Source: Gammaproteobacteria bacterium
GTDB lineage: Bacteria; Pseudomonadota; Gammaproteobacteria; Eutrophobiales; Eutrophobiaceae
Length of the DNA: 64,000 bases
Direction of reading: 5' to 3'
NCBI GenBank assembly: GCA_965248145.1
Contig: OZ252091.1
Span: 3,218,082-3,282,081 of the forward strand
Shown here: in pieces, positions 1-64,000 of the stretch
Position numbering within the stretch: the first letter of the stretch is position 1
Layout: every line of letters starts with the position of its first letter
Position numbers and translations under genes: made by a program
The notes under the pieces: model-generated
Database searches by the model: none
What the model saw: the letters and a program-made list of their open reading frames with translations, nothing else
What the model was told of the DNA's origin: nothing

Positions 1-289
1 CCGCAGGATTCATCGGCTACGCATATTCAGTATTTGTCAGCAGGCTCGTATTTTTGTCCGAGAGGGCCGCTTACAAAGGGCAGGTTGGCTCATTAATCGT
101 TTACAGTTTGAATCATTCATAAATCCAACCGCCGAGAATGAATTCATAAGTCATCGAGTCATTGAAGAAATTGGTTCAACTACAGCCTATTACTTTATAC
201 AAAGTGAGCGCCCGCTCGATGCAATTAAAGTAATTGATTCCCTACTGACAACAGCAAAACGTAATAACTGTCGCCGAAGTTTAATTTCA

Positions 290-745
290 TTGTTTATCCT
301 GCTAAGTCTGGCTTATTTTAAACTTGGGAAACAAAAGCCAGCGCTGACCAGATTGAATGACGCAGTATCGCATGCCATATTTGAGGGATTCAAAAGACCA
401 TTCCTGGTATATGGTGAAGACCAACGGGTAATACTGGAGTTGGCGCTTTTTAACAACCAGTTGTTTCCTATTAACCGATTGAAACGATCTTTCCTGGTCG
501 AACTTTTAAATATGATCGACCTGGAAAACCGAAATCGTGAGCGTCATTCACCAAGTGTGTTAACTACCAGAGAACGGGAGATTGTGAAATATATTTACGA
601 TGGCTATTCAAATAAGGAAATAGCCCGAAGTCGTAATTGTTCAGAGAATACGGTGAAATTTCACTTAAAAAACATTTTTTTGAAGTTTGGTGTAAAAAAT
701 AGAAAAGCTCTGGCACGAATGGCTTGGGAGCACATTGATATGTGA
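290..745 (+). CDS. LuxR-family HTH transcriptional regulator, C-terminal fragment (possibly truncated or orphan)
   Basis: The C-terminal GerE/LuxR HTH motif is present (EREIVKYIYDGYSNKEIA...NTVKFHLKNIFLKFGV). The ORF starts at a TTG. An in-frame TGA at 206-208 limits any upstream extension. The N-terminal part resembles the end of MalT-type large regulators, not a receiver domain. Confidence 0.55.
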   Translation: MFILLSLAYFKLGKQKPALTRLNDAVSHAIFEGFKRPFLVYGEDQRVILELALFNNQLFPINRLKRSFLVELLNMIDLENRNRERHSPSVLTTREREIVKYIYDGYSNKEIARSRNCSENTVKFHLKNIFLKFGVKNRKALARMAWEHIDM

Positions 746-777
746 CCACAGATAATGAAGGGGCGGAATTAATTCCG

Positions 778-1593
778 TCACTCATAAGTCCGGTAACAAC
801 TATTGCAAAAATCAAGCGCCAGCTTATTGAAGTCATCGGCAAACTCATGGAAAGAAAGGTGCTCCGGCATCACGTTAATTTTTGCATTCGGCTGATTCTC
901 ATTGATCCATTTCCCGGCTGCCTGCTTCCAATCATCTCTGACTACCTGCAATACCGGGATTCTATTGTCAATCCTACCGGCTATCTCCCTGTAATCCAGG
1001 TCAAAACTGCTTTCTATCAACTCGCAGGCAATATGTTCCGGTGTTTTGGCGGCTTCACTGAGCATGTCTCGTATGAAAGCATCATCGGGTTTATTGACGT
1101 AACAATGGTGCAGGTACTCCTCAAAAAAAATCAAATGACCGTTTTTTGTCATCATCTCAAGGCTGGCCTGTAGTTCCCGTTCCTCCCCTTCTCCCCAATC
1201 CGACCCGTTCTCCTTCCTGATTTTTGGCGGCTCGTCGATACTGATAAATCCACGTACCTTATCGGTACCGTGCTTTTCAAAAAAGGAATAAGCAGTGGAC
1301 ACGCCCATGGACCAGCCGGCGATGAGGCAATCCTCCAGTTCAAGGCGGGCGATGAATTCATGCAGGTCGTCGCCATGTTGATCATAATTATTGCCGTCCG
1401 GGGTAACGGATGAGTTACCGTGACTTCGGGGGTCATAAGCCAGGACCCGGTAATGATCGGCAATGACCGGAAGGTTTCTTGCAAAGACCTTTACGGTATA
1501 AGTCCATCCCGGGATAAAAATGACCGGCTTGCCGGCGCCATATTCTACGTAGGAAAGCGATAATCCATTAGATAAAGCGAGGCTCTTTTTCAT
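778..1593 (-). CDS. alpha/beta-fold hydrolase
   Basis: 271-aa ORF with a nucleophile elbow GWSMG and a typical alpha/beta hydrolase N-terminal region (VIFIPGW...LAYDPRSHGNS). Confidence 0.75.
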   Translation of the reverse strand: MKKSLALSNGLSLSYVEYGAGKPVIFIPGWTYTVKVFARNLPVIADHYRVLAYDPRSHGNSSVTPDGNNYDQHGDDLHEFIARLELEDCLIAGWSMGVSTAYSFFEKHGTDKVRGFISIDEPPKIRKENGSDWGEGEERELQASLEMMTKNGHLIFFEEYLHHCYVNKPDDAFIRDMLSEAAKTPEHIACELIESSFDLDYREIAGRIDNRIPVLQVVRDDWKQAAGKWINENQPNAKINVMPEHLSFHEFADDFNKLALDFCNSCYRTYE

Positions 1594-1694
1594 ACCTGGG
1601 CAGAAGTGTTGTAAGCCGCGGAGAATTGAACCCGGATAGTATAAGGTGAGGCATAATGTTCCGGATTATACCTCACCAGGAGTGCCGGGATAAA

Positions 1695-4004
1695 TCAGAA
1701 GTCTCTGCGGACTTCCAGACCAAAGCTGCGCGGCCGATTTGTGACAATACGCGGACGCCCGGGTTTCTCAGCCGCTATGGAACGATTATCAGACAGGTTG
1801 GCGTGCTCATTCGTCACATTTTTGGCGAATAAGGCTACGTCCCAACTGCCCGCCTGAAAAGCGCCGACACGAAAGTTAAGCAACTCGAATGAATCCCTCA
1901 CCCGCGGCGGCAATGTTCCACTGTTGTTTCCACTGAGACTGTCATCGTAATAGGAATAATCGCCGCGTAGGTAGCCTTCCCAGCCGGAAATCAGTGGGAA
2001 GCTGTATTCGGCGGCGGCATTAAAGGTAATTTTCGGTACCTGGGTAACACGATCTCCTTCAGTCGTACCTGCCAGGAGGTTGCCTTTTGTGATCTTGGCA
2101 TCGGTGTAGCCAAACCCCATGGAAACATTCAAACCTTCCATCGGGAGCGCCTGGAATTCAACTTCAACGCCTTTATTTTCCGCCGAACCGGAATTTGCTC
2201 CGTATTGAAATCCACAGGCCAGCCGATTCGTTTGCAACGTGTCGCTCCAACTGATATTGAAGGCCGAGACGTTTAAATTGACGCGCTCATCAAACCAGGA
2301 GGATTTCATACCCAACTCAAAATTCCACAACGAGTCTGAATCGAAAGTGGCTACATCTTCACTGGTAATACCCAAGTCGGCAAGTTCACCGGCACAAAGA
2401 AGCTCCGGTACAGACAGGTTAACGCCGCCAACGCGAAAACCTTTTGTAGCAGAACCGTAAATCAACATGTCTTCAGTGACGTCGAGTTCCATCAGGACTT
2501 TGGGCACGACCCTGGAACTGCTTCGTGAGGTAGGTGGCAGTATTGTCATACCACTATTGACAAAACCACCCCGATCAGAGGTGAAATCGATGGTCGTATC
2601 AGACCAGCGGGCGCCGGCGGTCAATCTCAAGTTTTCACTCAACCTTAAGGTCAGCTCTCCGAAGACCGCAATCTCTTCCGTATCCTGGTCGTCGTATGTG
2701 TAAAATACCAGGTCAGAACCCAGTAGACCGGGGGGCACCGGCACCGGAAATCCAGGGACAATACCCGTTAATATCGCGTTGAGCGTACCGGTGAATTGTG
2801 CATTGATACCCGGTGCAAAGGAAGGCGGATATTCAAGAATATGTTCCCTGTCCTCATAGAAGACACCCAGCGTCAAAGCCAGGCCGGCAACAGGCAGGTC
2901 GCCGAAATCGGTAATCAAACGAGTTTCATGCACGAATGAGTTGTCCTCTTCCGTTTCAGATAGCGGACTTGGTAAATGGGGCTCAGGCAACCCACTTGCT
3001 GCAAACAACAACCCGTCCAGCGTGCCGGTCTGGTCCTCGAACTCTTTGACTTCCCGATCAAACTTTGCCGTGGTAGAGACTATCTCACCGAATCCGGTGT
3101 CGATATTGATTGTCACGCTACCCAGCCACCATTCTTCCTCACCGGGTTCTTCAATATTATTATGCCGGGGCACTGTAAAATTGCCCGGAGAGATATCGGC
3201 AAGAGGCAGGTTATCCGAATCCGTGCGTTGATACATGAATCGGGGTTTTATAGTGATGCGATCAGTGGCATTCCAGATGAAAGAAACAGCGCCGCCATAA
3301 AATTCATCATCGTCAACGTCTTCCACCGTGTCGAACGCAGGCCTGTTGGAACCGGCGATATGCACCCGGTCAAACACGCCGGAATTCTGCGCATAGTACA
3401 ATATCCCGCGCATACCCAGCACGCCTTCCACGATGGGCGCGTTAAAGCTACCGTCAACCTGCCAGTTGATATCACCCTCTTTGACGTCCGAAACCGACGT
3501 GCGCAGGTAGCCGTCAAACTCGTCTGCATTCGCCTGTTTCGTGATGACGCGAACAGTACCGCCCATGGAGCGCGCCCCGTAGAGAGTGCCTTGCGGACCG
3601 CGCAATACCTCAACCCGCGATATATCCGAGACGCGCGGATTCATGTATTCCGGAACCGGGATGTCATCGATATAAAAGCCCGTTGCGCCGACAACCCCGC
3701 CACCGGCAACGCCGCGGATTGCCGGAGAACCAGAGTTGAAGCGGCCATCGGCCTCGTTACTGAAACCGAGGTTGGGAATTTTAACGCCATAGTCGAATAT
3801 GCCTTCAGCGCCGATACGTTGCAATTCGATTTCGCCGATGGCCGTTATGGACATGGGCGTATCCTGCAAACTTGTCTCACGTTTGGTTGCGGTGACGATA
3901 ATCTCCTCGATGGCCTGCGCCCATGCCTGGCTTGATACAATCAAACATGGCAAGAATAAAATCACCCATCGTCGGGTATAAGTCATGATATTTTTTCTAC
4001 TCAT
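1695..4004 (-). CDS. TonB-dependent outer membrane receptor
   Basis: 769 aa with a signal peptide and a plug domain (IEEIIVTATKRETSLQDTPMSI). The barrel is long and Gly/Tyr-rich. The C-terminal beta-strand ends ...GLEVRRDF. Confidence 0.85.
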   Translation of the reverse strand: MSRKNIMTYTRRWVILFLPCLIVSSQAWAQAIEEIIVTATKRETSLQDTPMSITAIGEIELQRIGAEGIFDYGVKIPNLGFSNEADGRFNSGSPAIRGVAGGGVVGATGFYIDDIPVPEYMNPRVSDISRVEVLRGPQGTLYGARSMGGTVRVITKQANADEFDGYLRTSVSDVKEGDINWQVDGSFNAPIVEGVLGMRGILYYAQNSGVFDRVHIAGSNRPAFDTVEDVDDDEFYGGAVSFIWNATDRITIKPRFMYQRTDSDNLPLADISPGNFTVPRHNNIEEPGEEEWWLGSVTINIDTGFGEIVSTTAKFDREVKEFEDQTGTLDGLLFAASGLPEPHLPSPLSETEEDNSFVHETRLITDFGDLPVAGLALTLGVFYEDREHILEYPPSFAPGINAQFTGTLNAILTGIVPGFPVPVPPGLLGSDLVFYTYDDQDTEEIAVFGELTLRLSENLRLTAGARWSDTTIDFTSDRGGFVNSGMTILPPTSRSSSRVVPKVLMELDVTEDMLIYGSATKGFRVGGVNLSVPELLCAGELADLGITSEDVATFDSDSLWNFELGMKSSWFDERVNLNVSAFNISWSDTLQTNRLACGFQYGANSGSAENKGVEVEFQALPMEGLNVSMGFGYTDAKITKGNLLAGTTEGDRVTQVPKITFNAAAEYSFPLISGWEGYLRGDYSYYDDSLSGNNSGTLPPRVRDSFELLNFRVGAFQAGSWDVALFAKNVTNEHANLSDNRSIAAEKPGRPRIVTNRPRSFGLEVRRDF

Positions 4005-4131
4005 TACTACCTCCCGTACAGATACATTTACATGATTTAACAGGAGTTAGTATTCACGCTTAAATGAAATTGTGTTATCCTAAATACGCAATAAACAAGT
4101 AATTTTCGGCTTCAAAGCGCGAGAGTGTGCG

Positions 4132-5127
4132 ATGGATTATCCGATTTACGCAAAAAAACCCTTGATCGAGAAACTTCATCACCAGGACATTGATGAACAG
4201 GCGGCCCGGCTTACCGGCTATGGGCAATCCTATCAACAGATCAGCAGGGGTTCTTTTTCCGGTACTTTCACCTCATGTGACATGGACCGTGAACTAAGTC
4301 TGTTCTTCGAATCAACCAACCAGGTGTTATATCAAAATGCCATGGTCCCACCTGGTTATTATGCGATCGGCTTGTTGATGTATACAGACAAACAGCTTGT
4401 GTTGAATTGTGAACCCTTCCCGAGAGGGGCAGCATTTATTTTGCCTCACGGGTCTGAGATGGAAGGTATTACATCTCCCGACATGAAAATATGCATCATC
4501 CATGTATCCCGTGATTTACTTAAGCGCGCATTCCAGCATCAATACCATGAACGGAAACTATTCAACCCTGAATATATTCCATTCATGCTGATAAAGAATG
4601 AAAAAGATACCAGAGACCTGTATTCACTATTGGAAGATTTTCAGACGGGGGCAGATAAAGCGCATCTTTCCCTGGAAAGTTCAAATCAGTTGGCGAACTT
4701 CAAAAATACCCTTATAGAAACTATTTGTTCACTGTTTATCGAAAAAAGCGATCCTGGCAGGGTTAATTCCAGTGTAAGAACAAGAAATAAACACCACCGG
4801 GTCTTCCATGACGCACTTGACGTCATTAAGGATAATTTATGTGAAGAGGTAACGGTCGGGAAGTTGTGTGAGGAACTGCTGGTATCACGACGTACCCTGG
4901 AATACGTATTCAATGACAATATCGAGATGAGCCCGGCCAAGTATATCAGGGCCTTGCGCCTTAATAATATCAGGAGAGAAATTCTCTCAATGGAAAATAA
5001 AACTTTGGGCGACATCGCAGCAAAATGGGGCATCTGGCACCTGGGACGATTCTCGAAGGATTACTACCAGCTTTTTGGCGAATTGCCCTCCGCGACAAAA
5101 CAGAGCATTGACCGGGGACGTAATTAA
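4132..5127 (+). CDS. AraC-family transcriptional regulator
   Basis: The C-terminal AraC-type HTH is present (VTVGKLCEELLVSRRTLEYVFNDNIEMSPAKYIRALRLNNIRREIL...). It is divergent from hppD. Confidence 0.8.
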   Translation: MDYPIYAKKPLIEKLHHQDIDEQAARLTGYGQSYQQISRGSFSGTFTSCDMDRELSLFFESTNQVLYQNAMVPPGYYAIGLLMYTDKQLVLNCEPFPRGAAFILPHGSEMEGITSPDMKICIIHVSRDLLKRAFQHQYHERKLFNPEYIPFMLIKNEKDTRDLYSLLEDFQTGADKAHLSLESSNQLANFKNTLIETICSLFIEKSDPGRVNSSVRTRNKHHRVFHDALDVIKDNLCEEVTVGKLCEELLVSRRTLEYVFNDNIEMSPAKYIRALRLNNIRREILSMENKTLGDIAAKWGIWHLGRFSKDYYQLFGELPSATKQSIDRGRN

Positions 5128-5151
5128 TTCCGTCCCCAATACCGTCCTCTG

Positions 5152-6207
5152 TCAATCAACAAGGACGCCACGCCGGACCTGGTCCTGTTCGATGGATTCA
5201 AACAGGGCCTGAAAATTTCCCTCGCCGAATCCCTCGTTGCCTTTTCGTTGAATAATTTCAAAGAAAATCGGCCCGATGACATTCCCGGTAAAGATCTGCA
5301 GTAATATCCCCTGGCCCTCCGTGGGGGCGCCGTCAATCAATATGCGCCGTTGTTTAAGCGCCTCCAGGTCTTCACCGTGACCGGCCACTCTCCGGTCTGT
5401 TTTTTCATAATAACTGTCGGGCGTCTCCTGAAATACAACGTCGTGGCTGCGTAACGCATCCACGGTTGCATAAATGTCAGCCGTTCCCAGGGCGACGTGC
5501 TGGATGCCCTCACCATGATATTCGCTCAAGTATTCTTCGATTTGCGACTTGTCGTCGGCGGACTCATTGATCGGGATACGAATCTTGCCACAGGGGCTGG
5601 TCATGGCGCGACTTTTCAACCCGGAGAGTTGCCCTTCTATATCAAAGTACTTCAGCTCACGGAAGTTAAACAATTTCTCGTAGAAGCCTGCCCACTTGTT
5701 CATATTGCCCCGGTGCACGTTGTGGGTGAGATGGTCCACATAAGTTAGTCCGGTCCGCATGACGTGATAATCGGTTTCAACGGGTTCGAAATCCACGTCA
5801 TAGATGGTCCTGTCACCATAGCGGTCAACCAGGTATAAGCGGCTCCCGCCGATACCCTCAATGGCAGGGATATTCAACTCCATGGGCCCGGGCTTTGTTT
5901 CAACGCCTCTGGCTCCGGCTTCAAGCGCGTGTGTGTACGCCCTGGCCGCGTCTTTCACCCGAAAGGCAACAGCACATATAGACGGCCCATGCAGTTCCGC
6001 GAACCGTTGAGCAAAACTGCCCGGCTCGGCGTTGATGATAAAGTTGATATCGCCCTGGGAATGTAACGTGACGTTCTTGCTCCGGTGTTTTGCCGTTGCG
6101 GGGAAGCCCATTTTTTCAAACAGGCTGAGAAGTAATTCCGGGTCGGGCGCGGTGTATTCAATAAACTCAAACCCGTCGGTACCCATGGGGTTGTGAATGT
6201 CAGTCAT
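5152..6207 (-). CDS. hppD: 4-hydroxyphenylpyruvate dioxygenase
   Basis: 351 aa with two VOC/glyoxalase modules. Strong family resemblance along the whole length (FEFIEYTAPDP..., ...GILLQIFT..., FFEIIQRKG...GFGEGNFQALFESIE). Confidence 0.85.
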   Translation of the reverse strand: MTDIHNPMGTDGFEFIEYTAPDPELLLSLFEKMGFPATAKHRSKNVTLHSQGDINFIINAEPGSFAQRFAELHGPSICAVAFRVKDAARAYTHALEAGARGVETKPGPMELNIPAIEGIGGSRLYLVDRYGDRTIYDVDFEPVETDYHVMRTGLTYVDHLTHNVHRGNMNKWAGFYEKLFNFRELKYFDIEGQLSGLKSRAMTSPCGKIRIPINESADDKSQIEEYLSEYHGEGIQHVALGTADIYATVDALRSHDVVFQETPDSYYEKTDRRVAGHGEDLEALKQRRILIDGAPTEGQGILLQIFTGNVIGPIFFEIIQRKGNEGFGEGNFQALFESIEQDQVRRGVLVD

Positions 6208-6437
6208 CTGTGTAGCTCCTGTTATGCCATAATCAGTTGTTCATGCAACTAATATTAGTTGCTACAGCAACTATTGTCAAATCTTATGTGGCTGTCCCGG
6301 ATTTGCTGACGGGTATTTTTGATTTGTGGGTGCCCTTGATTTAGGCTGTCACTTCTTTTCTAAAAACCAAAAACTAATGTACAAATATATATGGGTGTCC
6401 TTGATTTTGGTGTGCTATTAGTTCCTGAATCTATACA

Positions 6438-6908
6438 TTGCCGGAGCAAATAGCTTTGAAACATCGTAGACCACTGCGGCTGGAAGCATTTCTGCCGTAC
6501 CGGTTGTCCCTGTTGTCCAATGCCGTCAGTGGCGCCATCGCTGCCGTCTACGGGGATAAATTTGCCATTTCCATGCCGGAATGGCGCATCATGATGATCC
6601 TGGCAGAGTATCCTGGAGCATCCGCCGATGAAGTGTGCCGGCGCACAAAAATGGAAAAATCCGTGGTTTCCCGCGCCGTATCACGATTGCTGAAGCGCCA
6701 TCTTATCGACCGGCACATGGACGAAAAAGACAGGCGCCGTTCAAGATTGAAATTATCTGAAACAGGTTTAACCGTCTATGATGAGGTGATGCCTATTGCC
6801 AGGAATTACGAAGAAAAACTGTTGTCGAATTTAACCGGGGAAGAACTGAAAACATTTAACAGTATCATTGATAAATTGATGGATGGAGCAAACCATTTTG
6901 AATACTGA
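6438..6908 (+). CDS. MarR-family transcriptional regulator
   Basis: 156 aa with a winged-HTH MarR core (MPEWRIMMILAEYPGASADEVCRRTKMEKSVVSRAVSRLLKRHLIDR). Confidence 0.8.
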   Translation: MPEQIALKHRRPLRLEAFLPYRLSLLSNAVSGAIAAVYGDKFAISMPEWRIMMILAEYPGASADEVCRRTKMEKSVVSRAVSRLLKRHLIDRHMDEKDRRRSRLKLSETGLTVYDEVMPIARNYEEKLLSNLTGEELKTFNSIIDKLMDGANHFEY

Positions 6909-6978
6909 CCGGTCATCACTTATAGGGGACGGAATTAATTCCGTCCCGCGCGTCTTGTAATTTAACCGGGGAAGAACT

Positions 6979-8067
6979 ATGGAATTAGCCGTACTGGGAG
7001 GCGGACACGGTTGCTACGCCGCTGCCGCAACACTCACCGAACAGGGCCACCGTGTGCGTTTCTGGCGACGCAACAGGCAGGCATTTGAACCGGTGTTGAA
7101 ATCAAAATCCGTTAACGTACTGGATAGTAAAGGGGAAAGGGGAGTAGCGATACACCATGTTACAACCGATCTCGCCGATGCGATAAACGGCGTGGAATTG
7201 ATAGTCATACCCTTGCCCGCATTAACCCATGAGGCCCTGTCGGTAGAGTTGGCGCCCCATTTAAGGGACGGCCAGGTTATTTATCTGCCGCCGGGCACTT
7301 TTGGCAGCTACCTGTTTGCCCGGGCCATGCGTGATGCCGGCAACCGTGCCGACGTCAGTTTTGCGGAAACCGGCACACTGCCTTACCTGGCCAGGAAACG
7401 TGCGGTGAACTTGGTGGCGATCAGCGGTTATGCCACCCGTCTGCCCACCGGCGTGTTCCCGGCAAAAAACTCGCACCATGCCTTTCCTATACTGGAACAG
7501 GCCTACCCGGTCATCGAACGCATCGAAGACGCCTTGAGCGGCGCCCTGATGAATGCCGGCCCGATTATTCATCCGCCGTTGATCATGATGAACGCCGGCC
7601 CCATGGAGCATTTTGAAGAGTGGGACATCCACAATGAGGGAACGCAACCCTCGATCCGCCGGGTCACTGATGAACTGGACGGAGAGAGAATTGCCATTCG
7701 GGAGGCCTTCGGTTACGCCGCCCCGCATTTTCCGTTGGCCGACCATTACAGCCTGGGCGGTGATGAATGGATGTACGGCAATGCCGCCCATGAACGACTG
7801 ACGGACAGCGCAGACTGGCGCGAACACATCGACCTCAAAACGCACCGTTACATGACGGAGGACATGGAGTTGGGACTGGCATTACTGGTTTCCTGCGCCG
7901 GCTATCTTGACCTGGATACACCCGTCAGCCGCGGCTTGCTGGCCCTGGGCTCAGCCATCACAGGGCGCGATTTCCGTGAGACAGGCCGTACTTTGAAGAA
8001 CCTCGGTCTTGCCGACCTGGAGCGTGATGCGCTCACGGAATTGTTATACGAAGGTATCCGCAGGTGA
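6979..8067 (+). CDS. NAD(P)-dependent opine (octopine/nopaline) dehydrogenase-like oxidoreductase
   Basis: 362 aa. The N-terminal Rossmann fold MELAVLGGGHGCYAAAATLTEQGHRV and the overall length fit the opine dehydrogenase family. The exact substrate is unknown. Confidence 0.55.
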   Translation: MELAVLGGGHGCYAAAATLTEQGHRVRFWRRNRQAFEPVLKSKSVNVLDSKGERGVAIHHVTTDLADAINGVELIVIPLPALTHEALSVELAPHLRDGQVIYLPPGTFGSYLFARAMRDAGNRADVSFAETGTLPYLARKRAVNLVAISGYATRLPTGVFPAKNSHHAFPILEQAYPVIERIEDALSGALMNAGPIIHPPLIMMNAGPMEHFEEWDIHNEGTQPSIRRVTDELDGERIAIREAFGYAAPHFPLADHYSLGGDEWMYGNAAHERLTDSADWREHIDLKTHRYMTEDMELGLALLVSCAGYLDLDTPVSRGLLALGSAITGRDFRETGRTLKNLGLADLERDALTELLYEGIRR

Positions 8068-8110
8068 CGCAGATGAACGCAGATGAAAATTTTTCTTCAG
8101 ACGGGGGTAT

Positions 8111-9115
8111 TTGATGGCGGATAAACGAATTGTGGCCGTCGGCGCCGGGCGGATGGGCAGAGGTATTGCCCACATGTTTTCCTACGCGGGATATCCGGTA
8201 ACGTTGCTGGACATTAAAGACCGGGACGAGGCCGGGTTTAAGCAACTGGCCGCCACGGCTCTTGCCGAAGTCGAAGCGAACCTGATGTTTCTGTCCGGGT
8301 TTGATTTCATCACCCCGGTACAGGTAAAACAAGTCCTTGGGCTCATCAATATTGAACCCCGGGGAAACACAGGCGCAGCGCTTGCCGACGCCGACGTTGT
8401 CATCGAAGGTGTTCCTGAGACCCTGGAGGCGAAAAAGAACGCGCTTGAACTGATCAGCAAGTACGTCCGGGACGATGCCGTCATCACCTCAACCACCTCG
8501 TCCATGCTGGTGACCGAATTACAGCGGTGGGTAGCGCAGCCGGAACGCTTTTTAAACACGCATTTTTTGAATCCCGCCTACCTTATCCCGCTGGTGGAGG
8601 TGAGTCCCTCACCGGATACCGATGAGAGGGTCGTCAAAGACGTGATTGCCTTATTCGAGTCCATCGGCAAGGTTCCGGTCAGGTGCTCGGCCTCGCCCGG
8701 CCTGATTATTCCCCGCCTGCAATCGCTGCTCATGGCCGAGGCCTGCCGCATGGTGGCGGAAGGCGTGGCCACGCCGGCGGAGATTGACAAGGCCATTACC
8801 CACGGCTTCGGCCCGCGCTATGCCACCCTGGGGGTGATGGAGTTCATTGACTGGGGCGGCGTCGATATTCTCTACTACGCGGGACACTACCTGTCCAAAG
8901 CATTGGATTCCCCGCGTCATGCCCCGCCTGAGGAAGTCACAAAAATGATGGAAGACGGACGCAGGGGGATGCGCGAAGGTCAGGGCTATTATGATTTTCG
9001 CAACATGGACGTGGACGCCTGGCAAAAAGAAAAACTGACGCGGTTTGTTACCCTGCTGTCCGGCCTGGGACAAATACCCAAGCCCGGAGTAGTTGAAAAA
9101 GAGAGTGCTGACTAA
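8111..9115 (+). CDS. 3-hydroxyacyl-CoA dehydrogenase family protein (NAD-binding)
   Basis: The N-terminal motif IVAVGAGRMGRGIAHMFSYAGYPVTLLDI and the C-terminal 3HCDH domain are present. 334 aa. Confidence 0.75.
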   Translation: MMADKRIVAVGAGRMGRGIAHMFSYAGYPVTLLDIKDRDEAGFKQLAATALAEVEANLMFLSGFDFITPVQVKQVLGLINIEPRGNTGAALADADVVIEGVPETLEAKKNALELISKYVRDDAVITSTTSSMLVTELQRWVAQPERFLNTHFLNPAYLIPLVEVSPSPDTDERVVKDVIALFESIGKVPVRCSASPGLIIPRLQSLLMAEACRMVAEGVATPAEIDKAITHGFGPRYATLGVMEFIDWGGVDILYYAGHYLSKALDSPRHAPPEEVTKMMEDGRRGMREGQGYYDFRNMDVDAWQKEKLTRFVTLLSGLGQIPKPGVVEKESAD

Positions 9116-9216
9116 TGTCCCCGCTCACGATAATACTGACAACAGCGGCCACCCGTTATCCTGGCGATGTATCCCGTCAAAGGACATGAGACCAATCTGA
9201 TTATAGAACTCTAACT

Positions 9217-10701
9217 GTGTTGATTAATCGATTACGAAGAAGAGATGTATTACGGCAACTCGGCGTCCTGGGGATGACGGGGACTATCGGTCAACTGTAT
9301 TCTGGTTCATTGTTTGCCGGACCAGGAGAAGCCGGAAAAGGGCTGGATCGCCTGGTGGCAGGTGAAGTCGTCAACCGGGAGGATGAGCGGTATGAGGCCT
9401 GGCGCAACAGTATGGTCTGGCACCTCAGAAAACCCGAGCGCTACCCGGATACGATCATACGAGCACAGTCTGAACAGGACGTGATCGCCGCGGTAAAATA
9501 CGCCACGGACAACGGGCTGAAGGTATCTGCCAGGAGCAGCGGCCATAATTCCACGGGCGCGGCTTTACGCGACGGTGGCGTATTGATCGACCTGGCGTTG
9601 CTGCGCAACGTCGAAATCAATGCCGACCGCAAAACCGCGCGAGTACAACCGGGATTATGGTCTGCACAACTTATCCAGGAGGCCGGTAAGCAGGGGCTCG
9701 CCTTCCCTGCCGCTCATTGTCCCACCGTGGCGCTGGGCGGCTACCTGCTGGGCGGCGGCATGGGCTGGAACCATGCTCATTGGAATGGCATTGCCTGCTA
9801 TTCAATAAAAAGCGCAGATATTATCCTGGCCGGGGGCAGGAAAGTAACCGCTACTCCCGATTCTCACCAGGACCTGTTCTGGGCAGTGCGCGGCGCCGGC
9901 CCCGGCTTTTTCGGCATTGTCACCCGGTTCGAATTAGAGCTGTTTCCCCTGCCGGGCGCGATATACAACAGCATGTATATCTTTCCCATTGACAACCTGC
10001 CGACTGTCGTGAATTCCCTGGACAAGCTGAACCGGATAAAGGATGAGCGCGTTGAGATACTTGTTCTGTTGATGCATAACCCCCAAGCACCAGAAAATAC
10101 ACCGCCGGACCAGGCCAAGGTATGTATGGTCGGCGTTAACGCCTTTGCCGATACGGAAAGTGAAGCAAGGTCAATGTTGTCACCTTTTGCAAACAGCGAG
10201 CTGGCCTCATCCAGTGTCTTCAAGCTGGAGGAGCAGCCCTCAACGTTTGCAGCACTCTATAACCCGGAGAACGTCGATTCCGGCATCGGCCGTTACGCCG
10301 TCGATAACGTCTGGACTGACGAGCCTGCTCAAGCCTTGTTGTCACTGGTAGATCATCTCAAGCAAACGCCGTCAAACCGCTCCCACGTGTTATGCTCCTA
10401 CGGGGTAAAATCGGAACTGCGTGATGACGCCTGCTTCTCGCGCATTGCCGACCACTACGTAGCCAGCTACCTGCTCTGGAACAGCGCGGAAGATGACGAG
10501 GCCAATCACGCCTGGCTGAAACAGACAAACGACCTGCTGCAACCATACGGCAAGGGCACTTACGTCAATGAAATTGAAGCCACTCGTTACCCGGAAAGAA
10601 TAAAATCCTCTTTTTCCGAAAAGAGTTGGGAACGCCTGGCCGAACTCCGTAAAAAGTATGATCCTGACAACGTCTTTCATACTTATCTCGGGTATTCATA
10701 A
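9217..10701 (+). CDS. FAD-linked oxidase (PCMH-type FAD-binding plus BBE-like C-terminal domain) with twin-arginine signal
   Basis: Tat motif RRRDVLRQLGVLG at the N-terminus. The FAD_binding_4 region is present (SARSSGHNSTGAALRDGGVLIDL). The C-terminal berberine-bridge-like motif is present (YVNEIE...YDPDNVFH). Confidence 0.75.
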   Translation: MLINRLRRRDVLRQLGVLGMTGTIGQLYSGSLFAGPGEAGKGLDRLVAGEVVNREDERYEAWRNSMVWHLRKPERYPDTIIRAQSEQDVIAAVKYATDNGLKVSARSSGHNSTGAALRDGGVLIDLALLRNVEINADRKTARVQPGLWSAQLIQEAGKQGLAFPAAHCPTVALGGYLLGGGMGWNHAHWNGIACYSIKSADIILAGGRKVTATPDSHQDLFWAVRGAGPGFFGIVTRFELELFPLPGAIYNSMYIFPIDNLPTVVNSLDKLNRIKDERVEILVLLMHNPQAPENTPPDQAKVCMVGVNAFADTESEARSMLSPFANSELASSSVFKLEEQPSTFAALYNPENVDSGIGRYAVDNVWTDEPAQALLSLVDHLKQTPSNRSHVLCSYGVKSELRDDACFSRIADHYVASYLLWNSAEDDEANHAWLKQTNDLLQPYGKGTYVNEIEATRYPERIKSSFSEKSWERLAELRKKYDPDNVFHTYLGYS

Positions 10702-10732
10702 CCATACAAACCCCAAGGGGTCGCTTTCCCCC

Positions 10733-10886
10733 GTCATTCCGGCGAATGCCGGAATCCAGTGAGATAGAGAGTCGCCTCCGGCGACACGTTATTAGACTGG
10801 ATTCCGGGTCAAGCCCGGAATGACGGGGGGGGTGGCTTTCGCAGGAATGACGGGGGGCACATCTGCTATTCCCGCGGAAGCGGGAA
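10733..10886. repeat. Cluster of nested-palindrome MITE-like elements (GTCATTCC...GGAATGAC family; contains dRS3-like ATTCCC-N8-GGGAAT)
   Basis: One full copy at 10733-10826, of the form GTCATTCC-GGCGAATGCC-GGAATCCAGTG...GTCGCCTCCGGCGACAC...CTGGATTCCGGGTCAAGCCCGGAATGACG. Partial copies follow (GGAATGACGG; ATTCCCGCGGAAGCGGGAAT). The cluster sits between the convergent 3' ends of the FAD oxidase and ccmG. Confidence 0.8.
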
Positions 10887-10900
10887 TGGCATCTTCAACG

Positions 10901-11479
10901 TTATCCGCTGTTTCTTAATGAGCGGATCAGCGGCAGTAAATCAGTTTGCCAGTCCTGCCAGCTTATGGGGCCGATGTGCTTATATCGAATAATACCCCGG
11001 GCATCGATGACAAACGTTTCAGGCGTGCCGTAAACCCCCCATTCGATAGCCGCTTTTCCGTCTGTGTCAACGGCATTGGCCCGGTAAGGGTCGCCGCGTT
11101 TCTCCAGCCATTGCACGGCCTTATGGGGTTCGTCCTTATACAATAATCCATAAACGGGCACTTCATTACTTGCGGCAATTTTCATCAGCGTGGGGTGTTC
11201 CCGCTTGCAGGAAACACACCAGGTTGCCCAGACGTTCAATAAGCTTACTTCCCGTTCAAGAGTGGATTGGGTGAATACTTCGTTCGTATTTTTCAGTGCG
11301 GGTAATGAAAATTGCGGTACGGCCTGACCTATCAAAGGCGAGGGAACCAGACGCGGATTCAATCCCAGGCCAAAATAGAATAACAGGACGAGAAGCAGCA
11401 AAATACCCAGGGGCAGGAGATAAACCCAACGCCCGGACCGATATACGCGGGGTTCAGGCAGAGCCGACATAACCTGCAT
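10901..11479 (-). CDS. ccmG: thiol:disulfide interchange protein CcmG/DsbE (cytochrome c biogenesis)
   Basis: Thioredoxin fold with a WCVSC active site. Membrane anchor present. It lies downstream of ccmF and overlaps it. Confidence 0.85.
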   Translation of the reverse strand: MQVMSALPEPRVYRSGRWVYLLPLGILLLLVLLFYFGLGLNPRLVPSPLIGQAVPQFSLPALKNTNEVFTQSTLEREVSLLNVWATWCVSCKREHPTLMKIAASNEVPVYGLLYKDEPHKAVQWLEKRGDPYRANAVDTDGKAAIEWGVYGTPETFVIDARGIIRYKHIGPISWQDWQTDLLPLIRSLRNSG

Positions 11480-13430
11480 CCAGCTTAAACTGGTTAGCTG
11501 TTGACCGGTAACGCCTGTCCGTGACGGCTAACAGGCCGCCTGCCGCCATCACAAAGCCGCCCAGCCAGATCCATATAATAAAAGGTTTGTAATAGAGTCT
11601 CACTGCCCAGGCGCCGGCGTCGGCATCTCTTTCGTCGCCCAATGACACGTATAAATCCCTTAGCAGGTTTGAATGAATGGAAGCCTCGGTCATGACGTTT
11701 TCACGGGTATTGTATAGACGCTTTTCCGGATATAAGGTTATCACCTGTGACCCGCCTTTGTATACGTTAACCGTGCCGACGTCGGCCAGGTAGTTTGGGC
11801 CGGCTTGTTTTTCTACCTGCACAAACTCAAACCGATACGGCCCCAGGGCGCGCTGCTCACCCGGGGCCAGACGCACGTCCATTTCCTGGCCGTACATGCT
11901 TGATAAGGCAATCCCAATCACGCTCAGGACGATGCCTGAATGGGCCGTGATCATCCCATACCATCCTCTTGGAATTCGTTTCAGTCCATGCCGTAAATTC
12001 CGGGCCTGGAGCAAACGATCCTTCAAGGTCGTCCAGATACTGCTGATGACCCATAGCGCCAGTAATAAAGCAAACCATGCCGTGAGCGTTGCCTGTCCCG
12101 GCAGGAAAAAAACCGCCAGTGTTGCGCCGCTGACGGCGAGAACGGCGGGCAGGCGCAACACCCGTATCAATTCGGGGAAAACTTGTTCGCGCCAGCGCGT
12201 TAACGGGCCGATACCCATTAATATGATGACCGGGACCATGATGGGAATAAACACCAGGTTAAAATAAGGCGGGCCGACGGAGATTTTGTCTCCGGTCACG
12301 GCTTCCAGGATCAAGGGATACAAGGTTCCCAGTAAAATCGTCAGCATGGCAATCAACAGAAATACGCTGTTCGCCAGGAGCGCCATTTCTCTGGATACCA
12401 GTTTGAACGTCGTGACGGTTCGCATTTGCCAGGCGCGTATCGAAAACAGGGTAAATGAAATCCCAATAACCAGACCTAAAAACGCAAGGATAAAAATACC
12501 GCGGGTTGGATCAGAGGCAAAGGAATGAACCGACGTGAGGATGCCGGAACGGACCAGGAAGGTGCCCAGCAGACTCAACGAAAAACTGACAATGGCGAGC
12601 AACACCGTCCAGTTTCGCAGGGCATGGCGCTTTTCCGTTACCGCCAATGAGTGAATGAGAGCGGTGCCGCTCAACCAGGGCATGAACGACGCATTCTCTA
12701 CCGGGTCCCAGAACCACCAGCCGCCCCAGCCAAGCTCGTAATAGGCCCACCAACTGCCCAGGGTAATGCCCGCGGTCAGACAGAGCCAGGCCGTCAGTGC
12801 CCAGGGACGCACCCAGCGCGCCCAGGCGGTGTCCAGCCTTCCCTGTACCAACGCCATAATGGCAAAGGCAAAGGGGATTGAAAACCCGACGTAACCCATG
12901 TACAGCATGGGCGGGTGTATTGCCATGGCGGGGTCCTGCAATAACGGGTTCAGGTCTGCGCCGTCAGCCGGAACCGGGAAAAGCCGGATGAAAGGGTTGG
13001 ACGTGAAGATCGTGAACAGTAAAATACCGATGCTGATGCAACCCATTACCGAGATGACGCCCGTAAACAAATCCTGGGGATAACGTCTGCCGCAGGCGGC
13101 CAGTATTGCCGTCCAGCCGGCAAGTATCAGCACCCATAACAGCAGGGAACCTTCATGCGCCCCCCAAACTCCGGAAATACGATACATCAGGGGCAATGCG
13201 GAATTGGACGTATTGGCAACGTATAGCACGGAAAAATCATGAACGATAAATGAATACGTCAATATGCCGTAGGAACCCGCTACCAGGCAGAATTGCAGGT
13301 AAGCGGCCGGCTTAGCCAATCCCATCCACTCCCTGCGCCCGTGTAACAACCCCATAGCGGGAACAACCGTCTGTATGATTGCAACGCAAAGCGCCAGGAT
13401 TAAAATAAATTGTCCTAATTCGGGGAGCAT
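11454..13430 (-). CDS. ccmF: cytochrome c-type biogenesis protein CcmF (heme lyase component)
   Basis: 658-aa polytopic membrane protein with a WWFWDPVENASFMPWL Trp-rich (WWD) motif. Operon context supports the call. Confidence 0.9.
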   Translation of the reverse strand: MLPELGQFILILALCVAIIQTVVPAMGLLHGRREWMGLAKPAAYLQFCLVAGSYGILTYSFIVHDFSVLYVANTSNSALPLMYRISGVWGAHEGSLLLWVLILAGWTAILAACGRRYPQDLFTGVISVMGCISIGILLFTIFTSNPFIRLFPVPADGADLNPLLQDPAMAIHPPMLYMGYVGFSIPFAFAIMALVQGRLDTAWARWVRPWALTAWLCLTAGITLGSWWAYYELGWGGWWFWDPVENASFMPWLSGTALIHSLAVTEKRHALRNWTVLLAIVSFSLSLLGTFLVRSGILTSVHSFASDPTRGIFILAFLGLVIGISFTLFSIRAWQMRTVTTFKLVSREMALLANSVFLLIAMLTILLGTLYPLILEAVTGDKISVGPPYFNLVFIPIMVPVIILMGIGPLTRWREQVFPELIRVLRLPAVLAVSGATLAVFFLPGQATLTAWFALLLALWVISSIWTTLKDRLLQARNLRHGLKRIPRGWYGMITAHSGIVLSVIGIALSSMYGQEMDVRLAPGEQRALGPYRFEFVQVEKQAGPNYLADVGTVNVYKGGSQVITLYPEKRLYNTRENVMTEASIHSNLLRDLYVSLGDERDADAGAWAVRLYYKPFIIWIWLGGFVMAAGGLLAVTDRRYRSTANQFKLDAGYVGSA

Positions 13431-13522
13431 TATTCTTGGGGTCAGAGTAAAAATTGATATTTGGGGTCAGAGTAAAAATACTTAATCACAAGCCTGCGCT
13501 ACCTGCAAGTTCAACTGAATTT
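13431..13522. repeat. GGGGTCAGAGTAAAAA repeat element (two direct copies plus one inverted copy) inside the ccm operon
   Basis: ggggtcagagtaaaaat appears twice in direct orientation and atttttactctgacccc once in inverted orientation. The same family forms a perfect hairpin at 16691-16745. Confidence 0.8.
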
Positions 13523-13960
13523 TTACTCTGACCCCAAATATCCTGGTTTCAAGGCATGTTCCACTTCAGGGGGCATATAGTTTTCATCATGTTTGGCCAG
13601 GACCTGCTCTGCAACGAACACCCCCTGTTCATTTAATCTTCCCTCCGCCACTATACCTTGTCCCTCGCGAAACAAATCGGGCAGGATACCCGAATACTCC
13701 AATTGTACCTGTTCGGATAAATCAGCCAGTTTAAACCTGATTTTAATATCGTTTTCCGCCTTTTCGACACTGCCCGGCAAAACCAGACCGCCAATTCGAA
13801 AACGCGAGTCCGGCGGAACTTCGCCGGCTATCACTTGGGCCGGTGTAAAAAACAAATTGATGTTCTCGTTTAACGCCATCAGCACCAGGGTAATCCCCGT
13901 TCCCAGGCCGACTACCAGGAAGGCTACCGACAAGAACCGCCGTTTTTGTTTAGGACTCAT
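13523..13960 (-). CDS. ccmE: cytochrome c maturation heme chaperone CcmE
   Basis: 145 aa. The N-terminal TM helix, the OB-fold, and the C-terminal ...HDENYMPPEV heme-binding region are all present. Confidence 0.9.
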   Translation of the reverse strand: MSPKQKRRFLSVAFLVVGLGTGITLVLMALNENINLFFTPAQVIAGEVPPDSRFRIGGLVLPGSVEKAENDIKIRFKLADLSEQVQLEYSGILPDLFREGQGIVAEGRLNEQGVFVAEQVLAKHDENYMPPEVEHALKPGYLGSE

Positions 13961-14117
13961 AATCTCCGGTTACTTTATGCAGTTGCCTTAAACGGCGCAA
14001 CACTGATTTATGGCGTTTCCGGGCAGCCAGCAGGTTGAGCAATAAAATAATCAGGGCAATAGCGTATGACGACCAGACGTAGCCGGCATAACCACCCATG
14101 CTCAGAAATTCCATCAT
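13950..14117 (-). CDS. ccmD: heme exporter protein CcmD (small membrane protein)
   Basis: Manual translation of the minus strand gives MMEFLSMGGYAGYVWSSYAIALIILLLNLLAARKRHKSVLRRLRQLHKVTGDYES (55 aa). It overlaps the ccmC stop and the ccmE start. This ORF is not in the supplied ORF track because it is shorter than 60 aa. Confidence 0.7.
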   Translation of the reverse strand: MMEFLSMGGYAGYVWSSYAIALIILLLNLLAARKRHKSVLRRLRQLHKVTGDYES

Positions 14118-14869
14118 GCCGGCGTTACCAGTTGTTTAACCCATTGGCTGCGTTTTTCCTGTTCCAGCAGTTCCGACCTTGAGTTGATCAACAGTACGCA
14201 GAGGTAAAAAAACAGGAATGCCGCCACCATACATAATAAAGGGATCAGCATGGTTATGTGAATCGAGGGGGCGGCGAACCTGGCAATGCTTGCCGGCTGG
14301 TGCAGGGTATTCCACCAGACAACGGAATAATGAATGATGGGAATGTTGACGACCCCGACTATGGCAAGCAGAGCCCCCGCCTTACCGGCCATACGCCGGT
14401 CATCTATGGCGGAGGTCAAACCTATATAACCCAGGTATAAAAATAATAAAATCAGTTCGGAAGTCAACCGGGCGTCCCAGACCCACCAGGTCCCCCACAT
14501 TGGCCGGCCCCAGATAGAGCCTGTCAACAACGTCAACAAGGTATACGAAGCGCCGATCACCGCGCTGGAGCGGGCGGTGATATCCGCCAGTTTAATGTTC
14601 CAGATTAAAAAGATTGCGCTGTTCAGCGCCATAAAGACGTAGATGAACAGCGACATCCATGCCGACGGAACGTGAACATAGATGATGCGGAAACCGTCTC
14701 CCTGCTCATAATCAGCCGGCGCATAAACCAGCCCTCCGACCAACCCCGCCAGCAGAAAGATAATGGTCAACAAGGCACAGTATGGTAATAACCTCCCCGA
14801 TAACTGATAAAAAAAATGGGGGGATGCCATCCTGTGGAACCATAACCATAAGGCTTCTTTTCTTGACAT
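14114..14869 (-). CDS. ccmC: heme exporter protein CcmC
   Basis: 251 aa with the WGTWWVWDARLTSELILLFLY Trp-rich motif. Confidence 0.9.
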   Translation of the reverse strand: MSRKEALWLWFHRMASPHFFYQLSGRLLPYCALLTIIFLLAGLVGGLVYAPADYEQGDGFRIIYVHVPSAWMSLFIYVFMALNSAIFLIWNIKLADITARSSAVIGASYTLLTLLTGSIWGRPMWGTWWVWDARLTSELILLFLYLGYIGLTSAIDDRRMAGKAGALLAIVGVVNIPIIHYSVVWWNTLHQPASIARFAAPSIHITMLIPLLCMVAAFLFFYLCVLLINSRSELLEQEKRSQWVKQLVTPA

Positions 14870-15017
14870 AAGCGTTAAATTTTAATTACCGATAACCACA
14901 AGTAGTTATTTTTATATACTGATCAATATATAAGTAAATTTTCTTTAGCGATAACCACAAACCGTTACTTTTATAATTTCTAATTGATAAAATTTTTTAT
15001 TTACCGATAACCACAGG
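14870..15017. repeat. Three approximately 60-bp-spaced copies of CGATAACCACA in an AT-rich ccmC-ccmB spacer; the third copy forms the ccmB 3' end
   Basis: Copies ttaccgataaccacaag (about 14890), tagcgataaccacaaacc (about 14946) and ttaccgataaccacagg (15001-15017). The last encodes the ccmB C-terminus SCGYR followed by the stop codon. Confidence 0.7.
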
Positions 15018-15678
15018 ATAGCCTGAGGGCAAAACCGATGACAAACGGACTCAGTGTGGCTGCCAGCGCCAATAAACCGGCCAGCCACAATAATTGCCCC
15101 TGGTAAGGCTGTTGGTTCGCCGCCGCTGTAACAGCATGACTACCGAAGATCAATACCGGAACATACAAGGGCAGCACCAATAGAGAAAGCAAAGCGCCCG
15201 CCTGCCTGATACCAATTGTCAGCGCCACGCCGATGGTCCCGACCATGTTCAAATACGGTACGCCCAGCAGCAGAGAAATGAATAAAACCTTGATGACTTG
15301 AATATCCAGGTGTAATAAAAACCCCAATACTGGCGCCATAACAATCAACGGCAGACCGGTGACACACCATTGCGCAATTATTCTGGCTGCTATCAATAAC
15401 GCTCTCGGATACGGGCTTAATAACATCTGCTCTATCGAACCGTCCTGAAAATCAGCTCGATACAGGCTTTGTAATGACAACAAGACAGCTAACAGGCTTG
15501 CCACCCAGATTACGCCGGGGCCGATTTTTTGCAGGACCAACGGCTCCGGGCTGATGGCAAGGGGAAACAGGCTTGCCACTATCACAAAGAAAATCAACGG
15601 CAAAAAAGTGTCGGCGCGCTGCCGGTACGCAACTTTCAGGTCACGAACCAACATGGCGGCAAACGTGTTTGTATACAT
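15001..15678 (-). CDS. ccmB: heme exporter permease CcmB
   Basis: 225-aa six-TM ABC permease of the CcmB family. Operon position supports the call. Confidence 0.85.
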   Translation of the reverse strand: MYTNTFAAMLVRDLKVAYRQRADTFLPLIFFVIVASLFPLAISPEPLVLQKIGPGVIWVASLLAVLLSLQSLYRADFQDGSIEQMLLSPYPRALLIAARIIAQWCVTGLPLIVMAPVLGFLLHLDIQVIKVLFISLLLGVPYLNMVGTIGVALTIGIRQAGALLSLLVLPLYVPVLIFGSHAVTAAANQQPYQGQLLWLAGLLALAATLSPFVIGFALRLSCGYR

Positions 15679-15681
15679 TGT

Positions 15682-15770
15682 TTGGTTTTTAGTTTCTGGT
15701 TTTTAGTTTCTGGTTTTTGGTTTTTGGTTTTTAGTGACCAAAAACTAACAACTAAAAACTAATCCGTTTC
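15682..15770. repeat. AAACTAAAAACTA / TAGTTTTTAGTTT repeat element (tandem plus inverted) at the ccmA-ccmB junction
   Basis: ggtttttagtttc x2, tggtttttgg x2, then the inverted gaccaaaaactaacaactaaaaactaa. Related copies occur at 6355-6380, 35741-35816 and 39131-39204. Confidence 0.75.
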
Positions 15771-16393
15771 ATTCCCGCTAAATCAATCGGCTGGTGACTG
15801 GTCAGGACCAACATGCCGCCCTCATTCAGGTGCTCGGTAAAAAGTATTTTCAGTGACTCGATCATTGGTTGATCGAGTCCCGAGAAGGGTTCGTCGAGGA
15901 TCCAGACAAGGGCGTCCTCAACCTTCAAGCGAGCCAGCGCAACGCGTCTTTGCTGGCCATAAGACAAATGCCCGGCAGGACTGTGTCCAAAACCCTTTAA
16001 TCCGACCCAATCAAGCGCCGGCAGGTAATCCGATTTCGGTGGCCCGCCGGATAATGAAGACAAAAACTGTAAATTCTCAATAGCCGTCAGTTCGTGCTTC
16101 ACTCCCGTCAAATGTCCGATATACGTCAGGTTTTCATAATAATCCAGGATATTGTCAGTGATGACTTCGTTTTTCCAGCGAATCCTCCCCTGGTCAGGTC
16201 GTACCATGCCACAGAGTATGCGTAGCAGGATTGTCTTGCCGGCGCCATTATCCCCTTCAATATACAAAACCTCACCCGGCTCAACGGATAGATTCAAATC
16301 CTTTATGATAATCGTGTCATTTATCTCATAAGAGACGTTTTCAGCGCACAACGTGGCGGTGTCATTAGCAGCAAAGTGGTTCATGCCAGGCAA
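15752..16393 (-). CDS. ccmA: cytochrome c biogenesis ATP-binding export protein CcmA
   Basis: ABC ATPase with Walker A GDNGAGKT, signature LSYGQQRR, and Walker B ILDEP. First gene of the ccm operon. Confidence 0.85.
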   Translation of the reverse strand: MPGMNHFAANDTATLCAENVSYEINDTIIIKDLNLSVEPGEVLYIEGDNGAGKTILLRILCGMVRPDQGRIRWKNEVITDNILDYYENLTYIGHLTGVKHELTAIENLQFLSSLSGGPPKSDYLPALDWVGLKGFGHSPAGHLSYGQQRRVALARLKVEDALVWILDEPFSGLDQPMIESLKILFTEHLNEGGMLVLTSHQPIDLAGMKRISF

Positions 16394-16793
16394 TATATCT
16401 CTAAGCCCTGATAATTACATCCTGTAATTATCAGGGACGCAAATCAAAAATGCGATCCCGTATCAAAGCCTGCCCCGTACTTGATACGGGGTACGGGACA
16501 GGTTTTTGCTTTGCTCTCAAAATCAATGACCTGCGTCATCGATTTTGACGGTACATCCTTGTACCGTAGGAAACTCTGAATAAATCAGAGTTTCCATATA
16601 ATATTTAGTCAAGACAATCTAAAAAACGTATGATCCCGACAATGTTTTTCATAGCTGGCTCGGCTATTTATAAAATTAATATTTAAGATCAGAATATTTG
16701 GGGTCAGAGTAAAAACTCCGTGAGTTTTTACTCTGACCCCAAATATTATATCTGTCCCGGGTATTCATAATCATAGCGGAGGTTAACCGACAG
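16394..16793. promoter_or_regulatory. ccm upstream region composed of at least six consecutive perfect palindromes (putative operator, REP or terminator array)
   Basis: The palindromes are CCCTGATAATTAC-atcct-GTAATTATCAGGG (16408-16438), cccgtatcaa...ttgatacggg, tcaaaatcaatgac-ctgc-gtcatcgattttga, ggtacatccttgtacc, aaactctgaataaatcagagttt, and atttggggtcagagtaaaaactccgtgagtttttactctgaccccaaat (16691-16745). Confidence 0.5.
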
Positions 16794-17270
16794 ATGCATA
16801 CAGATAACAAATATACGGATCCATTTGGCCTTGAGGTCATCGCCCTGCATCGTTTTTTTGAAGACTGGTTCGGCGGTTACTGCGATGACGACGACCGGGT
16901 TTTTGCGGAGCGTCTCCTGGATCGGATGCACGAGGATTTTACCATTATTTTGCCCGGCGGGATCATGCTTGACGGCGCCGGTTTCTGGCCGGAATTCAGG
17001 AAGCTGTACGGCAGCAACCCGGATTTTCATATCAGCATCCGCAACATCAGACAAAAACCGTCTGTCTTGGACTCCGTTTATATCGTCACCTATGAAGAGT
17101 GGCAGAGAAATGCAAAGCAGTCAAAGCCCGAGGACAACGGGCGGCTGTCCTCAGCCGTTTTTATTGCGGACGAGCAGGCGCCCTACGGCATAAAGTGGCT
17201 CCACGTACACGAAACCTGGTTGCCGGACTCCGCCATCACGGCAGAACCGTTTAACTGGCCGCACCTTTGA
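16794..17270 (+). CDS. hypothetical protein (158 aa, acidic, possible SnoaL/NTF2-like fold)
   Basis: The ORF has a coding-like composition. I did not recognise any catalytic motif. Confidence 0.35.
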   Translation: MHTDNKYTDPFGLEVIALHRFFEDWFGGYCDDDDRVFAERLLDRMHEDFTIILPGGIMLDGAGFWPEFRKLYGSNPDFHISIRNIRQKPSVLDSVYIVTYEEWQRNAKQSKPEDNGRLSSAVFIADEQAPYGIKWLHVHETWLPDSAITAEPFNWPHL

Positions 17271-17300
17271 TAAATGGACAGATTTATATTTCCGTGATCC

Positions 17301-17390
17301 GTCATTCCTGCACAAGCAGGAATCCAGCCCAATAACGTGCCGCCGAAGGCGTGTCGTTTTACTGGATTCCGGCATTCGCCGGAATGACGG
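17301..17390. repeat. MITE-like nested-palindrome element (GTCATTCC...GGAATGAC family)
   Basis: gtcattcctgcacaagcaggaatccag ... ctggattccggcattcgccggaatgacgg. It lies at the convergent 3' ends of the hypothetical CDS and the TonB receptor. Confidence 0.75.
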
Positions 17391-17403
17391 TTATGCTGTA
17401 TTT

Positions 17404-19638
17404 TCAGAAGCGGTATATGGCCTCCGCGCCCCAGATTCTCGGTTGGTTGACATAGCCGGTATTGTTGGCAAAGTCGATGCCGCCGATGGGATTATGCTCA
17501 TTGGTGATATTGCGGGCAAACATGCCGATCTCAAAGTTCCGGGTGTTATCGCGATAACCTGCCCGTAACCCGCCTTCAAACTGCGTCCCAAAGGTAAATT
17601 CCACGCTCTCGTAGAGAAAATCACTGGTCTTGCCTTTCAGCTTCCAGTCGGTGTACAGGTATAGCTCGTTATTGCCCGACAGGGGATGGGTGTAGTCCAA
17701 TTCCAGGTTCGCAGTCCATTTCGGCACATGTTGAAAGGGGTTACCGTCAATAATTGCCCTGCCGTTTTCATCCAATGGGTCCCGACTGGTAACCACGGGA
17801 CCTACCGGCAATGTCAGTTCGTCATCATTAAGTTCCGTCTTGTTATAACCGAAACCACCGGACAAGATGAGATTTTCGGTCACAGCAATATCGAGGTCAA
17901 ACTCGACACCGTAGCCAACACCCTCATCCGCGTTCAGCAGTGTCGTCGCATTAGCGTCGCCACCTACTGCGACCAACTGCATGTCATCGACTTCATAGTA
18001 GAAGGCCGCCACATTCAGCCTGACCTTCTCCCACAGGGCCTTGTAACCGATTTCATAAGACATGATAGTCTCCGAGTCGGCGGTCGTCACTTTGGGGTCA
18101 TCCTCAAGACGGTCCTGTATGGTAGGCGCCCTGAAACCGGAGGCCACCCGGGCATAGACCTGTGCATCGTCGCCCAGGGTGTATGCCAGCGCCACGTCCC
18201 AACTGACGTTATCATCCCCCAGACTGATCGGAGGAAGCGGCCCGCTGGGTCTCGCATGCACACCATCTTTTTCATCATCCGTATAACGCACCCCCGCAGT
18301 CAGCGTGAACTGCTCAGTCACGTTGTAGGACCCCTGCCCGAAGACAGCCCAGGCCGTGTTCTCGACAGTGGAAGTAGACCCCACAACGAAATCCGGACTG
18401 CCGGCAGACATGTTACCATTTATACTGGTGAAATCGTCTTCAAAATAGAACGCGCCCAACTGGTAATTAAACGCGCCGTCCAGGTTACTGGCTATGCGTA
18501 TTTCCTGGGTAATCTGATCCATGTCAACCTCGCTACCGGTATCGACATTAACGACAAAAGGTGAATTAAACGGGCTGTAGGGGTTACTGGGCGGGCCGGA
18601 CGGAATCCCGCCACAGGTAAACAAACAACCATAGCCGCCGTCAATATCACCGCGAGCGAATCGGTCATAAACATCCTGGTAAGATGTGATGGAGGTAAAT
18701 GTATGATTACCGACTTCCCAATCCAGTTTCACGGTCGTACCATGGCTTTTTATCAACGTGGGGTTATTATCTCCGCCATCGAACCAGACCGTATTACGAT
18801 CATAGTTCTCATTCAGTTTGTTACTGCCCTTATCAAAAACATTGGCGCGGAAAGCCGAGGCGGAGTTCCCGTCCTGGTCCTGGTGCTGGTGCATGACCCA
18901 GGCTGTGAAATTATCGGTGGGAGTCCACAGCAACTGGATACGTCCGGCAAAAATCTCAAATCCGCCTATGGCGTCATCTTCACCGGTATAGGCATTATTG
19001 ATCCAGTCCGAGCGATGTTGGGTCAGGAATGAAACCCGGGCCATCAGCGTGTTCTCGACCAGCGTGCCGCCGATGGCTCCTTCCACGTTTACCGTCCCCT
19101 TGTTGCCGCCTGAAGCCTTGATGTAACCTTCCGTTTCTTCGGTGGGGCGGCGCGAGTCGAACTTGATGATGCCGGCCGTGGTGTTGCGGCCGAACAAGGT
19201 ACCCTGAGGACCGCGTATAACCTCTATATCATCCAGGTCGAACAGGGGAAATGATTTGAGCGCGGCTTTTTCCATCGGTATCTCGTCGAATACAATGGAC
19301 ACGGGTTGGGACGCCGCCTGGGTAAAATCAGCATTGCCCAGACCCCGCATATAAAACCGGGGAGCCAGTCGACCGTTGGAACTTTCCACGTGCAGTCCCG
19401 GTACCGTACTGGCCAGGGCCAGGATGTCTTCTCCACCGGTAAATTTTGAGGCAAGCCTCTGTCCGGACAATCTGGAGATTGAAATTGGCACGTCCTGGAT
19501 ATTCTGTTCGCGTTTCTGCGCGGTTACCACAATCTCCTCGAGTATCCCCTGAGCATAAGAATACGGAATGCCTGACACAGACAGCACTGTCAACAGGCCC
19601 AGACTTGAAAGGATTCTGCTGATTTTCACATCGATCAT
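17404..19638 (-). CDS. TonB-dependent outer membrane receptor
   Basis: Signal peptide MIDVKISRILSSLGLLTVLSVSGIPYSYA. The start is placed at the internal Met; the ORF track extends to 19683. Plug domain EEIVVTAQKREQNIQDVP. C-terminus ...AEAIYRF. Confidence 0.85.
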   Translation of the reverse strand: MIDVKISRILSSLGLLTVLSVSGIPYSYAQGILEEIVVTAQKREQNIQDVPISISRLSGQRLASKFTGGEDILALASTVPGLHVESSNGRLAPRFYMRGLGNADFTQAASQPVSIVFDEIPMEKAALKSFPLFDLDDIEVIRGPQGTLFGRNTTAGIIKFDSRRPTEETEGYIKASGGNKGTVNVEGAIGGTLVENTLMARVSFLTQHRSDWINNAYTGEDDAIGGFEIFAGRIQLLWTPTDNFTAWVMHQHQDQDGNSASAFRANVFDKGSNKLNENYDRNTVWFDGGDNNPTLIKSHGTTVKLDWEVGNHTFTSITSYQDVYDRFARGDIDGGYGCLFTCGGIPSGPPSNPYSPFNSPFVVNVDTGSEVDMDQITQEIRIASNLDGAFNYQLGAFYFEDDFTSINGNMSAGSPDFVVGSTSTVENTAWAVFGQGSYNVTEQFTLTAGVRYTDDEKDGVHARPSGPLPPISLGDDNVSWDVALAYTLGDDAQVYARVASGFRAPTIQDRLEDDPKVTTADSETIMSYEIGYKALWEKVRLNVAAFYYEVDDMQLVAVGGDANATTLLNADEGVGYGVEFDLDIAVTENLILSGGFGYNKTELNDDELTLPVGPVVTSRDPLDENGRAIIDGNPFQHVPKWTANLELDYTHPLSGNNELYLYTDWKLKGKTSDFLYESVEFTFGTQFEGGLRAGYRDNTRNFEIGMFARNITNEHNPIGGIDFANNTGYVNQPRIWGAEAIYRF

Positions 19639-19862
19639 CTGTTTTTCTCCTGGCGGGGTCACGGCATCGGGATAATTGTTCAAGCATATTTCGTTATTAT
19701 TTTAAACCACATTAATGCAATATTTAATGTGTATACGCCTCCTGATAAATATATATTTACTGAAGCGTGCCTGTTTAAAAGAGGTTGAATGAAATACAGG
19801 GGAAAGTCAAGCCGAATCCCGATGTCAATACTCTCGCCAGTAAAGACAGCCGCAGGACACCC

Positions 19863-20420
19863 TCAAGGCTCATCCAGCAGGTCTTTGATGGTTGCTTCGA
19901 TTTTCCCGGCTTGCCGGTCGCCTTCATGTGTTTCGCCATAAAACACCGCACGCAGGAGGCCTTTTTTATCCACGATATAAAACGCGGGCCAGTAACGATT
20001 ACCCATCGCACGCCAGTAGGAGAAATCATTGTCGAGCATCACCGGGTGGCGCAAACCGAATTCTTCGATCTTCGCTTCCACGTTCTTTCTTACCCGCTCG
20101 TGCTCAAATTCCGGGGTGTGTACCCCGACAACTTGCAGACCCCTGGACTCCAGCCGCGCCTCCATGGCCTTCATCCAGGGGAAAGAACGGTAACAATTCC
20201 AGCAATCGAACGTCCAGAAATCCACTAAAACGACTTTGCCGCGCAGGTCTTCCCAAGTGAGAGGCGCGGAATTCAACCACTCGTCATCTCCGGCGTGGGT
20301 AAAAGCCGGCGCCGGTATTGCTTCGTCAGCAGGTCGGCCGGTTGCCGAGGTGGGGAACCGGACGATTAAAACAACCAGACCGGCAATAAGCAGTGAATAA
20401 ATAAAGACTCTTCCAGTCAT
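19863..20420 (-). CDS. thioredoxin-like thiol-disulfide oxidoreductase (TlpA/ResA family), secreted or membrane-anchored
   Basis: CWNC active site (FWTFDCWNCYRSFP). N-terminal hydrophobic segment MTGRVFIYSLLIAGLVVLIV. The start is set at the internal ATG 20418-20420. Confidence 0.7.
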   Translation of the reverse strand: MTGRVFIYSLLIAGLVVLIVRFPTSATGRPADEAIPAPAFTHAGDDEWLNSAPLTWEDLRGKVVLVDFWTFDCWNCYRSFPWMKAMEARLESRGLQVVGVHTPEFEHERVRKNVEAKIEEFGLRHPVMLDNDFSYWRAMGNRYWPAFYIVDKKGLLRAVFYGETHEGDRQAGKIEATIKDLLDEP

Positions 20421-20452
20421 GTTAATATTGATACAGTAAGTTAGGGGGTCAG

Positions 20453-20534
20453 GTCGCACATTGCACACGCAGTTGGCGTATCGTAACCTCATGCTTAACC
20501 CATATTTGCGTGTGCAATGTGCGACCTGACCCCA
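20453..20534. promoter_or_regulatory. 27-bp perfect inverted repeat (ggggtcaggtcgcacattgcacacgca / tgcgtgtgcaatgtgcgacctgacccc) in the divergent promoter region
   Basis: The two arms are separated by an approximately 28-nt loop. The repeat lies between the TlpA-like gene on the minus strand and the gamma-CA-like gene on the plus strand. Confidence 0.6.
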
Positions 20535-20574
20535 TTCACACCGATGTGTTTTTAATAACGGGAAAAATAATATA

Positions 20575-21099
20575 ATGATCAGGGCATTTCAGGGTATCAC
20601 ACCCGCCATAGCCGCATCCACTTATGTTGATGAGATGGCCGTTGTCATCGGTAACGTCAGCATTGGAGAAGACTCCTCGATCTGGCCCATGACAGTGATT
20701 CGAGGAGACGTGAATACCATTATCATCGGTGACAGAACCAGCATCCAGGATGGTTCAGTCCTGCACGTCAACCACGATGCCCACTACAACCCCGGCGGCG
20801 ACCCGTTGCGCATCGGCAGTAACGTCACCGTCGGCCATAAGGTCATGCTGCATGGCTGCACTATTCAAGACCGCTGTCTGATCGGCATGTCCTCGACAAT
20901 CCTGGATAAGGTCGTGGTTGAATCCAATACGATTATCGGCGCGGGCAGCCTGGTCTCACCGGGAAAAATCCTGAAAAGCGGGTACCTTTACGTGGGTTCG
21001 CCGGCGCGCCAGGTACGTAAACTGACGGATGACGAACTGGCCTACCTGGATTATGCCGCGGATTATTACGCCAAGCTGAAGTCGAAGCATGGCTGTTAA
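20575..21099 (+). CDS. gamma-carbonic-anhydrase-like hexapeptide-repeat protein (YrdA/CaiE/PaaY family)
   Basis: 174 aa with a left-handed beta-helix and hexapeptide repeats (VIGNVSIGEDSSIWPMTVIRGDVNTIIIGDRTSIQDGSVLH). Confidence 0.8.
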   Translation: MIRAFQGITPAIAASTYVDEMAVVIGNVSIGEDSSIWPMTVIRGDVNTIIIGDRTSIQDGSVLHVNHDAHYNPGGDPLRIGSNVTVGHKVMLHGCTIQDRCLIGMSSTILDKVVVESNTIIGAGSLVSPGKILKSGYLYVGSPARQVRKLTDDELAYLDYAADYYAKLKSKHGC

Positions 21100-21212
21100 T
21101 TGTTGTCGATTGATAACCACGAGAACACAGGTGCTCTGCCACTTATAAAACACATCGATAAACGGTAATATTCATAACCGAACCGATAACGTATCCCGTA
21201 AAGAGGAAAATT

Positions 21213-22580
21213 ATGGACCTGGCCAAACGCAAACTCATCGACCTGCAATCCTATATTGAATTCATGGAGCGGCATAACCATTTAATCCGGGTGAAAAGCG
21301 AGGTGGACCCCGACTTTGAACTGGCCGGTATTGCCAGGAAATTTGAAGGCGGCAAGGCCGTATTGTTCGAGAACGTCAAGGGCCGGGATTACCCGGTGTT
21401 GATCGGCCTCTACTGGAATCGCGACTTCCTGGCCAGGTTTTTCCAGACCACCAGCGCCCGCTTGCCTTTTGTGCTGGCCGACGATATCCGCGCCTGGCGT
21501 CAAAACCCCATCGAACCGGTTGTCGTAAAACAAGGCCCGGCCAACGAGGTGATTGAGGCTGACCCTGATCTTTCCACGCTGCCGATACCGCACCATGCCG
21601 AGGGTGACGGCGGCCATTACCTGACCTCCAGCGTCGTGATTGCAAAAGACCCGGATACAGGGGTACGCAACCTCTCCATCCATCGCATGATGGTGACCGG
21701 CAAAAACCGGTTTACCCTGTTACTGGAGGAGTTAGGCCACCTGATGGATTATTTCAAGCGGGCCGAAGCCAGGGGGCAACCCCTGGAACTCACCGTTAAC
21801 AACGGAGCGGATTATGCCCTGAGCATGGCCGCCGCGTCGCCGGCATCCGCCGCGCCGATGGAAATGGATGAAATCGGCATAGCCTGTCAGATGCACGGCG
21901 CGCCGGTCAGGTTGCTGGAAGCGCAAACCGTGGGCGTGGAAGCCTGCGCCGACGCCCAATTCGTCATTGAGGGAAGAATACTGCCAAACGTCAGGGAACC
22001 GGAAGGTCCTTACGCGGAGGTAACCGGCTACTACGCCGGTGTTGGAGACCGCTGGGTGTTTGAAGTCTCTGCCATTACCCGGCGACGCCAACCGATCTTC
22101 CATTCCATTCTTTCCGGCAAGGAAGTCTACAATGCCTACGGCCTCATCGCCGGGGCCGGCGCGTTCGATAAAATTCACAGCCTGGTACCGGAGGTCACGG
22201 CAGTGCATTTCTCCGACGGCAGCATACCCTATCACCTGGTAGTACAGATTGACAAGAAGCACGAAGGCAGCCAACGCAATGCCATCATGGCCGCCTTTGT
22301 TTCCCTGGCTTTTGTAAAAACGGTCACCGTGGTGGATACGGACGTAGACATTTACAGCCTGGCAGACGTGGATTGGGCGGTACAGACCCGCTGCCGGTTT
22401 GACCGGGATCTACTGCCTATTCCCGACTCTATCGGTCATCGCCTGAACCCCATGGTGGAAAACGACAAGTGGACCCGGCTGGGCATCGACGCCACCGTAC
22501 CGTTACCCCGGGAAGATAAATACAACCGGGCCACCATGCGCGACGTCAACCTGGACGATTTCGATATCGAGGGCGCCTGA
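21213..22580 (+). CDS. UbiD-family (prFMN-dependent) aromatic acid decarboxylase/carboxylase
   Basis: 455 aa. The UbiD N-terminal and middle domains are recognisable. No ubiX partner lies in the window. Confidence 0.75.
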   Translation: MDLAKRKLIDLQSYIEFMERHNHLIRVKSEVDPDFELAGIARKFEGGKAVLFENVKGRDYPVLIGLYWNRDFLARFFQTTSARLPFVLADDIRAWRQNPIEPVVVKQGPANEVIEADPDLSTLPIPHHAEGDGGHYLTSSVVIAKDPDTGVRNLSIHRMMVTGKNRFTLLLEELGHLMDYFKRAEARGQPLELTVNNGADYALSMAAASPASAAPMEMDEIGIACQMHGAPVRLLEAQTVGVEACADAQFVIEGRILPNVREPEGPYAEVTGYYAGVGDRWVFEVSAITRRRQPIFHSILSGKEVYNAYGLIAGAGAFDKIHSLVPEVTAVHFSDGSIPYHLVVQIDKKHEGSQRNAIMAAFVSLAFVKTVTVVDTDVDIYSLADVDWAVQTRCRFDRDLLPIPDSIGHRLNPMVENDKWTRLGIDATVPLPREDKYNRATMRDVNLDDFDIEGA

Positions 22581-22790
22581 CTTCAGGCGCACGCACACTT
22601 TTGAATCGAGGTATTACCATTCCGCGCAAGCGGAGCAGTGGCACAGAGCTTGTCCCTGCATGTTGTAAGCAGGGGGATGTGCCGTTTACGGACCAAAGGA
22701 CGGAAATCCAGTGGACAAACCTTCCTTATTTTATAGTGAAATAAACTGATGCGCCTTTCCTGTAATGAAGTTCGCGTGCGCTAGTCACGG

Positions 22791-22858
22791 GGTCAGAGTC
22801 ACGGGGTCAAGTCTTTGATTTTGGTCAGAGTCACGGGGTCAAGTCTTTGATTTTTGAT
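22791..22858. repeat. tandem direct repeat ggtcagagtcacggggtcaagtctttgatttt x2
   Basis: Two adjacent copies of about 33 bp followed by a partial inverted copy (aaatcaaagacctgagaccacgac). This is the left edge of the TA island. Confidence 0.7.
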
Positions 22859-23133
22859 ATTAACTATTGAAACTGACAAAAAGTCGATTATAAATCAAAG
22901 ACCTGAGACCACGACTAACGGTACAGGCATAGTGCAATCCTTCGTTGGCGTGGTTGTGGCATTATAACTTGCCTGGAATACTTCATCGGCTTCACAATGA
23001 TTCTGCCTACGCTACTCGCAATCATTTAACCCGGACGCACTGCGTTAAATGATTTCGCCTCTGCACCTTTTAAATTTATTTTAAAAACACTTTTTAATGT
23101 GTATCATATATTGAAATTCACATTAGAGACGAG

Positions 23134-23388
23134 GTGACTATGGAGACCCTTCTTACCAATAAGACCGTATCTGTAACCGAGTTACGCGAACCCAGGAAAG
23201 TCATCGACAAGGCGGGATCTCAACCTGTGGCAGTTCTCAATCGCTCAAACGTGGTGGGATACTTTGTCCCGGCGAGTGCCGTGGAAAAACTTGATTTCAG
23301 GGCCTGCGAAACAGGCGAAGTGATGGCTGCGCTGGATACTCTCGATGATAACGCGCTGGCGGTAAACGATTACCTCAAAGACAAGTGA
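23134..23388 (+). CDS. phd: Phd/YefM-family antitoxin
   Basis: 84 aa resembling Phd/YefM. It overlaps the downstream doc by 4 bp. Confidence 0.7.
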   Translation: MTMETLLTNKTVSVTELREPRKVIDKAGSQPVAVLNRSNVVGYFVPASAVEKLDFRACETGEVMAALDTLDDNALAVNDYLKDK

Positions 23389-23780
23389 TGCGCTATATCA
23401 CGGCTGAGCAAGTCGTTGCCATACATGAACGAGTGATACTGAGTCACGAGTTACAGGGCATAGCGAACAACCGACCTGTTGAAGCCGTGATTGGCAGGAT
23501 CGAAAACCGCCTCGCTTATGGCCTTATCGGTGACATTTACGATCTTGCCGCCTGTTACGCCTGCTATATTGCCATCGGCCACTGCTTTCACGACGCCAAC
23601 AAGCGAACCGCGCACACGGCGATGCAGGTCATCCTGAAATTGAATGGTATTCAGCTTGAGTACGATATACAAACCCTTGGAGACATGATCATAAAAGCAG
23701 CCCAAGGTATCGTCGAAGAAACGGAACTTGCAGCTTTTCTTCGAAGCTTGCCATCCATGGTTGTGGACGGTGGTCTATAA
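23385..23780 (+). CDS. doc: Doc (death-on-curing) Fic-fold toxin
   Basis: 131 aa with the Fic/Doc motif HCFHDANKRTA (HxFx[DN][AG]NKR). Confidence 0.75.
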   Translation: MMRYITAEQVVAIHERVILSHELQGIANNRPVEAVIGRIENRLAYGLIGDIYDLAACYACYIAIGHCFHDANKRTAHTAMQVILKLNGIQLEYDIQTLGDMIIKAAQGIVEETELAAFLRSLPSMVVDGGL

Positions 23781-23823
23781 TTCGCAGACATAGGAATCGA
23801 TATTATCAATCCATGGAGAGCAG

Positions 23824-25284
23824 ATGACAAAAATCGGCCGCAATGATCCCTGCCTCTGCGGCAGCGGTAAAAAATACAAGAAGTGTTGCCTGTACAAGAC
23901 CTCCTCGCCGGTTGCCAGCCTGAGCTGGCGGAAGATGCGCAGGACAGAGGGTGAGCTTATCCATACTTTGACGGGATATGTGGATAAATATTATGGCCCG
24001 GGCGCAGTGCTCGAGGCATGGGATGAGTTTACACTGTGGGATGAGGCGCCTATGGACCCGGAATCCGAACCCGAGTTGGATACCGTATTCTTTCCCTGGT
24101 TCATGTTCAACTGGATACCGGACAATATCGAGTTAGGCGAGGAGATGCATTATCCTGAAATGCAGGTAGCCATGCATTACCTGGAGAAAAGCGGAGCGCG
24201 AATCGATTCATACCAACGGCAATTCATTGGGGAAGCCTGCTCGCAGCCCTACAGCTTCTTCGTGGTTACGGGGATTATGCCTGGCAAGCAATTGACACTA
24301 CGGGACCTGCTGCTGAAGCGGGATATCACTGTTCATGAACGTCTGGCATCGACCACTCTGCACAAGGGAGCGATCCTCTATGCCCGCGTTATTACCATGG
24401 ACGATAATTCCATTATGCTGGGTTGTGCGCCCACGGTAATCCCGCCCTCCTATCTTGATTTTTTCATCGAAGTTCGTGAGGACTTTGCTGAAAAGCGTCC
24501 CGGTTACGGTCAAAATTACCTTCTGGAGTGTGACCTCGAATTACGGGATATCTATTATCAGATCCGGGAACAACTGTTTAACCCCGTTTTGCCGGAACTG
24601 CAGAACACGGATGGTGACCCGTTACAGTTGTCGAAGCTCTACTACAGGCTTAAATGTACACCTCGCGAGGGTCTCGATGCGTTGGCAACCCTGGCCCTGG
24701 TAGAGAATGCTGATGAACTCAGACACGAGGGCACATTCGATGAGCAGGGTGAACTGGTGTCCATTGAGTTCTCCTGGTTAAAGAAGGGAAATAAAAAGCA
24801 TAATGAGTGGGAAAATACCATACTGGGACACATCGTTATCAATGGCGATCAGTTGACTATTGACGTCAATTCTCAGAAGCGCGCGAACGCCATCAGACGC
24901 AAGATAGAGCGTCATCTTGGGAAACGAGCGGAATTCCGCAATGAGGTAATCCAATCTACGGAAAAACTGCTTGAGGAAATGCAAAACAGCCCGCCTGATG
25001 AGAAACAAAAAACGGCTATGCAGGAAAGTGAAGCTTTTCAGGCTATCCCGGAGGTGCGGCAGAAACTGGAAGAAATGACTGAACAGCATTGGAAAAGCTG
25101 GCTGGATGAGCCCATTCCCGCACTCAGGGATCAAACTCCGCGCGAGGCGGCAAAAACAGCAGCCGGCAGGGAGCGTCTGGAAGCGTTACTGTGGCACTAT
25201 GAGTGGCAATCAGATAAGCACAAATCCGGGCACGCGTTCAAGCCGAACATTGCAGAGATAAAGAAAACCCTGGGAATGGAATAA
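23824..25284 (+). CDS. SEC-C (SecA C-terminal-like zinc-binding) motif protein of unknown function
   Basis: N-terminal RNDPCLCGSGKKYKKCC, which is the canonical SEC-C motif. The remaining roughly 450 aa carry no motif I recognise. Confidence 0.6.
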   Translation: MTKIGRNDPCLCGSGKKYKKCCLYKTSSPVASLSWRKMRRTEGELIHTLTGYVDKYYGPGAVLEAWDEFTLWDEAPMDPESEPELDTVFFPWFMFNWIPDNIELGEEMHYPEMQVAMHYLEKSGARIDSYQRQFIGEACSQPYSFFVVTGIMPGKQLTLRDLLLKRDITVHERLASTTLHKGAILYARVITMDDNSIMLGCAPTVIPPSYLDFFIEVREDFAEKRPGYGQNYLLECDLELRDIYYQIREQLFNPVLPELQNTDGDPLQLSKLYYRLKCTPREGLDALATLALVENADELRHEGTFDEQGELVSIEFSWLKKGNKKHNEWENTILGHIVINGDQLTIDVNSQKRANAIRRKIERHLGKRAEFRNEVIQSTEKLLEEMQNSPPDEKQKTAMQESEAFQAIPEVRQKLEEMTEQHWKSWLDEPIPALRDQTPREAAKTAAGRERLEALLWHYEWQSDKHKSGHAFKPNIAEIKKTLGME

Positions 25285-25321
25285 ACTCTCCAGTAGCCCG
25301 GCTACCGGTCACATTTTTTCA

Positions 25322-25445
25322 GGCAGACTTATTTGGTGACCGGTTTCAAGCCCAGTTTGTTCTTGTACCAGTCCGTCGCCGCCGGGAGATCACTGTAATA
25401 AAAAAACGCCCCCCCCTGCTATGGATGGATGTCCGTCATCTGCTG
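25322..25445 (+). other. diverged partial duplicate of the 5' end of the VOC gene at 28231-28725 (island-boundary direct repeat)
   Basis: 25337-25440 aligns at about 85% identity with 28553-28656. The conserved core is gtttgttcttgtaccagtccg.cgccgccgg.agatc..tgtaataaaaaaacg...ctgctatggatggatg. Confidence 0.7.
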
Positions 25446-25469
25446 CGTGAGTCACTGAGTCACGGGCTG

Positions 25470-25650
25470 CGAGATCAGGGTCGGACCTACATATCTGGGG
25501 TCGGACCTACATATCTGTTTGTTTTAATTCATTTTACATCTCACTAACATCTGTTATCTCTCCTTAAAGCACCCATTTTACTATCCAAATGGGGACTGTA
25601 AGACCGGGCACTTTCTTGATAGTACCACCCTATAATCAGGGCTATTATGG
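25470..25650. repeat. approximately 180-bp repeat, copy A (begins with a duplicated gggtcggacctacatatctg)
   Basis: Highly similar to 26275-26460. Shared blocks are ctgtttgttttaattcakttta.atct..t..ta..tctgttat.tctccttaaagc..ccatttt.ctatc.aaatggg.a.tgtaagac...gg...tt.cttgatag.a...t.cataatcagggctatt. Confidence 0.8.
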
Positions 25651-25804
25651 GTATCCAGGTAATTCACTCACAGATGCATCAAAAATGCGGTTGATGTGGT
25701 GAGAGGCGCTTCCAGCCTGAAACATCTTGCGACACAGTCGGCCTTGATTGCATTGCAATCATTGTGTAGAATATCGATCAATGCAAACAGCGAACGGTAA
25801 GGCC

Positions 25805-26047
25805 ATGGCGAGTATTACAATCCGCAATCTTGATAACGAAGTGAAAACACAACTCCGCATAAGAGCGGCTGGTCATGGCCGTTCGATGGAGGAGGAGGCG
25901 CGCATGATCCTGCGCGAAGCGGTTGAGCGAGAAGGCGGTCCAACAAATCTCGCGAGCGCCATCCGCGCCCGCTTTGTACACTTGGGCGGTGTGGAGTTAG
26001 ACTTGCCGCCGCGTGAACCAATGCGCGAACCACCCAAGTTCGAGTGA
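25805..26047 (+). CDS. VapB/FitA-like ribbon-helix-helix antitoxin
   Basis: MASITIRNLDNEVKTQLRIRAAGHGRSMEEEARMILREAV... A Shine-Dalgarno sequence aagg lies 5 nt upstream of ATG 25805. Confidence 0.65.
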   Translation: MASITIRNLDNEVKTQLRIRAAGHGRSMEEEARMILREAVEREGGPTNLASAIRARFVHLGGVELDLPPREPMREPPKFE

Positions 26048-26057
26048 GGATACGAGG

Positions 26058-26234
26058 ATGTTTATTCTTGACACCAATGTTGTTTCCGAACTGATGCGTC
26101 CAACGCCGAATCCGATTGTAGTGGACTGGGTAGCGGGACATGCAGCAGCGAACCTGTTTTTCTCGGCAGTGGGCGAGGACGCTCGCCTCCTGCCGAACGA
26201 CCGGGTAAGTCGTAGAGAGAACCCAAGCCGATAA
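26058..26234 (+). pseudogene. truncated vapC (PIN-domain toxin), N-terminal roughly 59 aa only
   Basis: MFILDTNVVSELMRPTPNPIVVDWV is a canonical VapC/FitB N-terminus. The ORF terminates after 59 codons, whereas a full PIN toxin is about 130 aa. Confidence 0.65.
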
Positions 26235-26274
26235 CAAGGTTATGGCGAACATTACATCCCAAGGCAGTCAGCCC

Positions 26275-26460
26275 CATGGTGGGCCGGACCTGCATAACTG
26301 TTTGTTTTAATTCAGTTTATATCTTATTCATACCTGTTATTTCTCCTTAAAGCGTCCATTTTCCTATCAAAATGGGAGATGTAAGACACAGGCTTTTCCT
26401 TGATAGCAACATTCCATAATCAGGGCTATTGTCGGGGCTATTATGGGTGTCCCAATAATG
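26275..26460. repeat. approximately 180-bp repeat, copy B
   Basis: Direct repeat of 25470-25650. Together the two copies bracket the degenerate vapBC. Confidence 0.8.
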
Positions 26461-26600
26461 GTACTAATACAATAAATATATTGTAATTTATTAAATTACT
26501 ATTAATATATTGTTTTCTAGTTATTTAACTATTAATATATTGTTTTTTGGTTATTTAACTATTAATATGATGTTTCTATTAATCAACATCTGTAATAATT

Positions 26601-26936
26601 ATGAAAACACTGACTGAACTTTCTTCCGAGCTTGGGAAACGTCGGCGATACCTGGCGCTGAATCAAACAGATATGTTGATGAAGGTTGGCATGTCACAGC
26701 AGCAATACCAGCGTGTTGAGGCAGGTAGCGACATGCGGGTTTCCACTCTTTTACGTATCCTGGAAGGCATGGGGCTAGAGCTCATGCTGGCGCCTCAAGA
26801 GCGAGTTCGACAACTGGAGAAAATACTGAGCTCGGATGATTACGATAATGTCCTCCTGCCCGCCGAGGTTGACTGGCAGGATGAGGTCAAAGAATCAGCC
26901 TGGTCTTCAGTGCTGTCAGAGCTTGAGGATGAATAA
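26601..26936 (+). CDS. hipB: HipB-like XRE-family HTH antitoxin
   Basis: 111 aa with an XRE HTH (LALNQTDMLMKVGMSQQQYQRVEAG). It sits immediately upstream of hipA. Confidence 0.75.
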   Translation: MKTLTELSSELGKRRRYLALNQTDMLMKVGMSQQQYQRVEAGSDMRVSTLLRILEGMGLELMLAPQERVRQLEKILSSDDYDNVLLPAEVDWQDEVKESAWSSVLSELEDE

Positions 26937-26938
26937 AA

Positions 26939-28207
26939 ATGGAGGAGACAAGCCGACAGGTAGAATCTGTAGAAGCATTGCAACTGACCCTGCATGGACA
27001 AAGAGTCGGAATTGTCACGCATTACTCCGGCGGTAAAAACATATTAACCTTCGACCCTGAATACCGGGCCATGACGGAAGAAACTCGAGCAACGATGACG
27101 CTGACCCAAAGGATAAATCCGAACTACCTTGACAAGGTATTGAGAAGTTCACAGAGAGTGCCACCCGTCATATCCAACCTGCTACCGGAAGGCGCTCTAC
27201 GGGAGTGGATGTCAACAACGTTGAAAATACACCCTGCAAACGAGTTCCCTTTACTGGCTTGGGTTGGCAACAACCTGCCCGGGGCTATCATTGCCGGTCC
27301 TGTGCCTGGCGGCCGGATTCCCGCTTGGGCCTTGTCTGCTAGAGACCAGGTGGAAGCGGTTCAAATTAACGTTAAAGGGACTGCACAAAAGTTTTCACTT
27401 GCCGGCGTACAAATGAAATTTTCCACCACCAGACAGGACGGACGCTACAACATCAGCGCTGAGCTGGGCGCAGACAGTTGGATTGTTAAAACACCGTCCA
27501 CGGTTCACAGGAATGTGCCGGAAAATGAATACAGCGCAATGAAGCTGGCTGAAGCAATCGCCGTGGACATTCCCGAGATAGAGCTCATTTCCCTGGATTC
27601 ACTGGACAACTTACCTGAAATTCAGTTACCGGACGAATCGTTTGCTTATGCTATCCGCCGATTTGACCGTGACGCTCAGGGACGCATACATACGGAAGAC
27701 TTTGCCCAGGTATTCGAGTTGTATGCTCACGACAAGTACGGAAAAAGTAATTATGAACAAATTGCCGCCGCACTTTATCGCTTTGGCGCGGACGGACTGG
27801 AAGACATACAACAAATGACTCGCCGGCTCCTGGCGAATATCCTGCTGGCCAATGGTGATGCCCATTTGAAGAACTGGACGTTGATTTACCCTGACACCAT
27901 CAATCCAAGGCTGGCGCCGGCATACGATATCGTTTCGACCTTACCCTATATCCGGAGCGAAACGGGTATCGCATTGAATCTTGGTAAACGGAAAGAATGG
28001 TACTCCATGGATTTGACAACGTTTCAAACCTGGGCCCAGCGAACAGGCATCCCATGGCCTGCCGTGAAGGTGCATTTGCTTGATGCCCTGACAGCGGCCC
28101 GCGACTTATGGCCCCGGATGTTGCAAGATCTGCCCATGCAGGAGACACACAAGGAAGTCCTCAAATCCCATTGGTCGAAGCTGCCGGCAGATTTTAAATT
28201 ACTGTAG
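26939..28207 (+). CDS. hipA: HipA-family serine/threonine kinase toxin
   Basis: 422 aa. The N-terminal domain carries SLAGVQMKFS. The C-terminal catalytic motif is ANILLANGDAHLKNWTLIY. Confidence 0.85.
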   Translation: MEETSRQVESVEALQLTLHGQRVGIVTHYSGGKNILTFDPEYRAMTEETRATMTLTQRINPNYLDKVLRSSQRVPPVISNLLPEGALREWMSTTLKIHPANEFPLLAWVGNNLPGAIIAGPVPGGRIPAWALSARDQVEAVQINVKGTAQKFSLAGVQMKFSTTRQDGRYNISAELGADSWIVKTPSTVHRNVPENEYSAMKLAEAIAVDIPEIELISLDSLDNLPEIQLPDESFAYAIRRFDRDAQGRIHTEDFAQVFELYAHDKYGKSNYEQIAAALYRFGADGLEDIQQMTRRLLANILLANGDAHLKNWTLIYPDTINPRLAPAYDIVSTLPYIRSETGIALNLGKRKEWYSMDLTTFQTWAQRTGIPWPAVKVHLLDALTAARDLWPRMLQDLPMQETHKEVLKSHWSKLPADFKLL

Positions 28208-28230
28208 CCCCGCAGTCGTTTTAACGAAAA

Positions 28231-28725
28231 TTATTTGCTATAGCGTTGCGCTTCCGGGCGGCTGTCTTTCCAGCGGAAGAACTCGACGATATATCCTTCC
28301 GGATCCTTCAGGCTGAATTGTTCGATCATCCCGTCAGCACCCGTTATGATGCCGTTGACGATCTCCATGCCCTCCAGGTCTTTCACCTTATCCCACCAGG
28401 CTTCCAGTTCCGCCGTATCGATGGAGAGCAAGGCGCCTTTGTCCGCGGTCGGCTTCAACGCCCCGCCGGAGGCATTCACCAGGCCGATAGAGGAAGTGGG
28501 CGTCAGTTCGAAAATGACCACCCAGTCTTCTTCGGTGGTCGCTTTAAGGCCGAGTTTGTTCTTGTACCAGTCCGCCGCCGCCGGCAGATCGTTGTAATAA
28601 AAAAACGGAACGCCACCTGCTATGGATGGATGGCTGGAATCTGCAACGACTGCCGTAGTTCCGACTAACACACTGAAAACCAGGCCGACGAGAAAGACAG
28701 ATACGGATTTCATGTTTACATTCAT
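28231..28725 (-). CDS. VOC-family (glyoxalase/bleomycin-resistance fold) protein with signal peptide
   Basis: 164 aa. N-terminal signal MKSVSVFLVGLVFSVLVGTTAVVA. The VOC fold is recognisable. The 5' end of this gene is duplicated at 25322-25445. Confidence 0.65.
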   Translation of the reverse strand: MNVNMKSVSVFLVGLVFSVLVGTTAVVADSSHPSIAGGVPFFYYNDLPAAADWYKNKLGLKATTEEDWVVIFELTPTSSIGLVNASGGALKPTADKGALLSIDTAELEAWWDKVKDLEGMEIVNGIITGADGMIEQFSLKDPEGYIVEFFRWKDSRPEAQRYSK

Positions 28726-28927
28726 CTTTTATCCCCTGCAAATAGCATTTTAAATATTATCTTAACCATGGAGTCTGCCCCTGCCTGTCACAAGCAGGGG
28801 GTCATGAATAAATTGATCGTAAGTATCGTATTCTTTTCCCCGATGTTATCCCAGCGAAAAATAACGTGCACGACAGTTCTCGCGGGTCGAACGCATACTT
28901 CAGGATGCTGCTCCGCAAGGTAGGAAT

Positions 28928-30235
28928 TCAGCCCGTAATTGCCTCATACAAAGTTCCACTCAGGACAAAGATCAGGATTGCCGGAGCGGCCCATTTGATC
29001 CAGAAAAAGTAAATGGATGACAGCAGCTTGTACTTTGTGCCGAAAACCTGCCTGACTGCATCTGCTCTGCCGATTACCCAGGCGAGCGCAAGCAAGGCAA
29101 GACAGCCGCCAATCAGCAGTCCGGCAGAACCGAAGAGCAGGTCCGCAATACCGATCAGTCCGGGATAAAAGGTAAAGAAAACAGCTAACAGGGCCTGAAT
29201 CACCACTAAAATAATCAACAGCCGCGTCTTGCTGATACGGACGACTTTGGAATCACCCAGCAGGCCCCCTACTACCGCTTCAATCACGGCAACGTAGGAA
29301 AGCAACGCTACCAGAAAAAGAGAGAGCAGCATCAAACTGCCGAACAAACGGCCACCGGGAATGGCATTGAACAAACCGGGCAGGGTTTCAAACAGCAGCG
29401 TCGGTCCTGCCGTCAAATCCATGCCGAATACGAGCAGGGCCGGGATAAGATATAACGCCGCCAATAATGCCGCGCCGGTATCACCGATGCATGTCATCAC
29501 GGCTAACCTGGGCAGTTTGATGTCGTCCTTCAGGTAGCTGCCGTAGATCAAGGTAAGAGTCGCCCCCAGGCCGATTGAAAAATAGGCCTGACCCATAGCG
29601 GCAAAAACCTCGGTAAACCCTATCTTGCTGAAATCCACTTGCAGGAATACCGATAAATGCGATGTGGCTCCCGGCAGGTTCAATACCTTGTAGACAAGAT
29701 AAAAACTGACCAGGAAGAAAAATGGGACAAACAGGTTACTGACAAACTCAATACCTTTTCTGACGCCGCGATGTATGATGAAAGCGGAAACTAAAAGGAC
29801 AAACAATGCCAGGAATAACTGTAGCGAGTGGTTGCTCAGGCCTGTTTTGAAGGCGGGAGTCGTTGCCGCGCTGAACCCGTGCAGTGCCGAATAATAACCA
29901 CTATAGAAAATATTGCCGACGATAACGAGATAATACCCCCCCGCTATAGAGAGGGAAAACAACAGGCCATAACCAATCAGCCGTCCATATACGGGACCGA
30001 ACGTCGCCGTAAAAGCGCCGATGGTCCCTTGCCGCGTATGTCTCGCCAGTGACCACTCCGCCATCAACGCGGGTAAAGACAGAAAGACCACACAGGCAAT
30101 AAATAAAACCAGGAACGCACTGCCCCCATGGCTGCCCATCATATAAGGGAAACGCCATACATTGCCGATACCGATAGCGAGGCCGGCGGTCGCCATCAAA
30201 GACGTTAAAAAAGAACTGAAGCGCTGGGTCGGCAA
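28928..30235 (-). CDS. sodium-dependent transporter (NSS/SNF family)
   Basis: 435 aa, 11-12 TM segments. The N-terminal motif IGIGNVWRFPYM is an NSS family hallmark. Confidence 0.8.
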   Translation of the reverse strand: MPTQRFSSFLTSLMATAGLAIGIGNVWRFPYMMGSHGGSAFLVLFIACVVFLSLPALMAEWSLARHTRQGTIGAFTATFGPVYGRLIGYGLLFSLSIAGGYYLVIVGNIFYSGYYSALHGFSAATTPAFKTGLSNHSLQLFLALFVLLVSAFIIHRGVRKGIEFVSNLFVPFFFLVSFYLVYKVLNLPGATSHLSVFLQVDFSKIGFTEVFAAMGQAYFSIGLGATLTLIYGSYLKDDIKLPRLAVMTCIGDTGAALLAALYLIPALLVFGMDLTAGPTLLFETLPGLFNAIPGGRLFGSLMLLSLFLVALLSYVAVIEAVVGGLLGDSKVVRISKTRLLIILVVIQALLAVFFTFYPGLIGIADLLFGSAGLLIGGCLALLALAWVIGRADAVRQVFGTKYKLLSSIYFFWIKWAAPAILIFVLSGTLYEAITG

Positions 30236-30381
30236 GATAATTAATCTTTACTGATATCGATAGCGAACCGTCGCGCCGAAGGTCTGCCTTTCGCCGAAGA
30301 TATCCAGTTTGAAGAAACCGATATGATTGAGGAGAGTTTTTTCCTGACTGACATTACCTGTCCCCCTGATAATTTTGCTAG

Positions 30382-31659
30382 TTAACGTTTATTGACAAAA
30401 AATCGTTTTCCCTTCATTTCAAACCGTGGCAGTGTTCCCGGTTCAACTACCGTTATATTTGGCCGCAAACCCAGTTTGTCCACCATCAACTCTGCCAGCG
30501 CCGCTTGTGTCGTGGCCCGACCTGCGTCAGCGTTGACTTCAATTTCCATATCGATTTCATCCAGTTCCCCCGTGGTTGAGATGGTTGTTCGATATTCGTC
30601 TATCTCATCCAGGCTGCGTACCAGGTTATCGATCGCGCCGGGGTAAATATTGACGCCGCGTACAGTTACCATATCATCCATACGACCGATAATGCCACCT
30701 TCAAAGTACAGCAGGTGGCGCGTTGTCGCCGCTGGCCCGGTATAGCGGACCATGTCTCCTGTTTTGTAACGGATAACCGGGAAGCCCCAACGCCCCAGGT
30801 TGGTCAGCACCAGTTCGCCTGCTTCACCCTGCTCGACGCGCTTACCTTCCGCGTTGAGTACCTCAGCGATAAATTCGGTCTCGTTAACCAATAAACCATT
30901 CGGGTGCGTACACGCCTCGAAGCCATAAGCGCCGACTTCCGATGCGCCTGAATGATCACGGCATTTCGCCGACCAGCCTGATTCAATGCGCCGTTTAATC
31001 GCCGGTATGTTGGTGCCCGGTTCACCGGTGTGAATCGTCGTATGGATTTTTAATTCACCGATGTCAAAATCATGTTCACCGGCCACTTTCAACAGGTGCA
31101 AAGCGTAGCTCGGCGTACAACACAACACCGTACAACCTGTTTCCCGCATTAACTTCAAACGTTCCAGCGAGGAGCGACCACCGCCCGGGATCAATAACGC
31201 CCCCAGTTGTCGGGCGCCTTCCACGGCGGCCCAGAAGCCGATAAACGGGCCAAAAGAAAAAGCGCAAAATATCCTGTCGTTCGCATTCACGCCGGAAGAA
31301 GAAAAAACCTGTTTCCAGCAACGCCCCCACCAGTCCCAGCTTTCCGGTGTATCCAACACCCGCAATGGCTCGCCTTTAGTCCCCGAGGTCTGGTGAAAAC
31401 GGGTGTATCGAGATAATGGATACGTCAGGTTTGCCGCAAAATGACCATTATCCTGATCTGCGACCAGTTCACTTTTTTCAGTGAACGGCAGGCGTGAAAT
31501 ATCATCCAGGGACTGAATACTGTCCGGTTTAATCCCGGCCTCATCAAACTTTTTTGTATAAAACCGGTTCTTACGATAAATCTCAGCAAAAGTGTGATGC
31601 AATTTAGTTAATTGCAATTCTTCAATGGCGGTTCTTGAGGACAGGGTTAAGGCGTCCAT
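30382..31659 (-). CDS. phenylacetate-CoA ligase family (PaaK-like) aryl/arylalkyl acid-CoA ligase
   Basis: 425 aa. The PaaK-like N-terminal region and the AMP-binding core (TSGTKGEP, YKTGD) are present. Confidence 0.8.
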   Translation of the reverse strand: MDALTLSSRTAIEELQLTKLHHTFAEIYRKNRFYTKKFDEAGIKPDSIQSLDDISRLPFTEKSELVADQDNGHFAANLTYPLSRYTRFHQTSGTKGEPLRVLDTPESWDWWGRCWKQVFSSSGVNANDRIFCAFSFGPFIGFWAAVEGARQLGALLIPGGGRSSLERLKLMRETGCTVLCCTPSYALHLLKVAGEHDFDIGELKIHTTIHTGEPGTNIPAIKRRIESGWSAKCRDHSGASEVGAYGFEACTHPNGLLVNETEFIAEVLNAEGKRVEQGEAGELVLTNLGRWGFPVIRYKTGDMVRYTGPAATTRHLLYFEGGIIGRMDDMVTVRGVNIYPGAIDNLVRSLDEIDEYRTTISTTGELDEIDMEIEVNADAGRATTQAALAELMVDKLGLRPNITVVEPGTLPRFEMKGKRFFVNKR

Positions 31660-31662
31660 ATC

Positions 31663-32685
31663 TCACAACAGGGATTGGCGCGCGATTTTTTTCCTGGTTG
31701 CGCGCATATCATCACCGCGAAGCTCCCGCAGCGCGCAGCCCGCAATATGGCCGATAGCCCGTTTCCGCCAGTGGGGAGCAAAGTCCGTGTTCTTTACCGG
31801 CTTCGCCGCCTTGACGCAGGCGGCCGCAGCTTCTTCAATCACCTCGTCCGTCAATCTCCTGCCCCGTAGAAATTCATTGGCCGTTGCGCAAAAGACAGGT
31901 TGCGACGCGACCGCGCCCAATACGATACGCGCGTCTGTGATACTGTCGCGCGCATCAAATTGAATCGTAGCAGCCACCGATAAAACCGGAAAATCAAATG
32001 AACCGCGACGCCGCAATTTCCAGTAGGCGCTTCTTGACCCGTTTGCATCCGGCAAAACGATATTCGTCAGGATCTCCTCTTTTTTACGCGTTAAATAATG
32101 GATGCCGTCGTCCTGGTACAAGTCTTTCAATGGAACCGTCCGCTGTCCGTTTGCCGACACGAGCTCCACTTCGGCGCCCAATGAAATAAGCGCCGGCGCC
32201 GTATCCGTTGACGAGGTTGCCAGGCACTTTTTACTGCCGGTAGCGACCCAGCAGATGTCGCCGTCTTTTTTCATGCAGAAGTCGATAGCCTTGCGCCATT
32301 CATGGTTTTGATCGTAGTAATTGCAGCGGGTATCCAGACAGATGTTGCCGCCCAATGTGCCCATGTTGCGCAGGAGCGGCGTCGCCACCTGCGCGGCGGC
32401 CTGCCATAATCCTTTGTAGGCTGATTTGATTGTGTCATTTTCCACCAGGGAAGTGAGGGTTACGCCCGCGCCGATGGTCAGGCCGGTCCCGTTCGTCAAC
32501 TTCTTTAACGCGTCGATATGACGCAAGGCCACCAGGGTCTGCGGCGTTTGCTGACGGCGCTTCATGTTGGGCAATAAATCGGTGCCACCGGCGATTACCA
32601 TGACGTTGTCTTCAGCGGCCAGGATCTGCGCCGCCTCGCTGACGTCCCGCGGCCGGTAATAATGGAACCGGGGCAGGCGCATCAT
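31663..32685 (-). CDS. molybdenum hydroxylase FAD-binding medium subunit with Cys-rich insertion (4-hydroxybenzoyl-CoA reductase HcrB-like)
   Basis: FAD_binding_5 domain (VMVIAGGTDLLPNMK). An extra loop ICLDTRCNYYDQ...FCMKKDGDICWV...KKCLA lies within the protein. The roughly 340-aa length is as in HcrB rather than CoxM. Confidence 0.75.
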   Translation of the reverse strand: MMRLPRFHYYRPRDVSEAAQILAAEDNVMVIAGGTDLLPNMKRRQQTPQTLVALRHIDALKKLTNGTGLTIGAGVTLTSLVENDTIKSAYKGLWQAAAQVATPLLRNMGTLGGNICLDTRCNYYDQNHEWRKAIDFCMKKDGDICWVATGSKKCLATSSTDTAPALISLGAEVELVSANGQRTVPLKDLYQDDGIHYLTRKKEEILTNIVLPDANGSRSAYWKLRRRGSFDFPVLSVAATIQFDARDSITDARIVLGAVASQPVFCATANEFLRGRRLTDEVIEEAAAACVKAAKPVKNTDFAPHWRKRAIGHIAGCALRELRGDDMRATRKKIARQSLL

Positions 32686-35165
32686 GATGCGGCCACCTGT
32701 TTGAATTTATCCATCTCGTGCATCTTGGCGGCCCGTTTGCGCTGCGGTTTATTGACGGCGTTGCCATCCCCCCCCTCCCAGGGTGGCGGCACCCGGAACG
32801 GCTCCGGCCACTCGAGGTCAGGAAACCGGTCAGGTCCCACCCGGCCTGCTCCCCCCCTGGCCTTGTCATCCAGGGCCTTCAATATCTTTTCGGCGGTAAC
32901 CGGCACCTCATCAATACGCACGCCCACGGCGTCGTAAACCGCATTGGCCACAGCCGGCATGATGGGCAGCAAGGGGCCTTGTCCCGCTTCCTTGGCGCCG
33001 AACGGGCCATTATCATCGGGGTGTTCAATCAAGTCCGTGATCACTTCCGGCATATCATGGGAGGTGGGACTCTTGTATTCCAGCATCGAAGGCTCACGAT
33101 GAACCAGCGCGCCGGATAAGCGCGCCGGCAGTCGGCGAAAGGCGGACTCTTCCATCAAGGCTTCTCCCAATCCCATGTAAACGCTGCCCTCCACCTGGCC
33201 GCGGGCGAGTACGGGGTTCATGGCGCGACCGAGGTCATGGGCGATATAGATCCTGGGAACGGTGAGCCAACCGGTGGACGTATCGACGTCCACCTCGACC
33301 ACGGCCGCCGTATAGGAGTAAGCCGGCGATGGCCCGACACCCCCGCCTTTATATTTCCCGGGTGGGGCCGCCGGCGTATAGGAGCCCGTCGTGCCCAGGG
33401 CGCCGTGCATTTCCTCCGCGCAAACCAGCGCTTTTTGAAACGACAGTATCTGCTCGGAATGGCCGGCGTTAAAGACCTGGCCGTTGGCAAAAACGATGGA
33501 TTCAACGCCCGTATCAAATTTTTGCGCAACCGCCTGCGCGATCAACTCGCGGGCCCGCTCCGCCGCCTGGATAGCGGCATTGCCCATCATCAGGGTCACG
33601 CGGGATGAATAGGATCCCAGGTCGACCGGGGTCAAGTCCGTATCGCCGGTGACGCAGCGGATATCCAGGGGATCGATGCCCAGTATCTCGGCAATCGTGG
33701 CGACCAGTACGTCGTCGGAACCCTGGCCGATTTCCGTGGCCCCGCAAAATACCGTGACCTTGCCGCTACGATCCAGCTTCAATTGCACACCGGAATGGGG
33801 CATGGCGTTCCAGTAAATGGAATTGCCCGCGCCGGTCAGGTAACTGGAACAAGCCAGACCCAGGCCCTTCCCTTCCGGCAGTTTCCCGTATTTATCCTTC
33901 CAGCCGGAACGTTCGGTCACCGTATGGATACATTCCGCCAGACCGATGCTGCCGATCTTCAGGTAATTGGCCGTCAGCGCGCCGGGTTTCTCAACGATAT
34001 TAAGACGAAACTCGGCGGGATCGATTTTCAGCTTTTCCGCTATCTTGTCCAACTGCACTTCCTGGCCGAAACGCGGTTGCACCGTTCCATGACCCCGTTT
34101 CGGGCCGCAGGGGGGTTTGTTGGTGAACATGCGGCAGGCGTCAAAGGCATAGCGCGGCAGGTGATAGGTGACGGGTTGCAACACGGCCGTATAGAAGGTA
34201 CTGGCAACGCCATAGGAGCCGTAGGCGCCGCCGTCCAGCAAGGTCTGTAAATGCATACCGGTCAGCGCGCCGCTCTTGTCGACGCCGGTCCGGAATTTCA
34301 TCAATACCGGGTGGCGGCCGCGGTGACAATAAAATACTTCTTCGCGGTTCAGGCAGATCTTGACGGGGCGGCCCAGCATCATGGCGGCTTTTACCACCAC
34401 TATCTCATGATGAAACGGATCGGACTTGCCGCCGAAACCGCCGCCGTTGGGACTGGCAATGACGCGGATGCGCGCCATGGGGACGTCCAGCGCTCTGGCA
34501 ACGGCGCGATGTACGTAATGGGGACATTGCGTGCTTGACCACAGGGTAACCCGGCCATCGGCTTCCAACATCCCGACGGCGGCATGTTGCTCCAGGGGCA
34601 GGTGGGTATTGCCCTCAAAGAAGAAAATGTCTTCGAACACGTGATCGCTGTTTGCCAGGCTCTCCTCCACGTCGCCAAATTCGTAACTGAGGCGTTTATG
34701 GATATTTCCCTCTTCGCTGTATTCATGTAAACGCGCGGCAGGATTATTCAGGGCCTCGGCGGGATCGGAGATCGTATCCAAGGGTTCATACTCGACCCTG
34801 ATCAGGTCCAGAGCCTCCTCCGCGGCAAACTCATCCCGGGCAACAACGGCCGCGACCGGATCACCCACAAAACGCACTTTTTCCCTGCATAAGGGCTGTT
34901 CATCCTGGCTTACCGGCAGGATGCCGTATTCATTGGGGAAATCCTTGCCGGTCAATACCAGCTTCACTCCGGGATGCCGCTCAGCCCTGCCGGTGTCAAC
35001 GGACCTGATAAGAGCATGGGGCACGTGGGAACGCAGCAGTTTACAGTGCAACATGCGCGGCAACATAATATCGTCGGCAAACTGGGTGCGGCCGGTCACC
35101 TTATCGGCGCCATCCACGCGCCGGCGCGGCTTGCCGATGACGGAGAATGTATCCGTATCACTCAT
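32682..35165 (-). CDS. molybdopterin-dependent hydroxylase large subunit (xanthine dehydrogenase family; 4-hydroxybenzoyl-CoA reductase HcrA-like)
   Basis: 827 aa. Ald_Xan_dh_C and MoCo-binding domains are present. There is an unusual roughly 60-aa Pro/Gly/Lys-rich C-terminal tail. It overlaps the downstream gene by 4 bp. Confidence 0.8.
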   Translation of the reverse strand: MSDTDTFSVIGKPRRRVDGADKVTGRTQFADDIMLPRMLHCKLLRSHVPHALIRSVDTGRAERHPGVKLVLTGKDFPNEYGILPVSQDEQPLCREKVRFVGDPVAAVVARDEFAAEEALDLIRVEYEPLDTISDPAEALNNPAARLHEYSEEGNIHKRLSYEFGDVEESLANSDHVFEDIFFFEGNTHLPLEQHAAVGMLEADGRVTLWSSTQCPHYVHRAVARALDVPMARIRVIASPNGGGFGGKSDPFHHEIVVVKAAMMLGRPVKICLNREEVFYCHRGRHPVLMKFRTGVDKSGALTGMHLQTLLDGGAYGSYGVASTFYTAVLQPVTYHLPRYAFDACRMFTNKPPCGPKRGHGTVQPRFGQEVQLDKIAEKLKIDPAEFRLNIVEKPGALTANYLKIGSIGLAECIHTVTERSGWKDKYGKLPEGKGLGLACSSYLTGAGNSIYWNAMPHSGVQLKLDRSGKVTVFCGATEIGQGSDDVLVATIAEILGIDPLDIRCVTGDTDLTPVDLGSYSSRVTLMMGNAAIQAAERARELIAQAVAQKFDTGVESIVFANGQVFNAGHSEQILSFQKALVCAEEMHGALGTTGSYTPAAPPGKYKGGGVGPSPAYSYTAAVVEVDVDTSTGWLTVPRIYIAHDLGRAMNPVLARGQVEGSVYMGLGEALMEESAFRRLPARLSGALVHREPSMLEYKSPTSHDMPEVITDLIEHPDDNGPFGAKEAGQGPLLPIMPAVANAVYDAVGVRIDEVPVTAEKILKALDDKARGGAGRVGPDRFPDLEWPEPFRVPPPWEGGDGNAVNKPQRKRAAKMHEMDKFKQVAAS

Positions 35166-35701
35166 CAGCCAACGTTGCCTGCCGTTCGTCTTCCTGACTG
35201 GTTGACGCGCAGGATCGCTTCTTCCACGGATTCAAAGATCTGTTGATACCCGGTGCAGCGGCACAGGTTGCCGGACAGGGCTTCCCGGATCTGCTCCCGG
35301 TCGGGATTGGGTTGCCGGTCGAGTAAGGCCTTGCAGGTAAGCAGGATGGCCGGCGTACAATAACCGCATTGGGCGCCGCCGAGATCGGCGAACGCCGATT
35401 GCAAGGGATGTAATTCCGCGGCCTCCGCCATACCTTCTATGGTATCGATGGCGCAACCTTCAGCTTCCAGGGCCAGTGACAGGCAGGAAAGTATCGGCTC
35501 GCCGTCAACCAGAACCGCACAGGCGCCGCATTCGCCCAACTCACAACCGTGTTTGGTGCCGGTCAGTTGCAGGTCTTCCCGCAACATCTCCAGCAGCGTT
35601 TTGTAAGGCGCCACCGAGACCTGCAGCGGCTCACCGTTGACCTGGCAACTGATGTGGGCATTCTCCTGTGTATCTCGTTTAAGCGTTGTGACCGTGTTCA
35701 C
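35165..35701 (-). CDS. (2Fe-2S)-binding small subunit of the molybdenum hydroxylase (HcrC/CoxS-like)
   Basis: Plant-type cluster (CELGECGACAV) and a second cluster (GAQCGYCTPAILL...NLCRCTGY). Confidence 0.85.
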   Translation of the reverse strand: MNTVTTLKRDTQENAHISCQVNGEPLQVSVAPYKTLLEMLREDLQLTGTKHGCELGECGACAVLVDGEPILSCLSLALEAEGCAIDTIEGMAEAAELHPLQSAFADLGGAQCGYCTPAILLTCKALLDRQPNPDREQIREALSGNLCRCTGYQQIFESVEEAILRVNQSGRRTAGNVG

Positions 35702-35740
35702 TATTCATTCTCTGATGGAAATCTCGCCCGAGTTATTAAT

Positions 35741-35816
35741 TTGCTAGTTATCAGTTAGTTTTTAGAAACGGACTGGGGCAGTATCAACTAAAAACTAAAA
35801 ACCAGAAACTAAAAAC
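35741..35816. repeat. AAACTAAAAACTA-family repeat in the divergent hcr/marR promoter region
   Basis: agttagtttttagaaac ... aactaaaaactaaaaaccagaaactaaaaacc. Confidence 0.7.
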
Positions 35817-35865
35817 CATTCATCAATATTGTAAGGATACCTTACATTATAGTAGAATAAAAGAA

Positions 35866-36339
35866 ATGAATAAAAACACAACCGAACATGCCGTGGATTT
35901 CACCACACTCAATGGGTTGATCGGCTTTCAGGTCCGGCAGGCGCAGCTCCAGGTTTTCAACCATTTCCGGAAAACAGTCGGAAAAACGGGAATCACGCCA
36001 GGCCAGGCCGGTATTCTCATTTTAATCGGGAATAATCCTGCTATCAGCCAAGCTGCCCTGGCCCGCGCTATTGGGGTGGAACGGGCCACGCTGGGTCAAA
36101 TCATCGCGGACATGGAGGCCAAATCCTGGGTGGAACGCCATCCATCCCATTCAGACAAGCGCAGTTACGCGCTGGCACTGTCATCATCCGGCAAGACCTT
36201 CCTGGAAAAAATGTTGCAGAAGATCACTGTCCATGAGCAGGACATGATCGCTCACTTAAGCATAAAAGAACGACGGGAATTTCTGCGTTTGTTACTTAAA
36301 TTTTCCGGTGTTGATAGACATGACGACAAACGTGGCTGA
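35866..36339 (+). CDS. MarR-family transcriptional regulator
   Basis: 157 aa with a MarR wHTH (GITPGQAGILILIGNNPAISQAALARAIGVERATLGQIIADME). Divergent from the hcr-like operon. Confidence 0.8.
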   Translation: MNKNTTEHAVDFTTLNGLIGFQVRQAQLQVFNHFRKTVGKTGITPGQAGILILIGNNPAISQAALARAIGVERATLGQIIADMEAKSWVERHPSHSDKRSYALALSSSGKTFLEKMLQKITVHEQDMIAHLSIKERREFLRLLLKFSGVDRHDDKRG

Positions 36340-36547
36340 TAACGCCATGCTGTTGGCAGTCCTGGCAGGTTACAACAGAAAACAGACCGCTGGCGGCGCC
36401 TGCAGGTAGTTCCCTTTACATGGGCATAGCAATATATTTACCTCTTTTTATCAGTCTTAAATTCAGATAATAAGTGCAACACCCGAAGAAATCAGCCAGC
36501 TGGTATATTTCACGGGTCTTGATAAGTACCAGCGAAACGGTTAAAGT

Positions 36548-36817
36548 TTGCCCATTGAAAATCATGAAAGTTTATTGACCACCATGCTGCACCGTCACCT
36601 TAATCATGAGCGTTTTACTCTTGCCGGGATCGATGATGTGATCTCTCGAGGCCGCTGGCGGGATTGGGTCGACCTGCGTCATGCAATCCTTAGAGACCGG
36701 TCATTGCTGGATAAAATAGAACGGGTCTGTCACGCCCATCTTGTTGACCCTTACGCCCAACGTTATCACTTCTGGATGAACTATGTCGAGGAGCGCCGCA
36801 CCTGCGACCCTGCCTGA
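36548..36817 (+). CDS. hypothetical small protein, possible antitoxin partner of the downstream nucleotidyltransferase
   Basis: 89-aa ORF with a TTG start. It overlaps the downstream gene by 35 bp. No motif recognised. Confidence 0.3.
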   Translation: MPIENHESLLTTMLHRHLNHERFTLAGIDDVISRGRWRDWVDLRHAILRDRSLLDKIERVCHAHLVDPYAQRYHFWMNYVEERRTCDPA

Positions 36818-37493
36818 TTGGGAACAGGTTCTTTCTGCCGCAGCCCGCTTGCAGAATATCCTGCCGGATGCTGTGCTGGTTGGCGGGACGGCAGCCGCTA
36901 TCCATGCCGGACACCGGTTCTCCCTGGATGCCGATCATGTCCTGACGGAGTTGCGCGGGCACTTCGACGGAATTCTTTCTCAACTCGAGTCGGTGGCCGG
37001 GTGGAACACGGCGCGCGTGCAACGCCCGGTGCAAATTCTGGGCAACTTGGACGGTATTGAGACTGGAATACGGCAATTGATCCGACAGGAACCGTTGGAA
37101 ACGATGATTTTTGACTATCACGGCGCCCGACTGACTATTCCCACCGAGGCAGAAATCCTCCGTATCAAAGGCGTGCTGATTCTCAAACGTAACGCGACCC
37201 GGGATTATCTCGATTTCGTGGCGCTCGCTGATCATATAGGCGACGAACTCGTAGCCGGCGCACTCCGCTCGTTCGATAGGCTATACCCGCAGGAAAACGG
37301 CGAGTCCCCCCTGCAACAATTACAAGCGCAACTCGCCAGCGCTTTGCCCTATGATCTGGAAGAAATAAACTTGCACGAATACAAACACCTTACATCACGG
37401 TGGCATAACTGGCAGGACGTGAAAGCAGCCTGCGCGCACGTCTCCACTATTATCTTTGAGCGCGTGTGTCAGCTTGAGGATGAGCGAAAATAG
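36783..37493 (+). CDS. AbiEii/DUF1814-like nucleotidyltransferase (type IV TA toxin family)
   Basis: N-terminal motif LVGGTAAAIHAGHRFSLDADHV resembles the GGTA...R.S.D.D nucleotidyltransferase signature of AbiEii. Confidence 0.5.
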   Translation: MSRSAAPATLPDWEQVLSAAARLQNILPDAVLVGGTAAAIHAGHRFSLDADHVLTELRGHFDGILSQLESVAGWNTARVQRPVQILGNLDGIETGIRQLIRQEPLETMIFDYHGARLTIPTEAEILRIKGVLILKRNATRDYLDFVALADHIGDELVAGALRSFDRLYPQENGESPLQQLQAQLASALPYDLEEINLHEYKHLTSRWHNWQDVKAACAHVSTIIFERVCQLEDERK

Positions 37494-37637
37494 GGGACAG
37501 ATCCTGACTTATCCTCACGAAATCGAAGTCCCGCCCCTGGATTCTGGCATTCGCCAGAATGACGACAGTGCAGGAAAACGCGGTCTGCCCCTTACACCTA
37601 TCCCAACCCTTCACTACGACAGAGGAACGTTAAGCTG

Positions 37638-39134
37638 ATGACATTCAAACTACCCGACAGGGACGAATTGAAAACCATTGCCGGTTCCATGGGATTGACT
37701 GTGGATGACACACTGGCGGAAACCATGCTTGAACAACTGGCAATGTTCGGCGGCGGCTATCAATTCATGGATCAACTGGAAGATAACCTGCCGGAAATCC
37801 AATATCCTCACAGGAGTTATCGACCCCCGACCGGGGAAGAAAACCCACTGGGCGCCTGGTACGTCAGGACTGACCTGAAAGGCAGGGACGCGGGACCGCT
37901 CAAGGACAGGACGGTTGCCGTCAAGGATAATATCTTTGTCGCAAATGTTCCCATGATGAACGGCGCTTCGATCCTGGAAGGTTTCATACCGGACTTCGAT
38001 GCCACCGTCGTTACCCGGTTGCTGGATGCCGGCGCTGAGATTACCGGCAAGGCGGTATGTGAATTTCTTTGTGTTTCCGGCGGCAGCGCCACAGCCAGTT
38101 CCGGCGTTGTCAGCAACCCGCATGATCACGATTACTCTGCCGGCGGTTCTTCCTCAGGCAGCGCTGCGCTGGTCGCCAACGGTGACGTGGATATGGCTTT
38201 GGGCTGCGACCAGGCCGGTTCGGTGCGCATTCCGTCGAGTTTCTGTGCTGTCTACGGTATGAAGGCCACTCACGGCCTGCTCCCCTACACGGGCATCATG
38301 GGCATGGAGGCCATGTTGGACCATGTCGGCCCCATGACGACAAACGTGGCCGATAACGCCCTGCTGCTGGAAGTCCTGGCGGGTTACGACGGGATGGACA
38401 GCCGCCAACGCCAATTACGAGTGCATAAATACACTGAGGCGCTCGGTGAGGATATCAGGGGAATGAAAATCGCCGTGGTCAAAGAGGGCTTTGGTCATCC
38501 CCTGTCGGAACCCGGGGTTGATCATTGTGTGCGTGACGCGGCAAGTCAATTCGCCGAGATCGGCGCGGAGGTGGCTGAAGTATCCATCCCCATGCACCTG
38601 GATGGCGTCCCTCTCTGGGGCAGTATTATCACTGACGGGCTTTGGGATACCATGCGCCATAACGGTCTCGCCGTAAACACCAACGGCTTTAACTCGCCGG
38701 CGTTGGAAAAATTCATGTCCGGCTGGCAGGATAAATTCGACCGGTTTCCCGTCAACCTGCACCTGATCCTGGTGCTGGGCAAGTACCTGGAGAAATATCA
38801 GGGCAAGTATTACGCCAAAGCAAAAAATCACCTGCCGAAACTGGCCAAGGCCTATAACGATGTCTTGCAGGATCATGACCTGTTACTGATGCCGACGACG
38901 TTGATGCAACCGCAAAAGAATCCGGCGCCTGACTCAGACCCTACCGAAAATATTATATTCATGGCGTTTAACACGGTACTCAATACCTGTCAGTTCGATA
39001 TTACCGGCCACCCGGCGATGTCGCTGCCGTGCGGCCGGCGCAACGGCCTGCCCGTAGGCATGATGCTGGTAGGCAAACACTTTGACGAACCGGCTATCTA
39101 CCGGGCTGCCTACGGGTTTGAACAGTCTTGTTAG
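37638..39134 (+). CDS. amidase (amidase-signature family)
   Basis: 498 aa. The AS signature GGSSSGSAALVANG and the Ser-cisSer-Lys triad context are present. Confidence 0.8.
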   Translation: MTFKLPDRDELKTIAGSMGLTVDDTLAETMLEQLAMFGGGYQFMDQLEDNLPEIQYPHRSYRPPTGEENPLGAWYVRTDLKGRDAGPLKDRTVAVKDNIFVANVPMMNGASILEGFIPDFDATVVTRLLDAGAEITGKAVCEFLCVSGGSATASSGVVSNPHDHDYSAGGSSSGSAALVANGDVDMALGCDQAGSVRIPSSFCAVYGMKATHGLLPYTGIMGMEAMLDHVGPMTTNVADNALLLEVLAGYDGMDSRQRQLRVHKYTEALGEDIRGMKIAVVKEGFGHPLSEPGVDHCVRDAASQFAEIGAEVAEVSIPMHLDGVPLWGSIITDGLWDTMRHNGLAVNTNGFNSPALEKFMSGWQDKFDRFPVNLHLILVLGKYLEKYQGKYYAKAKNHLPKLAKAYNDVLQDHDLLLMPTTLMQPQKNPAPDSDPTENIIFMAFNTVLNTCQFDITGHPAMSLPCGRRNGLPVGMMLVGKHFDEPAIYRAAYGFEQSC

Positions 39135-39204
39135 TTTCTGGTTTCCAGTTTTTAGTTGTTAGTGGTTTTTAGAAACTGACAACTAAAAACTAACAACTAA
39201 TAAC
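39131..39204. repeat. AAACTAAAAACTA-family repeat (direct plus inverted) between amidase and AOR
   Basis: ttagtttctggtttccagtttttagttgttagtggtttttagaaactgacaactaaaaactaacaactaa. Confidence 0.7.
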
Positions 39205-39255
39205 CAGCATTTAATGATTTATAATAGGTAATTTTTCCGGGGCAACAATATATAT

Positions 39256-40968
39256 ATGCGTAACTATCTTCATATTGACTTGAAAGAGCGGACAGTGAGA
39301 GCTGTCGAACAGGATGGAGAAGAACTGGTCCGCGTTGGCCGCTATCTCATCGCCAAAACTCTTGTGGAAGAAAATATTGCAGGTGTCGACCCACTGTCGC
39401 CGGATAATCCGTTAATTTTTTCCGCCGGCCCTTTTGCCGGCACCAATTTCTCCAACGCCAATCGTACCAGTGTCGGTTGCAAAAGCCCGCTGACGGGCGG
39501 CATCAAGGAATCCAATGCCGGCGGTACGTTCGGCGTGGCGCTGGGCCAATTGCACTTGTCGGGATTTACCCTGCATGGCGCCGCCGCCGAGTGGGTGATT
39601 ATTCATCTCAGAAAAGATGGTAGCTGCAGTTTTGACTCCGCCGCAGGTTTCATGGGCAAGGGCAATTTTGAAACGGCCGTGCTGCTGCATGAAAAATACG
39701 GCAAAAAGGTCAGCCTGGCCCTGTGCGGCCCTGTCGGTGAGCGCCAGGGACTGCTTGCCGGCATCGCCATCAGTGATACCGATCGGCGTCCCGCCAGGCT
39801 GGCGGCGCGGGGTGGCGTCGGGGCCGTCCTGGGCAGCAAGAAAGTGAAGGCAATCGTGGCCGACCTGAACAAAATGCCGCACTTGCACGAACGTAAGAAA
39901 GTCATGGGGACGGTGCGCCACTATGCCGAAAAACTGGGCGAAGACCCGATGATAGACAGCTACAAACGTTTCGGCACGGCCATGATGGCGGATTACATGA
40001 ACCACGTAGGCGCCCTGCCGGTGCGTAATTTTTCTTCCGGTCGCCTGGTAGATACCAGCAAGGAAACCATGAAGATGGGCGGTGATTTCATTCGCGAACA
40101 GAATATCGCCCGCGGCGGTGAACCGGACCATGCCTGTATGCCCGGTTGCCTGATCCGTTGCAGCAACGTCTATGCCGACGCCGACGGCAATGAAATCGTA
40201 TCGCCCGTCGAGTATGAAACGCTGGGATTGCTGGGTACCAATTGCGGCATCAAGGAACCCGATGAACTGGCAAAGTTGAATGCCGTCGCCAACGACCTCG
40301 GTATCGATACGATTGAGACCGGCGCCATGGTCGGCGTACTGATGGAAGCCGGTCTGGGCAAATTCGGTGACGCCGGGTTTGTCACCGACGTACTGGAACA
40401 GATCCGCAACGGCACGGAGCAAGGCCGGCTCTGGGCGCACGGCACAGCTTTTGTCGGTGAGCATTACCAGGTTCAGCGGGTGCCGGTGATCAAGAGACAG
40501 GCCATCAGCGCCTATGATCCCCGCGTGGTCGAGGCAACGGGCATTACCATGATGGTAACGGCCCAGGGCGCGGACCACACGGCGGGGAACGTCCCCAGGA
40601 TGGAAACCGCGGACAAGTCCATAGAGGAGGTGGCCGGGGCCAGCCATGACGCCCAGGTGCTGTGCGCGGCAACGGATTCATTGGGATTCTGTATTTTTGG
40701 CCGTACCGTAACGAGCGCTGAGTTAGATGCAGTAACCGCAGCGATTAACGCCGCGGTCGGTACTGATCTTGATGCGTCTTTCTTCAACGAACTGGGCCGG
40801 GAAACATTAAGACTCGAGAAAGAGTTCAACCGGGCCGCCGGCTTCACGGAAGAAGATGATGAATTACCCGAATTCTTCTACAAGGAGGCGTTGGAACCCA
40901 GCCTGCGGGTCGCGCGCTTTCATACGAAAGAAGTCAACGAATTCGTTGACAACTGGTGGCGGCAATAA
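39256..40968 (+). CDS. tungsten-type aldehyde:ferredoxin oxidoreductase (AOR family)
   Basis: The N-terminal AFOR_N domain is strongly recognisable (IFSAGPFAGTNFSNANRTSVGCKSPLTGGIKESNAGGTFG). AFOR_C follows. 570 aa. Confidence 0.85.
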   Translation: MRNYLHIDLKERTVRAVEQDGEELVRVGRYLIAKTLVEENIAGVDPLSPDNPLIFSAGPFAGTNFSNANRTSVGCKSPLTGGIKESNAGGTFGVALGQLHLSGFTLHGAAAEWVIIHLRKDGSCSFDSAAGFMGKGNFETAVLLHEKYGKKVSLALCGPVGERQGLLAGIAISDTDRRPARLAARGGVGAVLGSKKVKAIVADLNKMPHLHERKKVMGTVRHYAEKLGEDPMIDSYKRFGTAMMADYMNHVGALPVRNFSSGRLVDTSKETMKMGGDFIREQNIARGGEPDHACMPGCLIRCSNVYADADGNEIVSPVEYETLGLLGTNCGIKEPDELAKLNAVANDLGIDTIETGAMVGVLMEAGLGKFGDAGFVTDVLEQIRNGTEQGRLWAHGTAFVGEHYQVQRVPVIKRQAISAYDPRVVEATGITMMVTAQGADHTAGNVPRMETADKSIEEVAGASHDAQVLCAATDSLGFCIFGRTVTSAELDAVTAAINAAVGTDLDASFFNELGRETLRLEKEFNRAAGFTEEDDELPEFFYKEALEPSLRVARFHTKEVNEFVDNWWRQ

Positions 40969-42683
40969 ACGTGCCCAACCTGGAAAAAGCTAGCGATAAC
41001 ATGCCGGAACTGCCGTCATCAACGGACGCCGTACTGCTGGATTTTCAAACGCATCCAGATCGGTATCGCCATTGGAAGCTGACGACATCCGGTTCCATTG
41101 CCAACCTGGATATGGACGTGAACGAAGACGGCGCCATGTTCCCCGGTTACGAACTGAAACTGAACTCCTATGATATCGGTGTCGATATCGAACTCTACGA
41201 TGCGATTCAGCGACTGCGTTTTGAACACCCGGAAGTGAAAACCGTAGTGGTCAGTTCCAATAAGCCCACCATGTTCTGCGCCGGCGCCAATATCCGTATG
41301 CTGGCGGGCGCCTCCCACGGCCATAAGGTGAATTTCTGCAAATTTACCAACGAGACCCGGAACGCCATTGAAGACGCCGGGGAGTTCTCCGGCCAGCGTT
41401 ACCTGTGTGCGTTAAATGGCACTGCAGCCGGCGGTGGTTATGAACTGGCGCTGGCCATGGATTACCTGATCCTGATCGATGACGGCAATGCCGCCGTATC
41501 CTTACCGGAAATCCCCTTGCTTGCCGTCTTGCCCGGCACCGGCGGGCTAACGCGGATTGTTGATAAAAGAAAGGTGCGCCGGGACCTGGCTGACGTATTC
41601 TGTACCGTAGAGGAAGGCGTCAAAGGGCAACGGGCCGTTGCCTGGCGCCTGGTGGATGAGATTGTCCCCAGCTCCAGGTTCGCGGAGCGAGTGGCAGAGC
41701 GGGCTCAGGAAATGAGCCAAACGTCTGACCGCCCCGACACGGCCGGGGGGGTGCGGTTGACGCCGTTATCAAGGACGATCAAGACAGACAGTATCGAGTA
41801 CGACTGGCTGCGCCTGACTATAGACAGGGAAAACCGCAACGTCACCTTGCAAATCAAGGGGCCTGGTATCGACGCGCCGGACACTGTGGCAAACGCGATC
41901 GCTATGGGAGATCGATTCTGGCCGCTGGCCCTGGCCCGGGAACTGGATGACGCCTTGCTGCACCTGCGTTTCAACGAACCGGCCATCGGCACCATAATTA
42001 TCAAATGCGCCGGCGCTGCCGAGTCCGTCAAAGACTATGACGGGTTCCTGCTCAACCACAAGGATGACTGGCTGGTACGGGAAATCATCCTCTACTGGAA
42101 ACGTACGCTGAAACGGGTTGACGTGACGTCCCGCACCAGCTTTGCTTTCATAGAACCGGGAAGCTGTTTCGTGGGTTTCCTGGCCGAGTTTCTGTTCGCC
42201 GTGGACCGCAGTTACATGCTGGACGGGCAGTTTGAAGATGACGACACGCCACCGGCCACCATTATGCTGACTGAAAATAACTTCGGCCCCCTGCCCATGG
42301 CAAATGGTTTGACGCGCCTGGCAACCCGTTTCCTCGGCGAACCGGAAAGTGTCGGAACCACGAGAACATTTATCGGTCAAAATATTGACTCGGTGCTGGC
42401 CTCGGACCTGGGGCTGGTTACCTTCACCCCCGATGACATCGACTGGGAGGACGAGATAAGAATGTTGCTGGAAGAGCGGGCCAGTTTCTCTCCCGATGCC
42501 CTGGTAGGGATGGAAGCCAATTTACGTTTTGCCGGGCCGGAAACCCTGGAGACCAAGATTTTCGGCCGCCTCACCGCCTGGCAGAACTGGATATTTCAAC
42601 GACCCAACGCGGTCAGCGAGGCGGGCGCGTTGCAGCGTTATGGCACGGGCCAGCGTCCCGAGTATGACAAAAACAGGGTATAA
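40956..42683 (+). CDS. boxC: benzoyl-CoA-dihydrodiol lyase / 2,3-epoxybenzoyl-CoA dihydrolase (BoxC, crotonase superfamily)
   Basis: 575 aa, unusually long for a crotonase-fold protein (FCAGANIRMLAGAS...GTAAGGGYELALAMDYLIL). It lies adjacent to boxB. The start overlaps the AOR stop. Confidence 0.7.
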   Translation: MAAINVPNLEKASDNMPELPSSTDAVLLDFQTHPDRYRHWKLTTSGSIANLDMDVNEDGAMFPGYELKLNSYDIGVDIELYDAIQRLRFEHPEVKTVVVSSNKPTMFCAGANIRMLAGASHGHKVNFCKFTNETRNAIEDAGEFSGQRYLCALNGTAAGGGYELALAMDYLILIDDGNAAVSLPEIPLLAVLPGTGGLTRIVDKRKVRRDLADVFCTVEEGVKGQRAVAWRLVDEIVPSSRFAERVAERAQEMSQTSDRPDTAGGVRLTPLSRTIKTDSIEYDWLRLTIDRENRNVTLQIKGPGIDAPDTVANAIAMGDRFWPLALARELDDALLHLRFNEPAIGTIIIKCAGAAESVKDYDGFLLNHKDDWLVREIILYWKRTLKRVDVTSRTSFAFIEPGSCFVGFLAEFLFAVDRSYMLDGQFEDDDTPPATIMLTENNFGPLPMANGLTRLATRFLGEPESVGTTRTFIGQNIDSVLASDLGLVTFTPDDIDWEDEIRMLLEERASFSPDALVGMEANLRFAGPETLETKIFGRLTAWQNWIFQRPNAVSEAGALQRYGTGQRPEYDKNRV

Positions 42684-42787
42684 CACGGTAATAGGCGTCA
42701 CTCCGGCGAATCATGCCCTGGAACGTTGTAATCCGGGGGTCGGAATCCGGGGACGTGCTTCATAGGCATGACATCAGTAGCAAGGAT

Positions 42788-44233
42788 ATGACCATGGGCA
42801 ATGTAGATTACGATAGCTTGATCCCCAACAACGTAGGCCTTGCCTCGGACCGGCGCCTGCAACGGGCCCTGGAGCGCTGGCATCCCGGCTATATCGACTG
42901 GTGGAAAACCATGGGACCGGATAGCTTCCAGGACCTGGATGTGTACCTGCGCACGGCCATCGGCGTTGAACCTGAGGGCTGGGCCCGGTTCGGCTACGTG
43001 AAAATGCCGGAGTATCGCTGGGGCATATTACTGGCGCCCCGGGAAGAAGACAGGAAGATCGCCTTTGGCCGGCATAAGGGCGAACCGGTCTGGCAGGAAA
43101 TACCGGGAGAATATCGCGCCATGTTACGGCGCCTGGTGGTCATCCAGGGCGATACGGAACCCGCTTCTGTGGAACAGCAACGCTTCCTGGGGCATATCGC
43201 CCCCTCCTTGTATGACATGCGCAACGTCTTTCAGGTCAACGTCGAAGAAGGCCGCCACCTGTGGGCCATGGTGTACCTGCTGCATAAATACTTTGGTCGC
43301 GACGGCCGGGAGGAGGCGGAGGATTTACTCAGGCGGCGTTCCGGCGATCAGGATAAACCCCGCATCCTTGGCGCGTTCAATGAAAAAACGCCGGATTGGT
43401 TGTCTTTCTTCATGTTTACCACCTTTACCGACCGGGACGGCAAGATGCAACTGGAATCCCTGGCCCAGTCGGGCTTTGACCCCCTGGCCCGCACTACCCG
43501 TTTCATGCTCACCGAGGAAGGCCACCACATGTTCGTCGGTCGAACCGGTATCGAGCGCGTCCTGAGACGCACCTGCGAGGTGATGAAGGAACATAACATC
43601 ACTGACCCGACGGATACCGGGGCAGTCAGGAACCTGGGCGTCATCGACCTGCCGACCATGCAGAAGAAAATAAACTTCCATTATTCCGTCACCCTGGATT
43701 TATTCGGCGCCGAGATTTCCACCAACGCATCCAATGCCTTCAACGCCAGCCTTAAAGGCCGTTTCCGGGAAACCACTATCGACGATGATCATCAACTCCA
43801 TAACAGCGCCTACCCGGTATTGAAACACGTCAACGGGAAACTGGTCAGCGTGGACGAGCCGGCCATCAATGCAGTGAACAGCCGCCTCTGCGATGATTAT
43901 ATTGCTGATTGCGAACAAGTCCTTACCACCTGGAACAAGGCCATTGCCGATTATGGATACGCATACCGCTTGAGTCTGCCCAGCCGGGCCTTTCACCGGG
44001 CGGTAGGTGAGTTCAGTGACGTCCATGCTACGCCGGAGGGCGCTCTAATCGAACAAGCTGAGTGGGAACGACGCCGGGAAGAATGGTTGCCGAACAATGA
44101 CGACCTGGAATTTCTATTGTCGCTCATGGAACAGGTCATCGAACCGGGAAAATTCGCCCATTGGATAGCCCCCCCCAGAGCCGGCATCAACGGCAAACCC
44201 GGTGATTTTGAATACGTCAAAATAGCCGCTTAA
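42788..44233 (+). CDS. boxB: benzoyl-CoA 2,3-epoxidase subunit B (diiron oxygenase BoxB)
   Basis: The N-terminus NVDYDSLIPNNVGLASDRRLQRALERWHPGYIDWW matches the BoxB family. Length from the internal ATG at 42788 is 481 aa; the ORF track extends to 42713. Confidence 0.75.
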   Translation: MTMGNVDYDSLIPNNVGLASDRRLQRALERWHPGYIDWWKTMGPDSFQDLDVYLRTAIGVEPEGWARFGYVKMPEYRWGILLAPREEDRKIAFGRHKGEPVWQEIPGEYRAMLRRLVVIQGDTEPASVEQQRFLGHIAPSLYDMRNVFQVNVEEGRHLWAMVYLLHKYFGRDGREEAEDLLRRRSGDQDKPRILGAFNEKTPDWLSFFMFTTFTDRDGKMQLESLAQSGFDPLARTTRFMLTEEGHHMFVGRTGIERVLRRTCEVMKEHNITDPTDTGAVRNLGVIDLPTMQKKINFHYSVTLDLFGAEISTNASNAFNASLKGRFRETTIDDDHQLHNSAYPVLKHVNGKLVSVDEPAINAVNSRLCDDYIADCEQVLTTWNKAIADYGYAYRLSLPSRAFHRAVGEFSDVHATPEGALIEQAEWERRREEWLPNNDDLEFLLSLMEQVIEPGKFAHWIAPPRAGINGKPGDFEYVKIAA

Positions 44234-44288
44234 CCCGAAGGCAGGGCAAAACGTATGACGATTTTCTTCATCGGCCTTACGTCCTACT

Positions 44289-44678
44289 TCATTCTGCAGC
44301 TATCAAGTCATCAATATTTATACGCAAAGCCGCCGCCAGCTTTTTAAGTGTGTCAATGCCCCCGGTTTTCTTGCCACTTTCAATTTGCGCGATGTAGCCC
44401 TGTTGCACACCAGACCTGGTTTCAAGTTCTTTTTGGGTCAGGCCGCGATATTCGCGCCAGATTCGCAACCGTTGTTCTTCATCCTGAAGCAACTTGTGCG
44501 CAACGTCGGCAGGAATAAGCTCATCTCCACCGGACGCCAACTCACTCATGGCATCATCCGCCGCCCGGATGTCCTCCGCGTCTTCGGCCAGTTCCAGCAA
44601 TCGGTGGTACAATTCAATAGGCAAAACCGCATATTCCGGTTGTCCGTCTTTTTCAATAACCTGTACGTGATTCATCAT
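44289..44678 (-). CDS. HigA-like XRE-HTH antitoxin
   Basis: 129 aa with a C-terminal HTH (LTQKELETRSGVQQGYIAQIESG). It lies downstream of the toxin and overlaps it, in the higBA order. Confidence 0.7.
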   Translation of the reverse strand: MMNHVQVIEKDGQPEYAVLPIELYHRLLELAEDAEDIRAADDAMSELASGGDELIPADVAHKLLQDEEQRLRIWREYRGLTQKELETRSGVQQGYIAQIESGKKTGGIDTLKKLAAALRINIDDLIAAE

Positions 44679-44932
44679 TTATAAACATCTCCTCTTGGCC
44701 CGACTTTCAAAACGATCAGCAAAAGCACACTTTTCTCAATAGCGCAAATCGCACGATAGCCTCCTACTCGCAATCTCCAATGAGGCGAACCGGATAATTG
44801 TCTCCACTCCCCCTGGTAGCTGTACGGATCAACAGCAATTGCCTCCAACTCGGATGCTATCTTCAACCTGATGTGTTTTGGTAATTTGCTCATGCTTTTG
44901 AGTGCTGTTTTTTTGTACTTCAGTTCGTACAT
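44675..44932 (-). CDS. RelE/ParE-superfamily toxin (HigB-like)
   Basis: 85 aa with a RelE/ParE fold signature (...WRLRVGGYRAICAIE...). Confidence 0.7.
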   Translation of the reverse strand: MYELKYKKTALKSMSKLPKHIRLKIASELEAIAVDPYSYQGEWRQLSGSPHWRLRVGGYRAICAIEKSVLLLIVLKVGPRGDVYK

Positions 44933-45094
44933 GATTCTATTATAACAAATAGTTATATTTATCCAACTACTATAAGATATATTTCTAAATCAATTCCATC
45001 ATCACCAGCCCGTATTTCTCACTAATACCAGCCCTGGAATGGCGTAATCCAGGGGATGCGCTACGTGTATTTTGGGACACCCGCAAAATAATTT

Positions 45095-45448
45095 ATGGAT
45101 GTCCCTGATTTCATTTCACGGGGTTGGACATATCAATGGAAAACGGGTCAACGTGGACGAGGTGGTTTGTTGTCAACAGATAAGTTCCGACACGGTGTCA
45201 GGCTATGTTATAATCCTGGTATGCCTGAAGAAAAACGGATGGAACAGGAAATTGGTTGGCATAAGATTATTTTTACTATTTTTACTGTGACAGACCTTTC
45301 GTTGCTGGCGTGGTTCGTTCAGAACTTTGAAACAGCAAAGCTATCAATTCTGATACTTTGCTCAATTTCCGTTACTGTTGTGACGGTAATTTTGGTTCTT
45401 ATCAATAATCGTGTTTTCATGTGCCTTGACCGGTTAGAAGAGCTATAA
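45095..45448 (+). CDS. hypothetical small membrane protein
   Basis: Two predicted TM helices (IIFTIFTVTDLSLLAWFV; LSILILCSISVTVVTVILVLI). The start is uncertain. Confidence 0.3.
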   Translation: MDVPDFISRGWTYQWKTGQRGRGGLLSTDKFRHGVRLCYNPGMPEEKRMEQEIGWHKIIFTIFTVTDLSLLAWFVQNFETAKLSILILCSISVTVVTVILVLINNRVFMCLDRLEEL

Positions 45449-45553
45449 ATGGAATACTTATTCATTTTTACATTTGGCGTGTTTATAGCCGGGTTGATCG
45501 TTATCAGTTATCAAGCCCTGAAACATAAGCATTCAAAATAACGCAAAACCATC

Positions 45554-45751
45554 ATGAAATATACGGTTGTCATTAAAGCGTCAGACGAAGGCTACAGCAT
45601 ATCTTGTCCGGTTCTTCCCGGATGCTGGTCTCAAGGCATAACGGAAGAAGAAGCGATTACAAACATCAGTGAAGCTATTCAGGATTACCTGGCGGCTGTA
45701 TCAGAATTACATAGAGGAGAAAAAATCCGCGAGATTGAAGTAGCTGTGTAA
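45554..45751 (+). CDS. hicB: HicB-family antitoxin
   Basis: MKYTVVIKASDEGYSISCPVLPGCWSQGITEEEAITNISEAIQDYL matches the HicB/UPF0150 fold. Confidence 0.7.
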   Translation: MKYTVVIKASDEGYSISCPVLPGCWSQGITEEEAITNISEAIQDYLAAVSELHRGEKIREIEVAV

Positions 45752-45753
45752 TC

Positions 45754-45972
45754 ATGCCCAAAATCCCCGGAGTAAATCATCGTCAAGCTGTACGCGCGTT
45801 GAAGAAATCCGGATTCAAAATTGTCAGGGAAGGAAAAAAACATCTGATTATGTCAGATGGTACGCGTTTTCTTACAATTCCAAGAAATAATCCGATTAAC
45901 GCCTACACAATGGCTGGAATAGTCAAAGACACAGGACTGACTGTCGAAGAATTCAAGAAGATGCTCAAGTGA
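45754..45972 (+). CDS. hicA: HicA-family mRNA interferase toxin
   Basis: 72 aa of the YcfA/HicA family (AVRALKKSGFKIVREGKKHLIMSDG). Confidence 0.7.
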   Translation: MPKIPGVNHRQAVRALKKSGFKIVREGKKHLIMSDGTRFLTIPRNNPINAYTMAGIVKDTGLTVEEFKKMLK

Positions 45973-46118
45973 ATATCTGTTATAAAACATCCTGTCTGAC
46001 GAGATAATTTAAACGCCTGGGGCATCTGCCGGGTTGCAGCAATTCCTTTTTAATCTGTTCTGATGCAAATAATATCAAAATGATTCAGTCCCCAGGGAAT
46101 AGCGGATAGAATGGACCC

Positions 46119-47798
46119 ATGACAAGATACGCTGACATAGGCAAGGCCAGGCAGATCAGTCGTCAGGCGCGTCGTGCATACCAATTCAACAAGCCCCGAG
46201 AGATCGACTCCGGCGAAATTAGCCACTTCCCGATGATCATCGCGGGCGGCGGGCCCATCGGGCTGGCGACTGCCATAGACCTTGCCCGTTGTGGCATTCG
46301 ATCCGTCGTCCTGGAAAAACACAATACCGTCACTGCTGGCTCCCGCGCTATCTGCTGGGCGAAACGTACCTTGGAAATACTTGACCGTATCGGGACCAGC
46401 GAACGCATGATGGAAAAAGGCGTGGTTTGGAACCAGGGCTGGGTCTACTTCGGCCAGGAAACCGAACCGATTTACAAGTTCGATTTACTGCCGGATAAAG
46501 AGCAGAAGTTTCCCGCGTTCATCAACCTGCAACAATTCTATGCCGAGGAATATTTGATCGATTTGTTTCCGGACCACGAGGAGACCGAAATTCGCTGGCA
46601 AAATGAAGTTATCGGCGTGGATAACGCCGCGGACAAAGTCACCGTCACGATCAAAACCCCCGCCGGGCATTACACGCTCAGTTGTGACTACCTGATTGCC
46701 GCGGACGGCCATCGCAGCCCGGTCCGGGACGCGCTGGATCTCGATTTCGTGGGCCGTGTGTTCGAGGACAACTTTCTTATTGCCGACGTGCGCATGAAAG
46801 CGGACTTTCCGGCAATTCGGCGCTTCTGGTTCGACCCGCCGTTCAATCCGGGCCAAACCTCGCTGATCCATAAACAGGCCGACGACGTCTGGCGTATCGA
46901 TTTTCAGATGGGCTGGGACATTGACCGTGATGAGGTGATGAAAGAAGAAAACATCGATGCCAGGATAAAAGCCTTTCTCGGTTCGGACCTTGAATTTGAA
47001 TACGAATGGGTAAGCCTGTACACGTTTAAATGTTGCCGGATGGAAAAATTCGTCCATGGTCGCGTCATTTTTGCCGGCGACTCCGCCCATCTCGTCTCGC
47101 CTTTCGGCGCGCGCGGCGCCAACGGCGGGTTGCAGGACGTTGACAATCTTGTCTGGAAGCTCAACCTGGTTTTAACAGGCGCCGCCCCGCCCGGCTTGAT
47201 CAACAGCTATGATGACGAACGGATCCATGGCGCAGAAGAAAACGTGATGAATTCATCCCGGAGTACGGATTTCATGACCCCCAAAAGTGAAATCAGTCTC
47301 GCCTTCCGCAATGCCACCCTGGAGCTTGCCAAAGATTTCGAATTTGCCCGCAAGTTCGTCAACCCGGGACGTCTTTCCGTCCCCAGTATCCTGGATGGTT
47401 CACCATTGAATACACCGGATGAAGATGAGTTCAGCGACAAGCAGCGGCCCGGCGCGCCCTGCCTTGACGCCCCTGTTTCCATCAACGGTGAGGACGCCTG
47501 GTTTTTAAACCAACTGGGGGACCGTTTCGTTGGTATTTATTTCAGCGAAGATGGAACAACGCCGGAAGAGATCAGTAGCATCGGCCTGGCTCAGGTCCCG
47601 GTTGAAACCATCACCGTGACCAGGACAAACAGCGGTGGCAACAATATCTTCGACAGCAAAGGCCTGTTACACCGGCACTATGATGCCCAGCCCGGCGCCT
47701 ATTACCTGATACGGCCTGACCAACACGTCGCCGCACGCTGGCGGGAATTCAACCTGGAAAAAGTATTAGACGCACTGGCCAGGGCAACCGGCCGATAA
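46119..47798 (+). CDS. FAD-dependent aromatic ring monooxygenase (MhpA/PheA-like, group A flavoprotein hydroxylase)
   Basis: N-terminal motif MIIAGGGPIGLATAIDL, then DG, then GD (FAGDSAHLVSPFGARGANGGLQD), with a C-terminal thioredoxin-like domain. The start may lie downstream of 46119. Confidence 0.75.
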   Translation: MTRYADIGKARQISRQARRAYQFNKPREIDSGEISHFPMIIAGGGPIGLATAIDLARCGIRSVVLEKHNTVTAGSRAICWAKRTLEILDRIGTSERMMEKGVVWNQGWVYFGQETEPIYKFDLLPDKEQKFPAFINLQQFYAEEYLIDLFPDHEETEIRWQNEVIGVDNAADKVTVTIKTPAGHYTLSCDYLIAADGHRSPVRDALDLDFVGRVFEDNFLIADVRMKADFPAIRRFWFDPPFNPGQTSLIHKQADDVWRIDFQMGWDIDRDEVMKEENIDARIKAFLGSDLEFEYEWVSLYTFKCCRMEKFVHGRVIFAGDSAHLVSPFGARGANGGLQDVDNLVWKLNLVLTGAAPPGLINSYDDERIHGAEENVMNSSRSTDFMTPKSEISLAFRNATLELAKDFEFARKFVNPGRLSVPSILDGSPLNTPDEDEFSDKQRPGAPCLDAPVSINGEDAWFLNQLGDRFVGIYFSEDGTTPEEISSIGLAQVPVETITVTRTNSGGNNIFDSKGLLHRHYDAQPGAYYLIRPDQHVAARWREFNLEKVLDALARATGR

Positions 47799-47851
47799 AA
47801 GGTGTCGCCCCCTGCTCAACACCATGCTGGGGCAGGCTCCGGCGACTCCTT
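47799..47851. repeat. 53-bp perfect direct repeat, left copy (aaggtgtcgccccctgctcaacaccatgctggggcaggctccggcgactcctt)
   Basis: Identical to 48906-48958. The pair brackets the Rpn pseudogene. Confidence 0.85.
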
Positions 47852-47854
47852 ATA

Positions 47855-48884
47855 TTATCGGATTAACCCCGCGTCGCTAAGCTGCTCAGGGCTAAGACCC
47901 GTGATTTCACTGACCTCTTGCAGGGAATAATCGTTCTGCAACATAGCGCGGGCGCTTTCAATTCTACCTTCTGCTCTGCCTTCTGCTTTGCCCTCTGCCC
48001 TGCCTTTTGCTTCGCCCTCTGCTCTGCCTTGCTCTCTACTCACCAACATATTCGTGTTGTAGTCCAACTCGCCCTTGCGACGCATCTCTTCAATACTTAA
48101 CAACTGCGGGTCTATCGACAGGGTCCGCAGATCCTTCAGGGTCTCCTTCATGATCGGATTTTTGTCTACTATAGTACGCATGGCAGCCTCGTCTAACGAT
48201 GATGTGTGTTTGATAATATATAACCATAGTCCCAGGTTGTCATCTATTTCTTCCAGTGTCCGGGTAAACTTGGGTAGTTCAAAAAACACCATCTGGAACT
48301 TGTCCGTCAGTTGTATATCAGGATGGTCTTTCTCCAGTATCAGGAAATGACTCTGGTAGTCCGGCAGGTCGAGCAGGTTGAAGTTCAGGAAGTTGATGGA
48401 ATAGGTGTTCTGCAGGGTCGTGTAGTTCTCGCCCTGGTTGAGTTGACCGGTATACAGCCTGGCCCCAGTAGTACAAGGCCCGGGCGCTGTAGAAGTGCTG
48501 TTCCAGGGCCTGCATCTCGATATTGAACAGGTCGCCGGCATGGCTTCGGGCCTTGATATCCAGTATTACCGATTTGTCGATCAGGTGCTCTTTGAGTATT
48601 TCAGCCGGCAGCAGGGTGAGTGCTTCTATCTGTTGTTCTCCTTCAAACCTCAGAGCCGCATTGAGCAGGTCTATCAGGGAAGCGGTGGAGCGCGTAAACA
48701 GGGCGCGAAAGACAAAATCATAGGTGAGGGCTAACAGCCTGGGATGGTCCATCATGAGATACCTGTATGTCCTATAAGTACGGGCTGAAACCCGGCAGCC
48801 GGTCCGGCGCAGTGATGGAGTCGGTCTTACAACCTTTCCACCACCACTGCGAACCAGTTTACCTGCCTGTTTTGCAAAAGTCAC
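47855..48884 (-). pseudogene. Rpn-family (YhgA-like, PD-(D/E)XK) recombination-promoting nuclease / transposase-like gene, frameshifted
   Basis: The N-terminal part is in ORF 48318-48884 (KSVILDIKARSHAGDLFNIEMQ). The C-terminal part is in the overlapping ORF 47855-48541, in another frame (EGEAKGRAEGKAEGRAEG...ITGLSPEQL, the typical Rpn C-terminus). Confidence 0.7.
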
Positions 48885-48905
48885 TTATTTGTTGACAACC
48901 TTTGG

Positions 48906-48958
48906 CAAGGTGTCGCCCCCTGCTCAACACCATGCTGGGGCAGGCTCCGGCGACTCCT
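48906..48958. repeat. 53-bp perfect direct repeat, right copy
   Basis: Identical to 47799-47851. Confidence 0.85.
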
Positions 48959-49125
48959 TGCCCACTGAGTTAACGAACCAAAAAACGCAATCACATCGCA
49001 GTTGCACTCAGCGCCTGTCTGTGTCATCATCCTGCTATTGTTTCATTACAGGAATATTATTGTGAATATAAAACAGTTAACCGGCGTTCCCATGGCACCT
49101 TTAACATCCACAGATGGTGACCTTT

Positions 49126-49134
49126 ATGGTATAA
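49126..49134 (+). promoter_or_regulatory. extended -10 promoter element TGgTATAAT upstream of the giant autotransporter gene
   Basis: tggtataat at 49126-49134. No convincing -35 element at 17-bp spacing. Confidence 0.4.
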
Positions 49135-49142
49135 TGGCGGGT

Positions 49143-49191
49143 AGCCGACAGCCGACAGCCGACAGCCGACAGCCGACAGCCGACAGCCGAG
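49143..49191 (+). repeat. heptanucleotide simple sequence repeat (AGCCGAC)x6 plus AGCCGAG in the leader of the autotransporter gene
   Basis: A perfect 7-bp tandem tract lies 28 bp upstream of ATG 49219 and immediately downstream of the TATAAT box. The copy number was deduced from the translation of ORF 49002-49265 (SRQPTADSRQPTADSRA). Confidence 0.85.
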
Positions 49192-49218
49192 CTATGTCTG
49201 GATTCGCCGGGGCGCGCC

Positions 49219-52200
49219 ATGCCTCAGCTAGCGGGCGCCTCCGGGCTGCGAGAATGCCCACCTGAATCTTTCTACTCCGCGTCCCCATCGCGCGGGGATT
49301 TCCCTCAGACCTCATCGTTCCGCCGCATCGCGGCGGCCTCGCGTGGGCTGCTTCGGGCAGCGGCTACGCTCGCGTTCGTCGCGTCCATCGCCATCCCGGC
49401 GTCGGCTCAGGCCGCCGAACTGGTCAGCAACTTCGACCAGACCGGCGACACGAGTAACGGTGTGAGTAGGGCAGTCGCGCAACAGTTCACGACGGGTACG
49501 AACTCGGGCGGCTACACGCTGACCAACATCAAGTTCAAGTCCGAGGACACCGATGGCGATTCCTACTCGGTGTCGGTGTGCACGGTTCTCGCTTCGGGAT
49601 TTCCCGACGAGACAGACTGCACGGCGCTCACCGCGCCGAGCGGCACTAATGCCTTCGCGGCCGGGACCCACACTTTCGCCGCGCCGGACGCCACCACGCT
49701 CAAGAAGGAGACGAAATACACCGCGCTCATCACCATCCCAGACACAGAAAATGTCACCCTTGACGCGACAACCTCCAATGGCGAGGACACCGGCGGCGCC
49801 GCCGGATGGACGATCGCAGATGCATACGATTTCAAGAACTCTTTTAATGTGTGGGGTACAGCCCCCCCCCCATTTGGCTCGGAGATTCGCATCGAGATCA
49901 ACGGGGAGACCCCACCGACAGTCTCCTCGGTAGCGGTCACCTCGACGCCGAGCGCGGCCAGCGATACCTACGGGGCGGGCGAGGAGATCGAGTTCACCGT
50001 CACCTTTTCGGAGGCGGTCGAGGTGAGCGCGGGCCAACCGCATTTCGAGTTCGCGCTCGGCAACTCGGGCAGCCCATCCGTGGACAAGGATGCGACCTAC
50101 CAGAGTGGCTCGGGCTCCACGGCGCTGGTGTTCGCCTACACGGTGGTGGCCGCCGACATGGACGACAACGGCATCTGGGTCGGAGATCAGTCGCGTACCC
50201 TGATGCTCGACACCGGCGAATACATCCGCGCCGTGGACGACCAGACCTCGGCCACGCTCACCCACGCCGCACTAAGCACGCAATCCGGCCACAAGGTGGA
50301 CGGCAGCCTGATGGTTACCAACAACGCCCCGGTATTCCCGGCCGAGGCGTCGACGCGCGAGTTGACGGAGAACGTGGCGGCGAACGTGAATGTCGGCGCC
50401 CCGGTGAGGGCGACCGACGGCGAAGGCGACACGCTGACCTATTCGTTCGGCGGGACGGACGTGGGCAAGTTCAATTTCAATGCGGCGACGCAACAGATCA
50501 CGACCAAGTCGGGCCAGACTTACGACTACGAGACGGATGCGTCCTACACGGTGACGGTCACGGCGACCGACGGCACGACGCCGACCACCGTCACCGTGAC
50601 CATCAATGTGATCGACCTGCCCGCGATCAGCATCGCGCCAGAGCCAGGGAAGGCGCGGCTGCTGATTACGGCGGGAGTGGTCTCGGTCGATCTGTCCGGG
50701 TCGCCGCGGCCCTCTGGCAACCTTACGATCAACTTTTCCGCGCAGCAGGACCATGACTGGTTCTCGAGTTCCTCTCTTACGGGTAGTACGCACTACGACA
50801 GACCCGACGACGAATATGGGCAGCCCAGTTTCACTTTCCTAGCGGACGCGCCGGTAGAGAGCGGCGACTTCACGGTTACGCTGCAGCCGGGCGACGGCTA
50901 CGAGATCGGCACGGCGGCGGCGACCGTCGAGATCGTCGCGGCGGACCCGGTGATCACGGTGCGCGCGGCGGAGGCGGCCTACAGTTTCGGGGAAGGCGAC
51001 GGCACGGTGACGGTGACGCTCACGGCGGAGACCATCGCCGATGCGCCGAAGCCGAGAAATAGCATCTTTGTGAACTGGTCAACTACGGCGGGCACGGCGA
51101 CCGGCGGCGGCACGGATTTCGAGAACGGCAACGGCGAAGTCCTGTTCGGCTCGGGGAACTTCACGCAACAGGGCACCCGCTGGGTGGCGACCAAGGATAT
51201 CGAGGTCATCCTGGTGGACGACGCCGTGAAGGAAGAGACCGAACAGTTCCAGGTGACGCTCACGAGGCACTCCAGCCTGCACCCGCTGGTCAAGCTGGCG
51301 AACGTGGACAGGTCGCTGTGCGCGCCGGGCGTCAATTGCGGCACGACGGTCAACATCCTCGACAACGAACCCGGCGTGACGATCTCGAAGACGGCACTGG
51401 ACATCCTCGAAGGCGGCACCGGCAGCTACACGGTGGTGCTCGATTCTGAGCCGACGGCGACGGTGACGGTCACGCCGTCGCGCACCAGCGGCGATACGGA
51501 CATCACCGTGAGCGGCGCCCTCACCTTCACCACAACCACCTGGAGTGTGGCGCAGACGGTGACGGTCAGCGCGGCCGAGGATGATTCGGATTCGGATGTC
51601 GATAGGGCCGTGATCGGCCACGCGGTGAGCGGCGGCAACTACGCCTCGGTCACGGCCGCTTCGGTGGCCGTCACCGCGGCTGACAACGATGCGCCCGACG
51701 AGTCCGCCACCGGCAAGCCGACGATTTCAGGGACGGCGCAGGTCGGCCAGACGCTGATCGCGGCGAAGGGCAGCATCGACGACCCAAACGGGCTGACCAA
51801 GGCCGACAACGACGAGACGGGCTTCGCCTACACCTACCAGTGGATCCGGGTGGATTCCGACGGCACGTCGAACCCGATGAATGTCGGGACCGACTCCGAC
51901 GCCTACCCGCTGGTGGCGGCGGACGAGGACAAGCAGATCCGGGTCAGGGTGAGCTTCGTGGACGACAATGGCTACGCGGAGGCGCGGACGAGCGACCCGT
52001 ATCCGTCCTCGGACACGGTCCTGCCGTCTTCGGCGGTGAGCCTGTTGTTGTCGCCTGCATCGATCCGCGAGAACGGCGGCACGACCAGGATCAGGGCAAG
52101 GCTGAACGTGGAGTCGAGTGCCGAGACGACGGTCACGGTATCGGTCGAGCCGGTCCCGCCGGCGGTTGCCGGGGACTACGAGCTGAGCGCCAACACGGTG

Positions 52201-55200
52201 CTGACGATTCCCGTCGGGCGGACCTCCAGCACGGGCCTGGTGACGCTGACGGCGGTGAACAACGATGTGGACGCGGACGACAAGACGGTCATCATCCGGG
52301 GTGTTGCGGAGAACAGCGCGGGCGTTGGCGCTCCGGCGGAGCAGACGCTGACGATTGAGGACGACGATCAGGGCGTGCGGCTGAGCCCGACGTCGCTGAT
52401 GATCGATGAGGGCCGCAGCAAGGGCTACACGGTGGTGTTGGGGTCGCGACCCACGGGGTCGGTGACGGTGACGCCGCAGGTCACGGGCGGCATGGTGACG
52501 GTGTCGGGGCCGCTCGTGTTCACGCGGGACAACTGGGACGAGCCGCAGACGGTGACGGTGACGGCGGGCCAGGACGAGGACGAGGAGGACGAGACGGTCC
52601 AGGTGACGCACCTGGTGTCGGGCGCGGATTACGGCGGCTTCACCGCGGGCAGCGTGCGGGTGATGGTGAGCGACGACGACGGCGGCACGGGCGTGCTGGA
52701 GGTGGGTGTGTATGACGGCTCGGCCGGGGCCGGCGTCAAGGACCCGCCGCCGCGGGTGCATTTCGGGCAGCGGTTCCGGCTCGACCTGGTGTGGTCGCAT
52801 CTGCGCACCAAGCATTGGGCCAAGCCGCAGGGCGCGATCGGGCCGACCCGGGCGATCCGGGTGGTCGGCGGGACGGTGCGCCCGGTGCAGGGGCGGTTCA
52901 GCGTGTCCAGCCACGGCTGGGACCAGTCGCGCCTGACGCTCGAGGTCACGCCTGTGCCGAGCGCAGACAGCGACGACGTGACGCTGGTCCTGGAGCCGTT
53001 GGATTGCAGCAGCAATGACCCGAAGGCGCTGTGCTCGCTCGACCGCGGGAGGTGGACCGGCCTGGCGAAGCGGGTGCGCTTCACGGTGCGGGGCATCACC
53101 GGCGCACCGGTGATGGCGGCGGCGGAGCTGGACCTGACGGTGACCCCGCAGGAACGGCGCGGCAAGGATTCCTTCCTGGTGAGCTTCGACGCCGACGAGG
53201 AGGGGACGCGCTTCCGGCTGCAGATGCAGGAGGCCGGCGGGGACTGGTCGAGGAAGAGCGAGTGGACCGGGGCGATGCGCTCGGAGAACCAGCATCGGGT
53301 GACGGTCGACGGGGTGTCGCACGATGACGCCTACCAGTTCCGGGTGCGCTGGGAGAACCGCTTCGGGAATGGGCCGTGGGCGCAAGCGAGCACGGCCGGC
53401 GCGGCGCCGGCGGCGCCGACGGGGCTCAGGCTGACGCCGATGTACCAGGACAAGAGTCTGGCGCTCGCCTGGACCCCGGTGACGCAGGCCGGGGTGCGGA
53501 TCGAGCGGTTCCAGTACCGGATCGACCGAACCCGTAGCGAGGAACTGGTGATCCTTTCGGACACGGGGCCGATGCAATACCGGGGCAATTGGGTCGACAT
53601 CCCGAACAGCGGACGAGGCAACGCGAACTACCGTTCGTGGACGATCGGGGGACTCGCGAACATGTGGGCCGCCAGGATCCGCGTGCGTGCAGTGAACGAG
53701 TCAGGCCGTGCGGGCACGCCCTCAGCGGAAGCGGTGGCGCCGCTCGACGTGCCGCGGGTGGCGGACATCTCGATGGCGTCGGACCCCGGTGCCGACGGGT
53801 ACTACACGTACGGAAACAAGATCGGGATCAACGTGCGGCTGAGCCGTCCGGTCCGCATCCCGGGTAACGATCAGAGACCGTCACTGGACGTCGAGATCGG
53901 CGGCGGCGTGTACAGCATGGGGCTGGTGTCGATCCGGCAGTCGGTGGCGCATGAACTGATCGGACAGGCGCCGTGGTCGGGCGACGTGCTGTTGTTCGAG
54001 CACAGCCTTGGTACAGGTGACGTGGACCACAACGGGATCCGGGTACCGGCCAGCGCGCTCAAAGGCAATGGAGGACGGCTGCTCGACCTGACACCCGCGG
54101 GAGAGGGCCAGTTGGCGGACCTCGCCGTGAGCACGGCAAAAACCTTCCCGGCGCACAGGGTGAACACGGTCCCGCCGCGCATCGTGCGCATGACCTGGCA
54201 GCAGAACCTGGACGCGAACGGCGTGGTGCGGGGCGCCGAGGTGCGCATCCACTACGACCGCGACCTCGACCCGAATTCGAGACTCAGTCTCGACTGGAAT
54301 CAGTACCGGGTCGAGTATTCAGAGTCGCGGGCGCTCGGGCGCGACGTGACGGGCCTGAGCATCGGCGACGCCACCGACGACGGTGTCGATAACCCCCGGA
54401 CGGTGCGGCTGGTCCTGAAGCGGGTGGTCCATGGTTCGGGCGCCACCCCGCACAACAGCCCGCAGCTGAATGAGACCGTGTGGGTGACCTATACGGGAGT
54501 GGGAGTGAGTGGGAACAGCGGGCGGCGATTCGGCCCGTTCGATACGCTGGGGAACCCTGTCGCGGGCTTCACCCGGAGGGTGGCGGAGCACGTGACCGCG
54601 ACGCAGGCAGCGTTGGCGGCGGAGTTCCGGAACGTGCCGGCCGGGCACAACAGCCCGTTCACCTTCGAGGTGCATTTCAGCGAGGAGGTCACGCTCACCG
54701 AAGAGATGCTGCTGAACTCGGTCTTCACGGTGACGAATGGCACGGTGTCGGCCGCGCGGCGGCTCAATCCGCCGAGCAACATCGCCTGGGAGATCACGGT
54801 CGATTCATCCTCGGACGAAGCGGTGACGGTGGTGCTGCCGAAGACGACGGACTGCACGGCGGCGGGCGCGATCTGCACCTGGGACAACCGCCCGCTGTCG
54901 GCGGAGATCTCGGCGACGGTGGCTGGCCCGCCGACCGTGGTGACGAGTGTGGCGGCGACCAACGCACTGACGGCGGAGCTGCGGGACCTGCCGGAGAGCC
55001 ACGACGGGAGCGCGTTCACCTTCGAACTGCGCTTCAGCGAGGCATTCCCGATCAGCTACCTGACGCTGCGTGACCGTGCGTTCACGGTGACCAACGGACA
55101 TGTGACCGGGGCGAGACGCCTGGACAATCCGCACCACGAGTCCGCCGGTATGGAACCCAACCGGGAGTGGGAGATCACGGTCGAGCCCGGCACGGGCGCC

Positions 55201-58200
55201 GAAGAGGTGTCGATTATCCTCCCTGAAACGACCGACTGCACCGCGACCGGCGCCATCTGCACCGCGGACGACCGTGCACTGTCGGTGGGGGTAGCGGTGT
55301 TCATCGGGGCGGACTCGGAGGACGAGGAGGCGGTAGTGGTGGATGAGCCGACAGTGGAGCCGACACCGAACGCGACCGGCGCCCCGGTGATTACGGGCAC
55401 GACGCAGGTGGGTAAGACTCTGACCGCGGCGAAGGGCAGCATTGCCGACACCGACGGGCTGACCAGGGCCGACGCCAGCGCTACGGGCTACACCTACAGC
55501 TACCAGTGGATGCGGGTAGACGGCACGTCGAAGACCGGCATCACCGGCGCGACGTCAAGCGCCTACACGCTGGCCGCCGCCGATGAGGGTAAGAAGATCA
55601 AGGTCAAGGCGAGCTTCCGGGACGACGCCGGCACTGACGAGGCGCGCACCAGTGCGGCCACCGGGACGGTGGCGGCTGCGCCTCCGCCTCCGCCGCCGCC
55701 GCTCACGGCAGCGTTCTCCGACGTGCCGTCGACACATGACGGCTCAACGGCGTTCGTCATGCACTTCCGCCTCAGCGAGGAGCCGCACGACCTAAGCTAT
55801 GTCACGGTGCGCGACTCCGTGTTCGACGTGACCGGCGGGCGCATCGAGCGCGCCAAGCGGCTGACGCAGGGCAGTAACCAGGGCTGGGCCCTGCGGGTGG
55901 CGCCGTCCGGCGACGGCGACGTGACCGTGCGAGTGAAGAACACCACCGCGTGCACGAGCGGGCCGAAACTGTGTAGCGAAGACGGGCGCATGCTCGCAGG
56001 CGGTCTTCAGGTAAGTATCGAAGGCCCACCACCGCCGGCGCTGTCGGTGGCGGATGCGACAGTGCAAGAGGCCGCGGGGGCGACACTCGCCTTCGCAGTC
56101 ACCCTGGACCGGACGCCCAACACCGCGGTGACGGTCGACTACGCCACTGCGGACGGGACCGGGACCAGGCCCGCGAACGCGGGCACGGACTATACCGCAA
56201 CCAGTGGCACGCTCACCTTCGCCAGCGGGGAGAGCAGCAAGACCGTCTCGGTCGCCGTGCTTGATGACAGCCACGATGAGGGTGAGGAGACCATGTCCCT
56301 GACCTTGTCGAACCCGTCCGGCGCCAGTATCGCTGATGCCACGGCAACCGGGACCATCACCAACACCGATGCCATGCCGCTGGCCTGGCTGTCCCGCTTT
56401 GGCCGCACCGTGGGGACGCATGTAATGACCATGGTGGACGAGCGTATGCTGGCGGCCTCGCAGCAGGCGTCCCACCTGACGTTGAATGGCCGACAGTTGC
56501 AGTGGGGTACGCCGGGGCAGGCGGACCATGGCCTGTCCGACCGCGCACGGGCGTTACTCGGCAACTGGACCCGGGACCGGCAGTCGCTGGAGACCCTGCT
56601 GAGCGGGAACGTAGGCGGAAGCCCGCGCGAAGTCCTGTCCCGCAGTTCGTTCTATTGGAGTAATGTGCCCGTCCCCGGGTCGGATACAGGACAAGGAGTC
56701 GCCTCCGGCGACACAGTATCTGACTGGATGCCGGGTCAAGCCCGGCATGACGAAGGTGGTGCAGCCGGACCTGAGCCGCTCTGGCCGGACATGGGTCAAT
56801 CCCAAGATGGCGAAAGCAGCACTCCGTCATTCCCGCGAAAGCGGGAATCCAGTGAACAAACCGTCGCCGCAGGCGACACCTTATTCGACTGGACTCCGGG
56901 TCAAGCCCGGCATGACGAAGGTGGTGCAGCCGGACCTGAGCCGCTCTGGCCGGACATGGGTCAAGCCCAAGATGGTGAAAGCAGCACTCCGTCATTCCCG
57001 CGAACGCGGGAATCCAGTGGACAAACCGTCGCCTCCGGCGACACAGTATCTGACTGGATGCCGGGTCAAGCCCGGCATGACGAAGGTGGCGCAGCCGAGC
57101 CTGAGCCGGTCTGGCCGGGCGCAGCCGAGGCAGACACCGGGCCGCGCTGGTCGGTCTGGGGCCGCGGCATGATGACGGGCTTCAACGGCCAGGATGGCGA
57201 TGTGTCGCTCAACGGCGACGTGTTGACCGGCCTGCTGGCCGCAGACTACAGCCACGGCCGGCTGCTGGCCGGGGTGTCCCTGTCCTACAGTGACGGGCAC
57301 GGCAGCTACAGCCAACCCGGCGACCCACAGGGCAAGGTCAAGAGCACTCTCACCGGGGTCCATCCATACCTGCGTTACGAAGTGAACCAGAGCCTGTCGG
57401 TATGGGGCGTACTCGGCTACGGCCAGGGTGCAGTGACACTGACCCCGGGCAGTGCCGGGGACGCTGGGGACGGACTTAAGTCCGTCCCCGGAGAGGTCAT
57501 CGAGACCGACATGAGCATGGGCATGGGCGCCTTCGGGGCGCGCGGCACGCTGTTGTCCGGGAACGGCCTCAACCTGGCGCTGAAGTCGGACGTCCTGCTG
57601 GTGCGTACCGACGCACAGGACACCGACGGACTGGCGTCCCTGGATGCAGTGGACACCAGCCGCCTGCGCCTGGCCCTGGAGGGCTCGCGCATGCTCCAAT
57701 GGGCGAACGGGCGCAGCCTGCTGCCGGCCCTGGAACTGGGCCTGCGCTATGACGACGGCGATGCCGAGACCGGGTTCGGCGCCGAACTGGGTGGCCGGGT
57801 GCAATACCAGGATATGACCCTGGGCCTGACCGTGGCGACCCATGCCCGGGTCCTGCTCGCCCACGAGGACAGTGGCTATGAGGAATGGGGACTGGGCGGC
57901 TCGCTCAGCCTCGACCCCGGCGCCGCCGGACTGGGGGCGTCCCTGGACCTGCGCTCCTCCTGGGGCGCCGTGGCCAGCGGCATAGACGGGTTGTGGTCAC
58001 AACAGACCACCGCGGGTCTCGCGCGGGGCGGCATGGAGAGTAATCGTGCAATGCAGTTCGAGACCCGGTTGGGGTACGGCCTGGAGGTGCCCGGCGGGCG
58101 TAACCTCCTCACCCCGTACGGTGGCCTCACCCTGGCCGGCCCCAACTCCCGTGTGTACCGCCTGGGTGGCGTATTCAGACGCGGGGAGTTACTTGAGCTG

Positions 58201-58281
58201 AGCCTGGACGCCGAGCGCCGGGAAAACCTCGGCGCCCTGCCCGACCACGGCCTGATGCTGCGTGTTTCCATGCCGTGGTAG
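49219..58281 (+). CDS. giant (3020 aa) autotransporter adhesin
   Basis: The roughly 64-aa N-terminal region ends in AFVASIAIPASAQA. The passenger contains cadherin-like repeats, an FN3-like region, and repeated Cys-pair (TTDCTA(T/A)GAICT) and Calx-beta-like (VTVTP...SG.L.FT...W...QTVTV.A..D) modules. The linker carries AMPLAWLSRFGRT. The C-terminal roughly 300-aa beta-barrel ends ...RVSMPW. GC is about 65% against about 50% for the flanks. Confidence 0.8.
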   Translation: MPQLAGASGLRECPPESFYSASPSRGDFPQTSSFRRIAAASRGLLRAAATLAFVASIAIPASAQAAELVSNFDQTGDTSNGVSRAVAQQFTTGTNSGGYTLTNIKFKSEDTDGDSYSVSVCTVLASGFPDETDCTALTAPSGTNAFAAGTHTFAAPDATTLKKETKYTALITIPDTENVTLDATTSNGEDTGGAAGWTIADAYDFKNSFNVWGTAPPPFGSEIRIEINGETPPTVSSVAVTSTPSAASDTYGAGEEIEFTVTFSEAVEVSAGQPHFEFALGNSGSPSVDKDATYQSGSGSTALVFAYTVVAADMDDNGIWVGDQSRTLMLDTGEYIRAVDDQTSATLTHAALSTQSGHKVDGSLMVTNNAPVFPAEASTRELTENVAANVNVGAPVRATDGEGDTLTYSFGGTDVGKFNFNAATQQITTKSGQTYDYETDASYTVTVTATDGTTPTTVTVTINVIDLPAISIAPEPGKARLLITAGVVSVDLSGSPRPSGNLTINFSAQQDHDWFSSSSLTGSTHYDRPDDEYGQPSFTFLADAPVESGDFTVTLQPGDGYEIGTAAATVEIVAADPVITVRAAEAAYSFGEGDGTVTVTLTAETIADAPKPRNSIFVNWSTTAGTATGGGTDFENGNGEVLFGSGNFTQQGTRWVATKDIEVILVDDAVKEETEQFQVTLTRHSSLHPLVKLANVDRSLCAPGVNCGTTVNILDNEPGVTISKTALDILEGGTGSYTVVLDSEPTATVTVTPSRTSGDTDITVSGALTFTTTTWSVAQTVTVSAAEDDSDSDVDRAVIGHAVSGGNYASVTAASVAVTAADNDAPDESATGKPTISGTAQVGQTLIAAKGSIDDPNGLTKADNDETGFAYTYQWIRVDSDGTSNPMNVGTDSDAYPLVAADEDKQIRVRVSFVDDNGYAEARTSDPYPSSDTVLPSSAVSLLLSPASIRENGGTTRIRARLNVESSAETTVTVSVEPVPPAVAGDYELSANTVLTIPVGRTSSTGLVTLTAVNNDVDADDKTVIIRGVAENSAGVGAPAEQTLTIEDDDQGVRLSPTSLMIDEGRSKGYTVVLGSRPTGSVTVTPQVTGGMVTVSGPLVFTRDNWDEPQTVTVTAGQDEDEEDETVQVTHLVSGADYGGFTAGSVRVMVSDDDGGTGVLEVGVYDGSAGAGVKDPPPRVHFGQRFRLDLVWSHLRTKHWAKPQGAIGPTRAIRVVGGTVRPVQGRFSVSSHGWDQSRLTLEVTPVPSADSDDVTLVLEPLDCSSNDPKALCSLDRGRWTGLAKRVRFTVRGITGAPVMAAAELDLTVTPQERRGKDSFLVSFDADEEGTRFRLQMQEAGGDWSRKSEWTGAMRSENQHRVTVDGVSHDDAYQFRVRWENRFGNGPWAQASTAGAAPAAPTGLRLTPMYQDKSLALAWTPVTQAGVRIERFQYRIDRTRSEELVILSDTGPMQYRGNWVDIPNSGRGNANYRSWTIGGLANMWAARIRVRAVNESGRAGTPSAEAVAPLDVPRVADISMASDPGADGYYTYGNKIGINVRLSRPVRIPGNDQRPSLDVEIGGGVYSMGLVSIRQSVAHELIGQAPWSGDVLLFEHSLGTGDVDHNGIRVPASALKGNGGRLLDLTPAGEGQLADLAVSTAKTFPAHRVNTVPPRIVRMTWQQNLDANGVVRGAEVRIHYDRDLDPNSRLSLDWNQYRVEYSESRALGRDVTGLSIGDATDDGVDNPRTVRLVLKRVVHGSGATPHNSPQLNETVWVTYTGVGVSGNSGRRFGPFDTLGNPVAGFTRRVAEHVTATQAALAAEFRNVPAGHNSPFTFEVHFSEEVTLTEEMLLNSVFTVTNGTVSAARRLNPPSNIAWEITVDSSSDEAVTVVLPKTTDCTAAGAICTWDNRPLSAEISATVAGPPTVVTSVAATNALTAELRDLPESHDGSAFTFELRFSEAFPISYLTLRDRAFTVTNGHVTGARRLDNPHHESAGMEPNREWEITVEPGTGAEEVSIILPETTDCTATGAICTADDRALSVGVAVFIGADSEDEEAVVVDEPTVEPTPNATGAPVITGTTQVGKTLTAAKGSIADTDGLTRADASATGYTYSYQWMRVDGTSKTGITGATSSAYTLAAADEGKKIKVKASFRDDAGTDEARTSAATGTVAAAPPPPPPPLTAAFSDVPSTHDGSTAFVMHFRLSEEPHDLSYVTVRDSVFDVTGGRIERAKRLTQGSNQGWALRVAPSGDGDVTVRVKNTTACTSGPKLCSEDGRMLAGGLQVSIEGPPPPALSVADATVQEAAGATLAFAVTLDRTPNTAVTVDYATADGTGTRPANAGTDYTATSGTLTFASGESSKTVSVAVLDDSHDEGEETMSLTLSNPSGASIADATATGTITNTDAMPLAWLSRFGRTVGTHVMTMVDERMLAASQQASHLTLNGRQLQWGTPGQADHGLSDRARALLGNWTRDRQSLETLLSGNVGGSPREVLSRSSFYWSNVPVPGSDTGQGVASGDTVSDWMPGQARHDEGGAAGPEPLWPDMGQSQDGESSTPSFPRKRESSEQTVAAGDTLFDWTPGQARHDEGGAAGPEPLWPDMGQAQDGESSTPSFPRTRESSGQTVASGDTVSDWMPGQARHDEGGAAEPEPVWPGAAEADTGPRWSVWGRGMMTGFNGQDGDVSLNGDVLTGLLAADYSHGRLLAGVSLSYSDGHGSYSQPGDPQGKVKSTLTGVHPYLRYEVNQSLSVWGVLGYGQGAVTLTPGSAGDAGDGLKSVPGEVIETDMSMGMGAFGARGTLLSGNGLNLALKSDVLLVRTDAQDTDGLASLDAVDTSRLRLALEGSRMLQWANGRSLLPALELGLRYDDGDAETGFGAELGGRVQYQDMTLGLTVATHARVLLAHEDSGYEEWGLGGSLSLDPGAAGLGASLDLRSSWGAVASGIDGLWSQQTTAGLARGGMESNRAMQFETRLGYGLEVPGGRNLLTPYGGLTLAGPNSRVYRLGGVFRRGELLELSLDAERRENLGALPDHGLMLRVSMPW
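56698..57115 (+). repeat. about 2.5 in-frame tandem copies of a 165-nt unit containing the GTCATTCC...GGAATGAC MITE, inside the autotransporter linker
   Basis: The unit starts at 56698, 56863 and 57028, a period of exactly 165 nt (55 codons). Each unit contains gtcgcc(tcc/gca)ggcgacac ... ctgga.tccgggtcaagcccggcatgacg ... gtcattcccgcgaa(a/c)gcgggaatccagtg. Each unit is about 85% identical to the intergenic element at 10733-10826. Confidence 0.85.
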
Positions 58282-58284
58282 CGC

Positions 58285-58317
58285 ACGCGTTGCCACGGAC
58301 GGCACGGGGGCTTTTTT
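58285..58317 (+). terminator. putative rho-independent terminator after the autotransporter gene
   Basis: A GC-rich imperfect stem (ccgtgg...ccacgg / cacggggg) followed by cttttttc immediately after the stop codon at 58281. Confidence 0.4.
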
Positions 58318-58376
58318 CGCTATTCCTGTGAAAGACGTCACAAGGGTTGCGACTGTCAAGTACGGTACGGTGGGTA

Positions 58377-58715
58377 CTAACGAGGATCAATCGGCGTAAT
58401 CGCTCCGAGTGCCGTCTCGACGGCCGCTCCCGCCCGCAGGCAGCGGGCTTCCGCAAAAGGTGGGCCGATGATCTGCACCGCCTGTGGCAGCCCTTCAGCT
58501 ACACCGGTAGGTACCACGGATACGGGCAGTCCCAACAGATTGATTGCGACCACCATTCGCATGTCGATACGATTGATACAAGCCTCAATGGCATCACTGG
58601 CACTGGCATCGCCATTGCGAATGACGGCGGCAAGGTCCAGGGCACTCAGTTCCCACAGGTCTGCCATAGGTGATTCCCCGTTCATTTTCAAGTTAGGGAT
58701 GCGAGTAGCATCCAA
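58377..58715 (-). pseudogene. C-terminal fragment of an amidase-signature family enzyme (remnant)
   Basis: 112 aa ending as amidase C-termini do (VAINLLGLPVSVVPTGVAEGLPQAVQIIGPPFAEARCLRAGAAVE). The roughly 350 aa that should lie upstream are absent. GC is higher than in the neighbouring AT-rich DNA. Confidence 0.5.
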
Positions 58716-58931
58716 CGTTCAAAAACAACAATATCAGCACTACATGTTCGATATCCCGACGTTACACCGGATACTCAGTGAGAACAACCGCCTTTCTTAT
58801 ATCGGCGGAGAGTGCAATAACAGCCTGGGCAATAGAGGAGTTTAAATCTTTGGAGTATATTGCAATACATCCTGCTTTATTACACTCCCTGATTAACGTA
58901 CCATATCCGCACTTTCCAATCTTTTACTATC

Positions 58932-59771
58932 TTGATGCCGCCTTTAAAACGTATGCTGAGTTCCTTTGCTCTTATCGTTTTAACCCTGTTTCTTGGCTTT
59001 ATGTTCCTGCTCTTTGTATTTCAGGAAAAATTGATCTTTTTTCCAAGAAAGGGGATCGGCGACACGCCTGGAAGTATCGGTTTACATTATGAGGATGTTT
59101 ATCTGGTCACGGTTGATAAAATTAAAATCCACGGTTGGTATGTCCACCATCCTGATGCGAAAGGAACCCTGTTGTTTTTTCACGGTAATGCCGGAAATAT
59201 TTCCCATCGTATTGAATCAATTTCCATATTTCATGACATCGGTTTATCGGTTTTCATTATCGATTACCGCGGATACGGTAAAAGTGATGGGCGGCCTTCT
59301 GAGCATGGGACATACCAGGATGCAATGGCCGCCTGGGATTATTTGGTTGATGAACGCAATTTACACCCGGATGAGATCATCGTATTCGGTCGTTCCCTGG
59401 GCGGTGCGGTAGCCGCTTCATTGGCCGCAAAGGTCACGCCCGCAGCGGTTATATTAGAATCCACATTTACGTCCATTAAAGAGTTGGGGAAATACTATTA
59501 TCCCTATTTGCCTGTTTCCTGGATTTCACGGGTACTTTATCCCACAGATAAATATATTACCTCGTTCAACTGCCCGGTCTTAATTATCCATAGCCATCAA
59601 GATGAGCTGGTCCCGGTCAGATTCGGCCAACGCCTGTTTAAATACGCGCCGGAACCGAAAATGTATCTCTCTATTTCCGGAGATCACAATAACGGGTTTT
59701 TACTAAGCAAAGATGTCTATGTCAACGGCATCAAACGTTTCCTTCAAACCTACGTGGATGCGCAATTCTGA
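58932..59771 (+). CDS. alpha/beta hydrolase (BEM46 / serine aminopeptidase S33-like) with N-terminal TM anchor
   Basis: HGNAGN oxyanion motif, GRSLGG nucleophile elbow, and an N-terminal hydrophobic segment. Confidence 0.75.
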   Translation: MMPPLKRMLSSFALIVLTLFLGFMFLLFVFQEKLIFFPRKGIGDTPGSIGLHYEDVYLVTVDKIKIHGWYVHHPDAKGTLLFFHGNAGNISHRIESISIFHDIGLSVFIIDYRGYGKSDGRPSEHGTYQDAMAAWDYLVDERNLHPDEIIVFGRSLGGAVAASLAAKVTPAAVILESTFTSIKELGKYYYPYLPVSWISRVLYPTDKYITSFNCPVLIIHSHQDELVPVRFGQRLFKYAPEPKMYLSISGDHNNGFLLSKDVYVNGIKRFLQTYVDAQF

Positions 59772-59871
59772 GGTTGGCACTCGCTCATATCGACCATGGC
59801 AAGAACATACTTGATTGTCCGATACGGGCATTTGCCAGCCGTTACAAATTTCAGGAACGACTGTAGAAAAA

Positions 59872-60282
59872 CTAACAGCTTTCCAACCAATCTTTTATTT
59901 TGAGGCCGCCAACACGCATAAATTCTCTCACGTTATGCGTAACAAGGGTTGTCCTCAGAGTCTTGGCATGGGCCGCTATCAGTAAATCATACGGACCAAT
60001 CGGATTACCGGTCTTCTTAAGTTCGGCGCGCAGGTTTCCGGCAGCGTATGCACATTCCTTAGTCCACTCCACTACCTGAATATATTCAAGAAAACTATTC
60101 AACGTGTGCGTATTTTGTTTCCGTTTTTTTGATTTACTCACACCGTATTGCAGTTCATACAAACTAATCGCCGAGATTCCCACCTCATCCACACCATTCT
60201 TTATCAATTGTTGACGAACCTGAACAGGGTAATTGTTCATGATCGCGATGGAAGTATCCGTATCCAGCAAGAACTTGAGCAT
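59872..60282 (-). CDS. vapC: VapC PIN-domain ribonuclease toxin
   Basis: 136 aa. The N-terminus LLDTDTSIAIM carries the PIN acidic residues. It lies downstream of vapB. Confidence 0.8.
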   Translation of the reverse strand: MLKFLLDTDTSIAIMNNYPVQVRQQLIKNGVDEVGISAISLYELQYGVSKSKKRKQNTHTLNSFLEYIQVVEWTKECAYAAGNLRAELKKTGNPIGPYDLLIAAHAKTLRTTLVTHNVREFMRVGGLKIKDWLESC

Positions 60283-60284
60283 GT

Positions 60285-60527
60285 TTAATCCTTTATCGAT
60301 GCACGGGGAATATCACCTGGTAGTTGTACGCCTTCAATGGAAAAATCTTCTGATAATGGGGGGGTATCGTCCATAAAGCCTTTCCATGACGCCGGTGTCG
60401 GTGAGATGATAATATTTTTCCCTTCTTTTCTGATGAGTACGACATCACTATCCATCCGAAAATTACGGGGTAATCTCACGGCCTGGCTGTTACCGCTTTT
60501 AAATACTTTTGTCGTTTGCTGATGCAT
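60285..60527 (-). CDS. vapB: VapB antitoxin (SpoVT/AbrB-like swapped-hairpin domain)
   Basis: 80 aa (KVFKSGNSQAVRLPRNFRMDSDVVLIRKEG). Confidence 0.75.
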   Translation of the reverse strand: MHQQTTKVFKSGNSQAVRLPRNFRMDSDVVLIRKEGKNIIISPTPASWKGFMDDTPPLSEDFSIEGVQLPGDIPRASIKD

Positions 60528-60665
60528 GGAACCTCTTATTGAATATTCTTCTATATATACTAAAGTATATACATTCCAGCTTAAATTTCAAGTTTTTTAT
60601 AGTAGTCTGAGTAGTGTCATGACGACCACCTGTTTACTTTCAGGTTCAAGCCGGCTGCCCTGAAT

Positions 60666-61520
60666 CTACTCCCCCATCAACTTCTCTGTAAACACCATTT
60701 GTTCGGACTTTATCAACTCTTTATCCACATCGTCAGCAAAACGACTGATATAGTCACCTCCCTGTGGATATTCCTTCCATTTATTTCTCGTAGAAAACGC
60801 AAAAATGTCGGTGCTCCGTATATCCAGTTTTACCTTCCCGTCCGATAAGTCACCCAAATGCCCCGCAATGCTTGATAACGCTTTTTTCTTGGGTTTGCCC
60901 ACCCGGTCGAATTCCAATACGCGAAAAATATCGTTGGCCTGCTCATAAGTGTAACCAACGGATTCAACCTGATTTAAGTATCCCATCATCATGCCAAACA
61001 GCAGCCGCGCAGATATGGGGTTCAGGTAGTCTTTACTACCGACATCAAATACAGTGTGCATGACCGCAGGCGCCATACCTTGATCAACGGGCACATGGCA
61101 CAACAACAGAACACTATCCTGAAAATAGATATACCCGATCATTGATGCCAGTGAAATGATGTCTTCACTGGTAGAATTTGCTGTTATATTCAGGTGGGCA
61201 TTGATGGAAGTGCCGGAGACTCCCTGATAGCCACCCTGAGTAATGAGTATGTCCCGAATCTTTATTTTGTTAACGAGGCCGGGGCTGATGGCCAGGATTG
61301 ATTCAAGACGTTGACTCTGGTTCCGTGACAGTACTTTCCGTTGTTCCCGGTTCAACCTGGAAACTCCTTCAAACACTTTTTCCCCTAATATGCCGGCTGC
61401 ATCTTTATTTGGATATACTTCATAGAACAGTTCGCAATCAGGGCTTGATAATTTCTCTGCGGCGGCAAAAACAGATATTGGAACAAGAAAAAGTAAGATT
61501 ATTCTTGCCAGGCTCGGCAT
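60666..61520 (-). CDS. hypothetical secreted protein (284 aa, signal peptide)
   Basis: Signal MPSLARIILLFLVPISVFAAA. No recognisable domain. Confidence 0.4.
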   Translation of the reverse strand: MPSLARIILLFLVPISVFAAAEKLSSPDCELFYEVYPNKDAAGILGEKVFEGVSRLNREQRKVLSRNQSQRLESILAISPGLVNKIKIRDILITQGGYQGVSGTSINAHLNITANSTSEDIISLASMIGYIYFQDSVLLLCHVPVDQGMAPAVMHTVFDVGSKDYLNPISARLLFGMMMGYLNQVESVGYTYEQANDIFRVLEFDRVGKPKKKALSSIAGHLGDLSDGKVKLDIRSTDIFAFSTRNKWKEYPQGGDYISRFADDVDKELIKSEQMVFTEKLMGE

Positions 61521-61625
61521 TATTTATCCCCGATCATGAAATAGAAAAGAACCGACGTTCAAAAAACAACTGCGCTATTAATCTCACGGTTCAATAGCGT
61601 CGTCACAAAACATCTGATTTTTCTT

Positions 61626-64000
61626 TCAGTAACTGAAATTCGTCCTCAGGTAGATGAACCGGCCATTGACGCCTATCGGCGAGAGAACATCGTATGGCAA
61701 ATTGCCAAAATAGCTGATATCGAATATCGATTCATCCGGGTATTGATCAAGCAGGTTGTTACCCCCTACAGAAACACGCCAGTTATCGGTAATAGAATAT
61801 CCGGCATCGGCATCAATAGACCATTCAGCGCCATACACCTGCTGTGGCTCAAAACCGCCGCCGAAATCAAATATCCGTTCGGTTTTTCCGAACCGCGTTG
61901 CTCTCACGAAGGCGGAAATGGTGTCATTAGACCATGCTCCGGTGAGAATCAGCTTATCTTTGGGCGCGGCTGTTTCGTAGGTGTTCTGCTCTTCGATACC
62001 GAGAATCGTTCGATCCGGATTATTGACTATGTCAGTCTCGGTGTCATTGTATGCAGCGGAGAAACTCCAGCCCTCGTGTTTGTAGGATGCAACCACATCA
62101 AAGCCTGTTGTTTCAGTATCTGCCACATTGGTAAAAAACCGGACTGCGCCAACACCGGCCACACCTGACACAGGTATATTTTGAGAGAGCGCAATACGAT
62201 CATCGATATCTACTTCGTAGTAATCAAAGGTCAGACTCAAACCGCTATCATGAAACCAGACAAAACCGATGCTTTTACTCAATGATTCTTCAGCATCCAG
62301 CTCCACTGCTCCATTCGCCTGAGCGACAGGATCAGTCACGGGCAGGCTCAAGGTTCTTACCAGGGCGCCACCGGTGCCGAAACTGGTTGACGTGCCGGCA
62401 AAAAACGCCTGCGCGAGAGAAGGCGCCCTGAACCCGGTGCTGACACTGGCGCGAACGGCAAGGCCGGGAACCAGTTCATAACGGGCTGCAGCTTTACCGT
62501 TAACCGTATCTCCGAAGTCATCATAATCTTCAAACCTGCCTGCCAAAGAGAGCAGAAGATCTTCAGTAATATCAAACTCCAGATCGATATAAGCCGAATA
62601 GGCAAAACGATCCTCATCGACTTCATTGGAAGGCTGCAATCCTGCTCCTGCCTGCGCTCCGATCCTGGCCGTGTCACTATTACCGAAGGTGATGCAGACG
62701 GCACAGGCTACGGCAGTACCGGCGATATACGAATCCGGTTCACCTTGCTTTGTACTGTAATCCTCAAATCGAAACTCCAGGCCTGCGGCGACATTTACCG
62801 GGACTGTGCCGAACTCCATCCCTCTGGAAACATCAAAGTTCAGCACGGTTTGCGAATATTCATACTCGCCCGTATTAAATCTGGTCGGACTCTCCGTGCC
62901 CAGCGAAGAGTTAATAGTGTTCTTTATACCGTTGGAAAACTCATTGGAGCCATGCACTACGCTCGCATCAATCAGCCAGCCGCCAGACAATTCGCCGGCG
63001 ATACCGGCGCCAATAGAGAAGTCGGTAATATCCACGTCACCAATCGGTACAAACCCCCTGGGATAGACTGAAGCAACCGAATTTGCGCTGACCGGATAGC
63101 GAAAGAAATTGTACCCTTCCCCATCACGATCCGAATAACTGCCAAAACTGTATAATTCGAAGCCTGAACTCAAATCATAGCCCGCGTTATACATCAGGTT
63201 GATATCACGTGATTCACCATCGCCCTGAAGATAGTTTCGCTCACCCGCCAAAGCATCATTCGGGGCGGCCTCCGGTGTCCCGCTGGAAGGGACCGGCACA
63301 ATGAATTCAGCAAAACCTATCGTAGGAAGCTGGTCGAAACCTGACCGGTTAGTCGACGATCTGTCGCGGTACTCCACACTGAGGTTAATGAAACCGTTTT
63401 CGAAAGAAAATCCCTGGTTCGCATTGACAGTGACTGTTTCCCCGTCTGTGATATCCTTATCAACCGGTTCCAGTTCAGTGACATGGCCGCCATACGAAAC
63501 CGAGATATTCCCACCTTCAGCATTATCTTTCAGTACGATGTTAATGACTCCGGCAATGGCATCCGAACCGTACTGGGCTGCTGCGCCATCCCGTAATACT
63601 TCAACGCGTTCAATCGCACTGATGGGGATATTATTAAAATCCACTGCCGCACTGCCTTTGCCCACCTTCGATTCGGTACTGATTACCGAATTAACATGGC
63701 GCCGCTTTCCATTAACCAGAACCAGCACCTGATCAGGGCTTAAACCCCTTAATTGCGCTGATCTGACAATATCCGTATGGTCGGAATTGGATTGGCGCGG
63801 CATGCTGAAAGAAGGAACGGTAGACTGTAACAAGCCACCCAGCTCTCCCCCGATATTGGGCGATATGGCCAGGTCATCAGCCGTAATGATATCCACCGGG
63901 ACAGAGCTGTCTTCAATACTGCGGTCCTGAGAGCGAGTACCAATCGTAACGATTTCTTCAAGCTCGTTATCTGCAACAGGCTGAGATTCCTGCGCAACCA
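61626..64000 (-). CDS. TonB-dependent outer membrane receptor (5' end beyond the window)
   Basis: The plug domain is present (VLVLVNGKRRH...IERVEVLRDGAAAQYGSDAIAGVINIVLK). The barrel ends ...YLRTNFSY. The frame is open through 64000, reading ...ELEEIVTIGTRSQDRSIEDSSVP upstream of the GTG at 63896. Confidence 0.8.
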   Translation of the reverse strand, partial: VAQESQPVADNELEEIVTIGTRSQDRSIEDSSVPVDIITADDLAISPNIGGELGGLLQSTVPSFSMPRQSNSDHTDIVRSAQLRGLSPDQVLVLVNGKRRHVNSVISTESKVGKGSAAVDFNNIPISAIERVEVLRDGAAAQYGSDAIAGVINIVLKDNAEGGNISVSYGGHVTELEPVDKDITDGETVTVNANQGFSFENGFINLSVEYRDRSSTNRSGFDQLPTIGFAEFIVPVPSSGTPEAAPNDALAGERNYLQGDGESRDINLMYNAGYDLSSGFELYSFGSYSDRDGEGYNFFRYPVSANSVASVYPRGFVPIGDVDITDFSIGAGIAGELSGGWLIDASVVHGSNEFSNGIKNTINSSLGTESPTRFNTGEYEYSQTVLNFDVSRGMEFGTVPVNVAAGLEFRFEDYSTKQGEPDSYIAGTAVACAVCITFGNSDTARIGAQAGAGLQPSNEVDEDRFAYSAYIDLEFDITEDLLLSLAGRFEDYDDFGDTVNGKAAARYELVPGLAVRASVSTGFRAPSLAQAFFAGTSTSFGTGGALVRTLSLPVTDPVAQANGAVELDAEESLSKSIGFVWFHDSGLSLTFDYYEVDIDDRIALSQNIPVSGVAGVGAVRFFTNVADTETTGFDVVASYKHEGWSFSAAYNDTETDIVNNPDRTILGIEEQNTYETAAPKDKLILTGAWSNDTISAFVRATRFGKTERIFDFGGGFEPQQVYGAEWSIDADAGYSITDNWRVSVGGNNLLDQYPDESIFDISYFGNLPYDVLSPIGVNGRFIYLRTNFSY

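What the first reader, a model, noticed from the sequence alone, without database searches (positions are those of the whole stretch)
22581..28660. A roughly 6-kb toxin-antitoxin island inserted next to a VOC gene, bounded by a diverged duplicate of that gene's 5' end
Between the UbiD-like gene and the VOC gene lie Phd/Doc, a SEC-C-motif protein, a decayed vapBC and hipBA. Sequence 25337-25440 is an approximately 85%-identical copy of 28553-28656, the N-terminal coding end of the minus-strand VOC gene. A second copy of the gene's 5' end therefore sits 3 kb away with vapBC' and hipBA between the two copies. This looks like an insertion that duplicated target sequence, or two successive insertions. 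Repeat elements mark the left edge (22791-22858), and a partial MITE fragment (ggaaatccagtggacaaacc, about 22700) lies there too. No integrase is present, so the mobilisation mechanism is unknown.
Basis: seen in the sequence. Interest (0 to 1): 0.65.

Follow-up and report, generated by a model that had tools for sequence, protein, structure and literature searches.

The report
Patchwork toxin-antitoxin hotspot with gene relics
The stretch between a UbiD-like gene and a VOC gene is a fast-changing spot where toxin-antitoxin and defence genes are repeatedly gained, shuffled and eroded, and the "second copy" of the VOC gene is an old, broken leftover rather than the footprint of one insertion; this is an ordinary, already described kind of region.

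Summary
The repeat is real. Window 25324-25447 matches 28523-28644 at 82-85% identity (E 2e-29). It covers VOC codons about 27-65, not the gene's 5' end, and it carries a frameshift and a stop.

It is no closer to the genome's own VOC (82%) than to VOC genes of other species (80-85%). It is far more diverged than the closest relative's genome is (L041, 94-96%). It is therefore not a target-site duplication.

In 36 related genomes the UbiD-to-VOC interval runs from 70 bp to more than 10 kb. It holds different toxin-antitoxin and defence genes and many gene relics.

The window's interval (22581-28230) is a patchwork:
- two MITE-like repeats and an 11-codon stub of an MmeI-type restriction gene;
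- phd-doc and a SEC-C/DUF2384 gene module;
- the VOC relic;
- vapB plus a vapC cut to 40 codons, bracketed by a second, unreported repeat of about 200 bp;
- a sharply bounded hipBA module that sits in other contexts elsewhere.

No recombinase gene, shared att core or attC-like site was found. The best reading is stepwise recombination and deletion in a permissive spot between convergent genes. This is a new member of a known kind, of low to moderate interest.

The parts
21213..22580 (+). UbiD-family decarboxylase gene: conserved left flank of the hotspot
   Evidence: Pfam UbiD_N/UbiD/UbiD_C. It is 71-95% identical in 33 related genomes (plus one distant 36% hit), and was used as the anchor for comparison.
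22586..22720 (.).
   Evidence: It matches L010 17968-18103 at 80% and a piece of L006 5848-5885 at 89%. It is also present at this position in L041, where the alignment runs continuously from 21321 to 22780. Terminal repeats and target duplication were not determined.
22736..22781 (+). Relic of an MmeI-family type IIG restriction-modification gene: native 5' UTR (22736-22748), the start codon at 22749 and 10 further codons
   Evidence: It aligns to the start of full-length MmeI genes that follow UbiD in L012, L015, L010 and L041. Pfam finds MmeI_N/hel/Mtase/TRD/C in the L012 protein. Homology stops at 22781|22782, where MITE 2 begins.
22782..22916 (.). MITE-like repeat 2: a complete unit at 22829-22916 with 25-30 nt terminal inverted repeats, preceded by extra partial left ends (22782-22828, including the 2 x 32 bp tandem repeat)
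   Evidence: Inverted repeats I2 and I3 and tandem repeat D18. There are two full copies and one end fragment in L041, at 5124-5262, 6087 onward and about 7140. It sits exactly at the junction where, relative to L041, 4.65 kb are missing (the MmeI body, a 257-aa gene and RHH_6-PIN_3).
23134..23780 (+). phd-doc type II toxin-antitoxin pair (antitoxin 23134-23388, Doc toxin 23385-23780, 4-nt overlap)
   Evidence: Doc hits Pfam Fic/DOC and TIGR01550 above its cut-off, and the HxFxDANKR motif is present. The antitoxin matches YafN/Phd only weakly. Window 23027-23743 is 92% identical to L003, and 22829-23754 is 93% identical to L041.
23824..25343 (+). SEC-C-motif / DUF2384 (Xre_MbcA_ParS_C) protein gene (23824-25284) plus its terminator region: a separate module
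   Evidence: Pfam. The family is widespread, with more than 1,200 relatives. The closest homologues (71-76% aa) lie in unrelated loci among TA and Abi genes. DNA homology to L038 runs 23830-25334 at 82% and ends where the VOC homology starts.
25324..25450 (-). VOC' relic: codons about 27-65 of a VOC gene, with a 2-nt deletion and a stop codon; bases 25324-25343 are a junction zone that resembles both the SEC-C module and VOC
   Evidence: (D11). Identity is 82-85% to the resident VOC and 80-85% to VOC of L003, L005, L014, L019, L041 and L045. The translation reads AADDGHPSIAGG/FFYYSDLPAATDWYKNKLGLKPVTK*.
25449..25663 (+). Repeat R1, with a tandemly doubled 20-nt subrepeat GGTCGGACCTACATATCTG at 25479-25517
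   Evidence: (D7, D15, D20). It is about 80% identical to R2, and a third copy lies in L010 16777-16882 downstream of an intact vapBC. It shows no significant fold (z -1.2 and -1.8) and has no Rfam hit.
25781..26047 (+). vapB antitoxin gene (FitA-like ribbon-helix-helix), apparently intact
   Evidence: Pfam FitA-like_RHH at 72.7 bits. It is 63% identical to L010 VapB and 54% to L038 VapB.
26058..26234 (+). vapC' : a truncated PIN toxin gene. Only the first 40 codons (26058-26177) are homologous to VapC; the tail is unrelated.
   Evidence: tblastn with the intact 145-aa L010 VapC matches residues 6-45 only. It has no Pfam or NCBIfam hit. The tail 26193-26237 is also present in L041.
26255..26459 (+). 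Repeat R2
   Evidence: Its right part (26356-26459) is conserved in L041 next to hipBA.
26468..28212 (+). hipBA module: four 30-bp AT-rich operator-like repeats (26462-26580), hipB (26601-26936) and hipA (26939-28207)
   Evidence: Pfam HipA_C, Couple_hipA and HTH. The module has sharp ends and is 78-88% identical in other contexts. These are L042 (between the AFOR and ECH genes), L043/L044 (next to dioxygenase genes and rplQ) and L045 (directly after UbiD). L041 has the same position as the window (HipA 93% aa, DNA 96%).
28231..28725 (-). Intact VOC/glyoxalase-family gene with an N-terminal signal-peptide-like segment: right flank of the hotspot. It contains the second repeat copy at 28523-28656.
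   Evidence: Pfam Glyoxalase. Orthologues followed by the SNF transporter gene occur in L003, L005, L006, L014, L019, L041 and L045.

Best explanation
The interval between the convergent UbiD-like and VOC genes is a high-turnover genomic spot in a clade of uncultured, apparently sponge-associated Gammaproteobacteria. Small self-contained toxin-antitoxin (TA) and defence modules are gained there, rearranged, and eroded by deletion.

The window's 5.65-kb interval is a patchwork built by several separate events. It is not one mobile element.

The VOC' fragment is the remnant of an older or foreign VOC copy. That copy once lay between phd-doc and the vapBC-hipBA block. It was trimmed from both sides. 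The R1 end cut it at about codon 27. The SEC-C gene module cut it at about codon 65, across a short stretch of microhomology.

The most likely route is inferred, not shown. DNA from a related genome carrying R-vapBC-R-hipBA plus a VOC gene recombined homologously in the VOC/SNF flank. Its other end joined illegitimately inside the resident VOC. This is homology-facilitated illegitimate recombination, and it leaves 'relic + insert + complete gene'. A second, similar or deletional event then brought SEC-C up against the relic.

MITE-like repeats and the R repeats supplied further breakpoints. These explain the loss of the MmeI gene body at MITE 2 and the truncation of vapC next to R2.

Functionally, phd-doc and hipBA look intact. 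vapB is an orphan antitoxin next to a dead toxin gene.
For: Shown by the data:
- Hypervariability. The UbiD-to-VOC spacing is 70 bp in L004, about 0.9 kb in L005, 1.7-2.2 kb in L014, L006 and L019, and 6.5 kb in L003. Among the 17 close relatives that share the Hexapep-UbiD neighbourhood, VOC is absent within 10 kb, or within the sequence available on short contigs, in the others.
- Varied content. The interval holds vapBC, mazEF, other hipBA, ParE, MmeI, Fic, a double-GTPase system and an IS3 fragment in different genomes.
- Relics are common in this spot: amidohydrolase' in L003 and L045, hipA' in L045, MmeI' in L003, L008 and the window, and doc::vapB' in L041.
- The closest relative, L041 (94-96% DNA identity), shares MITE 1, the start of MmeI, MITE 2, phd-doc, the vapB 3' end, the vapC' tail, the right part of R2, hipBA and VOC. 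It keeps the 4.65 kb that the window lost at MITE 2. It lacks the doc 3' end through the vapB 5' part.
- Modules have independent histories. SEC-C occurs in three other loci. hipBA has sharp ends and occurs in at least four contexts.
- VOC' is equidistant from all VOC alleles, at 80-85%.
- VOC' abuts the end of SEC-C-module homology on one side and R1 on the other. About 10-20 bp at 25324-25343 resemble both partners.
- A parallel case exists in L008. There, an MmeI stub (ATG + 41 nt, with the native upstream sequence), an 8.25-kb insert and a complete MmeI gene with a foreign upstream sequence lie in that order.
- No recombinase gene lies within +/-10 kb and no att core is shared by the edges.
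- Published work describes the same behaviour of chromosomal TA loci: small spots, high turnover and toxin pseudogenisation (PMC13617665).
Against: - No donor genome carrying R-vapBC-R-hipBA-VOC in that order, and no intermediate with a longer VOC', was found. The order of events and the one-sided-homology mechanism are therefore inferred.
- The microhomology at the SEC-C/VOC' junction rests on one comparison (L038), which is only 82% identical.
- With about 115 informative bases, the origin of VOC' cannot be resolved. It could be a foreign allele or an old local duplicate.
- Only about 20 kb per relative and 64 kb of this genome could be read. The copy numbers of R and of the MITE-like repeats, and any distant recombinase or VOC paralogue, are unknown.
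- The sponge association is inferred from MAG names only.
Confidence: 0.72

Rival explanations
1. One mobile element of 3-6 kb inserted next to or into VOC and duplicated about 120 bp of target sequence. The two VOC copies would then be its target-site duplication.
For: Two direct copies in the same orientation bracket vapBC'-hipBA.
Against: - The copies are only 82-85% identical, while the closest relative's genome is 94-96% identical. VOC' is equally distant from VOC genes of other species.
- The fragment is internal, and different modules cut it on each side.
- The pieces between the copies have separate histories: hipBA moves alone, and R and vapBC occur in L010.
- Target duplications of known transposable elements are a few bp to a few tens of bp long and identical when made (established knowledge).
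Confidence: 0.03
2. A site-specific integrative element, whose integrase has since been lost, integrated into VOC and carried its own replacement piece of the gene. This is how e14 and phage 21 behave at icd in E. coli. VOC' and VOC would be the attL and attR sides.
For: - A diverged duplicate of part of a gene at the far end of an island is the classic footprint of such elements (established knowledge).
- L008 shows a 41-bp MmeI 5' repeat, 38 of 41 identical, bracketing an 8.25-kb insert.
Against: - The geometry is wrong for VOC. The fragment lies beyond the 3' end of the intact gene and lacks both gene ends. An element replacing a gene end would leave the displaced end on the other side.
- No integrase gene lies within +/-10 kb.
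- No core sequence is shared by the island edges.
- The interior is a mosaic with independent histories.
Confidence: 0.05
3. An old local tandem duplication of VOC occurred in this lineage. The left copy then decayed and was eaten away by later insertions and deletions.
For: - The orientation is the same and the two copies are close together.
- VOC' carries six unique changes, a frameshift and a stop, as expected for a neutrally decaying copy.
Against: - VOC' is not closer to the resident VOC than to orthologues of other species.
- It shares residues (DDGHP, YYSD, LKP) with the L004, L005 and L045 alleles rather than with the resident gene (DSSHP, YYND, LKA).
- The duplication would therefore have to predate species splits, yet no other genome shows two VOC copies.
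Confidence: 0.17
4. An integron-like cassette array without an integrase (CALIN). TA cassettes would be separated by recombination sites, and the R repeats would be attC-like sites.
For: - TA cassettes are frequent in chromosomal integrons (established knowledge).
- R copies bracket vapBC', and one follows vapBC in L010.
- All island genes point the same way.
Against: - R does not fold into the long imperfect hairpin of an attC site (z -1.2 and -1.8).
- R has no RYYYAAC...GTTRRRY ends (read from the sequence).
- There are only two copies in 64 kb, none at the other module borders, and no IntI gene.
- The hipBA module ends exactly at its stop codon, with no site.
Confidence: 0.03

Closest known systems
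Chromosomal toxin-antitoxin 'spots' of high gene turnover (Belot, Payelleville, Jurenas, Rocha, Van Melderen 2026, PMC13617665)
   Same: - It is a small interval between two conserved genes.
- Several type II TA pairs are co-located.
- Content differs between related genomes.
- The toxin alone is pseudogenised (vapC') while the antitoxin is kept.
- The same TA family is acquired repeatedly at the same spot (hipBA in the window, L041 and L045).
- The spot does not stabilise its neighbourhood.
   Different: - Here the TA pairs share the spot with defence genes in relatives (MmeI, a double-GTPase system, Fic). That study found such co-location to be rare.
- No transposase or integrase is left in the window.
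- The host is an uncultured marine clade, not Photorhabdus.
Homology-facilitated illegitimate recombination: a one-sided homologous anchor plus a microhomology joint, as described for Acinetobacter and Streptococcus transformation (own knowledge of the literature; the term was checked)
   Same: - The predicted product, 'relic of the anchor gene + foreign insert + complete gene', matches VOC' ... VOC in the window and MmeI' ... MmeI in L008.
- One junction shows a short ambiguous stretch that resembles both partners.
   Different: - Nothing here shows the process itself.
- No donor was identified.
- Natural competence of the host is unknown.
- A second event is needed to explain the loss of VOC' codons 66-164.
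Gene-end duplication by integrative elements (e14 and phage 21 at icd in E. coli; elements at tRNA genes)
   Same: A diverged partial duplicate of a flanking gene lies at the far side of inserted DNA.
   Different: - There is no integrase and no shared core.
- The fragment is internal to the gene and lies on the wrong side of it.
- The insert is a mosaic.
Defence islands / integration hotspots between core genes in bacterial pangenomes
   Same: The same pair of flanking genes holds different defence and TA cargo in different genomes (MmeI, Fic, double-GTPase system, mazEF, vapBC, hipBA, parE).
   Different: The spot is small (0.07 to more than 10 kb). In this window it carries only TA genes and relics. 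No mobile-element hallmark genes are present.

Membership tests
Type II TA: Phd/Doc | Doc toxin with a Fic fold and the HxFx(D/N)(A/G)NKR motif | tested here: met
   Pfam Fic/DOC at 36 bits (cut-off 24) and TIGR01550 at 63.4 bits (cut-off 38.65). HCFHDANKR is visible in the translation.
Type II TA: Phd/Doc | A small antitoxin gene directly upstream, overlapping the toxin gene and of the Phd/YefM family | tested here: inconclusive
   The 84-aa ORF overlaps doc by 4 nt. It has no Pfam hit, and its only NCBIfam hit is weak (YafN, 29 bits against a cut-off of 99).
Type II TA: HipBA | HipA kinase with the N-terminal coupling domain and the HipA_C domain, preceded by an HTH HipB | tested here: met
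   HipA_C at 159.6 bits and Couple_hipA at 57 bits. HipB hits HTH_3 weakly (22.6 bits against 23). The two genes are 2 nt apart. Kinase activity was not tested.
Type II TA: VapBC (FitAB-like) | An intact PIN-domain toxin | tested here: not met
   Only 40 N-terminal codons match VapC, and no PIN hit is found. VapB itself is intact (FitA-like_RHH, 72.7 bits).
Genomic TA spot / hotspot (interval between conserved flanking genes with variable content) | The same flanking genes with different content across related genomes | tested here: met
   Searches show an interval from 70 bp to more than 10 kb with at least eight different contents.
Integrative element with att duplication | A tyrosine or serine recombinase gene in or next to the element | tested here: not met
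   No such Pfam family appears among the called genes within +/-10 kb or in the island ORFs.
Integrative element with att duplication | An identical or near-identical core repeated at both ends, with geometry that restores the target gene | tested here: not met
   The longest exact direct match between the edges is 10 bp, which is chance level. VOC' is 82% identical, internal to the gene, and lies 3' of the intact gene.
Integron cassette array / CALIN | attC sites (imperfect palindromes with R''/R' boxes) at cassette borders | tested here: not met
   The R repeats do not fold significantly and lack the boxes. The other borders have no repeat.
MITE (for the 22782-22916 element) | A short non-coding element with terminal inverted repeats, present in several copies | tested here: met
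   The terminal repeats are 25-30 nt long and 77-80% complementary. L041 has two full copies plus one end fragment. The target-site duplication and the parent transposase were not determined.
Transposon target-site duplication (for VOC'/VOC) | Short direct repeats, identical at formation, that immediately flank one element | tested here: not met
   The repeat is about 120 bp at 82-85% identity and equidistant from foreign alleles. The flanked DNA is a mosaic.

The most novel reading that the evidence does not exclude
The recurrent pattern 'short 5'-proximal relic of a flanking gene + insert + complete gene' may be the footprint of a specific way of capturing modules at this spot that needs no recombinase gene in cis. 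The pattern is seen as VOC' ... VOC here and as MmeI' ... MmeI in L008. The MmeI stubs of L008 and the window end only 8 nt apart. The R repeat, with its paired 20-nt subrepeats, or the MITE-like ends might serve as the recombination sites. If so, this would be a cassette system for TA and defence genes distinct from integrons.
Probability: 0.07. Interest if true: 0.7.

Novelty: new member of a known kind. Interest (0 to 1): 0.27.

Why it matters
The region is a clear, well-resolved example of how chromosomal toxin-antitoxin loci are gained, shuffled and eroded. It comes from uncultured, apparently sponge-associated bacteria for which many closed genomes now exist.

The relics (VOC', MmeI', vapC', doc::vapB' in L041) give breakpoints at single-base resolution. 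These could be used to study recombinase-free module exchange.

It does not change the current understanding of TA islands. It also removes the suggestion of a new mobile element with a 120-bp target duplication.

Tried and rejected
- Rfam (gathering thresholds) and tRNA scans of the whole window found nothing. There is therefore no tRNA-type integration site and no known RNA in R.
- Folding R on both strands gave no significant structure.
- Two metagenome contigs pattern scans for the conserved R core were run. The first found nothing. The second gave one hit (L037) in an AT-rich, unrelated genome inside a long ORF, which I judged a chance match.
- nhmmer with the three R copies against all fetched loci returned no hits beyond those already found by blastn.
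- A protein search with the repaired VOC' peptide, meant to find its closest allele, failed. The first query was too short, and the second found no candidates sharing words. The origin of VOC' therefore stays unresolved.
- tblastn of all hotspot ORFs of relatives against the window found no further relics, for example none of the 448-aa amidohydrolase.
- A search for a shared att-like core at the two island edges gave only chance-level matches.
- Promoter and terminator scans were no better than shuffles.
- I considered R as the upstream leader of the hipBA module. This was rejected because hipBA copies in L042, L043 and L045 lack R.
- I considered VOC' as cargo of the SEC-C module. This was rejected because homology to L038 stops at the VOC' border.

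Full report
**1. Checking the observation**

- A UbiD-family gene (21213-22580) and a VOC/glyoxalase gene (28231-28725, minus strand) converge on a 5.65-kb interval.
- The interval holds a phd-like/doc pair, a SEC-C-motif protein with a C-terminal Xre_MbcA_ParS_C (DUF2384) domain, a FitA-like vapB, a truncated vapC, and hipBA.

The claimed repeat is real.
- 25324-25408 vs 28523-28607 is 85% identical (D11).
- 122 nt are 82% identical, with E 2e-29 inside the window.
- The local alignment score is 76, against 9.8 +/- 1.3 for shuffles.

The fragment is not the 5' end of VOC.
- On the minus strand it reads AADDGHPSIAGG / FFYYSDLPAATDWYKNKLGLKPVTK*.
- That corresponds to codons about 27-65, with a 2-nt deletion and a stop codon.
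- The start codon, the signal-peptide part, the promoter and the C-terminal 100 codons are all missing.

**2. What else is in the interval**

Several features were not in the finding.
- A second direct repeat of about 200 bp (R1 25449-25663 and R2 about 26255-26459, about 80% identical) brackets vapB-vapC'. R1 starts with a doubled 20-nt subrepeat.
- Window 22736-22781 is the 5' UTR, start codon and 10 further codons of an MmeI-family type IIG restriction-modification gene. That gene follows UbiD intact in L012, L015, L010 and L041.
- Homology to MmeI stops at 22781|22782, where a MITE-like element begins. The element spans 22782-22916, with 25-30 nt terminal inverted repeats.
- Window 22586-22720 is another MITE-like repeat, with copies in L010 and L006.
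- vapC keeps only 40 N-terminal codons of a PIN toxin of about 140 codons.
- Four 30-bp AT-rich repeats lie upstream of hipB (D9).
- No Rfam family and no tRNA gene is present.
- No recombinase gene is called within +/-10 kb.

**3. Source and relatives**

The window comes from a closed 3.77-Mb contig of a metagenome assembly. A scan of one genome per species with the UbiD protein returned 34 loci. Most are MAGs labelled Gammaproteobacteria. Several names suggest a sponge origin, but that is my inference from the names only.

**4. Comparative anatomy of the UbiD-VOC interval**

In L004 the VOC gene follows UbiD after 70 bp. Other genomes hold different content.
- L005 has about 0.9 kb with no clear gene.
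- L014 has a 448-aa amidohydrolase gene.
- L006 and L019 have a PIN_3 vapBC-like pair (its antitoxin ORF has no Pfam hit) plus the amidohydrolase gene.
- L003 has an amidohydrolase relic, phd-doc (92% identical to the window's), an MmeI N-terminal relic, an IS3 integrase-core fragment, DUF3800, mazEF and an unrelated hipBA on the other strand.
- L008, L010, L012 and L015 have MmeI and other cargo.
- L008 carries a Fic protein and a five-gene double-GTPase conflict system.
- L045 is a second, related genome from the same sample. It has the window's type of hipBA directly after UbiD, then an amidohydrolase relic, mazEF, a hipA relic and VOC.

The interval is therefore a spot of high turnover that collects toxin-antitoxin (TA) and defence genes and is littered with relics. 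The window's full arrangement is not conserved. SEC-C, VOC' and R1 were found at this position only in this genome.

**5. The closest relative, L041**

HipA of L041 is 93% identical to the window's, and shared DNA is 94-96% identical. Its order is:

UbiD | MITE 1 | MmeI (complete) | 257-aa gene | MITE 2 | RHH_6-PIN_3 | MITE 2 | phd-doc fused to the last ~21 codons of vapB | vapC' tail | a 70-bp piece | right part of R2 | hipBA | VOC | SNF.

Compared with L041, two differences stand out.
- The window lacks 4.65 kb (the MmeI body up to the second MITE 2 copy). The junction lies exactly at extra MITE 2 end pieces.
- L041 lacks everything from the doc 3' end to the vapB 5' part.

Both genomes are therefore deletion derivatives of richer ancestors. 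The vapC truncation and R2 predate their split.

**6. Modules with independent histories**

*SEC-C module.*
- The SEC-C gene family is widespread, with more than 1,200 relatives.
- The three closest homologues (71-76% aa) lie in unrelated loci among TA and Abi genes.
- DNA homology to L038 covers 23830-25334, which is the gene plus its terminator, and nothing else.

*hipBA module.*
- It spans 26468-28212 and has sharp ends, from the first operator-like repeat to 5 nt past the stop codon.
- It occurs at 78-88% identity in four other contexts.

*R.*
- The only other R copy found is in L010, downstream of an intact vapBC whose VapB is 63% identical.

**7. What the VOC' fragment is**

Over the 115 alignable bases, identity to the various VOC genes is as follows:

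| VOC allele | Identity to VOC' |
|---|---|
| Resident VOC | 82% |
| L041 | 82% |
| L003 | 84-85% |
| L045 | 84% |
| L005, L014, L019 | 80-82% |

This is the same range as between VOC orthologues of different species (70-85%; three closely related genomes reach 94-97%).

Of the 21 differences from the resident gene:
- at 6 sites VOC' keeps the state shared by all six outgroups;
- at 6 sites VOC' has a change of its own.

Its residues DDGHP, YYSD and LKP resemble the L004, L005 and L045 alleles rather than the resident DSSHP, YYND and LKA.

The fragment is therefore old or foreign, and it is not a fresh copy of the neighbouring gene.
- Its left border coincides with the end of the SEC-C module. 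Bases 25324-25343 (CAGACTTATTTGGTGACCGG) resemble both the L038 sequence downstream of SEC-C and VOC codons 62-66. This suggests a joint at microhomology.
- Its right border abuts R1.
- The two island edges share no att-like core.

**8. Most likely mechanism**

*Shown.* The region is a multi-event patchwork in a hypervariable spot. The VOC' relic is bounded by two different modules. Deletions end at dispersed repeats.

*Inferred.* The arrangement 'relic + insert + complete gene' is what homologous recombination in one flank, plus an illegitimate joint inside the resident copy of the same gene, would produce.
- Incoming DNA carrying R-vapBC-R-hipBA-VOC would cross over in VOC/SNF.
- Its other end would join at about VOC codon 27 of the resident gene.
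- A later event would bring SEC-C to about codon 65 and remove the rest.

L008 offers a mirror case.
- It has an MmeI stub with native upstream sequence, an 8.25-kb insert, and a complete MmeI gene with foreign upstream sequence.
- The 41-bp repeat is 38/41 identical.

The convergent orientation of UbiD and VOC makes the interval permissive, because insertions there break no promoter.

*Function of the parts* (from family knowledge; not tested here).
- Doc is a Fic-fold kinase of EF-Tu.
- HipA is a kinase of aminoacyl-tRNA synthetases.
- Both pairs look intact.
- VapB is left as an orphan antitoxin beside a dead toxin gene.

**9. Comparison with what is known**

The behaviour matches the published description of chromosomal TA loci (PMC13617665):
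- clustering in small spots between core genes;
- high turnover;
- repeated acquisition at the same place;
- frequent loss by deletion or toxin pseudogenisation.

It differs from integrative elements that duplicate a gene end (e14 at icd) in geometry, in lacking an integrase and in lacking a core. It differs from integron arrays in lacking attC-like sites. See the membership table.

**10. Verdict**

The repeat and the gene content are right, but the repeat is not the gene's 5' end.
The region is a variable TA island and 'successive events' fits. 'Target duplication by one insertion' is rejected.
- This is a new member of a known kind. It is interesting mainly as a clean natural record of module exchange and erosion.
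- The nature of the R repeat, and the recurrence of 5'-proximal stubs, remain unexplained. They are the only route to something more novel, which I rate as unlikely.

Noticed in passing
L008:11409-19750: In a relative, an MmeI gene stub (start codon + 41 nt, with native upstream sequence) and a complete MmeI gene with a different upstream sequence bracket an 8.25-kb insert. The insert encodes a Fic protein and a five-gene double-GTPase conflict system (GAP1-N1, DO-GTPase1, DO-GTPase2, GASH, GAAD-metallophosphatase). The 41-bp direct repeat is 38/41 identical. The stub ends only 8 nt beyond the window's stub.
   Followed up: partly
window 26462-26580: Four AT-rich repeats with 30-bp spacing (core AACTATTAATATATTGTTTT, partly palindromic) lie directly upstream of hipB. 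They are conserved with the hipBA module in L041, L042 and L043, so they probably form a HipB operator array. The lowest GC of the region (0.36) is here.
   Followed up: partly
window 26468-28212; L042:7529-9274; L043:7560-9270; L045:8585-10262: The hipBA module has base-sharp ends, from the first operator repeat to 5 nt after the stop codon. It sits in at least four different genomic contexts in related genomes without any flanking repeat or recombinase gene. How it moves is unexplained.
   Followed up: partly
window 25449-25663 and 26255-26459; L010:16777-16882: The R repeat is about 200 bp long. It begins with two copies of a 20-nt subrepeat (GGTCGGACCTACATATCTG) followed by CTGTTTGTTTTAATTCA. 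A small hairpin in it shows one compensatory change between R1 and R2. It has no Rfam hit and no significant fold, and it was not found in JGI metagenomes. Its nature is unknown.
   Followed up: partly
window 23824-25284; L038:6001-8695: The SEC-C-motif protein carries an antitoxin-type DUF2384 domain at its C-terminus but has no RES/ParT/MbcT-type toxin gene next to it. The family is large, with more than 1,200 relatives of about 480 aa. Some members are fused to PRiA4_ORF3/'IS1096 passenger' domains. In L038 its closest homologue is also followed by a FitA-like vapB and an intact PIN gene.
   Followed up: partly
L041:6646-7128: In the closest relative the doc ORF is fused in frame to the last ~21 codons of vapB, giving a 160-aa product. 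This is a deletion joint that removed the doc C-terminus, so Doc may be inactive there.
   Followed up: no
L045:7090-8456: In the related genome from the same sample, UbiD is called as two ORFs of 406 aa and 66 aa, although the DNA aligns full-length at 89%. This is either a frameshift or a long-read assembly error (20x coverage).
   Followed up: no
window 56691-57185, 10731-10834, 17299-17372: Three tandem 165-bp units at 56691-57185 are built from a palindromic MITE-like repeat family (CCGTCATTCC...GGAATCCAGTGA / GAGTCGCC...GGCGAC). Single copies of the family lie at about 10.7 kb and 17.3 kb.
   Followed up: no
window 47799-47851 and 48907-48959: A perfect 53-bp direct repeat with 1,108 bp start-to-start spacing (D14). 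It was not examined.
   Followed up: no
window 36319-36376 and 38333-38390: A 58-bp stretch is 90% identical between two positions 2 kb apart. It probably reflects two paralogous amidase-type genes (D13; an amidase is annotated nearby).
   Followed up: no

What the first reader, a model, noticed from the sequence alone, without database searches (positions are those of the whole stretch)
30382..35701. PaaK-like CoA ligase plus HcrCAB-like molybdenum enzyme with Cys-rich medium-subunit insert and an unusual C-terminal tail on the large subunit
The three-subunit xanthine-dehydrogenase-family enzyme has a medium subunit with an extra Cys-rich loop (C...C...C...C...C), the hallmark of the [4Fe-4S] insertion that distinguishes 4-hydroxybenzoyl-CoA reductase from ordinary hydroxylases. 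Yet it is co-operonic with a phenylacetate-CoA-ligase-family ligase, not a benzoate-type one, and with an NSS transporter. That combination suggests an arylalkanoate (e.g. hydroxyphenylacetate or indoleacetate-like) CoA-thioester dehydroxylase/hydroxylase instead of canonical 4-HBA metabolism. The large subunit has a roughly 60-aa Pro/Gly/basic C-terminal extension not typical for the family.
Basis: partly seen in the sequence, partly recalled or inferred. Interest (0 to 1): 0.55.

Follow-up and report, generated by a model that had tools for sequence, protein, structure and literature searches.

The report
Variant 4-hydroxybenzoyl-CoA reductase-like operon with ligase
A sponge-associated bacterium carries a three-subunit molybdenum enzyme related to the "anaerobic" 4-hydroxybenzoyl-CoA reductase. 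It belongs to a widespread, unstudied branch that has lost the usual catalytic glutamate and gained a conserved tail, and here it sits beside oxygen-dependent benzoyl-CoA ring-opening genes.

Summary
On the minus strand, 35701-30382 encodes a 2x[2Fe-2S] subunit, an 827-aa Mo subunit, a 340-aa FAD subunit and a PaaK-superfamily ligase, tightly packed.

- **FAD subunit.** Its insert aligns without gaps to Thauera HcrB. All four [4Fe-4S] cysteines are matched and invariant in 43 relatives.
- **Tail.** The 58-aa tail is real, conserved and predicted to be ordered.
- **First reading not supported.** The ligase is only about 30% like true PaaK. It is 56-57% identical to the ligase that ends the phenol-to-4-hydroxybenzoate clusters of Azoarcus/Aromatoleum. 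Divergent neighbours are true BoxC and BoxB, whose substrate is benzoyl-CoA.
- **New here.** The enzyme is not canonical HcrCAB. It scores below all three NCBIfam cut-offs. The catalytic Glu is Gln in 121/121 clade members, against Glu in 118/118 canonical HcrA. The clade spans Gammaproteobacteria, Acidobacteriota, Gemmatimonadota, Planctomycetota and Chloroflexota.

Best reading (about 0.5): a para-substituted benzoate is ligated to CoA, reductively dehydroxylated to benzoyl-CoA, then opened by a box pathway lacking BoxA. No activity was tested.

This scan has met the same clade before on other DNA.

The parts
35165..35701 (-). Small subunit, 178 aa, 2x[2Fe-2S] (HcrC-like), GTG start
   Evidence: Pfam Fer2 + Fer2_2. 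TIGR03193 scores 168.7 bits, below the 257.8 cut-off. TGATG overlap with the next gene.
32682..35165 (-). Large molybdopterin subunit, 827 aa (HcrA-like, long-tail/Gln clade)
   Evidence: Pfam Ald_Xan_dh_C, MoCoBD_1 and MoCoBD_2. TIGR03194 scores 766.6, below the 994.55 cut-off. 1RM6_A matches at 572.6 bits over residues 10-769. The AF2 model has pLDDT 91.2, and its TM-score normalised to 1RM6 is 0.97.
32979..32981 (-). Codon of Gln729, at the position of the family's catalytic glutamate (Thauera E726, EbN1 E740)
   Evidence: Alignment to 1RM6_A. The translation reads KEAGQGP. Gln in 121/121 clade members, against Glu in 118/118 canonical HcrA.
32685..32858 (-). C-terminal tail of the large subunit, residues 770-827, with conserved motifs G-x3-R-x-GP-x2-FP, PPWEGGDG and RKRAAK
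   Evidence: Translation. Column conservation in 121 homologues. Tail length is 36-58 aa in the clade and 0-22 aa in canonical HcrA. pLDDT is 90-97 over residues 761-810. No Pfam domain covers it.
31663..32685 (-). Medium FAD subunit, 340 aa (HcrB-like)
   Evidence: Pfam FAD_binding_5 + CO_deh_flav_C. TIGR03195 scores 297.3, below the 404.55 cut-off. 1RM6_B matches at 197 bits in a single stretch. ATGA overlap with the large subunit.
32224..32340 (-). Cys-rich insert (residues 116-154) with the four predicted [4Fe-4S] ligands C121, C137, C145 and C154
   Evidence: Gap-free alignment to Thauera HcrB C122/C138/C146/C155. The four Cys are 43/43 invariant. Translation.
30382..31659 (-). PaaK-superfamily aryl-CoA ligase, 425 aa, of the phenol-cluster 'ORF14' type (likely 4-hydroxybenzoate-type ligase)
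   Evidence: Pfam AMP-binding_C_2. Below the PaaK cut-offs. PDB PaaK structures match at only 174-183 bits. 56-57% identical to Azoarcus/Aromatoleum ligases; those of Azoarcus CIB and KH32C lie in pps-ppc clusters. Starts 3 nt after the medium-subunit stop.
28928..30235 (-). NSS/SNF-family sodium symporter; same strand, 146-nt gap, possibly a separate transcript
   Evidence: Pfam SNF and NCBIfam Na_transp. Kept in relatives that have lost the ligase (L005, L012). The spacer has no clear terminator.
35866..36339 (+). Divergent MarR-family regulator
   Evidence: Pfam MarR and MarR_2. Conserved at this place in relatives and in L099.
35830..35846 (.). Perfect 17-bp palindrome TGTAAGG-TAT-CCTTACA abutting a TATAAT hexamer in the marR-hcrC spacer; candidate operator
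   Evidence: Read directly from the sequence. Not tested further.
37638..44233 (+). Divergent context genes: amidase, AOR-family oxidoreductase, BoxC and BoxB
   Evidence: Amidase 654 bits for PRK07235; BoxC 906.6 bits (cut-off 712.3); BoxB 857.6 bits (cut-off 499.1). AOR domains. No BoxA in the 98%-complete genome.

Best explanation
The four genes form an aryl-carboxylate activation and reduction module.

**Proposed steps.**
1. The ligase makes the CoA thioester of a para-substituted benzoate, most likely 4-hydroxybenzoate.
2. The three-subunit Mo/Fe-S/FAD enzyme takes low-potential electrons in through the extra [4Fe-4S] cluster of its FAD subunit. It removes the para substituent reductively and gives benzoyl-CoA.
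3. In this genome benzoyl-CoA is then epoxidised and opened by the divergently encoded BoxB and BoxC. The AOR-family enzyme is a candidate for oxidising the resulting aldehyde.

**What kind of enzyme it is.** It is not canonical HcrCAB. It belongs to a separate, widespread and biochemically unstudied clade in which the catalytic glutamate is always glutamine and the large subunit carries a conserved, ordered tail of about 50 residues.

**Shown.** Gene content and packing, cofactor-binding motifs, clade membership, the Gln substitution, tail conservation, the ligase's relatives and their context, and the presence of BoxB/BoxC without BoxA.

**Inferred.** The substrate, the direction of the reaction, the electron donor and the link to the box genes.
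For: - **Fold and insert.** The closest solved structure is Thauera HCR for both the large subunit (572.6 bits, TM 0.97 normalised to the chain, rmsd 1.7 A) and the medium subunit. The [4Fe-4S] Cys ligands are invariant.
- **Cofactor residues.** Residues shared across the Hcr superclade are kept: Q213, R357, Q481, K725 and E726 are invariant in A1.
- **Tree.** The clade (100% support) nests inside the 'KE..EG' Hcr superclade. It lies in a 22-row group (97% support) with the canonical representative P0151, which scores 1301 bits for TIGR03194.
- **Ligase.** It belongs to the subfamily found at the end of the pps-ppc phenol clusters of Azoarcus CIB and KH32C. That subfamily is assigned as 4-hydroxybenzoate-CoA ligase in D. 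anilini (PMC6114531).
- **Recurring arrangement.** The order HcrC-HcrA(823-828 aa)-HcrB with this ligase recurs in other lineages: an Anaerolineae locus L098, L099, L081, and Acidobacteriota L021 and L037.
- **Box link.** BoxB and BoxC are true equivalogs. BoxB and/or BoxC lie within 8 kb of the trio in at least 12 of 80 loci, including a distant Gammaproteobacterium (L013), an Acidobacteriota genome (L019) and a Burkholderiales genome (L035). L081 shows the same.
- **Local route.** The ligase plus this enzyme is the only route to benzoyl-CoA encoded in the locus.
Against: - **Below cut-offs.** All three subunits score below the NCBIfam HcrCAB equivalog cut-offs.
- **Catalytic residue and pocket.** The catalytic Glu is replaced by Gln. 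Another 74 positions are fixed differently from canonical HcrA, several next to active-site motifs (S211/H216, K350, P355-K356). The substrate or mechanism may therefore differ.
- **Ligase is not constant.** It is absent next to the trio in six relatives that are 88-91% identical (L001, L005, L006, L011, L012, L066). It was not found in two Gemmatimonadota genomes that carry the clade.
- **Box link is not general.** Only 1 of 5 other genomes carrying the clade has BoxB above its cut-off.
- **Oxygen and electron supply.** Canonical HCR needs a low-potential ferredoxin and is described as an enzyme of anaerobic metabolism (from my own knowledge), whereas BoxB needs O2.
- **Not encoded locally.** No ferredoxin gene or XdhC-type maturation gene is in the operon. 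The EbN1 hcr operon does have XdhC.
- **No expression or activity data** are available.
Confidence: 0.5

Rival explanations
1. The chemistry is the same (reductive removal of a para substituent from a benzoyl-CoA), but the physiological substrate is not 4-hydroxybenzoyl-CoA. Candidates are 4-aminobenzoyl-CoA (reductive deamination), 3,4-dihydroxybenzoyl-CoA, or halogenated hydroxybenzoyl-CoA derived from sponge bromotyrosine metabolites.
For: - There are 75 clade-specific fixed differences from canonical HcrA, including the catalytic position.
- Hcr-like paralogues of D. anilini are induced by aniline and 4-aminobenzoate and are proposed to be 4-aminobenzoyl-CoA reductases (PMC7500099).
- An amidase is encoded in the divergent operon.
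- L099 carries a PnbB-family gene (4-nitrobenzoate pathway) two genes after the ligase.
- The host lineage is sponge-associated, judging by record titles and a sponge metagenome run.
Against: The ligase's nearest relatives with an interpretable context sit in phenol-to-4-hydroxybenzoate clusters. Nothing in the window is specific for amino- or halo-aromatics.
Confidence: 0.17
2. The pair acts on an arylalkanoate: the ligase makes 4-hydroxyphenylacetyl-CoA or an indoleacetyl-CoA-like ester, and the Mo enzyme dehydroxylates or hydroxylates it.
For: The ligase is in the PaaK superfamily. An amidase and an NSS transporter nearby could handle arylacetamides or amine-like compounds.
Against: - The ligase is only about 30% identical to the genome's own second PaaK-like gene and matches PDB PaaK structures at 174-183 bits.
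- It scores far below the PaaK cut-offs, and its subfamily is linked to ring carboxylates.
- No side-chain oxidation genes and no paa genes are nearby.
- The neighbours BoxB and BoxC act on benzoyl-CoA.
Confidence: 0.08
3. The clade catalyses an unknown, Glu-independent reaction that is not tied to aryl-CoA metabolism. The ligase and box genes are lineage-specific neighbours of a broadly used enzyme.
For: - Only the three-subunit core is conserved in all 80 loci.
- Gemmatimonadota neighbours are unrelated: M19 dipeptidase, glycosyltransferase, histidine kinase.
- In the Vicinamibacterales locus the trio is preceded only by a TetR gene.
- The ligase and BoxB are missing from several genomes carrying the clade.
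- Large-subunit identity of 61-92% across phyla suggests one strongly constrained function.
Against: - The same ligase subfamily is linked to the trio repeatedly and independently, in Gammaproteobacteria, Acidobacteriota and Chloroflexota.
- Box genes are linked to the trio in three phyla.
- MAG incompleteness weakens the absences.
Confidence: 0.15
4. The enzyme runs oxidatively, or serves as an electron-transfer module. It would feed electrons through its FAD/[4Fe-4S] subunit to BoxB, standing in for the missing BoxA.
For: - BoxA is absent from this complete genome.
- BoxA is also absent from 4 of 5 other genomes in which BoxB/BoxC lie next to the trio, including a second single-contig genome.
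Against: - The general base needed for hydroxylation in this family is Gln here.
- Most genomes carrying the clade lack BoxB, so this cannot be the clade's general role.
- An AOR-family gene overlapping boxC is a simpler source of reducing power.
Confidence: 0.06

Closest known systems
4-Hydroxybenzoyl-CoA reductase HcrCAB of Thauera aromatica (PDB 1RM6/1SB3) and Aromatoleum aromaticum EbN1
   Same: - Gene order small-large-medium.
- Cofactor domains.
- The roughly 40-aa [4Fe-4S] insert, with all four Cys ligands aligned.
- The K-E motif of the large subunit.
- The fold (TM 0.97, rmsd 1.7 A, 38% identity).
   Different: - All three subunits are below the equivalog cut-offs.
- Gln replaces the catalytic Glu (121/121 against 118/118).
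- A further 74 positions are fixed differently.
- The tail is 36-58 aa against 0-22 aa.
- No XdhC gene follows the operon, whereas EbN1 has one.
- The hosts carry O2-dependent box genes.
Phenol-cluster 'ORF14' PaaK-like ligase of Thauera/Azoarcus/Aromatoleum and D. anilini (proposed 4-hydroxybenzoate-CoA ligase)
   Same: 56-57% identity over 98% of the length, and the same size of about 430 aa. In D. anilini the ligase gene shares its cluster with the Hcr alpha-subunit gene.
   Different: In the Azoarcus genomes the ligase follows the pps-ppc-ubiX-NUDIX genes rather than hcrB. I found no paper that links this gene to a measured activity.
Phenylacetate-CoA ligase PaaK (PDB 2Y4O, 2Y27, 4R1L)
   Same: The same superfamily and two-domain architecture.
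   Different: The PDB matches score only 174-183 bits. TIGR02155 scores 233, below the 646 cut-off. There is no paa operon context.
Aerobic benzoyl-CoA (box) pathway of Azoarcus/Aromatoleum evansii
   Same: BoxB and BoxC are true equivalogs.
   Different: BoxA is not in the genome. No BoxD-type gene lies next to boxC; an AOR-family gene overlaps boxC instead. A benzoate-CoA ligase is replaced locally by the ligase plus Hcr-like module.

Membership tests
4-Hydroxybenzoyl-CoA reductase HcrCAB (canonical, NCBIfam TIGR03193/03194/03195) | Three subunits: 2x[2Fe-2S], Moco, FAD | tested here: met
   Pfam domains and gene order.
4-Hydroxybenzoyl-CoA reductase HcrCAB (canonical, NCBIfam TIGR03193/03194/03195) | Roughly 40-aa insert in the FAD subunit with four Cys that bind an extra [4Fe-4S] | tested here: met
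   Gap-free alignment to 1RM6_B, with C121/137/145/154 on C122/138/146/155. 43/43 invariant. Actual cluster binding was not tested.
4-Hydroxybenzoyl-CoA reductase HcrCAB (canonical, NCBIfam TIGR03193/03194/03195) | Score above the curated equivalog cut-offs | tested here: not met
   766.6 against 994.55, 297.3 against 404.55, and 168.7 against 257.8. The canonical representative P0151 scores 1301.7.
4-Hydroxybenzoyl-CoA reductase HcrCAB (canonical, NCBIfam TIGR03193/03194/03195) | Glutamate at the xanthine-oxidase-family catalytic position (Thauera E726) | tested here: not met
   Gln729 in the window. Gln in 121/121 clade members, against Glu in 118/118 canonical HcrA.
4-Hydroxybenzoyl-CoA reductase HcrCAB (canonical, NCBIfam TIGR03193/03194/03195) | Placement inside the canonical clade in a tree | tested here: not met
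   A separate clade with 100% support. It shares a 22-row group (97% support) with P0151 but is not inside its clade. FastTree, 64 rows.
4-Hydroxybenzoyl-CoA reductase HcrCAB (canonical, NCBIfam TIGR03193/03194/03195) | [quoted passage not shown] | not testable with these tools
   Needs an enzyme assay.
Phenylacetate-CoA ligase PaaK | Equivalog score and paa operon context | tested here: not met
   TIGR02155 scores 233 against 646.3; NF041878 scores 249.5 against 700. No paa genes are nearby.
Phenol-cluster ORF14-type ligase (proposed 4-hydroxybenzoate-CoA ligase) | Close homology to the ligase encoded at the end of pps-ppc clusters | tested here: met
   56-57% identity to the Azoarcus CIB, KH32C and Aromatoleum proteins. 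Their context in CIB and KH32C.
Phenol-cluster ORF14-type ligase (proposed 4-hydroxybenzoate-CoA ligase) | 4-Hydroxybenzoate-dependent CoA ester formation | not testable with these tools
   The assignment in PMC6114531 rests on context and proteomics.
Aerobic box pathway | BoxB epoxidase and BoxC dihydrolase | tested here: met
   857.6 against 499.1, and 906.6 against 712.3.
Aerobic box pathway | BoxA reductase component | tested here: not met
   The best hit in the 98%-complete, single-contig genome is 31 bits, against a cut-off of 459.

The most novel reading that the evidence does not exclude
The Gln-type, long-tailed clade is not a 4-hydroxybenzoyl-CoA reductase. It performs a new, glutamate-independent molybdenum reaction. 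Where boxB and boxC are adjacent and boxA is missing, its FAD/[4Fe-4S] arm also serves as the electron-entry module of the BoxB epoxidase, which couples the two enzymes.
Probability: 0.08. Interest if true: 0.85.

Novelty: new variant of a known kind. Interest (0 to 1): 0.55.

Why it matters
4-Hydroxybenzoyl-CoA reductase is the only xanthine-oxidase-family enzyme known to run 'backwards', and it is treated as a marker of anaerobic aromatic degradation.

Automatic annotation gives that name to many members of a large branch found in sponge symbionts, soil Acidobacteriota, Gemmatimonadota, Planctomycetota and Chloroflexota. This branch lacks the family's catalytic glutamate, has an extra conserved tail, and is repeatedly linked to oxygen-dependent box genes.

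If it does make benzoyl-CoA, it defines a low-oxygen hybrid route for plant- and host-derived phenolic acids. Metagenomic calls of 'anaerobic' aromatic metabolism based on hcr genes would then need revision.

If it does something else, it is a new molybdenum-enzyme chemistry. Either way the Glu-to-Gln change gives a direct handle on the debated mechanism of reductive dehydroxylation.

Tried and rejected
- **Literature.** Searches for a described pairing of the reductase with the box pathway, for Glu726, and for the 48-kDa ligase found nothing in the held library. One SAR324 metagenome paper only lists both gene sets. Two key papers could not be read (PMC438602 and PMC2650882).
- **MarR regulator.** Its nearest named family is the resveratrol-sensing Saro_0803, but at 91.6 against 200 bits this says nothing firm.
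- **Gemmatimonadota neighbours.** I searched them for a shared pathway. They were unrelated genes.
- **Clade as general BoxA substitute.** Considered and set aside, because most genomes carrying the clade lack BoxB.
- **Canonical representatives.** P0145 and P0146 were first taken for the canonical Thauera cluster but are not (536 and 556 bits to 1RM6_A). P0151 is.
- **Complex prediction.** None was run for the tail. The monomer model already places it with high confidence, and I claim no partner.
- **Model coordinates.** They were not available, so I could not determine where the tail packs.

Full report
**1. What is there.**
Four tightly packed minus-strand genes occupy 35701-30382.
- A 178-aa 2x[2Fe-2S] subunit, an 827-aa molybdopterin subunit, a 340-aa FAD subunit and a 425-aa PaaK-superfamily ligase (domains).
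- The junctions are TGATG, ATGA and a 3-nt gap, so one transcript and translational coupling are likely.
- An NSS/SNF symporter follows after 146 nt without a clear terminator. A secreted VOC-fold protein lies beyond it.
- A MarR gene is divergent. Its spacer holds a perfect 17-bp palindrome abutting a TATAAT hexamer.
- Further along the plus strand lie an amidase, an AOR-family oxidoreductase, and then true BoxC and BoxB.

The genome is a complete 3.77-Mb contig with 52.7% GC. Its nearest relatives are uncultured, sponge-associated Gammaproteobacteria.

**2.
- *Insert.* The FAD subunit aligns to Thauera HcrB (1RM6_B) in one stretch that is gap-free through the insert. Window C121, C137, C145 and C154 fall on Thauera C122, C138, C146 and C155. 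Ordinary XdhB/CoxM-type subunits align in two pieces that skip residues 117-155. The four cysteines are invariant in 43 family members.
- *Tail.* The large subunit matches Thauera HcrA over residues 10-769 and the HcrA model to residue 765. This leaves 58 extra residues.

**3. The tail is a family trait, not a local oddity.**
- The 120 nearest homologues (71-92% identical) are mostly 812-832 aa long.
- In them G771, R775, G777-P778, F781-P782, P787-E788, V792, P795-W-E-G-G-D-G801, N805, P807 and R809-K-R-A-A-K814 are nearly invariant.
- AlphaFold2 with a 60-sequence alignment gives mean pLDDT 91.2, with 90-97 over residues 761-810. The tail is therefore predicted to be an ordered, mostly non-helical wrap, not a disordered linker.
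- The core superposes on 1RM6_A with a TM-score (normalised to 1RM6) of 0.97 and rmsd 1.7 A at 38% identity.
- Canonical HcrA tails are 0-22 aa long, against 36-58 aa in this clade.
- I could not determine where the tail packs, because no coordinates were available. The basic RKRAAK end could dock an acidic electron donor. This is speculation.

**4. It is not canonical HcrCAB.**
- All three subunits have the Hcr models as a top-scoring hit (the best one for the large and medium subunits) but fall below the curated cut-offs.
- In the alignment to Thauera HcrA, the catalytic glutamate of the xanthine-oxidase family (Thauera E726, in K-E-A-S-E-G) is glutamine here (K-E-A-G-Q-G).
- The position is Gln in 121/121 members of the long-tail clade and Glu in 118/118 canonical HcrA. 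The canonical set includes A. aromaticum EbN1, Thauera, Georgfuchsia and Sulfuritalea.
- Another 74 positions are fixed differently in the two groups. Several flank active-site motifs: S211/H216 around Q213, and K350 and P355-K356 before R357.
- Residues shared across the superclade are retained (Q213, R357, Q481, K725, E726). The protein therefore looks like a working Moco enzyme, not a decayed one.
- In a 64-row tree of 50%-identity representatives, the long-tail/Gln clade has 100% support. It nests in the 'KE..EG' Hcr superclade (100%). It shares a 22-row group (97%) with P0151, the only representative tested that is above the HcrA cut-off at 1301.7 bits.
- From established knowledge of the family, this glutamate is the general base of the hydroxylation mechanism. 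Its loss argues against a hydroxylase role, but it does not say what the reductive mechanism needs.

**5. Distribution and neighbours.**
- The clade occurs in MAGs of Gammaproteobacteria, Acidobacteriota, Gemmatimonadota, Planctomycetota, Burkholderiales and others, at 61-92% identity. It also occurs in an Anaerolineae locus.
- Only the three-gene core is present in all 80 fetched loci.
- *Recurrent partner: the same ligase subfamily.* It is present at 51-81% identity in 7 of 80 loci. It also appears in L081 (divergent), L098 (Anaerolineae) and L099.
- *Recurrent partner: a TetR or MarR regulator*.
- *Recurrent partner: BoxB and/or BoxC.* They are present in at least 12 of 80 loci across three phyla. 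L081 also has a benzoate-CoA-ligase-type gene and a BoxR-like regulator.
- *Limits.* Six relatives at 88-91% identity lack the ligase. Gemmatimonadota neighbours are unrelated. Two Gemmatimonadota genomes have no ligase of this type. Only 1 of 5 other genomes carrying the clade has BoxB above its cut-off. These are MAGs, so absences are weak evidence.

**6. The ligase.**
- It matches solved PaaK structures at only 174-183 bits and is far below the PaaK equivalog cut-offs. It is about 30% identical to the genome's other PaaK-like gene.
- Homologues at 56-57% identity occur in Azoarcus sp. CIB, Azoarcus sp. KH32C, Aromatoleum toluclasticum and A. tolulyticum.
- In CIB and KH32C this gene closes the phenylphosphate synthase / phenylphosphate carboxylase / UbiX / NUDIX cluster. 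The product of that cluster is 4-hydroxybenzoate (pathway as described in PMC10715001).
- In Desulfatiglans anilini the corresponding ORF14 homologue, annotated 'phenylacetate-CoA ligase', lies in the phenol cluster together with the Hcr alpha subunit. It is assigned as the 4-hydroxybenzoate-CoA ligase (PMC6114531).
- A characterised PaaK-family enzyme activates isophthalate and not phenylacetate (PMC9516798).
- PaaK-family membership is therefore no argument for an arylalkanoate. The best-supported substrate class is a para-substituted benzoate.
- In the window, no side-chain oxidation genes are present.

**7. The box link.**
- BoxB (857.6 bits) and BoxC (906.6 bits) are well above their cut-offs.
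- BoxA is missing from this 98%-complete genome. It is also missing from 4 of 5 other genomes in which the box genes adjoin the trio, one of them a single-contig genome.
- The AOR-family gene overlaps boxC by 13 nt. It is a plausible stand-in for BoxD and a possible source of reduced ferredoxin. An earlier follow-up in this scan reached the same cautious view (e1-1257795).
- The ligase plus the Hcr-like enzyme is the only locally encoded route to benzoyl-CoA.
- This gives a coherent but untested pathway:
  1. An amide or acid is converted to the aryl-CoA.
  2. The aryl-CoA is reduced to benzoyl-CoA.
  3. Benzoyl-CoA is epoxidised.
  4. The ring is opened.
  5. The resulting aldehyde is oxidised.

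**8. Verdict.**
- Observation: confirmed.
- Interpretation: partly supported. The Hcr-like nature, the insert and the tail hold. The arylalkanoate reading does not.
- Best reading (about 0.5): a variant aryl-CoA reductive dehydroxylase, most likely acting on 4-hydroxybenzoyl-CoA, that feeds a BoxA-less box pathway.
- Rivals: another para substituent (0.17), an unknown reaction unrelated to aryl-CoA (0.15), an arylalkanoate (0.08), and an oxidative or electron-donor role (0.06).
- The clade is biochemically uncharacterised, and I found no paper that describes it.
- This scan has flagged the same clade several times on other DNA, including its box linkage and the missing glutamate (e1-2830113 and e1-3373003). 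This window is therefore a further instance, not a first sighting. It adds the ligase-orthology argument, the 121-versus-118 residue contrast and the tail model.

Noticed in passing
window 35830-35851: A perfect 17-bp palindrome TGTAAGG-TAT-CCTTACA directly abuts a perfect TATAAT hexamer (minus strand) in the marR-hcrC spacer. It looks like a MarR operator overlapping the hcr promoter.
   Followed up: no
window 39256-44233 and whole genome: BoxB and BoxC are true equivalogs, but BoxA is absent from this complete genome and from 4 of 5 other genomes with box genes next to the Hcr-like trio. An AOR-family gene overlaps boxC by 13 nt, where BoxD might be expected.
   Followed up: partly
genome C1:1009751-1012935 (outside the window): A 54%-identical paralogue of the window's amidase lies right beside the genome's best benzoate-CoA-ligase-like gene (301 bits, below cut-off). 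This suggests that 'amide hydrolysis then CoA activation' is a repeated theme in this organism.
   Followed up: no
whole genome: About a dozen xanthine-oxidase-family large-subunit paralogues (25-36% identical to this one) occur in a 3.77-Mb genome. Only this one has the Hcr-type partner with the Cys insert at high similarity.
   Followed up: partly
50%-identity representatives P0132, P0173, P0209, P0217, P0243, P0255: Several other branches of the 'KE..EG' Hcr-like superclade have also lost the catalytic Glu (Q, R, I, L or M at that position), but without the tail. The Glu directly after the conserved Lys is invariant in the superclade and could take over a role.
   Followed up: no
L099:9618-10094 and L098:1628-2817: Other loci with the order HcrCAB-ligase carry a PnbB-family gene (4-nitrobenzoate pathway) or UbiX plus NUDIX genes like those of phenol clusters. 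This again points to para-substituted benzoates.
   Followed up: no
window 36548-37493 and 44289-45972: Toxin-antitoxin-like cassettes interrupt the aromatic gene cluster on both sides: an AbiEii-like pair, and HTH/RelE-like and HicA/HicB-like pairs. The scan has already noted these.
   Followed up: no

Follow-up and report, generated by a model that had tools for sequence, protein, structure and literature searches.

The 64,000-nucleotide stretch of DNA analysed here (hereafter, the window) carries a group of genes that is best explained as a whole as a catabolic cluster specific to its clade, made up of two divergent units and serving the breakdown of an aromatic acid. We give this reading a probability of roughly 40%. 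The minus-strand unit comprises a transporter, a PaaK-family CoA ligase and a molybdenum enzyme of the 4-hydroxybenzoyl-CoA reductase (Hcr) type, and the plus-strand unit marR, an amidase, an aldehyde oxidoreductase (AOR), boxC and boxB, with a FAD monooxygenase further 3′. In the mechanism that we propose, a hydroxy-aromatic acid would be activated and then dehydroxylated to benzoyl-CoA, which would be epoxidised by BoxB and opened by BoxC. A generalist AOR, transcribed together with boxC, would oxidise 3,4-dehydroadipyl-CoA semialdehyde as well as other aldehydes and would in this way take the place of BoxD without being dedicated to the step. Its electrons would pass to ferredoxin, the kind of reductant needed by an Hcr-type enzyme. 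In sister clusters, korAB and ferredoxin genes may fill this reductant role of the AOR.

Organization of the cluster

Table 1. Features of the cluster, with positions in the window and the matches that identify them.
Feature	Position	Strand	Basis
SNF-family sodium-dependent transporter	28928..30235	-	NF037979 85 bits (cutoff 50); PF00209 in the gene calls of the source contig
PaaK-family aryl-acid CoA ligase	30382..31659	-	PaaK models 233-250 bits (cutoffs 646-700)
Hcr-type FAD subunit with extra Cys-rich [4Fe-4S] loop	31663..32685	-	1RM6_B top PDB match
Hcr-type molybdopterin subunit	32682..35165	-	Top model TIGR03194, 766.6 bits
Hcr-type [2Fe-2S] subunit	35165..35701	-	XdhC, PucE and HcrC-type models, 168-180 bits
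MarR-family regulator, divergent promoter region	35866..36339	+	Pfam MarR and MarR_2
Amidase-signature amidase, Rhodococcus sp. N-771 type, including N-terminal helical domain	37638..39134	+	NF005565
AT-rich imperfect inverted repeat, amidase-AOR spacer	39129..39209		35-nt arms 74% complementary
Single-subunit AOR/WOR-family aldehyde oxidoreductase, 570 aa	39256..40968	+	AFOR_N and AFOR_C
boxC, 2,3-epoxybenzoyl-CoA dihydrolase	40971..42683	+	TIGR03222; start from homology and gene call
boxB, di-iron benzoyl-CoA 2,3-epoxidase subunit	42794..44233	+	TIGR03225; 3PER
FAD-dependent aromatic-ring monooxygenase, PRK08132 type	46119..47798	+	NF006002, 763.8 bits

A preliminary description of this DNA had reported the order amidase, AOR, boxC, boxB. 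This order is real, as all four genes are same-strand open reading frames (ORFs) with profile matches (Table 1). Among the related loci (numbered with the prefix L), the MarR-family gene lies directly 5′ of the amidase, as positioned in L002, L005, L007 and L009; the SNF-family transporter, the final gene of the divergent operon, is syntenic in the same four. The FAD monooxygenase is syntenic with boxB across the clade: it is found directly 3′ of boxB in L083 and L084, and also in L002, L006 and L007. In the spacer between amidase and AOR, the inner 16-nt pair of the inverted repeat is 94% complementary. Many toxin-antitoxin and nuclease-type genes surround the cluster in the window.

Co-transcription of AOR and boxC had previously been argued from a 13-nt overlap of the two genes (40956 against 40968). 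This overlap rests on the longest-ORF GTG start. The junction reads TAAccATG in L002, L005 and L007 and TAAacGTG in the window, and because these junctions are homologous we place the boxC start at GTG 40971, 2 nt past the AOR stop. The 2-nt stop-start spacing occurs in four genomes, and no terminator-like site was found on the plus strand between the two genes. AOR and boxC are tightly juxtaposed, probably with no overlap; the earlier argument was wrong in its detail, while the tight spacing and the lack of a plus-strand terminator-like site speak for co-transcription. In L003, L009 and L083 the two genes are separated by HipBA, a DUF1016 nuclease or an AAA_14/DUF4143 gene, and in L004 and L006 by a spacer of ~150 nt. 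Insertions are tolerated at this junction, with selfish genes there in three genomes. The gaps in L003 and L009 were also considered as sites of a boxA gene, which was rejected, as they contain a HipBA module and a DUF1016 nuclease. For boxB, the likeliest start is 42788 or 42794 rather than 42713, and an AAGGA motif lies 8 nt 5′ of its ATG.

BoxB and BoxC

BoxC matches TIGR03222 with 906.6 bits (cutoff 712.3) over profile positions 1–548 of 548, and BoxB matches TIGR03225 over its full length with 857.6 bits, above the equivalog cutoff of 499.1. Compared with the Azoarcus evansii BoxB structure (3PER), BoxB scores 687 bits, and in this alignment EEGRH, TEEGHH, DTEPAS and TDRDGK are identical; we take these to be the di-iron ligand motifs with their Glu/His pairs (A. 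evansii structure numbering). Values of dN/dS are 0.12–0.13 for boxC and 0.07–0.09 for boxB, both over dS up to 1.4, and 0.06–0.14 for all cluster genes at dS 0.6–1.7. BoxB and BoxC are genuine and purifying selection acts on them. As this selection is strong for both genes, we conclude that the module is in use.

The box cluster of Aromatoleum/Azoarcus evansii and of Burkholderiales consists of boxC-boxB-boxA, boxD, boxR and a benzoate-CoA ligase gene. The window resembles it in its orthologous BoxB and BoxC (61 and 56% identical to the Mycetohabitans proteins, respectively) and in the boxC-boxB order. In contrast, it contains no boxA, boxD, full-length boxR, DUF4863/PnbB or benzoate-CoA ligase, and the neighbours of boxCB are instead the AOR, the amidase, MarR, the PaaK-family ligase and the Hcr-type reductase.

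Hcr-type reductase, CoA ligase and amidase

The upstream enzyme had been described as 4-hydroxybenzoyl-CoA-reductase-like, and it is of this type, with an extra [4Fe-4S] loop in its FAD subunit. The subunit aligns to HcrB of Thauera aromatica (1RM6_B) with 197 bits, with the loop in one piece and every loop Cys matched by a Cys, whereas ordinary XdhB and CoxM subunits align to it in two pieces, split around the loop. The HcrB-type [4Fe-4S] loop is typical of a ferredoxin-dependent, reductively working enzyme. Measured against TIGR03193, TIGR03194 and TIGR03195, all three subunits fall below the equivalog cutoffs (alpha, TIGR03194, 766.6 vs 994.55; beta, TIGR03195, 297.3 vs 404.55; gamma, 168.6 vs 257.8), so the substrate may differ. 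The dN/dS of the molybdopterin subunit is 0.07–0.10.

The enzyme thus resembles T. aromatica 4-hydroxybenzoyl-CoA reductase as a three-subunit molybdenum, FAD and Fe-S enzyme with the HcrB-specific loop. The T. aromatica system combines the reductase with ferredoxin and the 2-oxoglutarate:ferredoxin oxidoreductase KorAB. Unlike there, the Hcr-type enzyme of the window is paired with an O2-dependent epoxidase in place of benzoyl-CoA reductase, and with an AOR in place of korAB.

The top PDB matches of the PaaK-family ligase are phenylacetate-CoA ligases (about 180 bits); its assignment as a phenylacetate-CoA ligase equivalog was rejected on the model scores of Table 1. A 47% identical copy adjoins Hcr-type genes in L088. 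The amidase matches Pfam Amidase with 287.8 bits, NF005565 with 654 bits (cutoff 545), and PDB entries 3A1K and 3A1I with 425 bits over residues 6–496. 3A1K is the amidase of Rhodococcus sp. N-771 (PMC11732141).

The aldehyde oxidoreductase and its family

The AOR matches AFOR_N with 179 bits and AFOR_C with 201.6 bits, both far over the Pfam gathering scores, and its top PDB match is the Pyrococcus furiosus AOR (1AOR, 190 bits). The EYE of its PVEYE motif and H441 align with P. furiosus positions and are invariant in the AOR family; the PVEYE Glu and H441 presumably correspond to the catalytic Glu313 and His448 of P. furiosus. Both DxxGxD/C motifs (NDLGIDT and DSLGFC), which we assume to be pterin-binding, align with those of P. 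furiosus and are likewise family-invariant. C294, C298, C302 and C479 are invariant in the family as well and are candidate ligands of the [4Fe-4S] cluster; the first three are spaced C-x3-C-x3-C, and the family does not conserve the position equivalent to P. furiosus Cys288. The earlier label “tungsten-type” goes too far, as tungsten and molybdenum cannot be told apart from the sequence. Among the window ORFs scanned we found no tungstate or molybdate transporter gene and no maturation gene.

In its two-domain AFOR architecture, its EYE, His and pterin motifs, its best PDB match to 1AOR and its lack of partner-subunit genes, the AOR is like the single-subunit, ferredoxin-dependent Class I AOR/WOR enzymes, P. 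furiosus AOR and Brevibacillus massiliensis WOR. It differs from P. furiosus AOR in length (570 vs about 605 aa) and in Cys spacing (C-x3-C-x3-C vs an aligned C-x2-C-x3-C), and its family is proteobacterial, unlike the Class I reference enzymes. Aromatoleum aromaticum AorABC, a Class III, NAD-linked enzyme acting on phenylacetaldehyde and benzaldehyde, shares the superfamily catalytic subunit and an aromatic-catabolism context. However, AorABC (8C0Z) is a weaker match than 1AOR (144.5 vs 190 bits), and no AorA/AorC-type partner genes adjoin the window AOR. A multi-subunit, phenylacetaldehyde AorABC-type identity was rejected on these two grounds, a point in favour of the earlier interpretation. 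No Fe-S partner ORF was found near the AOR, and neither WorS poly-ferredoxin nor flavoprotein subunit genes are adjacent.

Relatives of the AOR occur in at least 562 species genomes, where their gene contexts are many and unrelated. No box genes lie near at least 70 other family members (64–73% identity), whose neighbours vary (glcDEF, XdhC-like, ThDP decarboxylase and SDR genes). An XdhC-like gene lies 3′ of the AOR in seven other loci. The box-linked AORs differ at only 2 of 213 family-conserved columns, both changes being conservative, and one of them is common to the unlinked AORs of L008 and L010. As judged from this alignment, the box-linked AORs show no specialising substitutions. The window AOR is ordinary and unspecialised within its large family, single-subunit aldehyde oxidoreductases of mostly aerobic proteobacteria.

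boxA, boxD and the supply of electrons

The reported lack of boxA and boxD in the 64-kb window was upheld by tblastn, in which neither BoxA (reference from Mycetohabitans) nor verified BoxD gave a match at E<1e-3. BoxA had no homologue in the window, L002–L010 or L083–L089, where tblastn returned ferredoxin-domain noise only, and BoxD had no match in the window or in the flanks of the relatives. This absence had been cited for a possible hybrid pathway, an argument weakened by how usual it is at related boxCB loci. Of 59 such loci, boxA accompanies 13 and boxD 2, so the absence is no special mark of this locus. On megabase contigs the picture is suggestive only. Among the matches listed, with contigs matched by length, a BoxD orthologue was found on 0 of 10 megabase contigs of the clade and on 5 of 8 from sister BoxB lineages (Fisher p=0.0065), a comparison confined to BoxD among aldehyde dehydrogenases, which also include PaaZ.

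Homologues of korAB, ferredoxin, boxR and benzoate-CoA ligase were not found in the window or in L002–L010. Among the window ORFs scanned there is neither an aldehyde dehydrogenase nor a ferredoxin, and the ferredoxin motif C-x2-C-x2-C-x3-C is absent from all frames of the window and of six close loci. The lack of a ferredoxin gene in the cluster counts against the proposal that the AOR delivers electrons to ferredoxin. In five sister clusters without boxA (L085, L087, L088, L089 and L090), korAB-like and ferredoxin genes lie beside boxCB, and in some sister clusters Hcr-type genes do so too. Loci without boxA were searched 3′ of boxB for a different conserved reductase, with no clear candidate. 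Clusters of boxBC without boxA or boxD, locally or genome-wide, have been noted in genomes and metagenome-assembled genomes of SAR324, Comamonadaceae and Paraburkholderia (PMC4782131, PMC10803450). The adjoining AOR sets the window apart from these, as none is reported in the two studies.

Conservation of the AOR-boxCB linkage

The order AOR-boxC-boxB is kept on the same strand in nine related species-level genomes, to a dS of about 1.7. Synteny of hcr, AOR, boxC and boxB extends over L002–L007, L009 and L083, and in relatives a single strand carries marR, amidase, AOR and boxCB as one contiguous run. Two close relatives, L008 and L010, have the AOR but no boxCB within 10 kb and no hcr nearby; in L008 amidase-AOR is retained and boxCB is cleanly missing over 4.4 kb, L010 retains the AOR alone, and the indel boundary at the AOR stop is clean. 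In L083 there is no amidase, and the AOR is divergent from hcrC at a distance of 191 nt. The AOR, usually with the amidase, is a stable element that hcr and boxCB flank only in this clade. The linkage of AOR to boxCB appears to have arisen once. None of 80 additional metagenome boxB loci has an AOR beside boxB, and a literature search found no published report combining boxB, boxC and an AOR. L055 and L016, where xanthine-dehydrogenase-family genes lie 3′ of the AOR, were examined as a second, independent association of AOR and Hcr-type genes and rejected. In L055 the FAD subunit lacks the Cys loop; it therefore belongs to an oxidative enzyme of the ordinary kind, which is no evidence of a second association.

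This pattern can also be read without a box function for the AOR. The amidase and AOR could be a resident pair for general aldehyde detoxification, beside which boxCB and hcr landed in an insertion-prone region, and the semialdehyde would go to an unlinked dehydrogenase. We consider this unlikely, if the strongest of the alternatives. It agrees with the varied, box-free neighbourhoods of the AOR family, the clean boundary at the AOR stop in L008 and L010, the lack of specialising substitutions, the selfish genes inserted at the AOR-boxC junction and the abundance of toxin-antitoxin and nuclease-type genes around the cluster, and box clusters without nearby boxD are common, with the lack of boxA or boxD noted by others. 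Yet the genes have stayed neighbours on the same strand out to dS about 1.7 and despite three independent insertions, the AOR of L083 stayed between hcr and boxCB despite the loss of the amidase, and the 2-nt stop-start spacing recurs in four genomes. The ten clade contigs without a BoxD orthologue among the matches listed also speak against it.

Discussion

Our results confirm the gene order and support part of the earlier interpretation; they make a role of the AOR in place of BoxD plausible. The conserved gene order favours it, as does the clade's lack of BoxD among the matches listed; the unspecialised AOR, the gene content of L008 and L010 and the single origin of the linkage weigh against it. 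Since the AOR lacks specialisation and its family is widespread, the stand-in role is plausible but unproven. What supports it is association only, and this association would be of single origin. We know of no AOR that oxidises a CoA-thioester aldehyde. The preliminary description had seen the mix of aerobic and anaerobic chemistry as unusual; it is less so in view of an O2-tolerant, ferredoxin-using single-subunit tungsten oxidoreductase already described from an obligate aerobe (PMC13328260).

A further alternative, which we regard as rather improbable, is that amidase and AOR feed the pathway from above. They would supply the aromatic acid from aromatic amides and aldehydes (of the benzamide or benzaldehyde type, with or without a hydroxy group), with activation, dehydroxylation and opening by BoxB and BoxC to follow. 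The closest match of the amidase, at 425 bits, is the Rhodococcus sp. N-771 enzyme, which prefers benzamide, and the contiguity of marR, amidase, AOR and boxCB on one strand in relatives fits such a supply line. For the characterised enzymes of the family, single-subunit as well as AorABC, activity is highest with aromatic aldehydes (PMC13328260). Against this stand L008, where amidase-AOR has no box or hcr genes nearby, and L083, with an AOR and no amidase; the substrates of both enzymes cannot be read from their sequences, and the missing BoxD is left unexplained.

More doubtful still is a version in which the AOR of this clade stands in for BoxD and for the NADPH-dependent reductase BoxA as well. 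The very-low-potential oxidation of the semialdehyde would then deliver two electrons via ferredoxin to BoxB, the Hcr-type reductase or both; electrons would be recycled without NAD(P)H in a pathway that combines “anaerobic” with aerobic benzoyl-CoA chemistry. It would parallel the sister clusters that have korAB and ferredoxin with boxCB and hcr and no boxA. That boxCB without boxA is a decaying, non-functional remnant with no physiological meaning is very improbable: none of boxA, boxD, boxR and benzoate-CoA ligase is present locally, but the ORFs are unbroken and score far over the model cutoffs, the presumed di-iron ligand motifs are conserved, boxB/boxC dN/dS of 0.07–0.13 over dS up to 1.4 contradicts decay, and boxA-less boxCB loci are the majority among relatives.

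If the AOR serves the box pathway, this would be, to our knowledge, the first pterin-dependent, ferredoxin-linked aldehyde oxidation in an O2-dependent aromatic pathway, and it would show how an aerobe can power a ferredoxin-requiring dehydroxylation with the low potential of an aldehyde. If the AOR is a mere neighbour, the arrangement is an ordinary lineage-specific gene order. Regardless of the AOR, most related boxCB loci have no adjacent boxA, and some gammaproteobacterial clusters join boxCB with korAB, ferredoxins and an Hcr-type reductase. These boxA-less and korAB-type clusters raise the testable question of which electron donor serves BoxB outside the model Betaproteobacteria.

Organization of the boxCB cluster

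The window is part of a 3.77-Mb circular metagenomic contig. Four long ORFs lie on its forward strand between 37.6 and 44.2 kb, encoding an amidase, a protein of the aldehyde:ferredoxin oxidoreductase (AOR) family, BoxC and BoxB. BoxB aligns over its whole length to the Azoarcus evansii BoxB structure 3PER with 687 bits, and the motifs that we take to be the di-iron ligands are unaltered in this alignment.

Features of the window and of compared loci; coordinates refer to the respective stretch
Stretch	Feature	Coordinates	Strand	Model matches
Window	Amidase		+	Pfam Amidase, 287.8 bits; NF005565, 654 bits (cutoff 545)
Window	AOR-family protein, 570 aa	39256-40968	+	AFOR_N, 179 bits; AFOR_C, 201.6 bits
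Window	AOR residues 294-302	40135-40161	+	
Window	BoxC	start GTG 40971	+	TIGR03222, 906.6 bits (cutoff 712.3)
Window	BoxB		+	TIGR03225, 857.6 bits (cutoff 499.1)
Window	Toxin-antitoxin or mobile-type genes	20575-28725; 45754-48541		
Window	UbiD-family decarboxylase	21213-22580		
Window	AbiEii-like ORF	36783-37493		
Window	Inverted repeat	39129-39209		
Window	HTH protein, 129 aa	44289-44678	-	PRK08154, E=5.5e-12
Window	ORF of 3020 aa	49219-58281		Calx-beta; faint fn3
Window	165-bp tandem repeat	56698-57118		
L003	HipBA module	12261-13870		
L009	DUF1016/YhcG nuclease	11839-12855		
L083	AAA_14/DUF4143 gene	6949-8115		
L085	Sister boxCB cluster	1-13542		
L087	Sister boxCB cluster	1-11440		
L089	Sister boxCB cluster	5178-16055		
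L090	Metagenome boxCB cluster	4862-19000		

A MarR regulator lies in the divergent promoter region. Upstream, a divergent minus-strand operon encodes three subunits of a 4-hydroxybenzoyl-CoA-reductase-type (Hcr-type) molybdenum enzyme, a PaaK-family CoA ligase and an SNF-family transporter. For the three subunits, 4-HBCR models were the best or near best, all below their equivalog cutoffs. The FAD subunit has the Cys-rich insertion that in the Thauera enzyme (1RM6_B) houses an additional [4Fe-4S] cluster. Such a cluster marks the family member that depends on ferredoxin and works reductively, and the reductase is of this Hcr-type, ferredoxin-dependent kind.

boxB is followed on its 3′ side by genes for a small HTH protein, the toxin HicA and an aromatic monooxygenase that depends on FAD. 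The HTH protein matches the BoxR/BzdR-type regulator model with its N-terminal HTH part only, the shikimate-kinase-like domain being missing; a search for it in the relatives was negative. Most of the amidase-AOR spacer is taken up by an imperfect, AT-rich inverted repeat (35-nt arms), which may act as an operator or attenuator or be a repeat element. Toxin-antitoxin or mobile-type genes are numerous on both sides of the cluster and include HipA-like, Xre/MbcA-type antitoxin domain, HicA and Rpn/PDDEXK_2 nuclease genes. The UbiD-family decarboxylase is syntenic with L008, the locus of an AOR relative. The G+C content of the 3020-aa ORF is 66-69%, while its flanks have about 50%; the ORF contains a tandem repeat and probably encodes a giant surface protein. 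The rest of the window looks aerobe-like (HPPD, cytochrome c maturation genes, TonB receptors), and the microaerobic lifestyle suggested in the preliminary description cannot be inferred from the present data.

boxA and boxD in the window and in related loci

The gene order and the lack of boxA and boxD that had been reported for the window were borne out. The order follows from the ORFs and their model matches, and tblastn of the window found no BoxA (reference: the Mycetohabitans boxC-boxB-boxA cluster) and no BoxD (a query verified at 678 bits on NF008868) at E<1e-3. Likewise, korAB, ferredoxin, full-length boxR, DUF4863/PnbB and benzoate-CoA ligase genes were not found in the window. The cluster is a variant of the box pathway cluster. 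Clusters without BoxA or BoxD have been remarked on before (PMC10803450, PMC4782131).

This local absence is not special. We compared five sister contexts, whose BoxB is 73-77% identical and which all lack boxA within 10 kb, and 80 metagenome loci with BoxB 65-80% identical, of which 59 extend 2 kb or more past the 3′ end of boxB. Among these 59, boxA occurs at 13, Hcr-type genes at 4 and boxD at 2, and AOR at none. Most BoxB proteins in this range of 65-80% identity to that of the window are not encoded in the textbook boxC-boxB-boxA order.

In sister gammaproteobacterial clusters, boxC-boxB occurs without boxA and alongside korAB-like genes (2-oxoacid:ferredoxin oxidoreductase) and genes for ferredoxins of the 2Fe-2S or FdxA type. 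In the sister-lineage loci L085 and L087, boxR is divergent from boxC-boxB and is accompanied by a 2Fe-2S ferredoxin and korAB-like genes, with DUF4863 and BoxD in addition in L085. L088 has boxCB together with benzoate-CoA ligase, Hcr-type and PaaK-like genes, and L089 has boxC-boxB-DUF4863-hcrCAB in a single row with an FdxA-type ferredoxin near. In the metagenome locus L090, genes for FdxA, a CoA ligase and a 2Fe-2S ferredoxin lie together with boxR to one side, and the uninterrupted row boxC-boxB-DUF4863-korA-korB-hcrCAB lies to the other. The Hcr-type reductase in the last three clusters is the same as in the window.

As a proxy for a direct genome search for BoxD, a protein database was searched with the L085 BoxD, and the best 120 matches (at least 58% identity) and the members of ten large clusters were considered, contigs being matched by their length. 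Contigs of 4,585,804, 2,950,993, 4,388,645, 1,698,779 and 2,658,411 bp, the same that carry sister-lineage BoxB, were among the matches. Of such megabase contigs 5 of 8, and of the megabase contigs with box-linked AOR 0 of 10, were among the matches listed (Fisher p=0.0065 on these matches). This suggests that a close BoxD orthologue is absent from the clade with box-linked AOR.

The AOR-boxC junction

The two genes had been described as overlapping, which did not hold. Since the junction reads TAAccATG in three relatives (L002, L005, L007) and TAAacGTG in the window, the homologous boxC start is a GTG 2 nt past the AOR stop, which the source's gene caller also picks. No terminator-like site was found on the forward strand between AOR and boxC in the window, so their co-transcription is likely. 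L003 has a HipBA module at the junction, L009 a nuclease gene and L083 an ATPase gene, and in L004 and L006 a spacer of about 150 nt is present there. Selfish or defence-type genes have hit the junction repeatedly. In the window only, an AbiEii-like ORF splits marR from the amidase gene.

The AOR and its family

The best match of the AOR is the P. furiosus AOR (1AOR, 190 bits). Formaldehyde oxidoreductase, WOR83 and AorB of A. aromaticum (144 bits) match less well, and BamB is matched by the N-terminal domain only. Both DxxGxD/C pterin motifs are kept, as are the EYE and His positions that are presumably catalytic in P. furiosus AOR. Four cysteines, within residues 294-302 and at residue 479, are invariant across the family. 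Their spacing throughout the family is C-x3-C-x3-C plus the distal Cys, against C-x2-C-x3-C in the aligned P. furiosus AOR, and where P. furiosus has Cys288 the residue varies, being Asp in the window and Ser in the consensus. An AorABC type was rejected. The protein joins the single-subunit (Class I) group of the WOR classification, which already contains an O2-tolerant enzyme of an obligate aerobe (PMC13328260). An AOR has been proposed for aldehyde oxidation in the aerobic marine gammaproteobacterium Cycloclasticus (PMC12510462).

A scan with one genome per species detected relatives in at least 562 genomes. The best 80 of these are 64-91% identical and mostly from Gammaproteobacteria (Granulosicoccaceae, Arenicellales, SUP05, Acidiferrobacteraceae), with a minority from Betaproteobacteria and Caldilineaceae. 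No box genes were found near about 70 other AOR-family loci, whose neighbours vary: glcDEF-like (glycolate oxidase) genes upstream (n=8), an XdhC-like cofactor-insertion gene downstream (n=7), a ThDP-dependent decarboxylase (n=6) or an SDR (n=8), for example in L033, L034, L038 and L020. In L055 and L016, AOR precedes an ordinary xanthine-dehydrogenase-family enzyme, and L055 was for this reason rejected as a second AOR-plus-Hcr case.

We also checked the AOR for specialisation. Outside the clade, 213 alignment columns of the family are conserved to 95% or more; box-linked AORs differ at only two of them, M192L and V460A, the latter also present in the unlinked L008 and L010. The dN/dS of 0.06-0.08 is alike with box-linked and unlinked partner genomes. 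The AOR is an ordinary family member and would be a generalist if it acts on a box intermediate.

Extent of the AOR-boxCB linkage

Among the best 80 relatives, boxC-boxB behind AOR and an Hcr-type operon in front occur only in the closest group (L002-L007 and L009, at least 86% identity). In the more distant L083 (AOR 85%, BoxB 83%, BoxC 75% identity) the order is hcr, oppositely oriented AOR, boxC, boxB and FAD monooxygenase, and the amidase is absent. Neither boxCB nor hcr was found within 10 kb of AOR in L008 (86%), which retains amidase-AOR, and L010 (84%), which retains AOR alone. Nucleotide comparison showed that L008 lacks a 4.4-kb block which in L009 comprises the DUF1016 nuclease, boxC and boxB and precisely fills the interval from the AOR stop to a cytochrome oxidase operon. 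The clade is monophyletic in a neighbour-joining tree of AORs, with L008 and L010 as a nested sub-branch, which fits one gain and one loss of the linkage. A single-subunit generalist AOR pre-exists and outlives the box module.

Purifying selection is strong on boxB (dN/dS 0.07-0.09) and boxC (0.12-0.13) over dS 0.6-1.4, which led us to reject boxCB as a decaying remnant; it is likewise strong on hcrA, the amidase and the monooxygenase. The cluster is real and clade-conserved, and its BoxB and BoxC are genuine and selected.

Possible roles of the AOR

We assign a probability of roughly 0.4 to a route via benzoyl-CoA in which an aromatic acid would be activated and dehydroxylated to benzoyl-CoA, which would be epoxidised and its ring opened. 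The co-transcribed AOR, not dedicated to this substrate, would then oxidise the resulting BoxC semialdehyde and thereby reduce a ferredoxin. Three points favour this role: the junction is tight, L083 has kept AOR between hcr and boxCB, and BoxD appears to be lacking. It is further favoured by korAB (a low-potential ferredoxin reducer) and ferredoxins beside boxCB in sister clusters, joined by hcr in L090. Against it count that the linkage has a single origin, that the family occurs in unrelated contexts, that AOR is retained without box genes, that the junction has taken up insertions and that a ferredoxin gene is absent. We also know of no AOR that takes a CoA-ester aldehyde, which speaks against it as well.

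That AOR neighbours boxCB by history alone is somewhat less likely than this route. A feeder role, in which the amidase, a relative of the Rhodococcus N-771 amidase, and AOR supply the aromatic acid, is unlikely, and the stronger idea that electrons from AOR also take the place of BoxA at BoxB is quite improbable. The observation is confirmed with a corrected boxC start, and its interpretation, AOR in place of BoxD, is partly supported. For the sister clusters, the korAB, ferredoxin and hcr genes that accompany boxCB suggest a ferredoxin-linked Hcr/Box hybrid pathway, perhaps with a BoxA-independent electron supply to BoxB.
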